Made by a program: the position numbers and the translations under genes | In this document: positions 1 through 64,000 of the stretch, one piece after another | Layout: each line of letters starts with the position of its first letter | How positions within the stretch are numbered: the stretch's first letter is position 1 | Assembly (NCBI GenBank): GCA_964016885.1 | Contig: OZ024741.1 | Location: 335,110,001 to 335,174,000, forward strand | Length of the DNA: 64,000 bases | Direction: 5' to 3' | Source of the DNA: Eledone cirrhosa | Lineage: Eukaryota | The notes under the pieces: model-generated | The model's database searches: none | What the model was told of the DNA's origin: nothing | The model's input: only the letters and a program-made list of their open reading frames with translations

Positions 1-246
1 TGGGTTTCTGTAACTGCTCACTTTTCACAATCTTTCTATTTCTTCTTTTATTCCGCATTCCATTTTTTTTATGAAAGACTAGTGTTCGAAACGTTAAACC
101 TTTTCCTACTCTAATAAGCATGAAACTAATATTTTCATTGTATTTTGTCTGTTGTGTTTTTTCCATTTACTTTTCACTGAGAGAGAGAGAGAGAGAGAGA
201 GAGAGTCCCGGTACTGACACCACTTGGTGTCGCAGTTGTCATTTTA

Positions 247-303
<57 letters not shown>

Positions 304-458
304 CTCATCTTTTTCTATTTCTTAGAAGGGTCTAAAGCCACTATCAGGCTAAAATTTCTTTAGTCAAAAATACGGCAAAAGCGTCTATTTCTAATTTACA
401 TATATACACAGACATATATATATACTGTATATACATGTGTATATATATATATATATAT

Positions 459-895
459 GTAAAAGTTCTATTTAAATTGTTGGGATACAACAAGCAAATA
501 TTTTTATAACTGATATAAAGCACTCAACAAAGAATTGGAGTAAAAATACGATTAACAAATGGAAACTATATTTATAAAACCATATTTATTTCATTATACA
601 TATTTCAAGGACACCAAGTTAAATTATGGTGTGCTTTCATCAGATAAAATATAATATAGAGCAGTTTTATAAATAAATATTGACATACCCTTAAAGAATG
701 CGACCATTACTATCCGGGAGCTTCCAACAGTAATGGTCGCATTCTTTAAGGGTATGTCAATATTTATTTATAAAACTGCTCTATATCATATTTTATCTGA
801 TGAAAGCACACCATAATTTAACTTGGTGTCCTTGAAATATGTATAATGAAATAAATATGGTTTTATAAATATAGTTTCCATTTGTTAATATCGTA
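459..895. mobile_element. Fold-back HHR element in (TA)n (arms about 552-711 and 729-888, plus a left-only extension to 459)
   Basis: Near-perfect inverted repeat of about 160 bp with a 17-nt loop. Each arm carries ttttat-CTGATGA..GAAA-tatgta-TA|atgaaa (+ 791-851; - 589-649). Homologous to 52545-52786. Confidence 0.85.
791..851 (+). ncRNA. Minimal hammerhead ribozyme (mirror copy at 589-649 on the minus strand)
   Basis: CTGATGA 797-803, stem II aagcacacca/tggtgtcctt, GAAA 834-837, quasi-palindromic TATGTA, predicted cleavage after 845. Confidence 0.8.
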
Positions 896-1428
896 TATAT
901 ATATATATATATAAAGAAAAAGGGAGAGAGATGGTATCACATATTCAACATCAGTATATTTCATTACATCATTCATTATATATTCATATGCATATATGTC
1001 ACATAGAAACTGTCAGTAATATAACAATTACCTAATCATATCATTGAAATGTAAAATATGCAATAAATCAATTATGTAAAATTAACTGTGTCTTAACAAT
1101 ATTTCATAAAATGGAAACTTTGTAACATTTAATCACCACCATTTCACTGGGGATACACTACTTATGTGGAGGGCTTTAGGACAGCTTAAACCAGTTTATC
1201 CTAGCTGTGTTACAATGTAACCTCCACGGATAATTATCTACATATATATATATGTATGTATGTATGAGTGTTCCAACCTGCATACTGAGGTGTTGGTAAA
1301 CAGCCAACACATACTCAAAATATGTGTGTGTGTTGGAGCACTCATACATCTAACAATTGAACTCACAACCTTTCGATTGCAAGGCCAATGCTCTAACCAC
1401 TAAGCCATGTGCCTCCATGTATGTGTGG

Positions 1429-1529
<101 letters not shown>

Positions 1530-1533
1530 TATA

Positions 1534-1604
<71 letters not shown>

Positions 1605-1605
1605 G

Positions 1606-1634
<29 letters not shown>

Positions 1635-1636
<2 letters not shown>

Positions 1637-1919
1637 ATTGTTATACTTGGGGAGGGTCATATTTGTATAATATTGCCAGAATTAATAACAGAACACACTC
1701 ACTGTTTGGTTGGTTTTCGCTTTACGCTTCTGTGTCTTTTATATCGGTAATCTAATTTATTCGGTCCTCAATGTTGCCATTGACTGACCAATGGTCAAAA
1801 ATAATACCGATATAAAATACACAGAAGCGAAAAGTGAAAACCAACCAAACAGTGAGTGTGTTCTGTTATTAATTCTGGCAATATTACACAAATATGACCC
1901 TCCCCAAGTATAACAATAT
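1635..1919. mobile_element. MITE with about 115-bp terminal inverted repeats
   Basis: Arms 1635-1749 and 1805-1919. Terminus tgttatacttggggagggtca resembles the ends of the 41938-42183 element. Confidence 0.7.
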
Positions 1920-2237
1920 TTGTTTTGGCACACAATTTCATATAAGAAACCTCCCAAAACTAATTCATCGCCGTTATATATATATATATTCAATTCTTAG
2001 ACCGGGTGATGTGTTGTTTCCTTGAGCAAGACACTTTATTTCACATTGCTCCAGTTTACTCAGCTGTAGAAATGAGATGATAGGGACTTGGGTCCCTATC
2101 ATTCCACTGTAAAGTGGTCGTGGAGCTGCCACGACAAAAAAGCACCCAGCACTCACTGTAAATGAGGTTGGTGTTAGGAAGGGCATCCAGCTGTAGAAAT
2201 GAAGCCAGAATCAGTTCCCGTCCCACCCTTGCAAGCA

Positions 2238-2530
2238 TCATCATTTTACGTCTGCTTTTCCTTGCTTGCAAGGGTGGGACATGTCCTCTTCAGCACAGCA
2301 TCTCGCTATTTGTCATGGTCCTTCATCATCTCCTTTGTGATCTTCAGTGATCTGAGGTCATCTCTCACCACCTCCACCCATGTTTTTTGTGGTCTTCCTC
2401 TACTACGTCTTCCTTCCACCGGGATTACTTGACACTTCTTCACCCAGCAGTCATCTTCCATGCGCATCACATGGCCATACCAACACAGTTTTCTCTCCTG
2501 CACAATACAGTTTATTTCTCTTATTAACAT
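2238..2530 (-). pseudogene. RTE LINE 3' fragment
   Basis: RKLCWYGHVMRMEDD..VEGRRSRGRPQKTW..DDL followed by a tail ending gacgtaaaatgatga. Confidence 0.85.
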
Positions 2531-3014
2531 TTAAGTATATATTAGCACATATGCATACACTCATTTAGATACACCCATAGATTCTTGAAATCCATTATAT
2601 ATATATATAGATGTGAGAAAAACCACAAACCCTCCATCTCAATTCTACTTTTGAAAAGCACAAGAACTGCAAAACCGGTAAAGGAAACAAATAAATATAT
2701 TTTTAAAAAAAAGACACCAGTTGCATTTTCGATTTTATCTTTTTTCCTTATACTTTCACTCGTGTAGGACACCTCGTTTTTTTTCATTTTGTAAAACAAC
2801 CTCACTTTCTAATATATATATATATATATTTAATACAATAACAGAGATAGTTTAAAGCTAAACTCTGACTGGTAACCATCTCACTCAACAAACATTAGGT
2901 TATATTTAAATATAAACCCAATTTAAGTGTTTGGGGTGCTAACAATATGTATAATGTGGAAAAACCAGTTGTATTATTTTATGAGATATAATTAAAGTTA
3001 AAGTATATCTCTCT

Positions 3015-3139
3015 TTCCAAACAATTGTTTCATTATAAGTTTTCTACAAGTTGGGAGAATATTTCCAGTTTATGTAGAAGCCTAATATATATTCATGTAA
3101 GAATATATTTAGGTGGGTGCTTATAAATCATCAGTGGAA
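3015..3139 (-). ncRNA. Hammerhead ribozyme with large branched stem II
   Basis: Minus strand: ttcca-CTGATGA-t-ttataag..about 80 nt..cttataa-t-GAAA-palindromic CAATTG-TT|tggaa. Confidence 0.75.
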
Positions 3140-4015
3140 GCCCATTAAACTTTGATATAAGAAAGAAATTCTTACCGCAGTCAAAAATCGTGTCTGTTAA
3201 GTTGCTCCTTCCCGGATCGAATGACCGCCAAATTTGAAATTCCAGCAGTTTTTGACTGAGGAAGTATCATAGCGACACGAAGCGGGAAGGGGAGACAACT
3301 ACGATCCACGAAAGGAGGAAAAAAATAATAATATACACGCGGGTTAATTAGTTTTTTCGAAAACATTATCAATCCAACGTGTTAAGAACTCAATTGAAAA
3401 TAAAAAAAATATAAATATATGCGTGTATAAATTACACACGCATATAGATATTTTCTTAGGCTAAAATCAGAAGTTGTACCCGAATAAGAACCGCATCTCA
3501 TAACCGCAGTAAATACAGAAAGTTATGCTTTAAAGGGCAAATGGGAATGTAAATCTCCGGCCGAATTAAGAGTAAAATATAAAACACACGCGGGTTAATT
3601 AGTTATTTCAAAACCAATATCAATTCCTCGTGTAAAGAACTCAATTAATTAAAGAAAATAAATGTATGCATGTAATTATACACATAGGCATATATATATT
3701 TTCTTAGGCTAAAAAACAGAGAAGTTACAACCAAAAAAAAACACAACATTTCACAACAGTAATAAATGCGGAAAGTCAAATTCATAAGGCACCTGGAAAT
3801 AAACACCTCTGGCCAATCAAGAGTAAATATTTAATACAATAACAGAGATAGTTTAAAGCTAAACGCTGACTGGTAACCATCTCACTCAACAAACAATAGG
3901 TTATATTTAAATATAAACCCAATTTAAGTGTTTGGGGTGCTAACAATATGTATAATGTGGAAAAACCAGTTGTATTATTTTATGAGATATAATTAAAGTT
4001 AAAGTATATCTCTCT

Positions 4016-4140
4016 TTCCAAACAATTGTTTCATTATAAGTTTTCTACAAGTTGGGAGAATATTTCCAGTTTATGTAGAAGCCTAATATATATTCATGTA
4101 AGAATATATTTAGGTGGGTGCTTATAAATCATCAGTGGAA
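4016..4140 (-). ncRNA. Hammerhead ribozyme, second repeat copy
   Basis: Same motif as 3015-3139, offset by 1001 nt. Confidence 0.75.
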
Positions 4141-4216
4141 GCCCATTAAACTTTGATATAAAGAAGAAATTCTTACCGCAGTCAAAAATCGTGTCTGTAT
4201 ATATATATATATATAC

Positions 4217-4552
4217 ATGGCTTAGTGGTTAGAGCATTGGCCTTGCAATCGAAAGATTGTGAGTTCAATTCTCAGACCGGGTGATGTGTTGTTTCCTTGA
4301 GCAAGACACTTTATTTCACATTGCTCCAGTTTACTCAGCTGTAGAAATGAGATGATAGGGACTGAGGTCCCTATCATTCCACTGCAAAGTGGTCGTGGAG
4401 GTGCCACGGCAAAAAAGCACCCAGCACTCACTGTAAATGAGGTTGGTGTTAGGAAGGGCATCCAGCTGTAGAAATCAAGCCAGCATCAGTTCCCGTCCCA
4501 CCCTTGCAAGCAGGGAAAAAGCGGACGTAAAATGAAATGATGAAAATGATGA

Positions 4553-4555
<3 letters not shown>
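4217..4555 (+). mobile_element. Chimeric SINE: tRNA head plus CORE-like domain (family B) fused to an RTE-tailed family C segment
   Basis: tggcttagtggttagagc..gagttcaattc head, ccttgagcaagacactt..cagctgtagaaatgag core, (TGA)n tail. A 5'-truncated twin lies at 1989-2237. Confidence 0.75.
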
Positions 4556-4593
<38 letters not shown>

Positions 4594-4645
4594 GTGAAAT
4601 CCAGGCTCAGAAAATAATGGTAACAACAGTTGATCACAACAAATG

Positions 4646-4839
4646 ATAATTGTTTCTACTATTGGCACAAGGCCAGTAATTAACCCAGTGCATTACTGGT
4701 ACTTTATTTTATCGTCCCCGTAAGGTTGAAAGGCAAAGTTTTTTATTCGTGGGAATTGAACTTAGACCATAAAGGGCTGTAACTCTATGCTGCAATGCAT
4801 GGCGTCCGAGCCTCCACTGATACTGTCAATCCACTACCC
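4646..4839 (-). mobile_element. SINE family A copy
   Basis: Reverse-complement homology to 5225-5445. Confidence 0.85.
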
Positions 4840-5224
4840 ACTACAAATAATAAATATAGAAAATTGGGTAAGATAACCTTAGAGAGAGAAAAAAGTGATC
4901 AGCAGTAGCTGCAGAGAAAATCTGGCTGGAATTTAATTCTATATGCCTCACCAAGTAATTTCATGTAATTTTTTTATTTTTTTCATTTTCATTTGATGAA
5001 ATACTCCAAGGACAGGATTTGACATGAAATTATATGGCAAGGACAATATTAAGATAGATATGTGATGAAGAAGACCAGTTAAATGTAGAGGAGACAATTG
5101 ACATATACAGGGAGGAAATGTTTAGTTGGTTCCATACACCACAACTGGGGGTGTGATAAACACTCTAACTAAAGAACAAGAGAATCATCCTCCTCCTCAT
5201 CATCATCATTATTTAACCCTTTAA

Positions 5225-5445
5225 GGGTGCTGGATTGGCAGTATCAGTAGAGGGTCGGACGCCATGCTTTGCGACATAGAGTTATGGCCCTTTATGATCT
5301 GAGTTCAAATCATACTGAGGTTAACTTTGCTTTTCATCCTTACGGGGTCAATAAAATAAAGTACCAGTCATGCACTGGGGTCGATTTAACTGACTTTCCC
5401 TTCCCCCTAATTGCTGGCCTTGTGCCTATATAAGAAACCATTATT
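5225..5445 (+). mobile_element. tRNA-derived SINE family A
   Basis: A/B-box-like head (tggcagtatcagtag; gagttcaaatc), conserved core ctttcatccttacggggtc-ataaaataaagtaccag, and ggccttgtgcc..attatt tail. At least 8 copies in the window. Confidence 0.85.
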
Positions 5446-5660
5446 TAACTCTTTAGCATTTAAACTGGCCGTATCCGGCCAGAATTCTCTCACCTTTTTC
5501 TATTTAAACCAACAGTAACTTGCTACTCATACTTACATTAAAATATTGTTCTCAAAATGAATAACATTAAAATCTCATAGATTCGATATTATGTAAGATA
5601 TAGCCTTTCCCGTGGAAATACAATAGTATATATAGAGTAATGTAAATGTTAAAGAGTTAA
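5445..5660. mobile_element. TTAA-flanked (piggyBac-like) MITE
   Basis: ttaactctttagcattta ... taaatgttaaagagttaa. Same family at 40702-40916 and 59291-59519. Confidence 0.7.
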
Positions 5661-6319
5661 TATCCATTGTCCATGCTAGCATGGGTTTGACAAGTTGTTC
5701 TGTTGTGAGACAAGTCAGATTAGGTGACTGTGTCTTGCTCATACAGAACTGTTTCTTGTGTGTACATATCATCATTTAACGTCCATTGCCCATGCTAGCA
5801 TAGGTTAGAAGAGTTCCCACACTCTCTCTATCTTTACAGAGTGGCCCAGGTGCATTTTTGTGGTACCGTTCACTGAAAAGTCCTGTTTACCCTTTTTATC
5901 ATGGCTGGACACCCATCGTTTCTTTCAACAGTAACTTTACAGAGTGTAAAATTACATATATATCTGATGGTACCAACACTAGTAGGGGTGTTATACCCTT
6001 GACACAATTGACGGTTCCTCTTAATCTCATGTTTGGCTAGGTTTCTATGGCTTGGTAGCCTTCCTATAGTACAAAGGGTGTCATGCCCTTGACACAACTG
6101 AAGGGTCCTCTTAATCCTTTGTTTGGCATAGTTTCCACAGGTAGGTGGCATTTGTATATATATATATATAACCTTACAGAGTGTAAAATTCCATATACTT
6201 CTGATGGGACTTGAACTTGCAACCAGTTTAAGAGGCTGTTGCCTTAACCATTAGATCAAAACAGCTTATATATATATATATAATATAAGATCAAAAGATG
6301 GTTAAAGGAGTTCCATATA

Positions 6320-6386
6320 TTTTATTATGTGCATTTCAAAAACAAACATCATCAAGCAATAATATTTGTGTTTTCATCAGATAAAA
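6320..6386 (-). ncRNA. Hammerhead ribozyme, PLE downstream copy (stem III palindrome altered to TGCACA)
   Basis: Same core and stems as the other two PLE copies, with one substitution in stem III. Confidence 0.8.
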
Positions 6387-7366
6387 CAGGAGAACATGAT
6401 ATGAAGGCTAAAAAAACACTTGTTGATAGTGCAGTTTTAAATCAACATATGAAAAGTGGTTTTAGATTGATGTGTGATATTGGGAAAAATATTTTATTTA
6501 GAGAGGGGGGGGGGATGAAAAGGGAAGGAGATGAGAGGGAGAGATGGGTGATAGAGAGAAAGAGATAGTTTTTATAACTGAGAGGAGATATATTTTTTAC
6601 ATAGAGGGGTTGAAAACCGTTGGAAGATACTGTATAAATTAAAAATTTTGAAAATTAACGAAGGGAGGATATGTGCGAGGAAAAAATATTTTATTTAGGG
6701 AGGGGGGGGGTGGAAAGGATGAAAAAAAGGGGAGAGGAGATGAGAGTGAAGGTGGAGAGGGAGAGATGGGTGATAGAGAGAAAGAGATAGTTTTTATAAC
6801 TGAGAAAAAGATATATTGTTTTAATATAGAGAGGTTGGGAACCGTTGGAAGATAATGTATAAATTAAAGGAATTTGAAAATTAACGAAGGGAAATTATGT
6901 ATGAAGATAGAGAGAAAAAAATAATAATTGTGGGTGAATATTCTAACGTCAAAAGAAGAAATGTATGTATTGTGGCAATTTCAAAATTAGCGAAGAGAAA
7001 AGTTGTTAAGGTTTGTGTGTAGAAGGATTTGAGAAAAATAATGTGAAGTTAAAGTTTGTATATTGAATTGATATGTATTAATAATGAGTTCGTTGATGGG
7101 GAGAAAAAAATAATAATAAATTAAGGATGAAATTGAGATTAAAAAGATTTATGATAGAGAGAAAAAATAATAATGATTGCGGATGAATATTCAAAATGTC
7201 AAAAACAAATGTTATTATTTTACGAGAAGATAGAATGAGGGTAATGAGTAAACGAGTATTATAGAGTGTATAATGCCCTTTAAAGTAAGGTAGATGGGTA
7301 TATTTTAAAGAGGTGTATGTATATGTGCCTTTGAGAAAAGATTCTAAATTGATAAAGAATTGAATA

Positions 7367-9826
7367 TTAACTGTATACTTTGTGAAAAGTTCTATGGAAT
7401 TTATGCAGGCAGATAGAAAACAAATCTGAGCGTCTATTTATTATAGATTCTAGGTTAGAGATAATGGTAAATTTTTCATTTAGGCAGAGATTACAGATTT
7501 TAGATAGAGAGCTGTTCAAGTATGAGGATGCAGAAGAAATCTTTTTCCAAAAGATGTTATATTTAATGTTTTTGTCTTTTAAGGACCATATGAGTTCTGA
7601 GAGAGCAGTGTTAGTTCTTTTAAGTTTGTATTTGAAAGATGAATGATGATTATAGAGACGAGCTTTAAAAGAGGTGGAAGTGGAGCCAAAATAGGTGAAG
7701 GAATTGGTGCTAGTTATAATTTTACATTCATAAATTAAGTTTTTATCGAGGCAATGGTTGTTGAGAGGACATTTATTTTTAATGCGGCAGTTGCAATTAG
7801 AGAGATTATTAATGAGTGATCTAGTGTTATCTATAGAAGGAATTGGATTGGAGAAGTTGTTTGCGATAGGAATAACAGGAATAATAGTTTCTTGATTTAG
7901 AGTTGGATTATGAACATTTAGCGAAGTTGTGTTTGACGTTGTATTTGGGTTTACAGAAGTTAGCCTAGGGTTTACAATGACGTCGGGAGTACTATTACTG
8001 TTATTATGAAATTCAATATTGGAAGGAAGAGATTTAGTATTTAATATTTTGTTGTGTTTAGAGATGATGTTGGAAATATTGGAGGATGTAGAATACGAAA
8101 ATTTGATGGTGTGTTTGTTAAATATTTTACTATAGATATGTGAGGGAGGGAAGCATTTATTTAAGGCACTAAAAAATAATTTAGGAATATTGTTATTAAT
8201 AGAGATGGAGAAAGGAGCATTATACCAGATTATGTTTTTGTATCTAGGTCTTTTATTAAAATTATTGGAATGGTCATGATTAATTATTCTACTGTAAGTT
8301 TTCCTAGAATTTGTTTCTTTATTATATTTGATTTTATCTGGATAGCCGGCTTTAGAAAGTGCGTTATTATAGTAATTGGCGTTAGCATCAAAGATGTTTT
8401 TATTAGAAGATATGTTAGATATTCTATTTCCAATATTATTAACTATAGCATTCTTGATATTGGTAGGATGGTTAGATTTAAAGTTAACATAATTAAGATT
8501 CTCATTGTTTTTATGGTAAGGGTAATATAGGCCAGTGTCAAGATTAAGAGATACATCCAAGAAATTAGCTAGTTTGATACTATTATCAAATTCAATTTTT
8601 AGGTTATGTTGGTTAAAGAGATTACGTATATTGTTCTTAATAATATTAAGTTTAACTATATTGCAATTTAGGATAGTAAAGAGTCCATCGTCACGATAAA
8701 TTCCACCGCGAAGTTGAGGAATTTTCCGACTCAAAGAGTTCAAAATGAAGATACCAATTAAATCAGTCAATTGGGATGAATCGGATGCTCCCATTGTGAT
8801 GTCGAAGTTGTTAGAGGTATCGGCTCTGGTCCAATATTCGTTGTTGAACTCTAGGATGGTTTTACGTGCGGTGAGGATGATGTGAAGTTCATCTGTGGTG
8901 ATGTCAGAATATTTAAGTGCGAAAGATAGAGCATTATTGAGAAGTGAAGGCGAAATGGAGGAATAGTAGCTGGCAATATCGAATTGAATAAATTTTAGTT
9001 TGTTTTTATTATCCAATTTGTTGAACCAGCCAATCACTTCAGAAGTACCAAACCATAAATTTAGGTTTAAAGAAGAGCAATTAGAACTAACCTGTGGGAT
9101 AATCCTATCCAAGATGGCTTTACTAACAACCCCCAGATCAGATTTAGAGGGGGCGATTAATCTAACAGGTAGTTCAGTGCGAAAATTGTTTTTGTGATCC
9201 TTGAGATTTATCCTCGGAGTTCTTGGGAGGAATGGTTCAGTCTTTTTTTCAATGCCAAGTTTTGACATAATCTCATAGGCTTCAAGGTTTATGCATTCTA
9301 AATTTTCATGGTTGGTTTTACGATACTTTTTCCTAAGTTCCTTTAGGATAAGGTTGTTATAATTATCCTTGGAAATACCACATAGGTTATTGGTTTTGTC
9401 AGAGTGGACTAAAACATTTTTTGAGGAATTTAGGTTAGAGATTGTGTTCTTGAGATTTACAAGGTGCTCTTGTCCTTTGTAAGGGTATCTCTTGAATTTA
9501 AGATTTTTTATTATTTTAGTTAATTCTTCCTCGAATTGTGCTAGATTTTTGTTGCAAGGAGGATTTCGTCTAGAATTAAAAAGATGATCGAGGAAGTTGT
9601 GTTCTTTGGTATGAAAGTTCCCTTTTAGGCGCTGGTCATAGAAATAGGCTGTCCATCTAAGTCTTCTTACGAAGGAGTCAGTTTTTTCAATAAGAAGTTT
9701 GGTGAATTCGGATTTACCAGGTATAGGAATGTCTTTAGTTGAATTGGTTATGTTGTAATAATCCATGTTGTAGAAGAAGAGGTGAAGGACCATCAAAAGG
9801 TATCCAATATGAGAGTAAGCGCTCAA
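7367..9826 (-). CDS. PLE polyprotein: reverse transcriptase plus C-terminal GIY-YIG endonuclease (Hydra-clade-like); probable ATG at 9793 or 9766
   Basis: Uninterrupted 819-codon frame. RT motifs IQFDIASYYSSI, DITMGASDS, YRDDGL, NFLDVSL. Endonuclease region CNCRIKNKC (CxCx5C), LIY..YFG, FKARLYNH, CNLCLNEK, CLH. Confidence 0.93.
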   Translation of the reverse strand: MSAYSHIGYLLMVLHLFFYNMDYYNITNSTKDIPIPGKSEFTKLLIEKTDSFVRRLRWTAYFYDQRLKGNFHTKEHNFLDHLFNSRRNPPCNKNLAQFEEELTKIIKNLKFKRYPYKGQEHLVNLKNTISNLNSSKNVLVHSDKTNNLCGISKDNYNNLILKELRKKYRKTNHENLECINLEAYEIMSKLGIEKKTEPFLPRTPRINLKDHKNNFRTELPVRLIAPSKSDLGVVSKAILDRIIPQVSSNCSSLNLNLWFGTSEVIGWFNKLDNKNKLKFIQFDIASYYSSISPSLLNNALSFALKYSDITTDELHIILTARKTILEFNNEYWTRADTSNNFDITMGASDSSQLTDLIGIFILNSLSRKIPQLRGGIYRDDGLFTILNCNIVKLNIIKNNIRNLFNQHNLKIEFDNSIKLANFLDVSLNLDTGLYYPYHKNNENLNYVNFKSNHPTNIKNAIVNNIGNRISNISSNKNIFDANANYYNNALSKAGYPDKIKYNKETNSRKTYSRIINHDHSNNFNKRPRYKNIIWYNAPFSISINNNIPKLFFSALNKCFPPSHIYSKIFNKHTIKFSYSTSSNISNIISKHNKILNTKSLPSNIEFHNNSNSTPDVIVNPRLTSVNPNTTSNTTSLNVHNPTLNQETIIPVIPIANNFSNPIPSIDNTRSLINNLSNCNCRIKNKCPLNNHCLDKNLIYECKIITSTNSFTYFGSTSTSFKARLYNHHSSFKYKLKRTNTALSELIWSLKDKNIKYNIFWKKISSASSYLNSSLSKICNLCLNEKFTIISNLESIINRRSDLFSICLHKFHRTFHKVYS

Positions 9827-9971
9827 CCGTTAAGGAGCAAGTTAATGTAGGCGGTGAGTTTATTGTAGTACAATAAAGCAATGCAGATATCGGATAAGAA
9901 GCACTCTACAGTTTGTGGGACTGGAGTATGCATAATATAAGATCCAAAGATGGTTAAAGGAGTTCCATATA

Positions 9972-10038
9972 TTTTATTATGCGCATTTCAAAAACAAACA
10001 TCATCAAGCAATAATATTTGTGTTTTCATCAGATAAAA
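9972..10038 (-). ncRNA. Hammerhead ribozyme, PLE upstream pseudo-LTR copy
   Basis: Reverse complement of the motif at 13811-13877, with the TGCGCA palindrome intact. Confidence 0.88.
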
Positions 10039-10920
10039 CAGGAGAACATGATATGAAGGCTAAAAAAACACTTGTTGATAGTGCAGTTTTAAATCAACAT
10101 ATGAAAAGTGGTTTTAGATTGATGTGTGATATTGGGAAAAATATTTTATTTAGAGAGGGGGGGGGGAAAGGATGAAAAGGGAAGGAGATGAGAGGGAGAG
10201 ATGGGTGATAGAGAGAAAGAGATAGTTTTTATAACTGAGAGGAGATATATTTTTTACATAGAGGGGTTGAAAACCGTTGGAAGATACTGTATAAATTAAA
10301 AATTTTGAAAATTAACGAAGGGAGGATATGTGCGAGGAAAAAATATTTTATTTAGGGAGGGGGGGGGTGGAAAGGATGAAAAAAAGGGGAGAGGAGATGA
10401 GAGTGAAGGTGGAGAGGGAGAGATGGGTGATAGAGAGAAAGAGATAGTTTTTATAACTGAGAAAAAGATATATTGTTTTAATATAGAGAGGTTGGGAACC
10501 GTTGGAAGATAATGTATAAATTAAAGGAATTTGAAAATTAACGAAGGGAAATTATGTATGAAGATAGAGAGAAAAAAATAATAATTGTGGGTGAATATTC
10601 TAACGTCAAAAGAAGAAATGTATGTATTGTGGCAATTTCAAAATTAGCGAAGAGAAAAGTTGTTAAGGTTTGTGTGTAGAAGGATTTGAGAAAAATAATG
10701 TGAAGTTAAAGTTTGTATATTGAATTGATATGTATTAATAATGAGTTCGTTGATGGGGAGAAAAAAATAATAATAAATTAAGGATGAAATTGAGATTAAA
10801 AAGATTTATGATAGAGAGAAAAAATAATAATGATTGCGGATGAATATTCAAAATGTCAAAAACAAATGTTATTATTTTACGAGAAGATAGAATGAGGGTA
10901 ACCTTGAAGCCTATGAGATT

Positions 10921-12822
10921 ATGTCAAAACTTGGCATTGAAAAAAAGAATGAACCATTCCTCCCAAGAACTCCGAGGATAAATCTCAAGGATCACAAAAA
11001 CAATTTTCGCACTGAACTACCTGTTAGATTAATCGCCCCCTCTAAATCTGATCTGGGGGTTGTTAGTAAAGCCATCTTGGATAGGATTATCCCACAGGTT
11101 AGTTCTAATTGCTCTTCTTTAAACCTAAATTTATGGTTTGGTACTTCTGAAGTGATTGGCTGGTTCAACAAATTGGATAATAAAAACAAACTAAAATTTA
11201 TTCAATTCGATATTGCCAGCTACTATTCCTCCATTTCGCCTTCACTTCTCAATAATGCTCTATCTTTCGCACTTAAATATTCTGACATCACCACAGATGA
11301 ACTTCACACCATCCTCACCGCACGTAAAACCATCCTAGAGTTCAACAACGAATATTGGACCAGAGCCGATACCTCTAACAACTTCGACATCACAATGGGA
11401 GCATCCGATTCATCCCAATTGACTGATTTAATTGGTATCTTCATTTTGAACTCTTTGAGTCGGAAAATTCCTCAACTTCGCGGTGGAATTTATCGTGACG
11501 ATGGACTCTTTACTATCCTAAATTGCAATATAGTTAAACTTAATATTATTAAGAACAATATACGTAATCTCTTTAACCAACATAACCTAAAAATTGAATT
11601 TGATAATAGTATCAAACTAGCTAATTTCTTGGATGTATCTCTTAATCTTGACACTGGCCTATATTACCCTTACCATAAAAACAATGAGAATCTTAATTAT
11701 GTTAACTTTAAATCTAACCATCCTACCAATATCAAGAATGCTATAGTTAATAATATTGGAAATAGAATATCTAACATATCTTCTAATAAAAACATCTTTG
11801 ATGCTAACGCCAATTACTATAATAACGCACTTTCTAAAGCCGGCTATCCAGATAAAATCAAATATAATAAAGAAACAAATTCTAGGAAAACTTACAGTAG
11901 AATAATTAATCATGACCATTCCAATAATTTTAATAAAAGACCTAGATACAAAAACATAATCTGGTATAATGCTCCTTTCTCCATCTCTATTAATAACAAT
12001 ATTCCTAAATTATTTTTTAGTGCCTTAAATAAATGCTTCCCTCCCTCACATATCTATAGTAAAATATTTAACAAACACACCATCAAATTTTCGTATTCTA
12101 CATCCTCCAATATTTCCAACATCATCTCTAAACACAACAAAATATTAAATACTAAATCTCTTCCTTCCAATATTGAATTTCATAATAACAGTAATAGTAC
12201 TCCCGACGTCATTGTAAACCCTAGGCTAACTTCTGTAAACCCAAATACAACGTCAAACACAACTTCGCTAAATGTTCATAATCCAACTCTAAATCAAGAA
12301 ACTATTATTCCTGTTATTCCTATCGCAAACAACTTCTCCAATCCAATTCCTTCTATAGATAACACTAGATCACTCATTAATAATCTCTCTAATTGCAACT
12401 GCCGCATTAAAAATAAATGTCCTCTCAACAACCATTGCCTCGATAAAAACTTAATTTATGAATGTAAAATTATAACTAGCACCAATTCCTTCACCTATTT
12501 TGGCTCCACTTCCACCTCTTTTAAAGCTCGTCTCTATAATCATCATTCATCTTTCAAATACAAACTTAAAAGAACTAACACTGCTCTCTCAGAACTCATA
12601 TGGTCCTTAAAAGACAAAAACATTAAATATAACATCTTTTGGAAAAAGATTTCTTCTGCATCCTCATACTTGAACAGCTCTCTATCTAAAATCTGTAATC
12701 TCTGCCTAAATGAAAAATTTACCATTATCTCTAACCTAGAATCTATAATAAATAGACGCTCAGATTTGTTTTCTATCTGCCTGCATAAATTCCATAGAAC
12801 TTTTCACAAAGTATACAGTTAA
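10921..12822 (+). CDS. 5'-truncated second copy of the PLE RT/GIY-YIG ORF (lacks about 180 N-terminal residues)
   Basis: 633 aa matching the C-terminal part of the 819-aa ORF, with two differences seen (KTE/KNE, HII/HTI). Truncated at the inversion junction at 10900. Confidence 0.9.
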   Translation: MSKLGIEKKNEPFLPRTPRINLKDHKNNFRTELPVRLIAPSKSDLGVVSKAILDRIIPQVSSNCSSLNLNLWFGTSEVIGWFNKLDNKNKLKFIQFDIASYYSSISPSLLNNALSFALKYSDITTDELHTILTARKTILEFNNEYWTRADTSNNFDITMGASDSSQLTDLIGIFILNSLSRKIPQLRGGIYRDDGLFTILNCNIVKLNIIKNNIRNLFNQHNLKIEFDNSIKLANFLDVSLNLDTGLYYPYHKNNENLNYVNFKSNHPTNIKNAIVNNIGNRISNISSNKNIFDANANYYNNALSKAGYPDKIKYNKETNSRKTYSRIINHDHSNNFNKRPRYKNIIWYNAPFSISINNNIPKLFFSALNKCFPPSHIYSKIFNKHTIKFSYSTSSNISNIISKHNKILNTKSLPSNIEFHNNSNSTPDVIVNPRLTSVNPNTTSNTTSLNVHNPTLNQETIIPVIPIANNFSNPIPSIDNTRSLINNLSNCNCRIKNKCPLNNHCLDKNLIYECKIITSTNSFTYFGSTSTSFKARLYNHHSSFKYKLKRTNTALSELIWSLKDKNIKYNIFWKKISSASSYLNSSLSKICNLCLNEKFTIISNLESIINRRSDLFSICLHKFHRTFHKVYS

Positions 12823-13810
12823 TATTCAATTCTTTATCAATTTAGAATCTTTTCTCAAAGGCACATATACATACACCTCTTTAAAATATACCCATCTACC
12901 TTACTTTAAAGGGCATTATACACTCTATAATACTCGTTTACTCATTACCCTCATTCTATCTTCTCGTAAAATAATAACATTTGTTTTTGACATTTTGAAT
13001 ATTCATCCGCAATCATTATTATTTTTTCTCTCTATCATAAATCTTTTTAATCTCAATTTCATCCTTAATTTATTATTATTTTTTTCTCCCCATCAACGAA
13101 CTCATTATTAATACATATCAATTCAATATACAAACTTTAACTTCACATTATTTTTCTCAAATCCTTCTACACACAAACCTTAACAACTTTTCTCTTCGCT
13201 AATTTTGAAATTGCCACAATACATACATTTCTTCTTTTGACGTTAGAATATTCACCCACAATTATTATTTTTTTCTCTCTATCTTCATACATAATTTCCC
13301 TTCGTTAATTTTCAAATTCCTTTAATTTATACATTATCTTCCAACGGTTCCCAACCTCTCTATATTAAAACAATATATCTTTTTCTCAGTTATAAAAACT
13401 ATCTCTTTCTCTCTATCACCCATCTCTCCCTCTCCACCTTCACTCTCATCTCCTCTCCCCTTTTTTTCATCCTTTCCATCCCCCCCCCCTCCCTAAATAA
13501 AATATTTTTTCCTCGCACATATCCTCCCTTCGTTAATTTTCAAAATTTTTAATTTATACAGTATCTTCCAACGGTTTTCAACCCCTCTATGTAAAAAATA
13601 TATCTCCTCTCAGTTATAAAAACTATCTCTTTCTCTCTATCACCCATCTCTCCCTCTCATCTCCTTCCCTTTTCATCCTTTCCCCCCCCCCCTCTCTAAA
13701 TAAAATATTTTTCCCAATATCACACATCAATCTAAAACCACTTTTCATATGTTGATTTAAAACTGCACTATCAACAAGTGTTTTTTTAGCCTTCATATCA
13801 TGTTCTCCTG

Positions 13811-13877
13811 TTTTATCTGATGAAAACACAAATATTATTGCTTGATGATGTTTGTTTTTGAAATGCGCATAATAAAA
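13811..13877 (+). ncRNA. Type I minimal hammerhead ribozyme in the PLE pseudo-LTR
   Basis: ttttat-CTGATGA(13817)-stem II-GAAA(13860)-palindromic TGCGCA-TA|ataaaa. Stem I is ttttat/ataaaa. Predicted cleavage after 13871. Confidence 0.88.
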
Positions 13878-13999
13878 TATATGGAACTCCTTTAACCATC
13901 TTTGGATCTTATATTATGCATACTCCAGTCCCACAAACTGTAGAGTGCTTCTTATCCGATATCTGCATTGCTTTATTGTACTACAATAAACTCACCTCC

Positions 14000-14064
<65 letters not shown>

Positions 14065-15409
14065 ATGTGTATCTGTTGTATTCTGTATTATATATTTATA
14101 TCTATATATTTCATTATAACTTTTTTGTTTTATATGTATATATATATATATGTGTATGTGTCTGTGTGTATATATATATACATACAAACATGCATACACA
14201 CGCACACATATATATGTATACCTATACACATGGGATAGTCAAGTAAAGTCCATAGGTAAATACGCATAGACATACACATACCTGCACTACACATGCACTA
14301 CACATGCACATGCACTACACATGCCCCACACATGAATAATCAATCACAGCATATTGTAAGATTTCAAGAATCTATGAGTGTATCTAAATGAGTGTATGCA
14401 TACGTGCTAATATATACTTAAATGTTAGCAATTTAATCCCACTTTACTGGAGATGATAAAATTTCTTGGGTTAAAAACAATAATTTCACCATCATCTCTA
14501 CCCCCACCCCCCACAACCATTTACATTAACTCCACCATTCCACCAGCTAGATCTTCATAAAAGACATGCCATGCTGCTGCTGTTGTAACATGATAACTTC
14601 TTGGCCATCGTAAACAAGATTCGAATTCTGTAATGCTGAGCAAAGTTGGAGCATTCTATGTTTCTACTTGAACTCCTTTACGATGGTTAAGGCACGCATA
14701 TTGAACCAAATTTCTGCTGAATATGCTACTTTCTATAATTCCCCAGCTCCAAAGTCACGTATACTTTTGACAATTACTTCTTTGAGCCTGTCTTTCTTTC
14801 TTTCTTGTCAATTATTCGTTTCATAGCACCGTTCTATATTGTCACGGACTGCTTCTACATTCAAAGGAGACTGTTTTTGTATTTAATTGTGTAAGACTAA
14901 CTGATAGTAGTGCTTGAGTTTCAACTGGCCAAAATAACTGCTGGTTTAACAATTTTATTCTAGTCTTGTTGTCTTTTTGTTTTAGTTTTTTATATAATTG
15001 ACACATTATACACACACATGCACACATACACATACATATATATATATATGTATATATATGTATAGTATGGTTTGCTAATTTGTTGTGGAACTAATTCTCT
15101 CTCTCTATATATATATACACACACACACATATGATGATATATTATATATATATATATATAAATGAAAGGTATAGAAAACACTGCAGCGAAAAGCGAACAG
15201 CATTCCATAATATATAAGTGACTATAGCGTCAAAATGGGAAAAATAGTTAACGTAAGATGTGGGAAAAATAATTCAAACTCATCTCAAAGAGAATCAGGA
15301 TATAAATTCATCCACAAAATTTAGTGAAATCCAGGGAAAAATCAATAGAGCCTTAACTCATGATAAAATAAAGTCTAAAGTACTTATCCTTCAATTTGGA
15401 AAAACTTCA

Positions 15410-15441
<32 letters not shown>

Positions 15442-15640
15442 CGAGAGAGAATTTTCACAAATCATTTTCTATCTAATGGTCTGGTAATGTTTACTCATTC
15501 ATACATTTATACATGCATGTATGCTTCTACATCCTTTGGTAGTTATTTAAAAGAGTTTGTGTATGTATATATATGTATGTATGTATGTGTGAGAGAGAGT
15601 GTATATGTGAGTGATTTTCAGTGTGTAATTATTATCTAGA

Positions 15641-16113
15641 CTAGCAGAAAAACCACTCTTAGGGTGGTTTTCTGCTAGCATGTGTGGTGTGTATATTGTG
15701 TATATTATACGCAGGTATATATACATGTAGATATGATACATCAAATAAAATCGTAATTGACAAATATATAATACATAGAAATTGAACGAAGACTGCATTA
15801 CACTCTCTTATGTAATCAGTAACGTAATCCATGATACATTAAAAAAGACGACATTATATATAAACTGCATTAGGAGAAAATTAGTATGTTTATTTAAGCG
15901 ATCGCCACCGGAAGTGTTGACATTTCAGAAATTTTATAGAAGTAAGTCTTTAAATAAACAAAATATATTTAATGAACAGCCATGAAATTTAGTAGATAAA
16001 TTATGTAATATTCATTCATTATTTATTCAAAGTAATCCAACTTATTTTACAAACAGGATAAAAAAGAATAAACCGTACGCAATCTCGCAGACCTTCCTTT
16101 ATTATAGTTTAGA
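15641..16113 (-). mobile_element. Non-autonomous Helitron
   Basis: Minus strand starts A|TC (16113) and ends CTAG|T (15641), with a subterminal hairpin ctagcagaaaaaccac..gtggttttctgctag. No TSD. Confidence 0.7.
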
Positions 16114-16554
16114 TGTCTGTGTGACTGTGTACACACATGTTAGTTTGTTTCCTCTATGTGTAGCTATAGTTATGTGTAATTGTATGTATAGTTATTTTAT
16201 GTGTGTGCATATGCACATGTATAATATATATATATATAGTGCTGGTGATCTACACAATAAAAACACCCAGTACATGCTGTAAAGTGGTTGGTGTTGCCAA
16301 TATTGCCAATAAAAAACACACAATATTTGATTTTCACCTTAGCTTTATTATTATTTGTTATTAGTTATTGGTTATCTTGTCAAAGCTCTTTCGTTGCATA
16401 TTCTGTGACCTCCTCAATGACTATATGTCTTTCTGCTCTGTGTCTCCTCTTCTTTCTGTTCTTTTTGTTTACTCCATCTTGTCTTTCTATTGTATGTTTC
16501 TCTGTCGGTACATGTATTTGCATCTGTGCCTATGTATGTGTGTTTCATGGTTTA

Positions 16555-16752
16555 TTGAGAGGACAAGACTACTGCCTAGACAGGACGCCAGTCCATCGCA
16601 ATGTTAAAGCCCCAGCTATTGGTGGTACTCATTTTCAGCTGAGTCTACTGAAGTGCTTTTGTTCAAGTACACAACTCGCAACCCAGCCCAGGAATCAAAA
16701 CTACAACATTATGATCGTAAGTCCAATACCCTTACCACTAGGTCACAGGCCT
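16555..16752 (-). mobile_element. SINE family B-like copy (others at about 1357-1410 and 27120-27288)
   Basis: tRNA-like head and CORE-like segment on the minus strand. Confidence 0.6.
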
Positions 16753-19417
16753 TCACATATAATATATAAGAGTATATTATATATATATATATCATATATA
16801 AATATATATATGATATATATATTATATATATAATATATATTATATATCTAATATATTTAATATATATGATATGATATAATATAAAACTATATATACAATA
16901 TATATTATATAATCTCTATTTCTCTCTTTATATATATATATTTATATATATATGTATATATATATGTATATATATATATATATGTGTATGTGTGTGTTTA
17001 TAATTTAGCTTCAATTTGAGTTGTGAAAATATGTTTGTATTAGAGTGTGACACTATCCATCTACAGTTTGAATCTATTCTGGTGGCTCACATCACTTTAG
17101 TATAATATTAAAAGAACTTACAATAAATAAACATGTGCCACTGTATTTGATTCTATATAAGGTATTGAATCCTAATAACTAGGTGTTAGCTGTGTGTATG
17201 TCTATATACAGCTATTGATGTACTGTGGAGCAAATATACCTTTTTATCTCCTGCTTACTACTTTTCTCTAGGTATTTTTAAATCTTCCAATTTAGAACAT
17301 TTCATAGGCAGTGGAGAAAACACATTAAATATAGCAAAATTCTGTTATGCATATCCATATATCTGAACATTTTGAATCATTATCTTTTAATATAACATGT
17401 CTCAAGCATCATATCCTACAAGAGAAATAATGAGACACTTGTATCACATTGATATTAAAATTCTCTATCTATCTATCTACCTACCTACCTACCTATCTAC
17501 CTATCTATCTTTATTTCTATCTATTTATCTACCTATCTATTGATCTATCTACATGCACACACACACACCATTCATCATCATCATTGTTTAACGTCCAATT
17601 TCCATGCTAGTATGGGTTAGACAAGTTGTCCCGTTGTGAGACAAGTCACAATAGGTAACCGAGTCTTGCTCATACAGAACTGTTTCTGGCTTAGTTTCTA
17701 TGGCTGGATGCCCTTCCTCACACCATCCACATTTACAATGTGGTTTGGGTGCTTTTTGTCAAATCCCATACTGACAGGGAGAGCTGGATGTTTTTTGTCA
17801 AGTCATCAACATAACCACTTTACAAGGTGGACAGGGTGCTCGTTTTTCATGTCATCAGCATAAACACCTTATATTGTGGACTAGGGTCTTTTGTTGTGTC
17901 ACCAGCATAACCACCTAACAGGGTGGACGAAGAGCCTTTGGCCATTTTAGCAACATTATGGGAGAGTGAGTCAAACTTTCCATGCTTGTATGCATGGGTT
18001 GGACGATAGAGGTGTATCAGATGTGGAAGGTGGGGTGGTTTGGGAAGGTTGTGGTGTATATATACAGGATGAGGAATAGAAAGCTAGGTCTATGTACATC
18101 ATCATCATCATCACTGTTTAACGTCTATTTTTCCATGCTTGCATGAGTTAGACCAGTCGTCCACATTATGATACAAGTCTACAAGTCTGCCCAGTTGGTC
18201 ACACCATACCTTGCTCAAACAGAACTGTATTTTGGCCAGGTATTTTACACTGGATACCCTTCCTAACACCAACCACATTTACAGTTTGGAACTATTCATA
18301 TGGAAAAGTTTGTAAGCAAGATGCAGGCCTTGGCTCACACCAACACTCAGTAGAGTGTAGAAAATGAGATCAGGCCTCTAGCCTGTATGCTTAAAGGACA
18401 AATTACATACAAGATTAAATGTATGAGTAACTTTGGAGAAATACCTATTTTCAGGGACAAATGTAGGGTTAGAAACCAGGACTTTGAGAATGGAAAGTGA
18501 ACTTCTTATTGCAGCAACATGACTGATATATGAAATGCTTTGTATATATAAGTGTGTATATGTTGTACATGTTTGTATGTGTAAAATTTTAAAGCGTTAC
18601 AGACAGAGCTTTGTATTTTAATAGATATAACAAACGTGTGACATATTATTGTCATTGTTACTGATATCACTTCTATAATAGATCAATCACTTTGTTGTGG
18701 TCATTGGAGCAGCTTATATCAGTTGTGGTTCTCTTGTCATTGTTGTTGTTGTTACTATGGTGATGTCATGGTAACAGTTATCTGTTTATAAAGTATATTC
18801 ACTGGAACAACTGACAAAGTAAATGTATAATAGATCATAGATGCAGCCAGGAGAGCTGTGTGGTTGTGCATGGATGCATGTATGTGTGTGTAGATGTATG
18901 CACACATGTGCGTTTGTGCATGTGTGTATGAGTATGTTTGTGCATGTGTCTGTGCATATGTGTGTCTATGTGCATGTGCATGTCTGGGCATGTGTGTATA
19001 CGTTAGTGTATGTGTGTATGTGCATGTGTGTGTATGCATGTGTTTGAGTATGTTCATATTTGAGTGTATGCATACATGTCTGTCTGTACGATTGTACAAG
19101 TGTGTATGTGCATATGTGTTTGTGTGCATGTGTGTATGTGTGTGCCCATGTGTGTATGTGCATGTTTGAGTGTATGTGTTCATGTGTCTGTGCAGTTGTT
19201 TGAGTGTGTATGTGTGTGTGTGTGTTAGTTTAACTAGTGAAAGTATTTGAAAAGACCATGATAAGTGACTGACAATTATTGACAAGATTTCATGATGATG
19301 ATGGTATGGTGGTGTTGGTGGTAATGGTGGTGGTAGTAATGGTGGTGGTGGTGATGATGGTGGTGGTGGTGGTATGGGTATTGGTGGTGGTGATAATGGT
19401 GGCACTTGTGGTAAAAA

Positions 19418-19583
19418 TGATAACTTTGCTGCTGATGATGATGACTATGATACTCCTGATAACTTTGCTGCTGATGATGATGACTATGATACTCCTGATA
19501 ACTTTGCTGCTGATGATGATGACTATGATACTCCTGATAACTTTGCTGCTGATGATGATGACTATGATACTCCTGATAACTTT
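19418..19583 (+). repeat. 39-bp tandem repeat, 4 copies, inside a (GAT/GGT)n tract spanning 19290-20190
   Basis: tgataactttgctgctgatgatgatgactatgatactcc. Confidence 0.9.
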
Positions 19584-21071
19584 GGTGATGGTGATGATGA
19601 TGGTTGTGGCAGTGACAATGATGATGATGATGGTTATAATGGTGATGATAGTGGTTGTGGTGGTGATGATGATGGTGATTGAGGTGGTGATGATGATAAT
19701 GATGATGATGATGACACTTTTGATGGTGATTTTTGTTGTTATGTTGGTGGTGGTGGTTGTGCTGAAGTGCTACTGCTGCTGGTGGTGATGATGATGATGA
19801 TGGTGACGAAGATTATGATGATGATGATGATGAGGATGATGATAATAATGATGATATTGGTTGTTGTGGTGATGATGATGGTGATAAAGATTATGACAAT
19901 AGTGAAGATGATGATGGTGATGATGGTTGTGATGATGGTGATGATAATGGTGATGAGGGTGATGGGTGATGATGATAATGGTGGTGATGATGGTGATGAT
20001 GATGATAATGGTGGTGATGATGGTGATGATGATGATAATGGTGATGATGGTGATGATGTTGGTGTTGGTGATGATGATGATGATGATAGTGATGATGATG
20101 ATGATAACGATGATGGTGATGACGGTGATGATGATGGTGGTGATGGTGATGATGGTGGTGATGGTGATGATGATGATGATGTTGATGCTTTCATTGTCGC
20201 CCAGATGTCTTTGTTGTTGGGAAAGAGGTTACAATAAGGTTCAATTAACAATACAAAATGTTTTGTTTTGTTTATAAGGGTAGTCATCCATAAGCATAAC
20301 TGACAGTGGGGGGGGGGGCGTTAGGATGAGGGGCGAGGGACGGGGAGCAGGAAGTGTAGAATGTCTTGTTTTACGAAATGCAAACAAAAGATCAATTTGC
20401 AAAAAAGAACATATTCTAGATTGTAAAGTGCTACCACAAGGAAACAGACAATCCCTTTTTTTTTTTCATTTATTTATTTATTTATTTTTCCAAACCCTCT
20501 ATAAATGGATCATCTAAAACCAATCAATAATGTGTTGAAATTGATTAGGTGACCACACCTATAACTAAGGTGACATGTGTATTCTTGTTTTGTTCTACAG
20601 TCTCAGTTAAGTGTTCAGGTATTGTTTCTGGGGATGATCGGAGGCATCTGTATCATATTACAAGATGCCCAGTCAGACACCCGGTCGATCAGCTGACGGG
20701 TCGATCGATCGGTCTGTTAGATGGTCAGTTGGTCGGTTTACATGCTTTTATTCTAACCCATTCAATGTATTGAGTTTTTTTCTTTAAGTGAATCAGAAAA
20801 CACACATATATCACAAATGAACATCTTCTCCTGATAGACATACAAACACATATACATATGTACATGTATGTATACATGTATGTATATATGTATGCATATA
20901 TGTATGTATCATCATCATCATTAACATCAACATTTTACGTCTGCTTTTCCCTGCTTGCAAGGGTGGGAATTATTCAGCACAGCATCTCTCCATTCGTCAC
21001 GGTCCTTCGTCATCTCCTCCGTGAATGTTTGAATGTATATTGGTGTGTGTGTGTATGTATGTGTATGTGTG

Positions 21072-21149
<78 letters not shown>

Positions 21150-21249
21150 TGTATGTGTGTGTATAATATACGTATGTTATTGTGCATGTATCTATATATA
21201 TATATAGATACATATAGATACATATATATAGATATATAGATGATGCTAC

Positions 21250-21827
21250 TGGTAACATGTATCCCAGTACAACCTAGTCGGGTCGTTGGCGACTAAACTG
21301 GCAACCCCACCAAGGTTTCTTGGTGAGGAGGGTGACTTTGGACATCCTGCAGGACTAAAAACAAAACCTGTCAAAGGGCAAAGGAGCTCTTAAAAGTCAA
21401 TGGCCATCCAAAATCACCGGGAGAGATGACCCCTTAGCCTTTGTCAAGGCAGAATTCTAGGAGAAGGAAAACTCTGATATAACATCTGCAACCCTGATGG
21501 TATCCAATGATGTTGACTTGTTCTTCTTTTTGGTAAATATCATCTTCGTTAAGAGAGTGGGACTGGCTTTGTGCAGTGCCTTTGCTCACTATAAAAGCTT
21601 CACAGCACAGGCTTTGCTTTATATCTGGAGATCTCTCTGCACTTGTTGTCACATGGTACCATGGGCCCAGCACTATGTGTCAATAATTGTCACAAGTGTA
21701 GTGTTTGTACCAGAGTTTTCAAGTCGCTGGCTGGACTAAAAAGTCACACTCGTTCAGCGCATCGATAGGGGTTCTCCTACATGGATATAAAGTAGTGGCC
21801 GTACTCGAAAACGAGTTGGCAGCCACC
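21250..21827 (+). mobile_element. Internally deleted RTE-like element (putative 5' UTR fused to a C-terminal C2H2 finger and 3' end)
   Basis: 21682-21768 reads NNCHKCSVCTRVFKSLAGLKSHTRSAHR*. The upstream motif ctaggagaaggaaaactctga resembles RTE 5' UTRs as I recall them (not verified). Confidence 0.55.
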
Positions 21828-23300
21828 ATATATATAGATACATGCACAAAAACATACATATATTATACACACACATACATATACATATATACATATATAT
21901 AGATCGATAGATAAAGATATATATCAGGATTAAATCAGTATTAAACCAGTATTAAAGTAGTTAGGCCATTATTCAACAAAGTACTCGATACCAGGGATAG
22001 AAGAGTGTGACTACATCAGAAAGAGTCAGGGTCCGATGCCTGGGCTCTTGCCATTTCAACAGCTAGTTCCAGACTATATATATTTGAGTGTCCAGTTTGA
22101 TCAACTGTTTGACTTATTCATTGTATTATTGGTACATACAGTGGTTGGATGTTCCACAAACATATGTATACCTATTGTAATACTCAGGTGGAATCAAAGT
22201 GACTCAGTATAACAAGGCTGTCTCTTCAAATTAAAGGTAATTTCAGATAATTCAATGGTGGCCCATTTTGGACAAGACTATTTTTTAGTCAGTATTCTAC
22301 AAGTTGTTGCCCTTTCTCACATTTAATCCTTACTAGATTTATAAGTAAGGCACCAGCTGATTTTTACATCTTGAACTGTTAAGCCACTAAACTTTCGCTT
22401 ATGCAGGACATAAACAAGAGTCACTTTGAGCAGTCTCCAAAATGGCTGACTAAACACATGCATGATTTTGCTCCAAAATTGTTTTCCATTCATTCCTCTT
22501 CTCTCTATCTTTCTTTGTCATCTATTATTTCTCATTATATATTCTAATGAAGGACTAGTGTCTGAAACGTAAAAATTCTCTTCATACTAAACCAAGAATA
22601 AAAATAATGTATTTCTTCATTGTACTGTTTTATTTTGCTTTTACTTTTTGCATATATATGTGTGTGTGTGAGACGCTGTGATCCCGAGTGGAGCAGCAGT
22701 AACGTTGAGTCAAAACTGCTAAAGTCCATCTCAACGGCTGATGACCCTGGAGTTCTGTGGCTTTCGTTTGTATTTTTATTTTTTTTAAATTATTCTTTAA
22801 GGTTTCCCCATAAAAAAATTGTTTTTCATTTGCCTTGTCTTTGTATGTTGTCTTGTCGTCTCTTGGTTAATTTTCTTATATATATATATATGTGTGTGTG
22901 TGTCTGTGTGTGTATGTAAAAGATAAACAGAAATAAAAACACAAACAGTTTAAGTTTAAGCAAAGCATTTCTGCTTTCACTCCATGATCTGAGTTTCAAA
23001 AGATCCCATAACAATCCCAATTTTTGACATGGAAACTACTACAAGACACAGTATGGAATCACATCACATGATCATCCACAAACAGATAGCAATCCAGGCC
23101 ACTTTTTTGCATAAAACATTTCCCAATCCATCAAATGTGAAACACATCATGGCATGGCCACACACCTCTCTATCTCACTTAACTATTGAAAATCATAAAT
23201 TTGTGAAACTAGTAAAGTTATTGTAAATAAACTTTCTTAAAGACGCCAATTGCACTTTTCCTATATTTTCAACCATGTGGGATATAAAAAAATATTAAAC

Positions 23301-23339
<39 letters not shown>

Positions 23340-23450
23340 TAAATATAGATATAGATAGATATAGAGTGATATATTATTACTCACCATTTGGTTATATATA
23401 TATTTATACACACATATATATATAGTATTATATTATTACTCATCAACTGG

Positions 23451-23495
<45 letters not shown>

Positions 23496-23957
23496 CACAC
23501 GTGTGTGTGTGTGTATATATATGTATATATGTATATATATATTTATATATATATGTGCACTCTATCATTTCTTTGTGTCATCTCCCAGATAATTCCCCCT
23601 TTTTTGTTTTGTTTGTGAGCGTGTGCATGTGTGGGGCTTATTTTTAGTTTTTTTCTTCTTCATCTGTGTTTGTCACGGTTAAATGCTTGAAATTGTACAT
23701 CACACAGATGAGAGCAAGTCAAAAAAATAGAATAAGATGAAAAACTATTTTGATATTCCTTTCAACTCCTGACTTATTAGGAACTCATGACGTATTAGCC
23801 ATTGCAGAAGACTCCATTCTGTCTATCGAGGATGATTTCACATTCACAAAATATAAGAACACCAGTGTTGTATGCTTTAACAACCAGACAACTTTCCTAC
23901 ATACTTTCTTTCTTTTTATTTATCTTTCTTCCTTTATATATTTTTTGTCTGTTTATA

Positions 23958-23991
<34 letters not shown>

Positions 23992-24061
23992 CATATACAT
24001 ATGTATATATATGTGTGTGTGTATATATATATATATATATACATATACATATGTATATATA

Positions 24062-24109
<48 letters not shown>

Positions 24110-24350
24110 AGACTGTCTCTGTAATTCAAAGAACTGACTCTGTCACATACAGTGTCATGCTGAATTTCCCTGACAGTTATGTTAAGAGTATACATGTCTG
24201 TGGAATACTCAGCCACTTATATTATAATATAAGTTAGACTGTAGCTGTAATTCAATATGGCTAGCATTGTTACTCATTGTGTCATACTGAATCTCCCTGA
24301 GAGTTACATTAAGCGTACAGGCATCCATCATATGCTCAGCCATTTACATT

Positions 24351-24575
24351 ATAATTGTTTCTACTACAGGCACAAGGCCAGCAATTTAAAGGGGAGGAGA
24401 AAGTCGTTTAAATCAACTCCAGTACATTAGTGGTGCTTTATTTTATCGACCCCATAAGGATGGAAGGCAAAGCAAAACTCAATGGGATTTGAGCTCAGAA
24501 CGTAAAGGGCCGTAACTCTATGCCTCTAAGGATGTTGTCTGATGCCCTACCGATTCTGCCAATCCACCACCCTTC
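24351..24575 (-). mobile_element. SINE family A copy nested in an older repeat
   Basis: Homology to 5225-5445, with TSD cattataat. Confidence 0.8.
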
Positions 24576-27538
24576 CATTATAATATAAGTTTGACTGTAC
24601 CTTTAATTCAAAGGGCCAGTCTTCTTACACACACACTGTCACACTGAATCTTCCTGAAAATTATGTTAAGGGCACCACATATGTCTGCTGAGTGCCCTGG
24701 CATTTACACATTAATTTCATGATCAGACAGTTCTTTGACCAAACAACTCCAAACAACTGGAGCACTCATTGACACAACTAATGAAGGGTTTAGGGCACCA
24801 CACACGTTTCTTGAGTGCTCAGGCACTTACTCATTAATTTCATGATCAGACTGTTCTTTGACCGATCAACTAGAACACTCATCGTCACAACTGATGAAGA
24901 TCCATTCCTATTCCTCCCTATTTATTTATGCTAATCATTATTGTCATTTCTCCGCTTCCAATATTTCTATTTTTTTTTATATTTTCTGATCATGTATGTT
25001 TTTATAATATACTTTTCTTTCTTTTTTTATATATATTTTTGTCCTTTTTTCTCTTTCTTCGATTTTTTCCCCCCTTAGAATATATTTTTGTGAGGGAGGG
25101 AGGGAAATTGTATTATAATTCTTAGCAGAATAAGAGAACTGAAGAATTTTAGAGAAACTTATAACTTTGGTCGATATGACAAATGAAAAGAAATGTCTTG
25201 TGTGTTGCATGCAGCATGTTACTCACAATGCTAAGGTGATGGTGGTGGTTTTGGTAGTGTTGTTTGTGTTGGTGGTGGTTTTGGTGGTGGTGTTGGTGTC
25301 GGTGTTAGTGTCGGTGGTATTGTTGGTGTTGGTGTTGGTAGTGATAATGTTGGTGGTGGTGGTGGTAGTGGTAATGTTGGTAGTGGTGGTTTTGGTAGTG
25401 TTGTTTGTGTTGGTGGTGGTGTTGGTGTCGGTGTTAGTGTTGGTGGTATTGTTGGTGTTGGAGTTGGTGTTGGTAGTGATAATGTTGGTGGTGGTGGTAG
25501 TGGTAATGTTGGTGGTGGTAGTTTTGCTGATGGTGTTGGTGGTGGTGTCGATGATAGTGTTGGTGGTATTGTTGGTGTTGGAGGGTAGTGGTGGTAGTGG
25601 TAATGTTGGTGTTGGTGGTGGTAGTGGTAGTGGTAGCTGTAATGTTGGTGCTGGTAGTGTTAGTGGTAGTGGTGGTGTTGGTGTTGGTAGTTATAATGTT
25701 GGTGCCGGTGGTGTTGAGATGGTGTTGACTGTTGGTGAAGAATAATGGTAAAACAAAACAACTATATATTGAATTGATTAGATTGGGTGTAGAAACATTG
25801 ATCACTTAGTTTGCTTTCAGATCCTGTAAAGAATGTAACATTCTTCTTCTTCTTTTTCTTCTTCTTCTTCTTCTTCTTCTTCTTCTTCTTCTTCTTCTTC
25901 TTCTTCTTCTTCTTCTTCTTCTCTTCCTCCTTCTCCTCTCTATCGATTTAGACATCCACCTCAGTTATTTCCTTTCGTCCGTGTTTGTTGTATCAAGCAT
26001 GCTTATAGACCTTGTTAATATTGGCAATTCCTTACTTGCTGTTCCTTCTCAATTTATATCGTTCAGCAGCTTTGATATCTTTACAGATTTTTTTTCTTCT
26101 TTTTTTTGCCCTTCGATTTTACCTTTTTTTTTTTTCATTGTTGTTGTTTTGTTATTTTGTTATGTCATTCTAGAATGACAGCTTAAAGCTATGTTATTAT
26201 ATTTCCCAAATACCCTTCTTATCATACTTTCTGACCAAAATTAGCTTTCCTTCAGTAACATGGCCATAAAAATTACTTTCAACTTTTTCATGATCTGCAA
26301 AAGATTTTTCCCATCATTTTCATTTTTCTTTTTGTGTGTTTTTTTTATTTTTTATTTTGTTTCATACATACTAATTAAAAATATCAATATCTGGCATAGA
26401 TTTTTATTTATTTTATTTTACTGTGTTTTTATTTATTATATTTTTATGGATCTTTACTTATATTTCCATCATTTTACAATATTTTACAGTTATTATTTTC
26501 ATTCTTTGTTCCGTCTCTGCTATTACACAGTTTTAAATGTCTTTGCAATATTCTTTGCCCTCCATAATTTTCTCACTTCTTTTAAGATATTTCTTCATAT
26601 AAGTTTATAACCAACACAATATGTTGTTTATTCTTCTATTGAAACCTATCCTATTTTATTGTCTTCCATGTATTATGTTCCACATTTTTTATTATATGTT
26701 ACAAGCATTATTGTCCATTTCCTAGAATAACTTCAGCTGCCATACACCCTACATTCTCTGATAACTATACTTTACTTTCTCATAAGCACCACAAAGTGCT
26801 GTTGTTGGCAAAGTTGTTAGGTAGAAGAGAGAGAAAAAAAAAACAAGTTGCAGGTTTCATACAATGAACTGAATTTGTGTATTTGGATAAATTTATACGG
26901 CATTGAAAGACGAGCAACCTGACATTCTAAGACCATCCCTTCAGCTAAGAAAGAAAATATATATATATATTTGCACATCAAACTAATCAGGAAGTGAAAC
27001 CAATATTCTTATTTTGTTAAATATATTGTTTTGATAGGAGAGGAGAAAACATTGTAGGAGAGTGTAAACATACAAGAAGGTTATTTCTTGATAGGAAGAG
27101 AATGGAAAAGTAAAGAAACTTAGGCACTAGCATAGAAAAGGGGTTAAGGAGTTCATTTTGCAACCAGTTGGTTTTGGGTTCAGTCCTGATGTGTGGCATC
27201 TTGGGCCAAGTGCTTTTCACTGAGACCCTTGGTTAAGCAATGTTTTGTGAGTTGAATTTCAATGATGAAAATTGCAGAAACCTGTCATATATATATATGT
27301 GTGTGTGTGTGTCAATGCCACTAGATCTGCAAATCTCAAGGAGGTCTAAAGAGACATTTCAAAGTTCAAGATTAGATAACACATGCAGTTCAAGAGGCGC
27401 CAAAACTAATGTGTAATTTATGTGGATGGCCTTTTAAAAGAATGTCTGGTCTAAAAAGAAACACTTAAGAATTCATGCCAGAACTGAACATCATGTACAC
27501 TGGAGTGGTCAAGTTTTGTATTGAGCAGACAACCAGTA

Positions 27539-27593
<55 letters not shown>

Positions 27594-27594
27594 G

Positions 27595-27674
<80 letters not shown>

Positions 27675-27784
27675 CTTTTTTCAAATTTATCTTTACTGTA
27701 CCAAGGAATTCAATTCATTTTCTAATATATATATATAGAGAGCTTATACCACTATTGGCCGCTAAAGGTTTCTCTCTAAAAATG

Positions 27785-28250
27785 AAAGGCTGACTGTATG
27801 ATGCCTGCATACAAACAGCAGTGTTAACTGACAGTGAGACATGGGCATTGTGTGCAGAGGATCTGCGCAGACTGCAGAGGAACGAAGCTTGCATGCTCCG
27901 TTGGATGTGTAATAGTATGAACGGCAAAGCATAAATGAACTAAGTGAGAAATTAGGAATAAGAGGGATCAGTTGCTGTTTACTCGAGAGAAGACTACGTT
28001 GGTATGGTTACGTGATGCACATGAAAGACAACAGGTGTATAAAAATGTGCAGGGCAATCAAAATAAATGGAAGCTACGGACTAGGCAGACCCAGAAAAAC
28101 CTGGGACGATTTGATAAATTCCGACCTTACACACTTACACCTCTCCAAGACAATGTCACTGGACTGAGATCTTTGGCGCTATGCAGTAATACAGCAGACC
28201 CACCTTGCCTAAGTACAAAGCGAAAAAACCTGCAGTCAGTAGGCACCTCC
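27785..28250 (+). pseudogene. Degenerate RTE LINE 3' fragment
   Basis: Frameshifted remnants (ETWAL, LQRNEACMLRWMC, RLRWYGYV, GRPRKTW). Confidence 0.7.
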
Positions 28251-28609
28251 TAACCAAAAATACACCCCTATCCCACTACCCCTATCCCCACCCCCATCTA
28301 CACGACCTCTTTCTATGTAAAGTTATGTTGGTACCACAACATCCAGTCCTAAACAAATGAGGTCGTGTAGGTGTCACAACAAAAAAAACACACAGTCCAC
28401 GCTGTAATATGACCATGTTGGTAACGCGGTAAAAACCTCCCAGTCCACACTGTAAATGTGGTTGGTGTTAGGAAGGGCATCCAGCCGTAGAAAACCCGCC
28501 AGACAGTCTTATACCAGCAAGACAACAAATTTTGCCTCACGTGGGACAATTCCCGTCTAAACCCATGCTAGCGGAGAAGATAGACGTTGAGCGATGATGA
28601 TGATGATGA

Positions 28610-28667
<58 letters not shown>

Positions 28668-29194
28668 TGTGAAAGAAGGTTTTTATTTGGACAAATATAC
28701 ATAAACATGTTAAAATAAGCAGTTTTGTATCATAGAGCCAGGTCAGTTTCAGGCAGTTTGCTATTGAAAGGGTTAAACATATACCTAACTATAATTTTTC
28801 CACAGCATTACTAGTTCTCACTAACAACTTTACAGCTTCTAGTTCTTCAATCTAGACTTCTACCACCAAACTACCACAACCATCACCATAACCACCACTA
28901 TCATAATCACCATGAACATCCCTCACCCCAACCACTACCATAACCACAACTACCATAACCACCACTATCAAGATGACCACAACCATACCCCACCACCACC
29001 ACCACCATTACTACAACCCACACAACCATCATCACAACCCCCACCACTACAACAACAAACATTACCACCACCACAACAACAAACACAACAAGCACTAACA
29101 CCATCAGCCAGCTACAACTCTATATAATCTTTCTCCCTCAAGCTAAAACACTATGACTTCCGTATCTGTCCTCAAACATTATCGACTATTTCAA

Positions 29195-29247
29195 AGATGA
29201 ATTCCTTTATATTTTTACACAAACAAACACAGACACACACACACATA

Positions 29248-29332
<85 letters not shown>

Positions 29333-29659
29333 ACATATGTATATATATGTCTGTATTTGTATATATATATGTATATATATGTATATATGTATATATATAT
29401 GTATATATATATATGTATATATATGTAAATATATATGTGTAAGTATATATATATGTAAATATATATATGTATATATATATATATTATATATGTAAATATA
29501 TATATGCATATGTGAATATATATATATATATATGTGTGTATACATATATATGTGTGTGTGTGTGTATAAATATATATATGTATATATATATATATATGTA
29601 TGTGTGTATATATATATATATGTATGTGTGTATATATATATATATAAATATGTATATAA

Positions 29660-29708
<49 letters not shown>

Positions 29709-29755
29709 AATATCTATCCTCAAACATCGACTATTTTCACAGACACACACACACG

Positions 29756-29848
<93 letters not shown>

Positions 29849-29881
29849 ATAAATATATATATATATGTGTATTTGTATATA

Positions 29882-29964
<83 letters not shown>

Positions 29965-30136
29965 AAATATGTAAATATATATGTATGTATATATATATAT
30001 ATGTAAATATATATATATATGTGTGTGTATGTGTGTAGATAGATATATATATACATGTGTATATGTATGTGTAGATATATATATACATGTGTGTATGTGT
30101 GTGAATATATTTTTATATATATTCCATTATATTTTC

Positions 30137-30167
<31 letters not shown>

Positions 30168-30190
30168 CATACATATATATATACATATAT

Positions 30191-30253
<63 letters not shown>

Positions 30254-30431
30254 ATTTTTTTTTAGCCATTGATGGATATTTCTGCAGGTTCTGTCTTCAA
30301 GGAAGGCGTGAAACAGAGATAGGTTTATTAATTGAATTTAGTCTAATGTCTCTCTCTCATCCCTCTCTTTCTTTCTCTCTCTCTCTCTATATATATAAAA
30401 ATATATATATATATATATATAAATATATATA

Positions 30432-30472
<41 letters not shown>

Positions 30473-30558
30473 CACATATACACATACATAATATATATGT
30501 AAATATGTGTTACATATATACATAGACCTATGTGATGTATATATATATATATAAAGAA

Positions 30559-30591
<33 letters not shown>

Positions 30592-30600
30592 TATATCATG
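29195..30600. repeat. Compound (TA)n/(CA)n microsatellite field (similar fields at 1420-1635, 21040-21240, 27540-27670, 61750-62460)
   Basis: Directly visible in the sequence. Confidence 0.95.
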
Positions 30601-30760
30601 AATGGCTGTGCAGGTCTCTGTCTCCACCCCTACCTAATGCCCGGGAGGCAAAGCTGAGAGGTAGAATATTTTGGGAAGAGAATCACAAATAAACGAAAAA
30701 AAAAGGTGAAAAACAAATATAAATGTAAAAACCCCAAAATACAAAAATACACCAAAGCGC

Positions 30761-31777
30761 ATACAGAAAGATAGATATACCTACATGTATACAGGAAGAT
30801 AGATATACCTACATGTATACAGAAAGATAGATATACCTACATGTATACAGAAAGATAGATATACCTACATGTATACAGGAAGATAGATATACCTACATGT
30901 ATACAGAAAGATAGATATACCTACATGCATACAGGAAGATAGATATACCTACATGTATACAGGAAGATAGATATACCTACATGTATACAGAAAGATAGAT
31001 ATACCTACATGTATACAGAAAGATAGATATACCTACATGTATACAGGAAGATAGATATACCTACATGTATACAGGAAGATAGATATACCTACATGTATAC
31101 AGGAAGATAGATATACCTACATGTATACAGGAAGATAGATATACCTACATGTATACAGAAAGATAGATATACCTACATGTATACAGGAAGATAGATATAC
31201 CTACATGTATACAGGAAGATAGATATACCTACATGTATACAGGAAGATAGATATACCTACATGTATACAGGAAGATAGATATACCTACATGTATACAGAA
31301 AGATAGATATACCTACATGTATACAGGAAGATAGATATACCTACATGTATACAGGAAGATAGATATACCTACATGTATACAGGAAGATAGATATACCTAC
31401 ATGTATACAGGAAGATAGATATACCTACATGTATACAGGAAGATAGATATACCTACATGTATACAGGAAGATAGATATACCTACATGTATACAGAAAGAT
31501 AGATATACCTACATGTATACAGGAAGATAGATATACCTACATGTATACAGAAAGATAGATATACCTACATGTATACAGGAAGATAGATATACCTACATGT
31601 ATACAGAAAGATAGATATACCTACATGTATACAGGAAGATAGATATACCTACATGTATACAGAAAGATAGATATACCTACATGTATACAGAAAGATAGAT
31701 ATACCTACATGTATACAGGAAGATAGATATACCTACATGTATACAGGAAGATAGATATACCTACATGTATACAGGAA
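30761..31777 (+). repeat. 28-bp minisatellite, about 36 copies
   Basis: acagRaagatagatatacctacatgtat, essentially one variable site. Confidence 0.97.
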
Positions 31778-31794
31778 TATTCATACACACATAA

Positions 31795-33113
31795 GCACAT
31801 GGACACACACAGGCACGTGGACACACACACAGGCACATGGTCACACACAGGCACATGGACACACACAGGCACATGGACACACACACAGGCACATGGACAC
31901 ACAGGCACATGGACACACACACAGGCACATGGACACACACACAGGCACATGGACACACACACAGGCACATGGACACACAGGCACATGGACACACACACAG
32001 GCACATGGACACACAGGCACATGGACACACACACAGGCACATGGTCACACACAGGCACATGGTCACACACACAGGCACATGGACACACACAGGCACATGG
32101 ACACACAGGCACATGGACACACACACAGGCACATGGACACACACACAGGCACATGGACACACACACAGGCACATGGTCACACACAGGCACATGGTCACAC
32201 ACACAGGCACATGGTCACACACAGGCACATGGTCACACACACAGGCACATGGACACACACACAGGCACATGGACACACACACAGGCACATGGACACACAC
32301 ACAGGCACATGGTCACACACAGGCACATGGTCACACACACAGGCACATGGACACACACAGGCACATGGACACACACACAGGCACATGGACACACAGGCAC
32401 ATGGACACACACACAGGCACATGGACACACACACAGGCACATGGACACACACACAGGCACATGGACACACAGGCACATGGACACACACACAGGCACATGG
32501 ACACACAGGCACATGGACACACACACAGGCACATGGTCACACACAGGCACATGGTCACACACACAGGCACATGGACACACACAGGCACATGGACACACAC
32601 ACAGGCACATGGACACACACACAGGCACATGGTCACACACAGGCACATGGTCACACACACAGGCACATGGACACACACAGGCACATGGACACACACACAG
32701 GCACATGGACACACAGGCACATGGACACACACACAGGCACATGGACACACACACAGGCACATGGACACACACACAGGCACATGGACACACACAGGCACAT
32801 GGACACACAGGCACATGGACACACACACAGGCACATGGACACACACACAGGCACATGGACACACACACAGGCACATGGTCACACACAGGCACATGGTCAC
32901 ACACACAGGCACATGGACACACACAGGCACATGGACACACAGGCACATGGACACACACACAGGCACATGGACACACACACAGGCACATGGACACACACAG
33001 GCACATGGTCACCCAGGCACATGGACACACACAGGCACATGGTCACACACACAGGCACATGGACACACACAGGCACATGGTCACACACACAGGCACGTGG
33101 ACACACACAGGCA
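31795..33113 (+). repeat. Variable-length (16/18/20-bp) minisatellite, about 70 units
   Basis: aggcacatggW(ca)n units. Explains all the long low-complexity ORFs in this region. Confidence 0.97.
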
Positions 33114-34009
33114 TACACATAAACACATGCACATACTGGCATAAACACATGTATACACTGCCACACACACACACACACATACATAAAACTACACATTTAC
33201 ATATATACACAAAACCACATACACTCACACACCTTCATACATACAAAAGCATACACACAAGAAACTACACACATTATCCAGTAGAATGGACCTCCACCAG
33301 TTTCAAAGATGAGTGTTCCACTTGTTTGAACAATAGAACAGCCTGGAATTAACGTTTAATTGGCTGAACAGACATATTTACTCTTGATGTAATTCTCAGG
33401 GAGATTCAGCATGAAACAATATGTGATAAGGAGATCCTTTTGAATTAAAGGTACAGCCCATCTGATGGGATTCCAAATAGTTTCTGTTTACCCAATTTCA
33501 CTCACAACGTTTAGGTTCATCTGATACAATTGACATGCAACTATATGTGTGCATGTGTGTAAGGGACATTTACCTATTTAAAAGTTCAAATTATAAATAT
33601 TTGTTGGAGATATTTTCAAGGTAATGTATAAATAACACTCATGACGATGTAGTAAATGTAGAAAAACAATGTTTCATTGTAAAATAATCACTGCAGATAT
33701 TTTAGCACATTATTTACATAGAATTTGTAGTTGGTGAAAATTGTCAAAATATTGACAATGAATATAAAGCTGACCTCTCTTGCACCATCAATTTTTAGGT
33801 CACATATTCCTTGGCTTATATTCGAGTTTATATTACTAAGAGAATAATTAACAGGGAAGAGTGGACATAAAATGATGATGATGATGATGAAGTTTCTTTT
33901 CCAACTGGAAGAGAGTGAAAGATGCACAGCTGTGAAGTGCAGAGGCATGGAGATCTGTTGCTAAGGTAGCCTCTCATTTCTCCACCCCAGGATGAGATGG
34001 ACTGACTTG

Positions 34010-35875
34010 ATGTGTTAATGGTTGTGGTCATGGTGTTTGTGGTAGTAGTAGTAGGGATGTTAGTGGTAGTGGTGCTGCTGTTATGGGTAGTAGCAATGAT
34101 AGTATTGATGGTGGTACCAGTGGTGGTATTAGTGATGTTAGTGGTCGTGATGGCAGTAGTGGCATTAATGGTAATAACGGTAATGTTAGTGGTGGTAGTA
34201 GTAGTTGTGGTGATGCTAATAGTGGTAGTAGTAGTAGTGGTGGTGGTGGTTGGAGGTTATGTGGTAGCTAACTGTAAAAGTATGAAATATGGAGAGATTA
34301 AAGTAGTCTGGTCAGTTCAGCTATAGAGAAGTTGTTTGTTGTTAGAGAGAGAAAGAGAGAAGTATGCGTTAGGGAGAAAGTTGTGTGTGAGGGAGTGAGA
34401 GAAGATGGGAAGTGTGTGAGGTTAAGAGAGAGGGTTAGTGTATGAGAGAGAAATGGACAAAGAAAGAAGTATATATATAGAGGGAGAGAGAGAGGAGTGT
34501 GAGAGACAGTCAGATAGACAGACAGAGAAAGAGAGATGGGCAGTATATGTATGAGAAAGAGAGGAGTAGGAGTGAGAGAGAGAAATACGAAGAGCGAGAA
34601 GTGGAGAGACTGGTGTTTCTGAAGAGTTTTACTGAAGAGTTGCCTTAACAAATTTGAAACCCATCAAGTTATGTAGAAAGAATTTATAGTAAGACTTAGT
34701 CTTAGCCCCCCCCCCTACCCCGACTCCCTGCACTCTCTGGGGCATCCAGGGGGTGGGGACGCAAGGTGGGGTATGCAAGTTGGAGACTGCAGGGTGGACA
34801 GTAAGACAAGTTATAAAATAATCTATATTATTTCTACAAGACAATTCAATGATAGCAGTGAAAGACAGTGGAATTGGGTTGAGGGAAGGTATGGTATTTC
34901 ATTGACAATGTTAGTAGTGGTGGTGATGGTGGTTGTAGTGGTGGTGATGATGGTTGTAGTGGTGGTAGTGGTGGTGGTAGTGGTGGTGGTAGTAGTGGTG
35001 ACTATGTTAATGGTACAGTGTTAGTGGTGATGGTATTAAGAGTTATGGTGTTGGAGGTGATGCTGGTGATTGTGGTGATGATGGTGGTGTTAGTGGTAGT
35101 GATGGTGTTAATGGTGGTGTTAATGGTGATGATGGGGTGATGGTTGTAGTAGTGGTAGTGGTGGTGTTAATGGCGATGATGGTGGTGATGGTAGTGATGT
35201 TTGTAGCAGTGGTAGTGGTGGTGTATAATGATGATGATGGTGGTGATGGTAGTGATGGTTGTAGTAGTGGTAGTGGTAGTGTTAATGGTGATGACGGTGG
35301 TGATGGTAGTGATGGTTGTCGTAGTGGTAGTGATGGTGTTAGTGGTGGTGATGGTGGTGATGGTAGTGATGGTTGTCGTAGTGATGGTGTTAGTGGTGAT
35401 GTTAATGGTGATGGTGGTGGTGGTTGTAGTAGTGGTAGTGGTGGTGTAAATGAAGATGGTAGTGATGGTTGTAGTAATGGTGGTAGTGTTAATGGTGATG
35501 GTGTTAATGATTATGGAGTTGGTAGTAATGGTATTAGTGTTGTTGGTGGCTGTAGTGGTGTTTGTTGTGGTAGTAGAGGTATTGAGGTTATGCAATGTCC
35601 ATAACATGATATATTAAGTTGGATCTAGCAGGACTGCCATTAGTCCTTTTATCATTACTAGTTACCCCCATTATCACCATCATCATTACCATTGTCATCA
35701 TCATCATCATTGCCATCATTATCATCATGGTTGTTGCCATCACCATTTTCACAATCATCATCATCACTGTCACCATCATTATCATCACCATTACTGCTAT
35801 CATCACCACTACCACTACCACCATCGTCAACATCATGACCACCACCACCACCAACAACAATATCATCATATTCAC
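34010..35875. repeat. (GGT/GAT/CAT)n triplet low-complexity tracts (also at 25235-25745, 28860-29110, 38520-38860, 41620-41895, 61470-61715)
   Basis: Directly visible in the sequence. Confidence 0.9.
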
Positions 35876-35966
35876 CAGACAAGCCTAGGTGTGTGTGTGG
35901 GGAGGGAGGGGCGTACTCCTATTAAACTCCTGGATCTTTGTGATATCTTAATTATTTACACTAGGA

Positions 35967-37483
35967 TATATTTACACTAATTACTGTATATTTACACTAA
36001 TTAGAGTATATTTACACTAATTACTGTATATTTACACTAATTACTGTACATTTATACTAATTACTGTATATTTACACTAATTACTGTATATTTACACTAA
36101 TTACAGTATATTTACACTAATTACTGTATATTTACACTAATTACTGCATATTTACACTAATTACTGGTATATTTACACTAATTACGGTATATTTAAAATA
36201 ATTTTAGTATATGTACACTAATTACTGTATATGTACACTAATTACTGTATATTTACACTAATTACTGTACATTTATACTAATTACTGTATATTTACACTA
36301 ATAACTGGTATATTTACACTAATTACTGTATATTTACACTAATTACTGTACATTTATACTAATTACTGTATATTTACACTAATTTTAGTATATTTACACT
36401 AATTACTGTATATTTACACTAATTACTGTACATTTATACTAATTACTGTATATTTACACTAATTTTAGTATATTTACACTAATTACTGTATATTTATACT
36501 AATTACTGTACATTTATACTAATTACTGTATATTTACACTAATAACAGTATATTTACACTAATTACTGTATATTTACACTAATTACTGGTATATTTACAC
36601 TAATTACTGTATATTTACACTAATTACTGTATATTTACACTAATTACTGGTATATTTACACTAATTACTGTATATTTACACTAATTACTGGTATATTTAC
36701 ACTAATTACTGGTATATTTACACTAATTTTAGTATATGTACACTAATTACTGTATATTTACACTAATTACTGTACATTTATACTAATTACTGTATATTTA
36801 CACTAATAACAGTATATTTACACTAATTACTGGTATATTTACACTAATTTTAGTATATATACACTAATTACTGTATATTTACACTAATTACTGTACATTT
36901 ATACTAATTACTGTATATTTACACTAATAACAGTATATTTACACTAATTACTGTATATTTACACTAATTACTGGTATATTTACACTAATTACTGTATATT
37001 TACACTAATTACTGTATATTTACACTAATTACTGGTATATTTACACTAATTACTGGTATATTTACACTAATTTTAGTATATGTACACTAATTACTGTATA
37101 TTTACACTAATTACTGTACATTTATACTAATTACTGTATATTTACACTAATAACAGTATATTTACACTAATTACTGGTATATTTACACTAATTACTGGTA
37201 TATTTACACTAATTACTGTACATTTATACTAATTACTGTATATTTACACTAATAACAGTATATTTACACTAATTACTGTATATTTACACTAATTACTGTA
37301 TATTTACACTAATTACTGTATATTTACACTAATTACTGTATATTTACACTAATTACTGGTATATTTACACTAATTACTGTATATTTACACTAATTACTGG
37401 TATATTTACACTAATTACTGGTATATTTACACTAATAACAGTATATGTACACTAATTACTGTATATTTATACTAATTACTCTA
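35967..37483 (+). repeat. 20/21-bp minisatellite, about 75 copies
   Basis: tatatttacactaattactg, with recurring variants (actgg, tttag, aacag, tacatttatac). Confidence 0.97.
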
Positions 37484-37789
37484 TATTCTCAGTCTTTTAA
37501 ATTCAATTAAATTTGGTTCTATTCTTTAATTTAAAAAAAATTCTATTTAAATTTTTCTTTACTTAAAATCTATTTCTGTTTTTCTTATTTGTAACTATTC
37601 CTCCTTCCCCCCAGCCTACCCATCCCACTAATGTTATTGATAGCACATCTCAAATTTCTTACATCTTTACCTACAGCAACATTTTTTTTCTTTCAATTAC
37701 CTTTTGTTTTGATGCCAAAATATTTATTTATGGCTTTCGCTATCACCTCCTCCCAAACCCCCCACCCAAACCCCACCCCACAACCCAGC

Positions 37790-38340
37790 ACCACCATCAT
37801 CATCGGACCTTTACAAGAACTCCAACCCACCATCTCCAACATCTCAGTTTGACTTTCTAACTCTGCCCCACCACCCCTTCCCCGACCCACACCCCACCAT
37901 TGCCACCACCACCACCACCATTGGATCTTTACAAGAACTCCAACTCACCACCATCATTACAAGAGCTCCAACCCACCCTCTCCACCTTTTCAGTTCCACT
38001 ATGCAACTCCTCACCACCACTGCCACCACCACCCCCACCATCTTTACAAGAATCCAACTGAGTGTCTCCACCCTCTCAGTTCCTCTGTGCAACTCTTCAC
38101 CACCACTACCACCACCACCATCTTTACAAGAACTCCAACCCACCATCTCCACCCTCTCATATCCACTTTGTGACTCCTTACCACCACCACCATCTATACA
38201 AGAACCCCCCCCCCTGTCTCCACTCTATCAGTTCCACTTTGCAACTCCTCACCACCACCACCACCATCTCTACAAGAACTCCTCCCCCCCCCTGTCTCCA
38301 CCCTCTCAGTACCACTTCGTGACTCCCCCTCCTAACCCAC
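37790..38340 (+). repeat. Degenerate 60-75-bp C-rich tandem repeat
   Basis: Recurring caccaccatctttacaagaactcc..ctccaccctctcagttccact. Confidence 0.7.
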
Positions 38341-39388
38341 CCACTTCATTACTTTTGGTTTAATGCCATCTTTCTTTTGTTTTTGAGAAAAGTTGTTCAA
38401 GCACTTCTTTTGTTAAGTTGACCTTCTTCCAAATCATTGTTTCTCTACCCCATACCACCCACACTTCATACCTGACCCACCCCACCTCATTTACCCCACC
38501 CCTCCCCACTCCACACACAGGTACACACAATCCTCTACCACCATCACAAGCAACCCCACCACCACCATCACCTCCACATCCATCTAAACCACCACCACCA
38601 CCACCACCACCTAAACCACCATAGCCATCACCACCACCACCACCAACACAATCACCTAAACCACCATAGCCATCACCACCACCACCACCAACACAATCAC
38701 CACCACCACCACCTATAGAACGACCCCCATCTCCATCACAACCACCACCATCATCACAATCATTTCAACCACAACTACCATCTAAACCACCACAACCGCC
38801 ACCATCACCATCATAATAGTTGGCATTGCTTTCATCATCATCATCATCATCATGACCATCAGTTTTATCATTAGTGTCATTATTCTCATCATTGTGAAAT
38901 GTCATATAAATAATCCCTTTAATCTGATGAAAAAAAAGTAAGGGATGTTAGCTTTGAAGGGGTCCATTAAATACCTAAAACATCATCATCCTCATCATCA
39001 TCATCATTTAACATCGTGTAACGGGAAGGGGGAGTGTCCTGCTATCATGGGTTAGACAGGTCATCATAAACAAGGTCAGTGCCTAATTGATGTAACTGAT
39101 TATCTTGCTTACATATATTTCCACACTGTACAGAGTGTACTAGATGCTGTTTAATCATGGCACCAACACTAGAGAGTTTGGCATGACTTTGACATAACTG
39201 AAGGGTTCTCTTGATTCTTTGTTTTGCAGGTTGTCTATGACTAGATGTACTTCATATCACCAACTACTTTATAGAGTGCACTGGGCGTGTTTTATTGTGG
39301 CACCACCACTAGGGAGGCTGTCAGGGTGTGTTTTATTGTGGTACCACCACTAGAGAGGCTGTCATGGCCTTGACACACCTTAAGAGTG

Positions 39389-39829
39389 GCACCAATACTA
39401 GAGAGGTTGTCGTGGCCTTGACATAATTGTGACACCAACACTAGAGAGGTTGTTATGACCTTGATATAAGTGTGACATCAACACTAGAGGTTGTTGTGAC
39501 CTTGATATAATTGTGACACCAACACTAGAGAGGTTGTTGTGACCTTGATATAATTGTGACACCAACACTAGAGAGGTTGTTGTGACTTTGACACAATTGT
39601 GACACCAACAATAGAGAGGTTGTTGTGACTTTGACACAATTGTGACACCAACAATAGAGAGGTTGTTGTAACCTTGACACAACACAATTGTAACACCAAC
39701 ATTAGAAAGGTTATCATAGCCTTGACACAAATGTGACACCAACACTAGAAAGGTTGTCATACCCTTGATATAATTGTGACATCAACACTAGAGAGGTTGC
39801 CGTGCCTTTAACACAGTTGTGACACCAAC
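39389..39829 (+). repeat. 43-bp minisatellite, about 10 copies
   Basis: caccaacactagagaggttgttgtgaccttgatataattgtga, period 43 (39517, 39560). Confidence 0.9.
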
Positions 39830-40701
39830 TTTGAACATAGGGTTGATTCTTCTCATAATGTTGTAGAGTTTTCATTAACCCTTTCATTACAATATTTCTA
39901 AGGAAAGAAACTGCCTAGAATTTTGAAATAAATAATATCAAAATAAATAATATCAAAATCTCATGGATTCGATATTATGTGAGGTAAAGCCTTTACCATG
40001 AATATACAATAATAAATATAAAGTAATGTAAATGCTAAAGAGTGAAATGAAAAACACTCCCTATGATTTGTAATTAATTTTAAAACATAGTCAAGAATTC
40101 GGGTTTTAGTAATATAACTATTTTTTTTCGTTTTTAAGCTGGTGTTTGGAACATAACTTATCAAAGATTCTTACATAAAATTATGCTGGAAGGTTTTTTT
40201 TTAGATAAATATAAACACTTTTGTTACCCTATTTCTAATGAAACACACTGCCTATGCTTTTCAAATAATTTTGGAAATAATCAAGATTTTGGAGAGATTT
40301 AGTAATATAACTAGGTTTCTCGTTATATTAAGCTGTGATTTGGAACATAACTTAAATAAGGTTCTTACATAAAATTATGGTGTGAACGTTTTTAGGTAAA
40401 TATAAACACTTTAAAATGTACAGCTTAGTATCGTAGAACCAAGATTGGTATCAAAATGGTTTAACCCATCTTACAACTGAACATTTTTGCAAGCAGACAT
40501 GGTATGGTATGTTAAGGCCCTGTTACTCCTGATAGAGTTGTGAGGGCACCGTAGTAGCATACAGCATTTCTTCAACATTTTAAGCCTGATGGAGCTTATC
40601 CATCTCCAAGACAAGCAGTAGAACCTTTGCCAAAAAAGGTTCATACAAAAAAGGATCTTACATAAAATTGATGTGAACGTTTTTAGGTAAATATAAACAC
40701 T

Positions 40702-40916
40702 TTTACCGTTTAGCATTTGAACCAGCTGTATCTGGCCAGAATTTTCTCACATCCTTCTGTTCAAAGCGGTCATAATGGCTGCTCATACTTATGTTAAGGT
40801 ATTGTTCTCAAAATAAATAATATCAAAATTTCATAGATTCAATATTATGTAAGATAAAGTGTTTACGGTGAACATACGATGGTAAATATAGGGTAATGTA
40901 AATGCTAAAAGGTTAA
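40702..40916. mobile_element. TTAA MITE, copy 2
   Basis: Homologous throughout to 5445-5660. Confidence 0.65.
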
Positions 40917-41937
40917 AACACTTTAAAATGAACATATTATCATTGAACCAGGGATGGTTTCGGGTGGTTTGGTATCAAAATGGTTTATTGCAAACTTAAA
41001 CCATTTGACAGCTCGACATTTTAAGCCCAGGCAGAGCCTATTCCTCTCTAGGCAAAGCAAACAACCACAGCCCCCCCACAAAAAACTGCTGTCACAGGTA
41101 GCAATAAAACTTTATTAAGTTCTCTGATAAAATAAATAGTTGTGGAGTTAATTTAACCAATTCTAAGATTCTCTCCAGTAATTCCTGGTCTTGTGCCAAT
41201 GTAAGAAATTTATATTAACGTCTGAAAAACAAAGAACTTTTCTAATCACTCCCAGAATGATTAGCTGTCTAAAACTTGTGTGATTTATGTAATCACTCAC
41301 TTAATTATTGCATATTTCAAACTGTCTGATAGATTATAGTAATAACGATTTAAATTTTCCAAATGATTAACTTCGCTTTTTTTTTTTCATGTAGTCGTCG
41401 TCATTGTTGTTGTTGTTGCTGTTGTTGTTCAGTTTTACACATAATACTTCTGAAGACAACCAGACATTAAACCAATTGAAGATTTACAAAATAATAGTGG
41501 GGAGGTGGAGGTAAAAAGGAAAAAGAAAGTCACAAATGTTAAAGTTAACAGTCCAGAAAATTTTAAATTATTATTACATTATTATGTTTAACTAACACAG
41601 ACATTTAAATTTAAAAAAGATGGTGGTGGTGGTGGTGGTGGTGGTGATAGTAGTGGTGTGTGTAGTGGTTGTGGTGGTGGTGGTAGTGGTTGTGGTGTGT
41701 GAGGGTGATGGTAGTGGTGGTTGTATTGGTGATGGTGATGGTAGTGATTGTGGTGTATGAGGGTTGTGGTGGTGGTGTGGTGGTGGTGGTGATGTGTTGT
41801 GGGGGTGGTAGTGGTAGTGGTAGTAGTAGATATTGTAATGGCGGTGGTGGAGGTGATAGTGGTGGTGGTGTTGGTGGATGTAGTAGTAGTGGTAGTTTAT
41901 TATTAGACTATGTTTTATCCCAGATGAATTATATATA

Positions 41938-42183
41938 TATACTATTATATTTCGGGATGGTCATGTTGCCAATAAAAAACACACATGCTATTTGACTTTC
42001 ACTTCAGAAAGAATAAACAGAATAAGAAAAAATAGTCATTGAGGAAGTCACAGAATGTGTGACGAAAGATCTTTGACAAAATAACCAATAGCTACTGATA
42101 ATAAAGCTGAAGGGAATGGCAAATTGTGCATGTGTTTTATTGGCAAAGTTGGAAATGTGACCATCTCCAAGTATAACAGTATA
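41938..42183. mobile_element. MITE with imperfect TIRs (related fragment at about 16293-16430)
   Basis: tatactattatatttcgggatggtca ... tgaccatctccaagtataacagtata, with inner ttgccaataaaa/ttttattggcaa repeats. Confidence 0.65.
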
Positions 42184-42185
42184 GA

Positions 42186-42660
42186 CAAAGGGCCACCAAC
42201 CTTTTAGGGTGTGTGGGCCACATTGCTATGCAGTGTCTTGTCGGTGGGCCACTTTGCTATGCAGTGTCTCGTCAGCAGGCCACATAACTATGCAGTGTCT
42301 CTTGACCTCACACTGCTCTGTCTAGGAGGCTACCTTAATCCTAGGAGTTAAAGAAGGACAATGAATTTTATATGATATTATTTTAATGATATTCCTTACT
42401 ACAAATAAAATACAGGCAGAAATGGTAAATTGTTTAATGAAATACTTGTTTTTGCCTGTTTGTTACTGTCATGCCAAAAATTACATTCAGCTAAGTGAGT
42501 CTTGTGGCTAGACATGTTCTCTAGTCAGCATTGTAATCCAAAATAATTCAGAGAATTCTTTCAGGTATTGCTTAGCCTAAGATTGAAACCTGTTGGCGGG
42601 CTGGACAAAGGTCCTTCATGGACCAGATGTGGCCCACGGGCTGCGGGTTGCCGACCCCTG
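42186..42660. mobile_element. hAT (Charlie/SPIN-like) non-autonomous element
   Basis: Right end ggcccacgggctgcgggttgccgacccctg and degenerate left end caaagggccaccaacctttt. Three internal ccacattgctatgcagtgtct-type repeats. No clean 8-bp TSD. Confidence 0.6.
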
Positions 42661-42667
42661 ATATATA

Positions 42668-42950
42668 CCATCATCATCATCATCATCATCAAAACATCCA
42701 TTGTTCAATGCTTGCATGGCTTGGATGGGTCCTTATCAGTACAGCATCTCATCATTTGTTGCATTCCTTTGTCATCTCCTCCATCACCTTTAGCGATCTG
42801 AGATCAGTTCTCACCACTTCCATCCAAGTTTTCCTTGGTTTTCTTCTACTGTTGCCTCCCTTCACTGGGATAACTTGTCACTTCCTCCCCCTTAGATAAT
42901 CATCCATGCATATCACTTGTCGATACCAATGCAGTCTCCTCTCCTTCATA
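42668..42950 (-). pseudogene. RTE LINE 3' fragment
   Basis: Nucleotide homology to 2238-2530, with a (TGA)n tail. Confidence 0.7.
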
Positions 42951-43174
42951 TATAAATATATATGTATATATCATCATCATCACCGTTTTACGTCCATTCT
43001 TCCACGTTAGCATGGGTTAGACGGGTTGTCCTGTTGTGGGCAGTGTCCAGTCGGCTGACCTTGTCTTGCTCATATGGGAACTGATTCTGGCTTGATTTCT
43101 ACAGCTGGATGCCCTTCCTAACATCAACCTCATTTACAGTAAGTGCTGGGTACTTTTTTGCCGTGGCAGCTCTA

Positions 43175-43460
43175 CAAAAATAAGAGGAATCAAATGCTGT
43201 GTGCAGGAGAGGAGATTGCGTTGGTATGGACATGTGATGCATATGAAGGATGATGGTTGCATAAAAAGGTGCAGAGCACTAGAAGTCGATGGCAGCCGCG
43301 GAGTGGGGAGACCCAAGAAGACCTGGAATGAGGTGATAAAAGCCAACCTTACACAATTGCACCTCTAAAAGGCAATGACACACGACTGTGATCTCTGGCG
43401 TCATGCAGTAATACAGAAGACCCGACTTCCCACGAGTACAAGCCGAAGCTGAAGCATATA
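43175..43460 (+). pseudogene. RTE LINE 3' fragment
   Basis: IRGIKCCVQERRLRWYGHVMHMKDDG..GRPKKTWNEVIK. Confidence 0.8.
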
Positions 43461-43482
43461 GACAATATGCCCCCACCCCCTC

Positions 43483-43768
43483 CCACTGCAAAGTGATCGT
43501 GGAGGTGCCACGGCAAAAAAGCACCCAGCCCATACTGTAAAGTGGATGTGTAGTCGCCACAGAAAAGAAAGCACCCAGCACTCATTGTAAATGAGGTTGG
43601 TGTTAGGAAGGGCATCCAGCTGTAGAAATCAAGCCAGAATCAGTTCCCGTATGAGCAAGACAAGGTCAGCCAACTGGACACTGCCCACAACAGGACAACC
43701 CATCTAACCCATGCTAGCATGGAAGAACGGACGTAAAACGGTGATGATGATGATGATGATGATGATGA
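43483..43768 (+). mobile_element. SINE family C (RTE-type (TGA)n tail); further copies at about 17575, 18097, 28340, 38990, 42971, 47845, 49310, 54244, 55311, 59623
   Basis: Recurrent aaagcacccag..ctgtaaa..gttaggaagggcatccagc..catgctagcatggaa..gacgt..(tga)n. Confidence 0.8.
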
Positions 43769-43782
43769 TATATATATACATT

Positions 43783-43826
<44 letters not shown>

Positions 43827-43875
43827 TATATACATATATATATATATACACACACACACACATATATATATATAC

Positions 43876-43924
<49 letters not shown>

Positions 43925-43927
43925 TAT

Positions 43928-44155
43928 GAAATGTTTCCGTAGGAAAGGTAAAGGAAAAGAGAGTGCTCTATGTAGGCTACAGACCTTTTTAGTTATGTAA
44001 TAAACAACATAAGATAATTATTTCATTTACCAAAGGTTTCACGAAGACACATGAGCCTGACACAGACGTCTGATTTCAGTCGTCAGGCTCATCTGTCTTC
44101 GTGGAACCTTTGGTAAATGAAATAATTATCTGATGTTGTTTATTACATAACTAAA
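43928..44155. mobile_element. Fold-back element related to 53948-54235, folded within HHR stem II (only the GAAA-cctttgg-TA half retained)
   Basis: Arms about 43988-44061 and 44082-44155. Shares taccaaaggtttc and the ttccg-aggaaa..agagtgctctatgta tail with the 53948 element. Confidence 0.75.
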
Positions 44156-44197
44156 TATATATATATATACATATATATGTATATATATGTATATATC

Positions 44198-44934
44198 TTG
44201 TGAACGTGACCTGGGCATTACTGTCAGCAGCGATTTGCGTTGGACAAAGCATATCTCTAAGATTGTCAAGAAGGCCGAGGGTGTCTTGGCATCACTCTGC
44301 AAGACCTTTGTTAGCCACTCTCCAGCCATCTATTTAAAGCTGTATACAGCTATGGTACGACCACACTTGGAATTTGCATCATCAGTCTGGAACCCCTACC
44401 TTGCTCAGAACATTGACCTCCTGAAAACTGTTCAGAGACGTGCAACCCTCCATCAGACACCTACCATACTCTGAACGCCTTGCTTCCCTGGGCATGGATT
44501 CATTGAAGCTCCAATGTCTGGCAATGGACTTGGTAAACACCCACAAAGTTATTAACCATCTTGCCAACAACAACCCTGAGCACCTTTTTGATCTCCATGT
44601 GTCTAACACATGTGGACATGCCTACAAAATCAGAAAACAGCACAGCTCCCATGACTTTCGGAAACATTTTTTCACGCTTAGAGTTGCTGAAGCATGGAAC
44701 AAACTGCCTGCGTCAGTTGTTAGCTGCCGAGACACTGCATCCTTTAAAACCCTCATGATTCTTGAAATTCGCCAAAACTACACCTGATGTACCCCTTCCA
44801 TACACATGCACACACGTGTATATCACGACTCCTGCACTGTTCATTTTCCTGACGTTTGTACATTACCCTATGTACTATACACACACTTTTTGATGAGTTG
44901 TAGTGCACCTGAGCACTGTACACAATATTTTCAT

Positions 44935-44940
<6 letters not shown>
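44198..44940 (+). pseudogene. 5'-truncated CR1/L2-group LINE, RT C-terminus (frameshifted) and 3' UTR
   Basis: ERDLGITVSSDLRWTKHI..LYTAMVRPHLEFASSVWNPY..VQRRAT and HFFTLRVAEAWNKLP, split across two frames. Confidence 0.85.
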
Positions 44941-44978
<38 letters not shown>

Positions 44979-45444
44979 TGGTATATATATATATATATGT
45001 GTGTGTGGTGTGTATGCATATATATATATATGTATATATATATAAGATAATATATGTTTCAACACTTGATTATATATGAAGAATGTTGCGGAACATACAT
45101 AAATGTAAGAAATATATTAAAAATTAGTTGAAACCTTCTGATTAGGGAACATTTAATCCGTTCAGCTTAGTCTTAAATGGAAGTAAACTAGTTGTAATTT
45201 AAATTCCTTTCTGTACTTAGCAAACCTAAAACTCCCAGGAGAGAGAGGGGGGACTGAGTGAGAGAGAGAAACTGAGGAAGAGACTGAGGGAGAGAGGGAG
45301 ACTGAGAGAGAGAGACTGTGGGAGAGAGAGAGGCAGAGACTGAGTGAGAGAGAGAAACTGAGGGAGAGAGAGAGAGAAACTGAGGGAGAGAAAGAGTAAG
45401 AGACTGAGAGAAAGAGTGAGTCTGAGGAAGAGAGAGGGAGACTG

Positions 45445-45492
<48 letters not shown>

Positions 45493-46755
45493 GGAAACTG
45501 AGTGAGAGAGAGAAACTGAGGAAGAGAGAGAGAGAAACTAAGGGAGAGAGAAAGAGATTGAGTAGGAGAGATGGAGAGACTGGGGGAGAGAGAGAGACTG
45601 GGGGAGAGAGAGACTGTGGAAGAGAGAGAGAGAGAGAGAGGCCTGCATATTTTAAAATCACACAACACTCACCACCTGCTACCTGCATTCCTCCATAGTC
45701 ACACATGCACACCACACACACTTGCACACCACACACACTTGCACATGCAAAAACACATTCACACTGACATACATACACATTCACACATGCATAAACCCAT
45801 TCACACTTACACACACACACAGTGACACATATCCACACATTCGTGCACACACACATATATATCCAGACACGTTCACACTAACACATACACACACAAAACA
45901 CACATATTCACACACACAAAAACACATTCATACACACACAAGCACATACTTATTGACACATGCACAAATATACACACACATTGACACACGCACAAATACA
46001 CACACACATTGACACATGCACAAATACACACACACACATTGACACATGCACAAATACACATACACACACACACACACACTGACACATGCACCAATACACC
46101 ACACACAAACACATTCACGCTCACACAACACACATTCACACACAAACATATTCACACATACACACAAACACACCTACCTTCACACACACACAATATACAC
46201 ACATTCATAAAAACATACACACATTAACACACAACTTCACACACACCCAAACACACCTACCTTTGCACACATTCACACACACACACACACACACAGACTG
46301 AAACACATACACCTAAACACACACATAGTCTCTTCTCTTTTTATGTTTCATTAATTGGACTGGAATATTTGATGATGCTATGAAAGATATTTAAATTAAA
46401 TCTTTAAATGACTTTCAAAGATGCCTTCCAAATACTTACATCTGCCGGTTCCACAGACAGATACAGCATTAAAATAAGCTGCCATCTTCATAAAATCTTG
46501 CAAAGTGAACTCAAAAGTTTCTAATTTTATTTATTTCTATTAAATTACATTTATCTTATATTCGAACTGTAATTCTAATTGGTTTAAAATTAAAAAAATT
46601 TAAAGAAATAGCTATTAAAATAATTAGATATAGAGGTATTAAATCTTTATTGCTCTCTCTCGCACTCTCTCTCTCTCTCTCTCTCTCTCATTCTCTCTCT
46701 CACTCTCTCTTACTCTCTCTCTCTGTCTCACTCTCTCTCTCATTTTCATTATTTC

Positions 46756-46803
<48 letters not shown>

Positions 46804-46839
46804 ATCTATCTATCTATCTCCCCCTCCCTCCCTGTGTAT

Positions 46840-47172
46840 CCCTTCTCTCTATCTCCTTATCTATTTGTCTATCACTCTCTCATTCTCTCTCTCCCTTTCC
46901 CCCCTCTGTCCAATCTCTCTCTCTGTCCCCCGCTCTCTCTCTCCCCTCTCTCCCATCTCTCTCTCTGTCCTCCTCTCTCTGTTTACCCCTTCTCTCTATC
47001 TCCTTATCTATTTGTCTATCACTCTCTCATTCTCTCTCTCCCTTTCCCCCCCTCTGTCCAATCTCTCTCTCTGTCCCCCGCTCTCTCTCTCCCCTCTCTC
47101 CCATCTCTCTCTCTGTCCTCCTCTCTCTGTTTACCCCTTCTCTCTATCTCCTTATCTATTTGTCTATCACTC
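46840..47172 (+). repeat. Tandem duplication of about 147 bp within a (CT)-rich tract
   Basis: cccttctctctatctccttatctatttgtctatcactct occurs three times at regular spacing. Confidence 0.75.
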
Positions 47173-48181
47173 TGTCTCTCTGTCTGTCTGTCTATCCATC
47201 CATTTGTCTATCTACACCTCTTTCTTTCTCTCTCACACTTGCACACAATGTATATGTGTGTGTGTGTGTGTGTGTAATTATATATAACAAAGGATTAACA
47301 AGGATTATTATTAAAGCATTTAATTTATATATGTCCTTTCAATAGACTATCAGGAATGTTCCATTCTTGCAAGAATAACTCCTCAGAATCGATCAAATAC
47401 AAATAAATATGTTATATATATATGTGTCTGTGGCAGGGGCGAAGGGTGTGTGCATGCAACGCATGCAGTGCATGCATTATAGAATCTTGAGTTTATCAAT
47501 TGTGTCGGTTGAAGCAAGCAGAATTTTGGCTGCTTACTAAATCGTAGACACATAAAAAAGATAACACACACACACACACGACAGCGTCAGTTGAAGCAAG
47601 CAGAATTTTGGCTGCTTGCTAAATGGTAAACACATAAAAAGATAACACACGCACACTCACACACTAGATAACACTACATGCGGCTTTGACCGGGAGGGTC
47701 ATTTAGAGGGAATTGGGGGTGGGAGGGATAAGGCTGCACAGCCCCACTTTCCACCATGGCGATTTGGACTGCATGCCCTGCTTTCCAGGTTACCCTTCGT
47801 CACTGGTGGGTGTACATACATACATACACATGCATATATATACATATCATCATCATTGTCGATTAACGTCTATCTTCCAGGCTAGCAGGAGTTAGACGGG
47901 TTTGTCCCAATTAGAGGCAAGTTGGGTTGGGTGACCATGTCTCGCTCATATAGGAGAGTTTCTGGTGGTTTTCTATGGCTGGTTGCTCTTCCTAACGCCA
48001 ACCACATTGACAGTGTGTGCTGGGTACTTTTTGCCATGTCTTTTACACATCCACTTCACAGTGTGGACTGGGTGTTTTGGGGCTGGTTTTCTATGGCTGG
48101 ATGCCCATCCTAGCGCCAACCACATTTATAGTGTGTGCTGGGTTCTTTTTGTCATGACACCTACATATATATATATATATA

Positions 48182-49095
48182 TATACTAATTATTATACTA
48201 CAGTTTGTCCATATCGATTTAAAATAATAAATCAACGGAGACGAACTGTATTGGCAAAAGGCCGTGATGTTTAGACACATTTAAATTTCAAAATCAAACC
48301 TGTTCCGTAGATAAGTTTAGACTTTAAGATCCAAATATGTTTCGAGTTAAAGTCTAAACTTATCTACGAAACAGGTTTGATTTTGAAATTTAAATGTGTC
48401 TAAACATCACGGCCTTTTGCCAATACAGTTCGTCTCCGTTGATTTATTATTTTAAATCGATATGGACAAACTGTAGTATAATAATTAGTATACTTCAATC
48501 TGGCTAAATTTTTCTTTCGCAATATATATACAGATGTGTTGGTATCTGTGTTTCATCACATACATATTAATTTATACACTGCTCATGGGATATATTTTTT
48601 CCTCATTCGAGCTGATTCCATTGTAAAAGAATTCATTACCTTATTAATTTTAATCTGCTCCTAGTTTGAGCTGCAAAGCCGCCTCATATACATGACTGTT
48701 ATTTCTAGCAGTACGGTTATGAGACTAGTTAGATACTGTAAAGCCATGTGCGCCACGCAGTCTTTTAAATTATTTAGAAGTGAAGCATATCAATTTGTCT
48801 CTGGATGTTTACTGAGGAGAGCGGGACTTGATATTCCTACACTTTTTTAACTCGAAACATATTTGGATCTTAAAGTCTAAACTTATCTACGGAACAGGTT
48901 TGATTTTGAAATTTAAATGTGTCTAAACATCACGGCCTTTTGCCAATACAGTTCGTCTCCGTTGATTTATTATTTTAAATCGATATGGACAAACTGTAGT
49001 ATAATAATTAGTATACTTCAATCTGGCTAAATTTTTCTTTCGCAATATATATACAGATGTGTTGGTATCTGTGTTTCATCACATACATATTAATT

Positions 49096-49099
<4 letters not shown>
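48182..49099 (+). mobile_element. Non-coding HHR element: 523-bp unit present about 1.45 times, plus an inverted 5' segment, in (TA)n
   Basis: 48347-48576 is repeated at 48870-49099 (offset 523). 48182-48350 is the reverse complement of about 48847-49015. Flanked by (TA)n. Confidence 0.85.
48804..48931 (+). ncRNA. Type I hammerhead ribozyme with long stem III
   Basis: gatgttta-CTGAGGA(48812)-gag..ctc-GAAA(48854)-catattt..aaatgtg-TC|taaacatc. Perfect 8-bp stem I, GUC cleavage triplet at 48921-48923. Confidence 0.85.
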
Positions 49100-49134
<35 letters not shown>

Positions 49135-51432
49135 GGAGAAGAGTATTGAATACATTGAAGGCCATATGCTGTTGTATTTAGGTTTATTTTCATCTCCATG
49201 ATACATATTTTACTGGGGTCTATGGCTAGGTAGTGCTCTTCCTACCCACTCCTTCAGCCTTAGCTAGTCAGATGGTAGAAAAAGAAAAATTAAAATATAT
49301 ATATAACATCTCAGTCCACACTAAAGTGTTTGTGTAGGTGTCACGACAAAGAGCACCCAGTCCACGCTGTAAAGTGGTCATGTAGGAGACACAGTAAAAA
49401 GGCTCTCAGTCTACACTGTAAATGTGGTTGATGTTAGGAAGGGCATCCAGCCATAGGAAACCTGCCAGATACAGTTATATATGAGCGAGACACGGTCACC
49501 CAATCAATCTTGCCTCAAGTGGGACAAGCCCATCTAATCCATGCTATCGTGGAAGATGGACGTTAAATGATGATGATGATGATACATACAAACACAGAGG
49601 AAATTAAAAAAACAATTCAATCCTTACAATGGTATTGAGTACTCATTCTCATTAACTCAATACTAAGCATATATATATATATATATATATGTTCATGTGT
49701 GTATATTAGTGTGTGTGTGTATATGTGTGAGTGTGTATAAATGTGTGTGTTAGTGTGTATTGTCCAAAGGAAAGGCTTTGGCCGATAGTGATTGGTTGGT
49801 ACCAACATTAGTTGGAAAGTGTCAAATGTGACCCTGCAAGACACTTCATTCTATGTCTTAACCCTTTTAATACCTTACAGCCTGAAACCACCCCTGGTTC
49901 TACAATATAAAATTGTTTGTTTTAACTTAGCATCCTGTAATCAATTATGAGAAAATGTCTAAAAATTATTTGCGATTTTCAAATGTTTATAGTGTCTTTT
50001 CTAGTGGACAAATTTTTGTGAAAATTTGTAGTAAGCTAAAGTAAGAACTTTAAATTTTAATATGTAATGCAGTCATAATAATGTTTTGTACATTTCAAAA
50101 ATAACTTACTAATGCAGTTTCACACAATACAGGACATTGAGTTAAAGTCTCTATATTTATCTAAAAACCTTCAATCATAATTCTATGTCAAAACTTTTTT
50201 CTTAAGTTATGTTCCAGACACCAGCTTAATAATGCAAAAGTTAGTTATATTACTAAGATTCTTGTATTCCTCTAGATTCTTGATTATTTTCAAAACCATA
50301 GACAATGGACTGAGATGGCTGGGTCATGTGTTGAGAAAGGATGACAATGATTAGAAGAGAGGAATAGAACTAGTGATGAATGTTCTGAAGAGAAATAGAA
50401 TGAGATAGTTGGGTCGTGTGCTGGGGAAGGATGAAGGTGACTAGATGACAGAAGTGATAGGAACAGAGTCAGTGATAAATGTTATGAAGAGAAATAGAAT
50501 GAGATGACAGGACCGTGTGTTGAAGAAGGATGAAAGAGACCAGATGATAGTGAGTAAAATTTGGTAGATGCAAACTGCAGTAGTTTGTATCTGTGTTTAT
50601 GTCATATATCTAGTGGTTCGACAAAAAAGAAAAAAAAGTCCCAAACTGTAAAAGATATATGATAGCTGGCATCGATATGATCAACAACTAAATCCGTTTC
50701 AGGTGGTACACTAACATAACAGCAGTTAGATGACTAAAAATAATGAAGTTTTATATACAAGGGGAAATTATTCATTGGTTGACATTTAACTCAATACAAT
50801 GAACCAACGAAAATGGAATAAAACTGACAGCAGATATATTATATTAGACTGTTAGATATAGTGGCTTCTAATGTTAACACAGGCTCAAGAATTTGGAGGA
50901 GAAGTGGAAAGCGGATGATATCTAACCCTTCCACAATACTTTACTGGTACTTTATTTTATCAAAAGGGATGAAAGGCAAAGGTGATTTGGGTATTACTTG
51001 AAACCAAAGCATAAAAAAACTACCAAGATTGGAAATATAATATGTTGTAAAAGATCTACTAACTATAAACTAAATCTTTGAGTACATGGAGGTTATGAAA
51101 AGATTCAACAACAGAACCTCCTAGCTGCTTTACAGCTTCACTTGCTTCCCATTTTTTATTTATCTTTTTTTAATGCTTATTTTGCCTACAGTTTGCCTTC
51201 CCTATTTATTTTTTAATTTAATTTAATTTTAATTCTTATTTTTATATTCACTTATCTCTGTCTATCTTGTTTTTTTTTTTATTTTTCAACTAGATACTTC
51301 CATTAGTCTGTCATGGTTTATTAGCTCTATACTTCAGACGTTTTAATTAATTAAATAAATAAATAAACTTACGAAATCCTGTAAGGCATTCTCTCTGATT
51401 CACTGACGATTTTGCCAATCCAGCTATCAGAA

Positions 51433-51624
51433 ATAATTGTTTCTACATTAGGCACAAGGCCAGCAATTACCCAGTGTATTACTGGCACTTTATTTTATCG
51501 ACCCCGTAAGGATGAAAGGCAAATTAACCTCGGCGGGATTTGAACTCAGAATAGCAAGGGCCGTAACTCTATGCGTCAAAGCATGGCGTCCGACCCTCTA
51601 CCGATACTGCCAATCCACCGCCCT
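51433..51624 (-). mobile_element. SINE family A copy (young)
   Basis: Homology to 5225-5445, with a perfect 15-bp TSD gctatcagaaataat (51423, 51625). Confidence 0.9.
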
Positions 51625-52184
51625 GCTATCAGAAATAATGAAAAGTAACCTTAAATACATATTTGTAACTATATTAAATATGTAAAAACTGAATATTAAA
51701 TTAATTTTCACTACTCTTATTCTGGGTGACAGTCAGCCGCCTTTACAGTTTAAACTACATTTTTTGCTGGTATAGCTAATTTTGTACACAGTTGCTTCCC
51801 TTTGTTTGTAAAGTTCATGTAAAATTACTTCCCTTGCATTGTAATTTTTCATCCGTTGCACATTGCACACACGCACAACCTGCACACCCGCACAACTTAC
51901 ACACGTATTTCCTATATATGTGATGGATTCTTTTACTGGCTTCAGTCATTGAACTGTAGCCATACATATCGTAAGTGAATTTAGTTGATCATATTGACAT
52001 CAGTTGGTATTTTTTCGTGCCTGGTACATATTCTATCGACCCATTTTTGTGAAACTGCTAGATTACTTAACACAGAGACACGAACATAAACAGACACACA
52101 GACACACGTAAATATGTTTGTATTATGTATGTAAATACGTGTGTAAGTGTGTCCGCGCCTGTCTTTACGTTTGTGTTTGCATCT

Positions 52185-52230
<46 letters not shown>

Positions 52231-52233
<3 letters not shown>

Positions 52234-52781
52234 AACGAGTAGGACCCCGACGGCTGAGCTCAAGCCGTTTCGACGGCTAATTCTGGACTAAATGAAAATG
52301 TTTATCCTGGTATATGAATAGCCGAGCTTCTCAGGGGGTAATTCCATATATGGTAAAAGTGATTGTCACAAGGATTGGTCAAAAGTTTGTTGTTGAGACA
52401 CATAATTCTATCATGGCAATTTGTGGAAGGAAGGGGTAGCTGAACCTGCCACTAGAAGAAAGAGGAAGAGGGAGTGGAGGAAACCCAACTCCCTCTCCCT
52501 CTTTCTTCTACTGGCAGGTTCAGCTACCCCTTACGCTAGAGGTTTACGGTATGTCGAATCTATTTATCTATAAAACTGTTTATATTGTATTTTGTCTGAT
52601 GAAGGCATAGCATATTGTTAATATGATATCCCCGAAATATATATAATGAAATAAATATGGTTTTATAAATATAGTTTTCCATTTATTTAATATTGTAAAT
52701 ATACTCCAAATATTTGTCGAGTGCTTTTATATCAGTTATAAATATTTACTTGTTGTAACCCAACAATTTTAAATATAACTT

Positions 52782-52786
<5 letters not shown>
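52231..52786. mobile_element. (TA)n-embedded element with a plus-strand HHR (52590-52651), a minus-strand HHR-like motif (52232-52344) and a central 102-nt hairpin
   Basis: Plus: ttttgt-CTGATGA..GAAA-tatata-TA|atgaaa. Minus: cccc-CTGAGAA-g..c-GAAA-cggc..gccg-TC|gggg. Hairpin 52431-52532. Confidence 0.7.
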
Positions 52787-52845
<59 letters not shown>

Positions 52846-52846
<1 letters not shown>

Positions 52847-53490
52847 TAACAGTGGTACCCGGCGTTGCACGGGATTAGGTATTTGGGAACGCGGACCGCC
52901 AACAGACATAATCGTGGAAAAACTGCATGCCTGGACAATATGTAAAGAAAATAATCCGAATACTCTGATGGCTGGATAATGTAAGATTTTCCTCGATGAA
53001 GCAGGAAAAAGCAGGTTTTCACTTAATGCGGGTCCTAGGGGATCAAGAAAATGAATTTTTTTATGTGCATAATATGCCTTGAAATTTCGGGAAAATCGGC
53101 TAGACGTTGCGCCTCCACAAAGCCCTAAAAAGCTGAAAAAATGAAGTTTTTCACCTAATGCGGGCCCTAGGCCATAAAAATAGTTAGATTTTCTTTGCTC
53201 ACGGTATGAAGAAGAGACTGACTAATACATAGTTACAATTTCAAGGAAATCGGTCTGACGTAACGCCTCAAAAAAGCTGGAAAAAACGCAGTTTTTCACC
53301 TAATGCGGACCTTAGGGGATCAAAATGTTGAATTGTTTTTATGTGCATAACACTCCATGAAATATAAGTAATACACATGTAAAGTTTGAAAAAGATCGAT
53401 TGGATACTTCTCGAATTTCACACACACACACACACACACACATACATACATACTTCCTTCCTCAGTTTTATATATATATACATATATAGA
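52846..53490 (-). mobile_element. Non-autonomous Helitron
   Basis: Minus strand A|TCTATATA start, (GT)n near the 5' end, three internal ttttcac-taatgcgg repeats, 3' hairpin cccgtgcaacgccggg and TTAG|T end (variant of CTAG). Confidence 0.75.
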
Positions 53491-53759
53491 TTAAAATAAC
53501 AGATTAAAGTTTAAGCAAAAAATCGTTGCTTTCACCCTTAAGGGGAACTTCTGAAACTAAAATCATCAATCTGTGAACGCAGAAGTAAATATTTCGAAAA
53601 ACGTTGCAACCGAAGGAAAACAGGAAGACGATGCTTTGGTTCGTGAAGACATTCCCTGGCAATGAACGGATAATAGCGAACATAACACATCATCAATGTT
53701 CCTCAGAATGTCGTAATGCAGACAGCCAGGCATACAGACAGATATTATAAGTGCGCTAT

Positions 53760-53947
53760 GGAGATGGATAAGCGGCGCCTAACACCCCTTTAACAACAGA
53801 AAATTGAAAAATAAAAGCTGCAGTTAATATCTGTAGACCGCACGGAATATATAATTGCAAGTTTGAAGTCAATCGGAGTAGAAATGTGGATTTGTATAGA
53901 AATGAGGACACACACACAGACAACATCAGTTTTATATATATATATAT
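53760..53947 (-). mobile_element. Probable Helitron 5' fragment
   Basis: aagtttgaa-tc-atcgg ... (CA)n cagttttatata architecture like the 5' end of the adjacent Helitron. Confidence 0.4.
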
Positions 53948-54235
53948 GTTAGGTAATTCCGAAGGAAAAGCAAAGGAAAAAAGAGTGCTCTATGTATAGA
54001 ACAGAGCTATTTAATTAGAAAGTGAACAACACAAAATATAACTACTCCATTACCAAAGGTTTCTGGATCCCAGACAATAATAATATACATCTGGATCGGT
54101 CATCAGACAGATGTTATCTGTCTGATGATAACATCTCTGTCTGACGACCGATCCAGATGTATATTATTATTGTCTGGGATCCAGAATCCTTTGGTAATGG
54201 AGTAGCTATATTTTGTGTTGTTGACTTTCTAATTA
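53948..54235. mobile_element. Fold-back HHR element in (TA)n
   Basis: Inverted arms about 54012-54118 and 54128-54235. Minus arm has an intact tctgt-CTGATGA..GAAA-cctttgg-TA|atgga (54046-54111). Plus arm has CTGACGA..GAAT (mutated). Confidence 0.8.
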
Positions 54236-55004
54236 TATATATAATCATCATCACTCTTTAACGTCCATTTTTCCACAGTAGCATGGGTTAGACAGGTTGT
54301 CCCGTTTGAGACAAGTTGGGTCAGGCGATTGTGTTTTGCTCATACAGAACTGTTTCTGGATTGGTTTCTACAGCTGAATGCCCTTCCTAACACCAACCAC
54401 ATTTACAGTGTATGCTGGGTGCTTTTTGTTGTGACACCTACACAACCACTTTACAATGTGAGCTGAAGGCTTCACTAGATGTATGCTACAACCTGTCCTC
54501 GTGCGAAATGTATGGAAAGGTGGAGATAGGGGTGGTGCATACTATATATATGCTTCAGCTTCAGCATATGCCTATGGGAGGGCAGGTCTTCTGTTTTATT
54601 GCATATATATATATATATATATATATATGCAATAGATAGATAGTTGTGAAGGGAACTCTTTATCTACACCTTCATGCATGTGCTGACATATATATGCAGT
54701 AGAACTTAATTCGTTCCTGAAGGCCATTCGTCACCTGAAATGTTCATAAACTGAAACTATTTTTCCTATATAAAATATTGAGAGAGAAATAGTGAGAGAA
54801 AGACTGTGTGTGAAAGACAGATAGATATCACCATAGTAACTAACTACACAGCAAGTAGCACTTTCACGTTGATACTCCCAGCTTGTCACCAATTATTGTT
54901 GCCGGCTTGTTTGTTCATTATTCGATACGTTTTATGTTCAGACAAATTTTTCATGACCCGATTTGTTTGTGATGAGAGGTGTTTGTGAACCAATGTTCCA
55001 CTGC

Positions 55005-55037
<33 letters not shown>

Positions 55038-55991
55038 CATATGGATTTTTGTAATGCAGCAAATTTTTGTGTGCTAAACTGAGAGGATACTGGCTATTTC
55101 AATTGATGAAATTGTGAGTACTTTAACGTTTTCATATGTTAGTCTGTCTATACAATAATTACACTATTTCATAGCTTTAGGCTTCTGGCTGGGGATGTTG
55201 TATTACAATTACTCATTTGTGTATGCTCCAAATGAATTTGTTGAGCAAATTTTAAACAACAAGATTGAAATCTCTGGATATCAATCAAAACCCATATTAT
55301 TATATATATACATCATCATCATATAACTTCTATTTTCCATGCTTACATCGGTGAGACAAGTTGTCACATTATGAGACAAGTCAGGCAATGCTCATATGTA
55401 TCTGTATTTTGGTTTTTGTTGTTAGACACACTTCCTAACACCAATCATTTAACAGTATGGACAGGGTGCTTTTATCACAGAACCAAAACAACCACCCAAC
55501 AGGATGGATTAAAAGCTTTTTTGTCATGCCAATGGACTTAGTGCTTTTTTCTTGTGTCACCAGCATGTGTCCAGCTTTCATGTTTGTATGCATGTGTTGG
55601 GCAGCAGAAGTGTATCAGGTAGGACAAGTTAGCAGGTTCGAGATGGATGAGGTGCTTGGGATATGTAGTTGGTGAGGGTAGAGTATTATGACTAGGAAGG
55701 TGTGAAGAGAAGATTGGTGCAGACTAGCGTTCTCTATATGTTTGTTTCATTCAGTGCACATGGGAGGGTGGGTCTTCTGCAGTACTGCAGTCAAGACCCA
55801 TGTTTCATTGCCATGTAGCATTACAGACAACATACTGTCTACCCTTCAATCTAAGCTTTTTGTTGTCAGCAGGGGTGCCAACTCCCTAAGCATCTTCCAG
55901 CTCAAGAAAGAGAGAGAGATATAGGCACATATATATGTATGTGTATGTATGAAAATGTATATATATATATATATGTATGTATGTACATATG

Positions 55992-56029
<38 letters not shown>

Positions 56030-56899
56030 CATATATATACATATATATATATATATACACATACATATATATACATATATATGCACATCCAAATAATATA
56101 TGTAAATAGCTAGAGAGAAAGAGAAAATATTCCCAGTAGATACAACAGGGAAGTTAGCTGAAGGTATCAGTAAAACAGACAGCAATTGTTTTATGTTCCA
56201 TAGAATGTACAATGTGAAAAGTTTAGATTCACAAACAGTTGGATATGAAATCTATTTGGAGAAGAAGAAGAAAAATGGATATTCAATATGAATGGATGAG
56301 GCATGCTGGTTTTAAAATGTGCCATGAGTTAGTAGTTTAATGTAGATTTTCAATGAAGTAGATGTGTCAAATTTGAAAGCAGGAGATGGATCAAACATGC
56401 ACAAATATGGTAATGTGTAGATTTGTATTTGTGCTTGGAGTTTCTATTAAAAAATAAATGAAAACTTTATTAACCAGTTTAATGTTGTGGCATTTGGCAT
56501 TTAGTATTTTCTGTTAGTGCATTTGGTTAGTATATACGATTAAGTGTAATATCTTCCCTATGCTAAGAAAATATTTGATTCCCTAAAAATATAACTATCT
56601 TCAGAGTTTTCATAGCAAAGTAATGTTACGTTTTCGTGACTGTAATTTTAATGAAATGCACACACTCTATTTCGATTAATTAACTCTTAACATCCAGTAA
56701 TGATTTAGCAGAAAATATATAAAAACCGGTTTTTAATTCAAATGTTTAGAGTATCTTTAATTGTGGACAGAAAACTGTTGTGAAAATGTGCAATAATATC
56801 CTGTAATGATTTAGCAGAAAATAACTAAAATCAGGTTTGTTAATTCAAATGTTTATTGTTTATTTTTCCTGAGCGAAATGTGGGGGGGGGCAGAATCCT

Positions 56900-57370
56900 C
56901 AAACACTCCTTCCAGTCAGAAGGTTCAACTGATCTGGCTGGATCCCCAAGCAAGACCAGCTAAGTTCATGAATGTTATCCAACCATCTTGCCAGTTGGTT
57001 TTGCCTTTAAAATCTGTCCAGCAATCTTTTCCAGAGACATTCTAACCATATGCCCATAGTATCGGAGCTGTGATCCCTCAATTCAGAAAAGTAGCGGCTC
57101 TACCTGGAGTGACTCTCTGATCTTCGAGCTATGCACTCTTTGGAGGATCCCCACTTGTATTTGTGATTGTATTCTTTTGGTCATTACACAAGATTTATGA
57201 CCATAGGTAAGGGGTGGCACGAATACCATATTGAAGATAGCAAGTTTGGCTTTTACACTTACCTTCCTTCTTCTGATTACCAAATGCTGAAGCTGACACA
57301 TTACTGCACCAGCTCTTGCAATTCTTGCACTTCATTCAGCCTCCTACTTTCCATCACTCATGGAGATACT
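56900..57370 (-). pseudogene. Degenerate RTE-type LINE fragment
   Basis: KAKLAIFNMVFVPPLTYGH..IRESLQVEPLL, followed by an SQLRYYGH-like motif in another frame. Confidence 0.7.
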
Positions 57371-57532
57371 TTTAGAGAGAGAAGCAGTTTCCTTGACAAT
57401 TGGAACCACTTCATATAATTCTTTTATAAAATTAATTTGGAAAATTTTAATTTAAAAAGGAATCCAGGCTGAATTAAGGTGTTAGTAAGGTGCAGTGGTA
57501 GATGGGATTAAGGTGTAAGTAGTAATGGTAAT

Positions 57533-57696
57533 CAGGGCTGCCAAGAGAAATTTTGCAACACAGTACAAGACACCTTTTGGACCCGAAGCAGGAAAAGATT
57601 TTTCTCAAAATGGATGTTGCATGGTTGCTGTGGGGCCTTCTTAGCTCTTGGGCTCCACTACAAAGTTCCAGCTGGATCCTGCTCTCATAGGCCCTG
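57533..57696. mobile_element. Short hAT-like MITE
   Basis: GC-richer island bounded by CAGGGC ... GCCCTG. Confidence 0.4.
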
Positions 57697-58377
57697 ATGG
57701 TAGTTGAGATTAAGGTGTATTGGTTAGTGGGATCAACGTGTTAGTAAAGTGTAATGGTAGGCTGGATTAAGGTGTATGGTGTAAGAAAGGTGTGTATAGT
57801 GTAATTGCAAGTGAGATTAAGCAGCTGATATCATTGTGTGGTTAATTGGTTTACACATGGTTGTGTTGTATTTGCATTCATTTGCAATTAGTAATGAGTA
57901 ATTAGATGTTAAGTCTAGCTATCTATTTATCTAAATATCCGTCTATCTATCTGTAATGATGTAGATGATGATGGTGGTGGTGGTGGCGGTGGCGGTGGTG
58001 GTGATGAGGAGGAGGAGGATAAGATAAAGAGGATGATGACAACAATGAAGAATTTGAAGATGCTGCTGATGATGATGACATGATGATGGTGACATGATGA
58101 CGATGATAAGATAATGATGGTGAATATGTCAATGACAACATGACAACGGTGATGACAATGATGATGATAATTTTGATGGCGATCATAATGATGATGAAGA
58201 TGAATGATATGAAATGAAGCCTGATGGCTGGAAATGTGGTTTTAACAGTTCCGTTAATGACTGACTAATTAGTCTCGTTTTAATTATTAATTTTATTTAG
58301 AGATATCAATTAATATTGCGTTTAGGCTGAGAATATATTGACTGAAGTGTTTTACCAGTTCAAATTAGTAGTTATTG

Positions 58378-58990
58378 TTCACACTGTAAGGTGGTCGGGC
58401 TGGTGATACAACAAAAAGCACCCAGTCCACACTGTTAGATGCTTGCTTCAGTGCCACAATAAAAACCACTCAGTGCACCCTGTAAAGTGCTCGTTCAGGT
58501 GACACAACAAAAAGCACCCAGCCCATCCTGTTAAATGATCGCTTTGGTGCCACAATAAAAAGCAAGTGGTGCACACTATAAGGTGTTCATGTTGGTGACA
58601 CAACAAAAATCACCCAGTCCACCTTGTTAGAGGGTTGTACAGGTGACACAACAAAAAAGCACCCAATCCACCTTGTTAGATGATTGCTTTGGTGCCACAA
58701 TAAAAAAGCACCCAGTCCACCCTTTAAGGTGGGTGTGTTGAGGAAATAGCAAAGAGTGTCCAGTTCACCCTGTAAGGTGGTCGTTTTAGTGCCATGATAA
58801 AAAGCACCCAGCCCACACTGTAACATGGTTGGTTGCAATTAGGAAGGGCATCCAACTATAAAAACCAAGCCAGAATACAGATCCATATGAACAAGACTTT
58901 GTCACCTGACTTATATTGTCTCATAACGTGACAACCTATCTAACCCCTGCACACATGGAAAAATAGATGTTAAACAGTGATGGTGATGAA
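58378..58990 (+). mobile_element. SINE family C copy with about 10 tandem 45-bp internal subunits
   Basis: Repeated aaaagcacccagtccac..tgt module, followed by the standard tail. Confidence 0.75.
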
Positions 58991-59290
58991 TATTGTTGAT
59001 GTTGTTTAGCACCATGTTGGCCATAACACAAGAAAACTAAGATTAAAACATTTCAGATGTGGCCTCCCTGTCTTTTTCTTTTCCAAATAGTGTGGAGCTA
59101 CAGTATGTGCCAATTGAGTGGTTCTTTAGTGTCATCTAATAGAGTGGTCCTTTGTATATCACCTGGGAGTGATCCTTTAGTATTCCACCTGGTGGAAGGG
59201 TCCTCTAGAGTATCACGTTGGGTATAGCCCTTTAGTGTGCCAGCTAGGGCATAGATGTGGTCTGATTATGTTATAGTATGTAGTATTGGT

Positions 59291-59519
59291 TTAACCCTAT
59301 AGTATTTCAACTGGCCATATCCAGCCAGAATTCTCTCACCTCTTTCTGTTCAAACTGGCTGTAGCTGGCCATTCATTCTGATGTTAAGGTATTTTTCTCA
59401 AAATGAATAATAACAAAATCTCATAGATTCAATACTTTGTGAGATGATTATGTGAGATAAAGCCTTTACCATGAAAATAAAATAGTAAATATAAAGTAAT
59501 GTAAATACTAAAGGGTTAA
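59291..59519. mobile_element. TTAA MITE, copy 3
   Basis: ttaaccctatagtattt ... aaatactaaagggttaa, with body homologous to 5445-5660. Confidence 0.7.
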
Positions 59520-59893
59520 TGAGTCAAGCAGTGAAGAATGGGTCCCATATTTAGTAAACACAGTGACAACTTTAGACATGCTTTGGTATTATTATACCTC
59601 CTCAGTGAAGCATCAACATATATCATCATCATCACCGTTTAGTGTCCATTGTTCCGTGCTAGCATGGGTTATATGAGTTGTGAGACAAGCCAGATCAGAT
59701 GTCTGTGTCTTGCTCATACAGAAGTATTTCTGGCTTGGTTTCTATGGCTCGATGCCCTTCCTAGCACCAACTACATTTACAGTGTGGACTGGGTGCTTTT
59801 TATTGTGGCAAGAAAGCGACCACTTTATAGAGCAGAGTGGGTGCTTTGTATCATGTCACCTACACGACCAATTTACAGTGTAGACTGGGTGCT

Positions 59894-59925
<32 letters not shown>

Positions 59926-60683
59926 TATATTACTATATTACCAACATGATTTATCTACCACTTAAAGCAATACACCAATCTGTGAAGCTGAAAATAAATT
60001 GGTATCCCTCTAACTAAACAGTCGAGTGATTCACAGCAGGAAAGGCACCCAACTGGAACATACCTTGCTCCAACAATATGCAAATTTGCCTTATCTATCC
60101 CTTCAATGCAAATATAGAGGTAAAATGATTGTTAAAACCTTATGTTGTCTTTAATTTGTTTCCCCGGAGAGAATATGGTAAACAGACTAAATTAATGCCT
60201 GACTGGTTAAACTGGTTGATAATCACACAGGATATTATTTTAAATGAATTAACATACTAGAGACAAATGAATGAGGGAAAACTTCAAATAATAGCTTTTA
60301 CGGAATCTATCAGATATAAAGCAGTTTTAGTTGTTGATTTTGTTTTAACTCTTTTGATAACCACCTGTCTAATTTTAAAGAGTTCATGTTCCATTTGTAA
60401 AGTGGTCGGCGTTAGGAAGGGCTTTTAGCTGTAGAAAGCTTACCAAACAAAGGGTTGGGAAGACCCTTTAATTGTGTCATAGTAACTTCCCTAGTGCTGG
60501 TGGTCTACAAAATAACAGCACCCAGTACATGCTGTAAAGTGGTTGGTGTTAGGAAGGGGCATCCAGCCTTAGAAAGATACAAAACAAGATACAAAACAAC
60601 TCATTTAATTGAGATGCAACTTAAATTAAAATCTTCCAACATAATTTGATATAAGAACCTTTTGTTAAATTATATCATAAATA

Positions 60684-61292
60684 ATAATTGTTTCGATTTT
60701 TGGCACAAGGCCAGCAATTATCCCAGTGCATTACTGGTGCTTTATTTTATCGACCCTATAAGGATGAAAGGCAAAGTTATCCTCAGTAGAATTGGAATTC
60801 AGAACGTTAAGGGCATTAACTCTATGCTGCAAAGCATGGTATCTGATGGCCTACCAATACTGCCAATCCACTGCCTTATATCATAAAGAATAATTGTTTC
60901 TACTTTTGGCACAAGGCCAGCTATTACCCCAGTGTATTACTGGTACTTTATTTTATCGACCCCGTAAGGCTGAAAGACAAAGTTAACCCCGGCGGGATTT
61001 GAACTGAGATCATAAAGGGACGTAACTATGCTGGAAAGCATGTCCGACCCTTTACCGATACTGCCAATTCAACGCCCTGTATCATAATTAATAATAATGG
61101 TTTCTTATATAGGCACAAGGCCAGCAAATTGTGGGGAGGGGAAAGTTGATTAAATCGACCCTTGTGATTGACTGGTACTTTATTTTATCAACCCCGTAAG
61201 GATGAAAGGCAAAGTTAACTTCAGCAGGATTTGAACTTAGAAGGTAAAGGGCCGTAACTCTGTGCAGCAACGTATGTTGTCCAGCACCTCCC
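60684..61292 (-). mobile_element. Three head-to-tail SINE family A copies
   Basis: Copies at about 60684-60875, 60890-61077 and 61092-61292, each preceded by tatcataa. Confidence 0.85.
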
Positions 61293-61816
61293 TTACCATC
61301 TTAATAATGAATAATATTTTAGTAAATCCCTCCAAACCCTTAATCAACTAATTTAAATAGAGTGTATGTTATTATGAATATGGTAATTGAAGGGTTAAAG
61401 ATAATTTAAAGTAGTTTTGGGGTGTTGTTTCTTGTAGGTCAATTGACCACATAAAGGCTTCCTTGTTTTCATGATGCTGCTGTTGTTGCTGCTGCTGTTG
61501 TTATTGTCATTGCTGCAGTTGCTGCTGGTACTATTATCATTGATGCTACTGCTGTTGTTGTTGCTGCTGCTACTGTTATCGTCATTACTGCTGCTGTTGT
61601 TGCTGCTGCTACTGTTGTTATGATCATTACAGCCGTTGCTGCTGTTGCTGCAGCTGCTACTGCTGTTGTTATTGTCATTACTGGTGTTGTTGTGGCAGCT
61701 ACTGTTGTTGCTGCTTATGTTAACATCAGTTGAACTGATCTAACAGTGTCTGTGTGTCTGTGTGTCTGTGTGTATATATATATATGAGTGTGCATGCACA
61801 CATACATGCGAGTATT

Positions 61817-61929
<113 letters not shown>

Positions 61930-61962
61930 ATATATATATACATGTATATGTATGCGTGTGTG

Positions 61963-61993
<31 letters not shown>

Positions 61994-62021
61994 ATATATA
62001 TATATACATATATATATACAT

Positions 62022-62081
<60 letters not shown>

Positions 62082-62138
62082 GTATATGTGGGTGTATATA
62101 TATATATATATGTGTGTGTGTGTATGTGTATATATATA

Positions 62139-62214
<76 letters not shown>

Positions 62215-62324
62215 TATATAGATATATATATAGAGAGAGAGATATATATATATAGATAGATAGATACACACACACATACATATATATGTATATGTGGGTG
62301 TATATATATGTGTATGTATGTGTA

Positions 62325-62416
<92 letters not shown>

Positions 62417-63717
62417 GAGAGAGAGAGAGAGAGAAAGAGAGATATATAGATAGATACACACACATGCATGTGTTGCATTGCCACTCCCCCAGCTAGAACT
62501 AACTACCTTTGTCTTCTTTCTTCTTACTGTTTGTTCAATCTTCAACACTCTCACCACCACTTCCCCCTCTTTCATCCCTCCCTAATCACCCCCACCACTC
62601 CCCCACACAACCCCCACTAACTTCTCTTTTAGGTCACATCAAAGTAATCCATTTCTTCTACTTACCTCTAACCTTCGTTGCCATCAACCACCAAGTCTCA
62701 ATCACACTATAATATATTGTTGTTGTTGGTTATTTACTTCTTTCTTTTATTATCATTATTATTATTGTTTTTCTTTTCACATTATTCACTCTCTCAAATC
62801 CCTCCCTCATCCAGCACCTTCTGTTACCTCCCTCCCTGCATACACACACCTTATCCATTCCCATATCACATCTCCAAAGCTAGTCCAGTGACTGTCTCAG
62901 TCACTCCACTATAACAAGCCAACCTGATATATTGCAGTCTTATTATTTTAGCAATCATATCATACCATCTCATCTCATATTATATTATATGATATTATTA
63001 ATTCCTGGAGTTCTTTTCTATTCTTTAAAACTGATTAATGCTGGCTTATCTTTGAGACTATCCAGAGAAACGAATGTTCTGATTATAGTAATAACCTTTA
63101 ACTCTGCCTCCATCATTTTTCTATATTTTTATCATGGTACTCTTTCTGTTTCGCCTTCCTTTCAAAAGAAATCAATGGTATGTCCATTCTTTAATATCTG
63201 GGAGTGGTTACAGCTGCACCCAACTTTTCAGTGCTGGATGTATGATGGATAGATAAGACAAGGGAAAGTGTGAGCCACTAGGTCAGAGCTTTTCTAACAT
63301 TTTCATATTGGTGACACACTTTTCAAATATATAATTTTTCATTGCGAAATATTTAGTGACATGAAATTAATTAAATTATTTGTTAGCATTTAACAGATTT
63401 AGAAGAAAACATCTAAAAATAGGTTTGTTAATTCAAATGTTTATAGTATCGTTAATGGTGGATAAATCGTTGTGAAAATTTGCAGTATTATCTTTTAATA
63501 TCCTGTAATGATTTAGCAGAAAATATCTAAAAGTAGGTGTTAATTCAAAAGTTTATAGTACCTTTACTAGTGGACAGATCATTATGAAAATTTGCAGTCT
63601 TAGTGTACACAGTTCAATGTTTAATGTGATGCAGTCATAGTGATGTTTTCTACTCTTCAAGATCTTGCTAATGTTGCTTCATGTGGTATAGGATATCAAC
63701 AATTAATAAATAATGAA

Positions 63718-63893
63718 ATAATTGTTTCTACTTTTGGCACAAGGCCAGCAATCACCCAGTGCATTACTGGTACTTTATTTTATCGACCCCGTAAGGATGA
63801 AAGGCAAAGTTAACCTTGACGGGATTTGAACTCAGACTGTAAAGGGAAAGCATGGCGTCCAACTCTCTACAGATACTGCCAATCCACCGCCCT
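63718..63893 (-). mobile_element. SINE family A copy
   Basis: Homology to 5225-5445, with TSD taaataatgaaataat. Confidence 0.85.
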
Positions 63894-64000
63894 TAAATAA
63901 TGAAATAATGAAACATAACACCTGTCATATGACACCAGTCACATTATATCAACCACCACATGTTGAATTTTATGACAAGTTTCATATCTGAAATACAGTT

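Follow-up and report, generated by a model that had tools for sequence, protein, structure and literature searches.

A likely recent Penelope-like insertion with Hydra-clade motifs in Eledone cirrhosa, and a conserved hairpin that may have positioned its two ends

The window analysed here is a 64-kb stretch (64,000 nt) of the Eledone cirrhosa genome, in which positions 6280..14004 hold an insertion of a Penelope-like element (PLE). Copy A, comprising a complete open reading frame (ORF) and a 970-nt pseudo-LTR (pLTR), lies head-to-head with a 5'-truncated inverted copy B (10900-14004 overall, plus strand). An earlier sequence-only reading had described a tails-out array, and the array is indeed seen; this layout, tails-out arrangement included, is the ordinary textbook Penelope form. 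The insertion contains the following features, among them three hammerhead ribozyme (HHR) motifs.

6267..6282, no strand: (TA)n target remnant at the left end, with microhomology overlap with the element's last bases
6280..7366, minus: 3' UTR of copy A, 1087 nt, G-poor
6318..6388, minus: left-end type I HHR motif, predicted cut after 6326
7367..9766, minus: complete ORF, 799 aa from a conserved Met, predicted telomerase-like reverse transcriptase (RT) and C-terminal GIY-YIG nuclease
7370..7795, minus: nuclease region with CxCx5C linker (7795-7769) and GIY-YIG core (7735-7685)
7796..8029, minus: N/S/T/P-rich stretch of 78 aa between RT and nuclease, predicted to be disordered
8327..9424, minus: RT core with DKT (9400-9392), the motif A Asp at FDI (8983-8975) and YRDD (8698-8687)
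9818..9838, minus: hairpin 2, GCUC/GAGC type, at +140 after the HHR cut, 6 nt beyond the long-end position
9900..9927, minus: hairpin 1, ACUC/GAGU type, at +51 after the HHR cut, 4 nt beyond the short-end position
9932..10901, minus: pLTR, 970 nt, a 5'-truncated upstream unit and direct repeat of 6280-7244
9970..10040, minus: type I HHR motif inside the element, its palindromic helix III unbroken, predicted cut after 9978
10900..10901, no strand: head-to-head junction with 2-nt microhomology and no mirror point
10900..12822, plus: copy B ORF, 5'-truncated to codons 160-799, two substitutions relative to copy A
12823..13917, plus: 3' UTR of copy B, HHR motif included
13809..13879, plus: type I HHR motif in the copy B 3' UTR, predicted cut after 13871
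13918..14004, plus: one-sided tail, 87 nt, holding hairpin 1 (13922-13949)
14003..14046, no strand: (TA)n target remnant at the right end, followed by (TG)n

The left end, that of copy A, is short and lies 46 nt past the HHR cut, while the right end, that of copy B, is long, lies 133 nt past the cut and alone carries the tail. The (TA)n runs reported at both ends are present, in a window where (TA)≥4 runs make up 4.4% of the sequence, and recomputing the cut-to-cut unit gave the same length as before, 3652 nt, with the whole ORF inside. The 5' leader has no intron apparent by eye, and the 3' UTR of copy A contains an internal duplication of ~200-220 nt with ~80-83% identity between the repeats. 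The two arms, spaced 1610 nt apart, show 4 substitutions over 3010 nt as well as indels at C-runs, and from the substitution divergence of 0.13% (95% interval 0.04-0.34%) we infer, as the earlier view of a very young insertion held, that the insertion is likely recent. The two residue differences previously noted between the copies are T/N and I/T in 640 shared codons, but copy B is incomplete and not a second intact gene, because it lacks codons 1-159 and hence the RW and DKT motifs. A two-unit template, suggested by three sites at which the pLTR is like copy B and unlike the copy A end, was rejected, because copy B also has private indels and the chance of three events falling on one of three copies is ~1/9. 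Long dsRNA from the 3-kb inverted repeat, as had also been suggested, would be possible by outside read-through only; a Pfam scan of 150 of the 201 unmasked open segments found no host gene across the element, and the idea is therefore without transcript support. The sole match in that scan was a C2H2 finger remnant at 21595-21765. A bacterial promoter scan was set aside, its model being unsuited to an animal genome.

The copy A frame is open from stop to stop over 820 codons (7367-9829, minus strand). Its first ATG would give 808 aa and the ATG at 9766 gives 799 aa; because the latter aligns with homologue starts, the 819 codons originally assigned are too long for the likely protein, although the frame for RT and GIY-YIG nuclease is complete as claimed. 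In a predicted model (pLDDT 89) the best RT fold matches are telomerase RT (Z 16.9, rmsd 2.7, 253 aligned), and the C-terminal part best matches the GIY-YIG nuclease I-TevI (Z 8.8, rmsd 2.3, 89 aligned), with the GIY-YIG domains of T4 EndoII and UvrC also among the best matches. Foldseek returned no match for the nuclease part at E≤0.001, a PDB sequence search with the protein returned none, and Pfam held no relevant family, RT included, for the copy A ORF or 15 homologues. RT identity to any match is at most 46%, by which measure copy A is a new family. The linker between RT and nuclease is 86 aa long, against a median of 16 (78 rows), and of 139 conserved columns the ORF has a non-consensus residue at 15, which gives it rank 37 among 44 rows; the 15 include Y129C (Y in 70/72 rows) and P269S (P in 91/97 rows). 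Where copies A and B differ, copy A carries the residue commoner among homologues. Because every catalytic residue is kept (the Asp residues of the RT and Y, R, H, E and N of the nuclease, the last four as R703/H707/E764/N777), it is plausible that the copy A protein is functional.

The motifs of the element support its placement with the Hydra clade, in agreement with the sequence-only reading. A single ORF with a telomerase-related RT (fold matches, catalytic Asp), a GIY-YIG endonuclease (model fold match, catalytic residues), and a pLTR, partial tandem, inverted truncated copy and optional one-sided tail are as expected of endonuclease-bearing PLEs. RWK apart, the motifs also fit the Hydra description of Craig et al. 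(2021) and, by eye, printed Hydra rows: DKT stands in place of DKG (aa 123-125), the CxCx5C linker lies at aa 658-666 as had been noted, the nuclease CCHH motif is absent (the GIY and YIG tyrosines have a single Cys between them), CxxC and CxH flank the catalytic E and N (C758/C761 and C786/H788), a canonical HHR is predicted near the 3' end (own descriptor, folds), and insertion is into (TA)n, the preference noted earlier for this clade. The nuclease is C-terminal and HHRs are present, unlike in Naiad and Chlamys, which have an N-terminal nuclease and no canonical HHR, and the CCHH and DKG of Neptune, Nematis and Penelope/Poseidon are not found. DKG occurs in 0 of 55 long rows of the homologues, 75 of which were placed in a FastTree tree with unlabelled clades.

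The three reported HHRs are type I motifs, identified by our own descriptor with computed folds. At the left end a substitution at 6330 disrupts the palindromic helix III and weakens its duplex from -10.5 to -5.1 kcal/mol; the corresponding duplexes of the small elements described below have -2.2 and -3.2 kcal/mol. Rfam reported no HHR at gathering score across the window, nor at E≤10 in 5500-15000; it instead assigned microRNA models to TA/TG repeats and gave weak snoRNA matches.

Behind the HHR lie two copies of a conserved hairpin, RCWC-stem-YH-GWGY-RCW, and the insertion ends at +46 and +133, that is, 4-6 nt ahead of hairpin 1 and hairpin 2, respectively. Across the window and related loci the ends fall 2-9 nt ahead of a hairpin in 10 of 11 read-through/terminal comparisons, two of the 11 being from the same family. 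The hairpin was found in 13 of 19 post-HHR segments of at least 85 nt, where 200 shuffles gave 0.02 on average, a test that gauges chance only, as the pattern was written after inspecting these sequences; the remaining 6/19 have no strict match. All six strict matches on both strands of the window lie 44-140 nt past an HHR cut. A search for the 3' half first found a Watson-Crick partner in 19/20 matches, with double-sided changes (GAGU/ACUC and GUGC/GCAC) and a first inner pair that is C-G in 11/19 and U-A in 8/19. MFE z-scores of whole tails are weak (-0.6 to -1.2). Published Hydra consensi end 30-48 nt (10/24) or 88-153 nt (11/24) past the cut, and some show the hairpin by eye. The element's ends join (TA)n directly via short microhomology. 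At one related locus (L002) the end pair is 98 nt away from the hairpin and lacks (TA)n, and at another (L006) the 5' end also starts at hairpin 1, as does that of the Hydra-1_Ajap consensus. No hairpin lies downstream of the ORF in copy A. Rfam has no family for the hairpin (6/17 loci), and we did not come across a description of it.

The window also contains four small non-coding HHR elements.

459..893, no strand: tails-out miniature with two HHR motifs, short and long ends, ACUC/GAGU hairpin, (TA)n on either side and a near-palindromic centre
43921..44155, no strand: tails-out miniature related to that at 53947-54233, its hairpin with one mismatch, yet with the short end 2 nt before the hairpin
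52232..52787, plus: HHR element, long end, ACUC/GAGU hairpin, related to 459-893 (113/125 tail columns)
53947..54233, no strand: tails-out miniature of another family, GCUC/GAGC hairpin, short end 4 nt before the hairpin

The elements at 459-893 and 52232-52787 match the tail of the large element at 65-70% of aligned columns and carry its rare ACUC/GAGU variant, and the two others use a different variant. This likeness points to the same lineage as the element rather than to this copy, and the suggested role as trans-acting driver of the small HHR elements is partly supported.

We propose that the locus holds a likely recent insertion of a PLE with Hydra motifs, the two ends of which likely arose from two hairpin-positioned, target-primed reverse transcription events, a reading to which we give a probability of about 0.62. 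The protein would bind the hairpin on a tandem or circular sense RNA, (TA)n would be nicked on both strands with one cDNA primed from each nick, and reverse transcription would start 4-6 bases upstream of each hairpin. The cDNA begun at hairpin 1 would span 1.27 units and become copy A plus pLTR, that begun at hairpin 2 would span 0.85 unit and become copy B with its tail, and both would be joined at 10900 via the microhomology, the priming hairpin being lost from each new end. That the hairpin positions two starts is likely, and such starts would account for the small HHR elements as well as for the tails-out layout with its tail on one side only. A linear copy A transcript would have both hairpins only upstream of the ORF, and its products would be tails-out miniatures that lack the ORF and resemble the small HHR elements. 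For the ORF to be copied again, the 3652-nt unit would have to be cut by the HHR and closed into a circle, or a template jump would have to occur; in cis one of these is probably required, because no hairpin follows the ORF. For a purified Poseidon PLE, nicking of both strands of AT-rich DNA and two internal RT starts that bound the tail have been reported (PMC11167929). This lizard element inserts in vitro without need for HHR cleavage and showed no RNA ends at the cut (PMC11167929), which weighs against the circle step. The wider generalisation, that Hydra PLEs use an undescribed, twice-repeated hairpin as a ruler for two RT starts, one per target strand, and that full-length elements survive only via HHR-made circular RNA, is tentative, at somewhat less than even odds.

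The hairpins might instead act in single-stranded cDNA or DNA, where the GIY-YIG nuclease would recognise them, cut 2-9 nt away and resolve a longer intermediate. Craig et al. (2021) propose that the tail comes from nuclease resolution (PMC8557442), the D. virilis nuclease, as cited in PMC11167929, requires the tail for recognition, and the hairpin covariation fits RNA and single-stranded DNA alike; the 5' starts of L006 and Hydra-1_Ajap at hairpin 1 also favour such resolution, and that of L006 is not accounted for by RT initiation alone. We nevertheless consider nuclease resolution unlikely, as tail boundaries are RT start sites on RNA for the purified PLE (PMC11167929) and the ends join (TA)n by short microhomology, as primed 3' ends should. 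An inverted arm formed by self-priming or fold-back on an antisense template after one priming event (the model of Arkhipova et al., 2013) was previously proposed for head-to-head Penelope copies with junction palindromes, and the centre of the miniature at 459-893 would suit it, but the 10900 junction is not palindromic. Moreover, fold-back of copy A gives no 87-nt tail and fold-back of copy B cannot pass 9845 into leader and ORF; a single fold-back is thus insufficient, because the tail and the read-through past 9845 are left without a source, and we regard it as very improbable here.

Even less credence is due to an assembly artefact, from a palindromic read or collapsed copies. Near-identical 3-kb arms with indels clustered at homopolymer runs are structures of a kind known to trouble assemblies, yet junction and flanks are unmirrored, the arms stand well apart with microhomology at the join, and the asymmetry of short and long ends recurs in three window miniatures and in unrelated loci. 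A real but dead insertion, with the protein or ribozyme pair impaired and the family inactive, deserves more weight, at roughly one chance in three. Y129C and P269S fall at well-conserved columns, the linker is 70 aa longer, the 6330 change weakens helix III and no hairpin follows the ORF; against this, the 2.4-kb ORF is uninterrupted with all catalytic residues and a divergence within the homologue range, copy A has the commoner residue wherever A and B differ, the weakened helix is still stronger than the small-element duplexes, and the same layout is described as an active form in Drosophila. Loss of function bears on current activity and is compatible with the proposed insertion mechanism.

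Taken alone, the element adds a new family to a clade already described and has the standard layout; it is the hairpin rule that raises its interest. The origin of PLE tails and inverted structures was declared open in the 2021 clade paper (PMC8557442), and in vitro characterisation so far covers one PLE only (PMC11167929). A short motif with covariation, from which both ends can be predicted, and an intact ORF with two starts readable at one locus make this question directly testable; the hairpin also serves as a sequence tag by which non-autonomous repeats derived from Hydra elements, such as the four in this window, can be annotated. If true, a single hairpin signal would account for how insertions come to be tails-out, why only one end has a tail and how non-autonomous HHR miniatures arise.

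Among known systems the Hydra clade (PMC8557442) is closest, sharing the single ORF with RT and C-terminal GIY-YIG, DKT, CxCx5C, the lack of CCHH, CxxC/CxH around the catalytic E and N, the canonical HHR and the (TA)n target; its member Penelope-13_HM also has a 5'-truncated inverted copy. It differs in its N-terminal RWK, which here is RWT (third residue K in 32/63 and R in 22/63 homologues), and in a length below 3 kb, a tendency rather than a defining character (at most 3045 nt in 27 listed families), the 3652-nt unit here being due to a 1.09-kb 3' UTR and the 70-aa longer linker. Hydra-1_Obim of Octopus bimaculoides is a different family with another HHR (32/82 identical residues in one block, by eye), and the main text of Craig et al. 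(2021) has no mention of a hairpin or stem-loop. PAc, the Poseidon element of Anolis carolinensis (Frangieh et al., 2024, PMC11167929), shares the AT-rich target, nicking of both strands and two internal RT starts downstream of the HHR that bound a one-sided tail, the nicking and the starts being proposed here. It belongs to another clade, its tail is 30-40 nt and inside the ORF as opposed to 87 nt in the 5' leader, and one AC-rich stem-loop is described for it in contrast to a repeated conserved hairpin, one near each start. The D. virilis Penelope and Adineta vaga families (PMC2377424, PMC3846280) likewise have the partial tandem, pLTR, large inverted terminal repeats, optional tail and microhomology junctions, with frame-keeping Asn-rich linker insertions described in A. 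vaga, but differ in their CCHH nuclease motif and 31-37-nt tails. Finally, non-LTR retrozymes (PMC7229834; bioRxiv 10.64898/2026.07.22.740005) are also non-coding HHR derivatives for which mobilisation by PLEs has been proposed; they form head-to-tail tandems, whereas most of the small elements in this window are inverted, tails-out pairs that lie in (TA)n and carry the Hydra hairpin.

Self-comparison of 5801-14300 and base-level alignment reveal two copies with outward-facing 3' ends:

Copy A, 10901 to 6280, minus strand: a 970-nt pLTR (10901-9932), then the full 3652-nt unit
Copy B, 10900 to 14004, plus strand: codons 160-799, the 3' UTR and 87 nt more, which correspond to the beginning of a following unit

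Between the arms there are 4 substitutions over 3010 nt (0.13%; 95% interval 0.04-0.34%), plus indels at C-runs, which at an assumed rate of 1-5e-9 substitutions per site per year bounds the insertion age at roughly 0.1-0.7 million years; the true age would be younger if part of this divergence came from RT errors or from template units that already differed. The junction at 10900 has 2 nt of microhomology, and because neither the junction nor the flanks are mirrored, a palindromic-read artefact is disfavoured. We regard the locus as real, as a new family probably of the Hydra clade, and as likely young; its layout is the standard one, given in the Fig. 2 legend of Craig et al. (2021, PMC8557442) and described by Schostak et al. 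(2008, PMC2377424) as active and often met with in Drosophila. The repeat landscape would fit an octopod genome. A 9-mer of the left flank (6253-6261) is seen again 36 nt on, within the element end (6289-6297), where it coincides with one of two substitutions that no other copy carries; this may reflect chance or local conversion.

The traits listed as defining the Hydra clade are DKT, CxCX5C, no CCHH, flanking CxxC and CxH, RWK, canonical HHRs and (TA)n targets (Craig et al., 2021). Judged from its sequence, the element has all of them except RWK, which is replaced by RWT, and the clade assignment made in the sequence-only reading probably stands with that one departure. The frame is open over 820 codons, and a Met at 9766 (giving 799 aa) lines up with homologue starts. 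Protein searches returned 20 matches at 30-38% identity and, separately, 408 representatives at E<=1e-30; since RT-core identity peaks at 46% among 75 rows, we consider the family new. The RT and nuclease catalytic residues and the Cys/His motifs are all retained in a 100-row alignment, and consensus departures at 15 of 139 conserved columns, including Y129C and P269S, rank the protein 37th among 44 near-complete rows. The predicted structure (pLDDT 89) has telomerase RTs as its top fold matches, and that of the C-terminal part has GIY-YIG domains, with nothing at E<=0.001 when the C-terminal model was run in Foldseek.

The three HHRs described earlier were recovered as type I motifs with our own descriptor, while Rfam failed to detect them, and they are best viewed as candidate ribozymes with predicted cuts. 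Their helix III is an 8-nt palindrome, a type reported in PMC4209133 as functional as dimers with low activity. The left-end motif carries a change at 6330, with which the dimer helix is predicted at -5.1 instead of -10.5 kcal/mol; though weakened, it still surpasses the predicted helices of the small non-coding HHR elements (-2.2 and -3.2).

The element ends 46 and 133 nt past the HHR cut. A contig scan (genome_contigs) yielded 17 loci, which we infer to be animal DNA co-assembled into bacterial bins, and a hairpin of the form RCWC-stem-loop-YH-GWGY-RCW recurs behind their HHRs. Thirty post-HHR segments were examined, of which 19 continue for 85 nt or more until they meet a TA run; the hairpin occurs in 13 of these 19 (shuffles: mean 0.02, maximum 1 in 200), by a pattern composed after inspection of the data on which it was scored. 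Strict matches in the whole window number six, all 44-140 nt past an HHR cut, and such zones make up ~1.4% of the sequence. When the 3' half was searched first in 19 segments, a Watson-Crick partner was present for 19 of 20 matches, and two of the outer pairs show double-sided changes. The small element at 43921-44155, outside this list, is an additional miss with one hairpin mismatch. Two hairpins lie ahead of the ATG in read-through copies of the element and of four outside loci (L003, L006, L010 and L014), and the hairpin is discernible by eye in three published Hydra consensi. Within the openly accessible literature, paper listings and term searches in PMC8557442, PMC7229834, PMC6765202 and bioRxiv 10.64898/2026.07.22.740005 gave no description of it, nor did Rfam match it to a family in the 6 of 17 loci scanned.

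When read-through and terminal copies are compared, the end stops 2-9 nt short of a hairpin in all but one of 11 cases (gaps of 4, 6, 9, 4, 2, 4, 5, 5, 6 and 4 nt), two of the 11 coming from one family; the exception, locus L002, ends 98 nt from the hairpin. Of the 27 Hydra families tabulated in print, 24 come with a 3' HHR row that can be used, and they end 30-48 nt (10/24) or 88-153 nt (11/24) past the cut, with three outside both ranges. It is this twin hairpin, predicting both ends, that deserves further work. ACAT or TACAT adjoining the TA run closes the long ends of three HHR families (13999-14004, 457-462, 52781-52787, 53945-53950), which suggests a short primer-pairing patch.

Purified Poseidon protein is reported to nick both strands of AT-rich DNA and to start reverse transcription at two positions inside the RNA that delimit the tail, HHR cleavage being dispensable for both (Frangieh et al., 2024, PMC11167929). 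If, by analogy, this two-start scheme carries over to the Hydra-clade element, priming at hairpin 1 (51 nt past the cut) would yield copy A plus the pLTR, separate priming at hairpin 2 (140 nt past it) would yield the tailed copy B, and both cDNAs would meet at 10900. In the leading alternative, nuclease cleavage beside the hairpins in cDNA sets the ends; the 5' end of L006, which likewise begins at hairpin 1, fits it. A simple fold-back can account neither for the tail nor for read-through that extends into the leader. Under two-start priming, a linear copy A RNA would give ORF-less tails-out miniatures, because the hairpins of its sense transcript lie solely upstream of the ORF (9927, 9838); that of copy B has hairpin 1 alone. 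The ORF-less tails-out form is observed at 459-893, 43921-44155 and 53947-54233, and regenerating the ORF would call for a circle or for a jump between templates.

In the miniature at 459-893 the short/long end asymmetry of the large element recurs, and the tails of the two are related (78 of 112 aligned columns, a score reached by 5 of 2000 shuffles). The ACUC/GAGU hairpin variant is common to 459-893, 52232-52787 and the large element and absent among the outside hairpins; the two small tails match that of the large element at only 65-70% of columns, and upstream of the HHR there is little likeness (score reached by 33 and 35 of 1000 shuffles). On these sequence features the two are likely of the same lineage as the large element, and to that extent the idea that it drives the small elements survives, pointing to the lineage and not to this very copy. 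The proposed long dsRNA, a 3-kb fold-back RNA, would require transcription entering from beyond the element. Pfam, run on 150 of 201 open segments, revealed no host exon, save a single C2H2 zinc-finger remnant (21595-21765) under the curated cut-off and with stops on both sides.

Other repeats were also noted. A non-coding element in (TA)n at 48186-49095 has a PLE-like layout (inverted arm 48182-48492, one-sided tail of ~84 nt, direct repeat 48330-48576 = 48852-49099), with no strict HHR or Hydra hairpin match. The inverted repeat at 1647-1975, between TA runs with a one-sided tail of ~55-65 nt, has no HHR match and possibly derives from another PLE clade. Additional MITE-like inverted-repeat pairs (81-94% identity) lie at 42983-43741, 4684-5379 and 47848-49581, and long minisatellite arrays at 30761-33113 and 35967-37487 (periods 28, 20/38 and 20 nt). 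Outside the window, L015:7306-8760 and L005:1200-2640 hold PLE-derived clusters of several distinct HHR elements nested in TA runs, on contigs that are filed as bacterial bins and are likely host DNA contamination.

The 3652-nt unit exceeds that of every one of the 27 Hydra families listed in PMC8557442, and its stop-to-cut distance is 1041 nt compared with ~150-265 nt in nine related loci, as counted from the protein match end. Hydra-1_Obim, an octopus family in the same list, has a different HHR and, by an eye count over a single block, 32 of 82 residues identical. The outside locus L006:3886-6445, a solo ORF with the tail as flanking direct repeat, its 5' end at hairpin 1 and its 3' end before hairpin 2, resembles the 'primitive' Penelope form of PMC2377424. 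Finally, a 78-aa N/S/T/P-rich stretch of the protein, predicted to be disordered, is similar in kind to the Asn-rich inserts described in rotifer Penelopes (PMC3846280).

Follow-up and report, generated by a model that had tools for sequence, protein, structure and literature searches.

Dispersed non-coding hammerhead retrozymes of Eledone cirrhosa, likely mobilised by Penelope-like elements

Introduction

Between positions 48,182 and 49,099 of a 64,000-nt stretch of the Eledone cirrhosa genome (contig OZ024741.1, 335,110,001 to 335,174,000; the whole stretch is called the window here), a repeat unit with a hammerhead ribozyme occurs in tandem and is preceded by an inverted copy of part of itself. 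What is this unit, and which machinery has copied it? A first-pass annotation had taken it for a retrozyme-like family unrelated to the neighbouring Penelope-like elements (PLEs), had expected its ribozyme to cleave as a monomer and had implicated PLE machinery on account of the layout.

Non-LTR retrozymes of animals have been described by Cervera and de la Pena 2020 (PMC7229834) and Li et al. 2026 (bioRxiv 10.64898/2026.07.22.740005), and both sources propose their mobilisation by PLEs. The mobiliser has so far been argued from co-occurrence (2020) and from similarity to frog pLTRs (2026 preprint); a 2020 review (PMC7761336) states that animal retrozymes have no conserved motif by which it could be identified. 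According to Craig et al. 2021 (PMC8557442), PLEs carry a tail at one end. In the in vitro study of Frangieh 2024 (PMC11167929), a PLE protein cut both strands and extended them, and synthesis began at two internal sites of the RNA between which the genomic PLE tail lies.

Results

Structure of the window copy

The window copy comprises 1.44 tandem units with a period of 523 nt (Table 1). Positions 48347-48869 recur at 48870-49099 with a spacing of 523, which bears out the earlier count of ~1.45 units of 523 bp; the second unit extends over 230 nt at 99.6% identity. The inverted copy of the ribozyme 3' half and tail, also described before, was confirmed: 48182-48351 is the 100% reverse complement of 48846-49015 (170 nt) and contains the last bases of loop II, the 3' strand of stem II, GAAA, stem III, GUC, the 3' strand of stem I and 92 nt of tail. 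The inverted and forward arms join over a short common stretch at about 48345-48351, and the 3' end of the copy, 49099, coincides with the major insertion end E1 (equivalent to 48576). Because the upstream ribozyme (48347-48408) lacks its 5' half, the window copy has one complete ribozyme only, a point absent from the first-pass annotation. Its longest coding potential, the sole ATG frame of at least 40 aa, is 52 aa.

The locus is flanked at 47845-48160 and 49300-49584 by copies, in opposite orientations, of a very abundant unrelated interspersed repeat. Within the unit, the sequence of a hairpin at 48959-48983 and of its homologues, about 35-60 nt past the cut site, is nearly invariant across subfamilies A-E (see below).

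Table 1. Features of the retrozyme locus and of the Penelope-like elements in the window
Feature	Positions	Strand	Remarks
(TA)n target tract, left	48162..48181		from sequence
Inverted arm	48182..48351	-	ribozyme 3' half and 92 nt tail; ends at minor variable end E0
One retrozyme period (523 nt)	48347..48869	+	cut-to-cut monomer 48401-48923
Upstream ribozyme, 5'-truncated	48347..48408	+	part of stem III, GUC, stem I 3' strand; without core and GAAA; from sequence
Major end E1 and hairpin	48576..48612	+	E1 at 48576; hairpin GCUC...GAGC 48581-48612, 4 nt on
Second end E2 and hairpin	48648..48671	+	E2 about 48644-48652 in other copies; hairpin GCUC...GAGC 48657-48671
Helix X, 5' strand	48777..48803	+	X3 48777-48785, X2 48787-48793, X1 48797-48803; immediately before stem I
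Type I hammerhead	48804..48931	+	8-bp stem I, CUGAGGA, 3-bp stem II, GAAA, 28-bp stem III, GUC
Stem I	48804..48811/48924..48931	+	8 Watson-Crick pairs, from sequence
Core CUGAGGA	48812..48818	+	from sequence
Stem II	48819..48821/48851..48853	+	GAG/CUC; encloses 29-nt loop
Helix X, 3' strand	48822..48845	+	within loop II; 5-nt linker 48846-48850 returns to stem II
GAAA	48854..48857	+	from sequence
Stem III	48857..48922	+	28 bp including 6 G-U
Partial second unit (230 nt)	48870..49099	+	terminates at E1
(TA)n target tract, right	49100..49112		from sequence
Two-armed Hydra-type PLE	6280..14004		inserted separately; candidate for the type of mobiliser; arms end at 6280 (equivalent to 13917) and at 14004
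820-aa frame of this PLE	7367..9829	-
Hairpins of this PLE	9927..9903 and 9838..9821	-
P2, second Hydra-type PLE family, 3' fragment	52540..52787	+	same pair of ends and of hairpins, hairpin 1 at 52703-52722

A type I hammerhead with a minimal stem II

The ribozyme has the CUGANGA / GAAA / NUH core and the three stems of a type I hammerhead, with stem I open, and is predicted to cleave after C48923. The full core, the perfect 8-bp stem I and the long, G-U-containing stem III noted in the first-pass annotation can all be read from the sequence. The contrast that it drew with the neighbouring PLE ribozymes, which have a 2-bp palindromic stem III, likewise holds. Stem II is merely 3 bp long. The ribozyme region folds with z = -3.8, and none of 200 shuffled sequences folded equally well. 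Rfam returned 0 matches at the gathering score in the window, and the five weak matches in 48700-49100 included no hammerhead, probably because loop II and stem III are enlarged. In 11/11 representatives of the family, the plain hammerhead fold lay 2.7-12.9 kcal/mol above the predicted minimum. Given this unfavoured plain fold, the 3-bp stem II and the reliance on an additional helix (helix X, see below), the monomer cleavage expected at first is not established.

A young, dispersed family with a ribozyme under selection

The unit belongs to a dispersed, non-coding retrozyme family of about 2,000 copies in the Eledone cirrhosa genome. It is a young repeat in this 3.0-Gb genome: 39 scored candidates out of 1,121 gave 156 matches at 91-100% identity. 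A pattern for the long-stem-III type gave 659 exact matches and, once relaxed, 1,292, an older short-stem-III type matched 825 times, and one pattern with a U3-A8 core had 46 matches (one of them unrelated by eye); the reversed-pattern controls gave 0 matches in every case. A metagenome scan for the family returned 0 matches.

Eight subfamilies, A-H, can be told apart, and the window copy belongs to A. Whole-unit identity between subfamilies A-D is 65-91%. Unit periods are 510-526 nt in A, 534-560 in B, C, D and E where a period is visible, and 582-590 in F. Measured from ribozyme to ribozyme, periods are 516-558, with one type I hammerhead per unit. The GC content of the units is 0.31-0.33 and they have no LTR structure. 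Two consecutive complete ribozymes, the mark of an 'active' element in Li et al. 2026, occur in other copies (e.g. L003, L008, L025, L107, L156), not in the window copy. Those properties of a non-LTR retrozyme that can be tested on sequence were found in the family.

Covariation was examined in 22 rows, hand-picked from 131 distinct sequences. Two-sided changes occur in six of the eight pairs of stem I and in two of the three of stem II; for the core 3-8 pair, 17 representatives have C-G and 5 have U-A. Among 126 distinct ribozyme sequences, this pair is C-G in 98, U-A in 25 and other in 3. Pairing was found in 93.8% of the alignment cells, versus at most 56% when partners were slid. As the rows share common descent, the covariation counts represent few independent events. 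The sequence of stem III is conserved, with 15 of its 28 pairs invariant, 9 changing on one side and 1 on both. Thus, covariation across subfamilies is seen in stem I and in the core 3-8 pair (C-G to U-A), as the first-pass annotation had asked of a genuine ribozyme, and these patterns indicate that the hammerhead is under selection. Its reading of the locus as a member of a retrozyme-like family is upheld by dispersed copies with a conserved, covarying ribozyme.

The U3-A8 core is a natural hammerhead variant according to PMC3088659 and PMC4209133. Subfamily F also has U3-A8, 20 of its 25 anchored matches reading UUGAAAA and then UCACA. Besides this core, L194 and L200 of subfamily F have two opposed U residues at the base of stem II, and their loop II includes a structured linker of 65 nt.

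An additional predicted helix may clamp the outer ends of stems I and II

Most of loop II can pair with the 27 nt ahead of stem I, through three segments of about 20 bp in total, here called helix X. This feature, absent from the first-pass annotation, is present in 8/8 subfamilies examined. Shuffled flanks matched its pairing in 0-5 of 1,000 trials for 7/7 representatives of A-E and in 0-2 of 1,000 trials for 5/5 in F, G and H; the latter test took in five loci, with the G loci L222 and L205 outside the anchors. Among 30 old copies of the G/H type, 22 reached p≤0.05 and 8 failed. In the alignment, in which X3 is shifted by a single column in four rows of subfamily C, 81.8% of the helix X cells pair, versus at most 52% with slid partners. 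Nine of 21 pairs change on both sides, a count reached by 34 of 500 shuffles and a weak measure by itself. The pseudoknot count covered the 113 of 126 sequences that could be anchored.

Helix X encloses exactly the enzyme half of the ribozyme and starts beside the outer ends of stems I and II. The linker from helix X to stem II measures about 5-13 nt, except in F (65 nt); with such a short linker, the full helix X and stem II together would require fraying or a partner unit. According to RNAfold, which does not score pseudoknots, helix X is part of the predicted minimum fold of 7/11 representatives and of the nascent RNA in 9/11, and the predicted fold of the L156 unit includes it. It is absent from the predicted minimum fold of the window copy. 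In the window subfamily A, helix X is weaker and has one A-A mismatch, and a local hairpin competes for its GAAG. RNAalifold, applied to the 22-row alignment, recovered stems I and III; it did not recover stem II or helix X.

The long stem III, stressed in the first-pass annotation, does not define the lineage: stem III is about 5 bp in subfamilies G and H with all else kept. Since G and H retain helix X and the 3-bp stem II without the long stem III, helix X is the hallmark of the lineage; the long stem III was probably gained later.

Insertions have two fixed ends

We surveyed the ends of 112 distinct sites of subfamilies A-E, after dropping duplicate fetches and arrays at locus edges; the sites were best-scoring or first-listed matches rather than a random sample. 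Of the 168 3' ends, 159 run into (TA)n, within which target-site duplications are unreadable. While 5' truncation varies across copies, two 3' ends are fixed: one-armed insertions end at E1 in 31 cases and at E2 in 25. Two-armed insertions (n=56) combine E1 with E2 in 41 cases, E1 with E1 in 2, E2 with E2 in 1, and other ends in 12. By hand calculation, independent ends would give 41 unlike pairs out of 44 with a probability of about 1e-9. The window copy is among the 12 others, combining E1 with the minor, variable end E0. Ends of the E0 type occur at 6 of the 56 two-armed sites, at scattered positions, and in the subfamily A unit no hairpin motif follows them.

In L034 and L058, the inverted arm holds sequence that is missing from the main arm. 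This rules out a fold-back origin of the inverted arm, and the additional bases imply that each arm had its own template. Three seemingly one-armed insertions (L003, L051, L056) have stubs of 8-17 nt with an E2 end on the 5' side, which suggests that many insertions were primed from both sides. At L047, L050 and L059, retrozyme copies and PLE 3' ends share one (TA)n tract. Taken as a whole, the family displays features of PLE-mobilised sequences: two putative start sites of reverse transcription (RT), a tail at one end, partial tandems, an inverted 5'-truncated arm and insertion into (TA)n.

Two Hydra-type PLE families follow the same end rule

The window PLE is young, with 56 genome matches at ≥99% protein identity, 55 of them without a stop; a probably active PLE partner is available in the genome. 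Its protein has the motifs RLRWT, DKT, CNCRIKNKC, CNLC and CLH, and Pfam gave no informative match for it. These motifs agree with the marks of the Hydra clade in PMC8557442, namely an RWK-like motif, DKT, CxCX5C, CxxC, CxH, a C-terminal endonuclease and (TA)n. By motifs rather than by a tree, we would place both PLE families of the window in this clade. The non-coding part of the window PLE spans about 1.2 kb, including an internal 200-nt duplication.

In 8/8 fetched loci with both arm ends visible, the window PLE had unlike ends, at about 13917 and 14004 (by eye). The second family, P2, has a protein 54-57% identical to that of the window PLE and had unlike ends in 9/9 loci (by eye). P2 is represented by 33 candidates; its ends lie 83 nt apart and its ribozyme has a palindromic stem III (52540-52787 in the window; L230, L231, L236). 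The tail bounded by the two ends is 72-76 nt in the retrozyme versus 83-87 nt in these two PLE families, and 30-40 bp in PMC8557442. Additional short head-to-head inverted fragments with hammerhead cores, at 546-896 and 53990-54230, are probably the 3' ends of other PLE families.

A hairpin shared by retrozyme and PLE lies next to the ends

The motif RCUC-N(5-26)-GAGY occurs exactly twice in the 3.65-kb unit of the window PLE, 4 and 6 nt past its ends, and exactly twice in the 523-nt retrozyme unit, 4 and 8 nt past E1 and E2. In shuffled PLE sequence, it was found 3-10 nt downstream of a random position with a frequency of 6e-4. Across retrozyme subfamilies and PLE, RCUC lies 3-11 nt past 14 of the 15 ends examined, with the ends of B-H placed by eye and blurred by TA and with a hairpin motif of merely 4-5 bp. 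The E2 end of D reads GCUU, and in one example of the E1 end of G the hairpin has a broken 3' side. In P2, ACUC...GAGU follows E1 and GCUC...GAGC follows E2 (three loci with a visible junction). As the window PLE and P2 have the hairpin in common, the signal points to a clade and not to a single family. We infer from its position alone that the RCUC...GAGY hairpin marks the RT start.

The E2 hairpin of subfamilies C and F (GCUCCUUCGGUAGAGC; L107, L115, L194) has what we take to be a resemblance to a tRNA D-arm. ARAGORN found 0 tRNA genes in 6/6 loci, a test that decayed heads would escape, and a tRNA-derived SINE was rejected for want of a tRNA-like head in these loci. An 11-nt word common to the unit and the PLE tail was dropped, as it is not conserved in other subfamilies.

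BLAST of the 523-nt unit against the window PLE gave no alignment, and a profile of retrozyme units had no match in 30 PLE loci; two short hairpins are all that they have in common. The description of the family as unrelated to the PLEs therefore stands for sequence similarity to the window PLE, which is not detectable, and does not extend to the start-site hairpins, which both possess. The involvement of PLE machinery, first proposed from the layout (partial tandem, inverted 5'-truncated arm and (TA)n target, a likeness that holds), is now supported beyond it by the E1 and E2 ends, the shared hairpins and the same end rule in the window PLE and P2. Since two insertion end points and the adjacent hairpins are common to both, mobilisation by Penelope-type elements is likely.

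Discussion

The locus is best read as a single insertion from a dispersed family of non-LTR retrozymes, non-coding and with units of 510-590 nt, which are likely copied in trans into (TA)n tracts by Hydra-clade PLE proteins. A multimeric transcript would be cut to unit length by the ribozyme and probably circularised. A dimer of the PLE protein would cut both strands of a (TA)n target and prime one cDNA per side, at E1 and E2, with reverse transcription beginning just upstream of the two RCUC...GAGY hairpins. Copying round a circle or along a multimer would yield more than one unit, and head-to-head joining of the two cDNAs would produce the inverted, two-armed insertion. Helix X, at least the 5-7 bp adjoining stems I and II, is predicted to act as a pseudoknot that clamps both stems, and the rest of the helix would form first during transcription and set when cleavage can occur.

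Could the unit instead be the terminal repeat (pLTR) of an autonomous PLE that was not seen, the copies being truncated insertions of it? Its order of ribozyme, E1 and E2 and its hairpins do match PLE pLTRs, Li et al. 2026 describe retrozyme-pLTR homology in Xenopus, and the parent search was limited to the fetched loci and not exhaustive. Yet arrays of up to nine periods, the longest observed, hold the unit alone (L182), and in the fetched loci no PLE RT-GIY-YIG frame runs directly into a unit. Three same-strand PLE fragments do lie 0.5-1.4 kb upstream of a unit, but they are separated from it by (TA)n (L047, L056) or by the inverted arm (L121), and the sole pair of units with a spacing of 3,354 nt is a local duplication without a frame in between. 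We consider a pLTR identity of these copies quite improbable; an ancient origin of the retrozyme unit from a pLTR is possible. Still further from what we would expect is a satellite or rolling-circle repeat that spreads at the DNA level and carries a relic ribozyme. Tandem arrays would fit such a repeat, but fixed 3' and variable 5' ends, the rule of unlike ends, insertion into (TA)n and ribozyme pairs that change on both sides, the core pair among them, would not.

Two other readings keep the same mobilisation or family and differ in the role of helix X. The full 20-bp helix might persist and hold the enzyme half out of reach of its own substrate, so that cutting takes place between neighbouring units or molecules only. 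This has some appeal: the enclosed enzyme half, 16-18 nt exactly, is left free, the linker measures about 5-13 nt in most subfamilies, helix X is the nascent-RNA fold predicted for most representatives, and animal type I hammerheads commonly cleave as dimers only (PMC4209133, PMC7229834). By a rough geometric estimate, however, an extended linker could bridge helix X in cis if 2-3 end pairs frayed, subfamily F has its 65-nt linker, and the predicted circles of A and C retain stem I (probability 0.85-1.0 in 5/7 units). We therefore treat obligatory cutting between units as possible but not the expected case. Alternatively, helix X could be purely an off-switch that keeps the circle from being cut again and is not part of the active fold, as its presence in the predicted minimum of B and D circles and of the 7 linear representatives might suggest. 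Against this, helix X leaves all core and stem nucleotides free. In subfamilies with a 6- to 8-bp stem I, its first pair directly follows the 3-nt stem II strand and lies at most one base from stem I, the very position of activating pseudoknots (PMC3088659). A role as off-switch only is thus doubtful. On these models, the cis pseudoknot is favoured over both a dimer with swapped stems I and II and a pure off-switch. A more speculative combination, which we think unlikely, would have the hairpin pair serve as a portable Hydra-RT start signal for any RNA, together with a clamp-swapped double hammerhead that cuts multimers and spares the circle.

Like the animal non-LTR retrozymes, the family consists of non-coding tandem repeats of low GC content with a single type I hammerhead in each unit, and it co-occurs with PLEs. 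Its units of 510-590 nt fall in the 51-972 bp range given by Li et al. 2026 and exceed the invertebrate retrozyme circles of 170-400 nt of the 2020 description (PMC7229834). It differs in combining a 3-bp stem II, a large loop and a 20-bp clamp, where animal retrozymes usually have loop 1-loop 2 contacts, in the long stem III of six subfamilies, and in a PLE tail signature with a common start-site motif. With the Hydra-clade PLEs (PMC8557442), it shares (TA)n targets, partial tandems, an inverted 5'-truncated arm and a tail at one end. The two also have in common a hammerhead upstream of the ends and the same hairpins. Unlike those PLEs, the retrozyme has no reading frame; its ribozyme is different, and the two sequences do not align. 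The non-autonomous Chlamys PLEs, MRC1 for example (PMC8557442), are similar in being non-coding, head-to-tail and PLE-dependent; they differ from the retrozyme in having 3' ends like those of their partners, and most Chlamys elements are without canonical hammerheads.

The regions of stems I and II also base-pair with each other in the pseudoknotted hammerheads of Perreault et al. 2011 (PMC3088659). The pseudoknots in the available text of that paper measure 4-6 bp, whereas the complementarity here amounts to about 20 bp in three segments; note that repetitive type I ribozymes were omitted from part of that survey. The large helix III of fungal and protist PLE hammerheads, which permits monomer cleavage according to PMC4209133, has a counterpart in the large stem III found here. 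A search of the open literature, mostly of titles and the beginnings of abstracts, returned no publication on the family, the shared hairpin or the long clamp, and the mussel ribozyme figures of PMC7229834 may bear on the novelty of helix X. Already published are the retrozyme class, the inverted arms and the tail of PLEs, hammerheads with pseudoknots and the U3-A8 core.

As the clamped hammerhead is invisible to Rfam, similar families elsewhere may have been missed. The insertion ends and the common hairpin described here point to a PLE clade and to a signal of 15-30 nt, both testable in the existing in vitro assay, and the shared hairpin bears on how PLE enzymes pick their two internal start sites.
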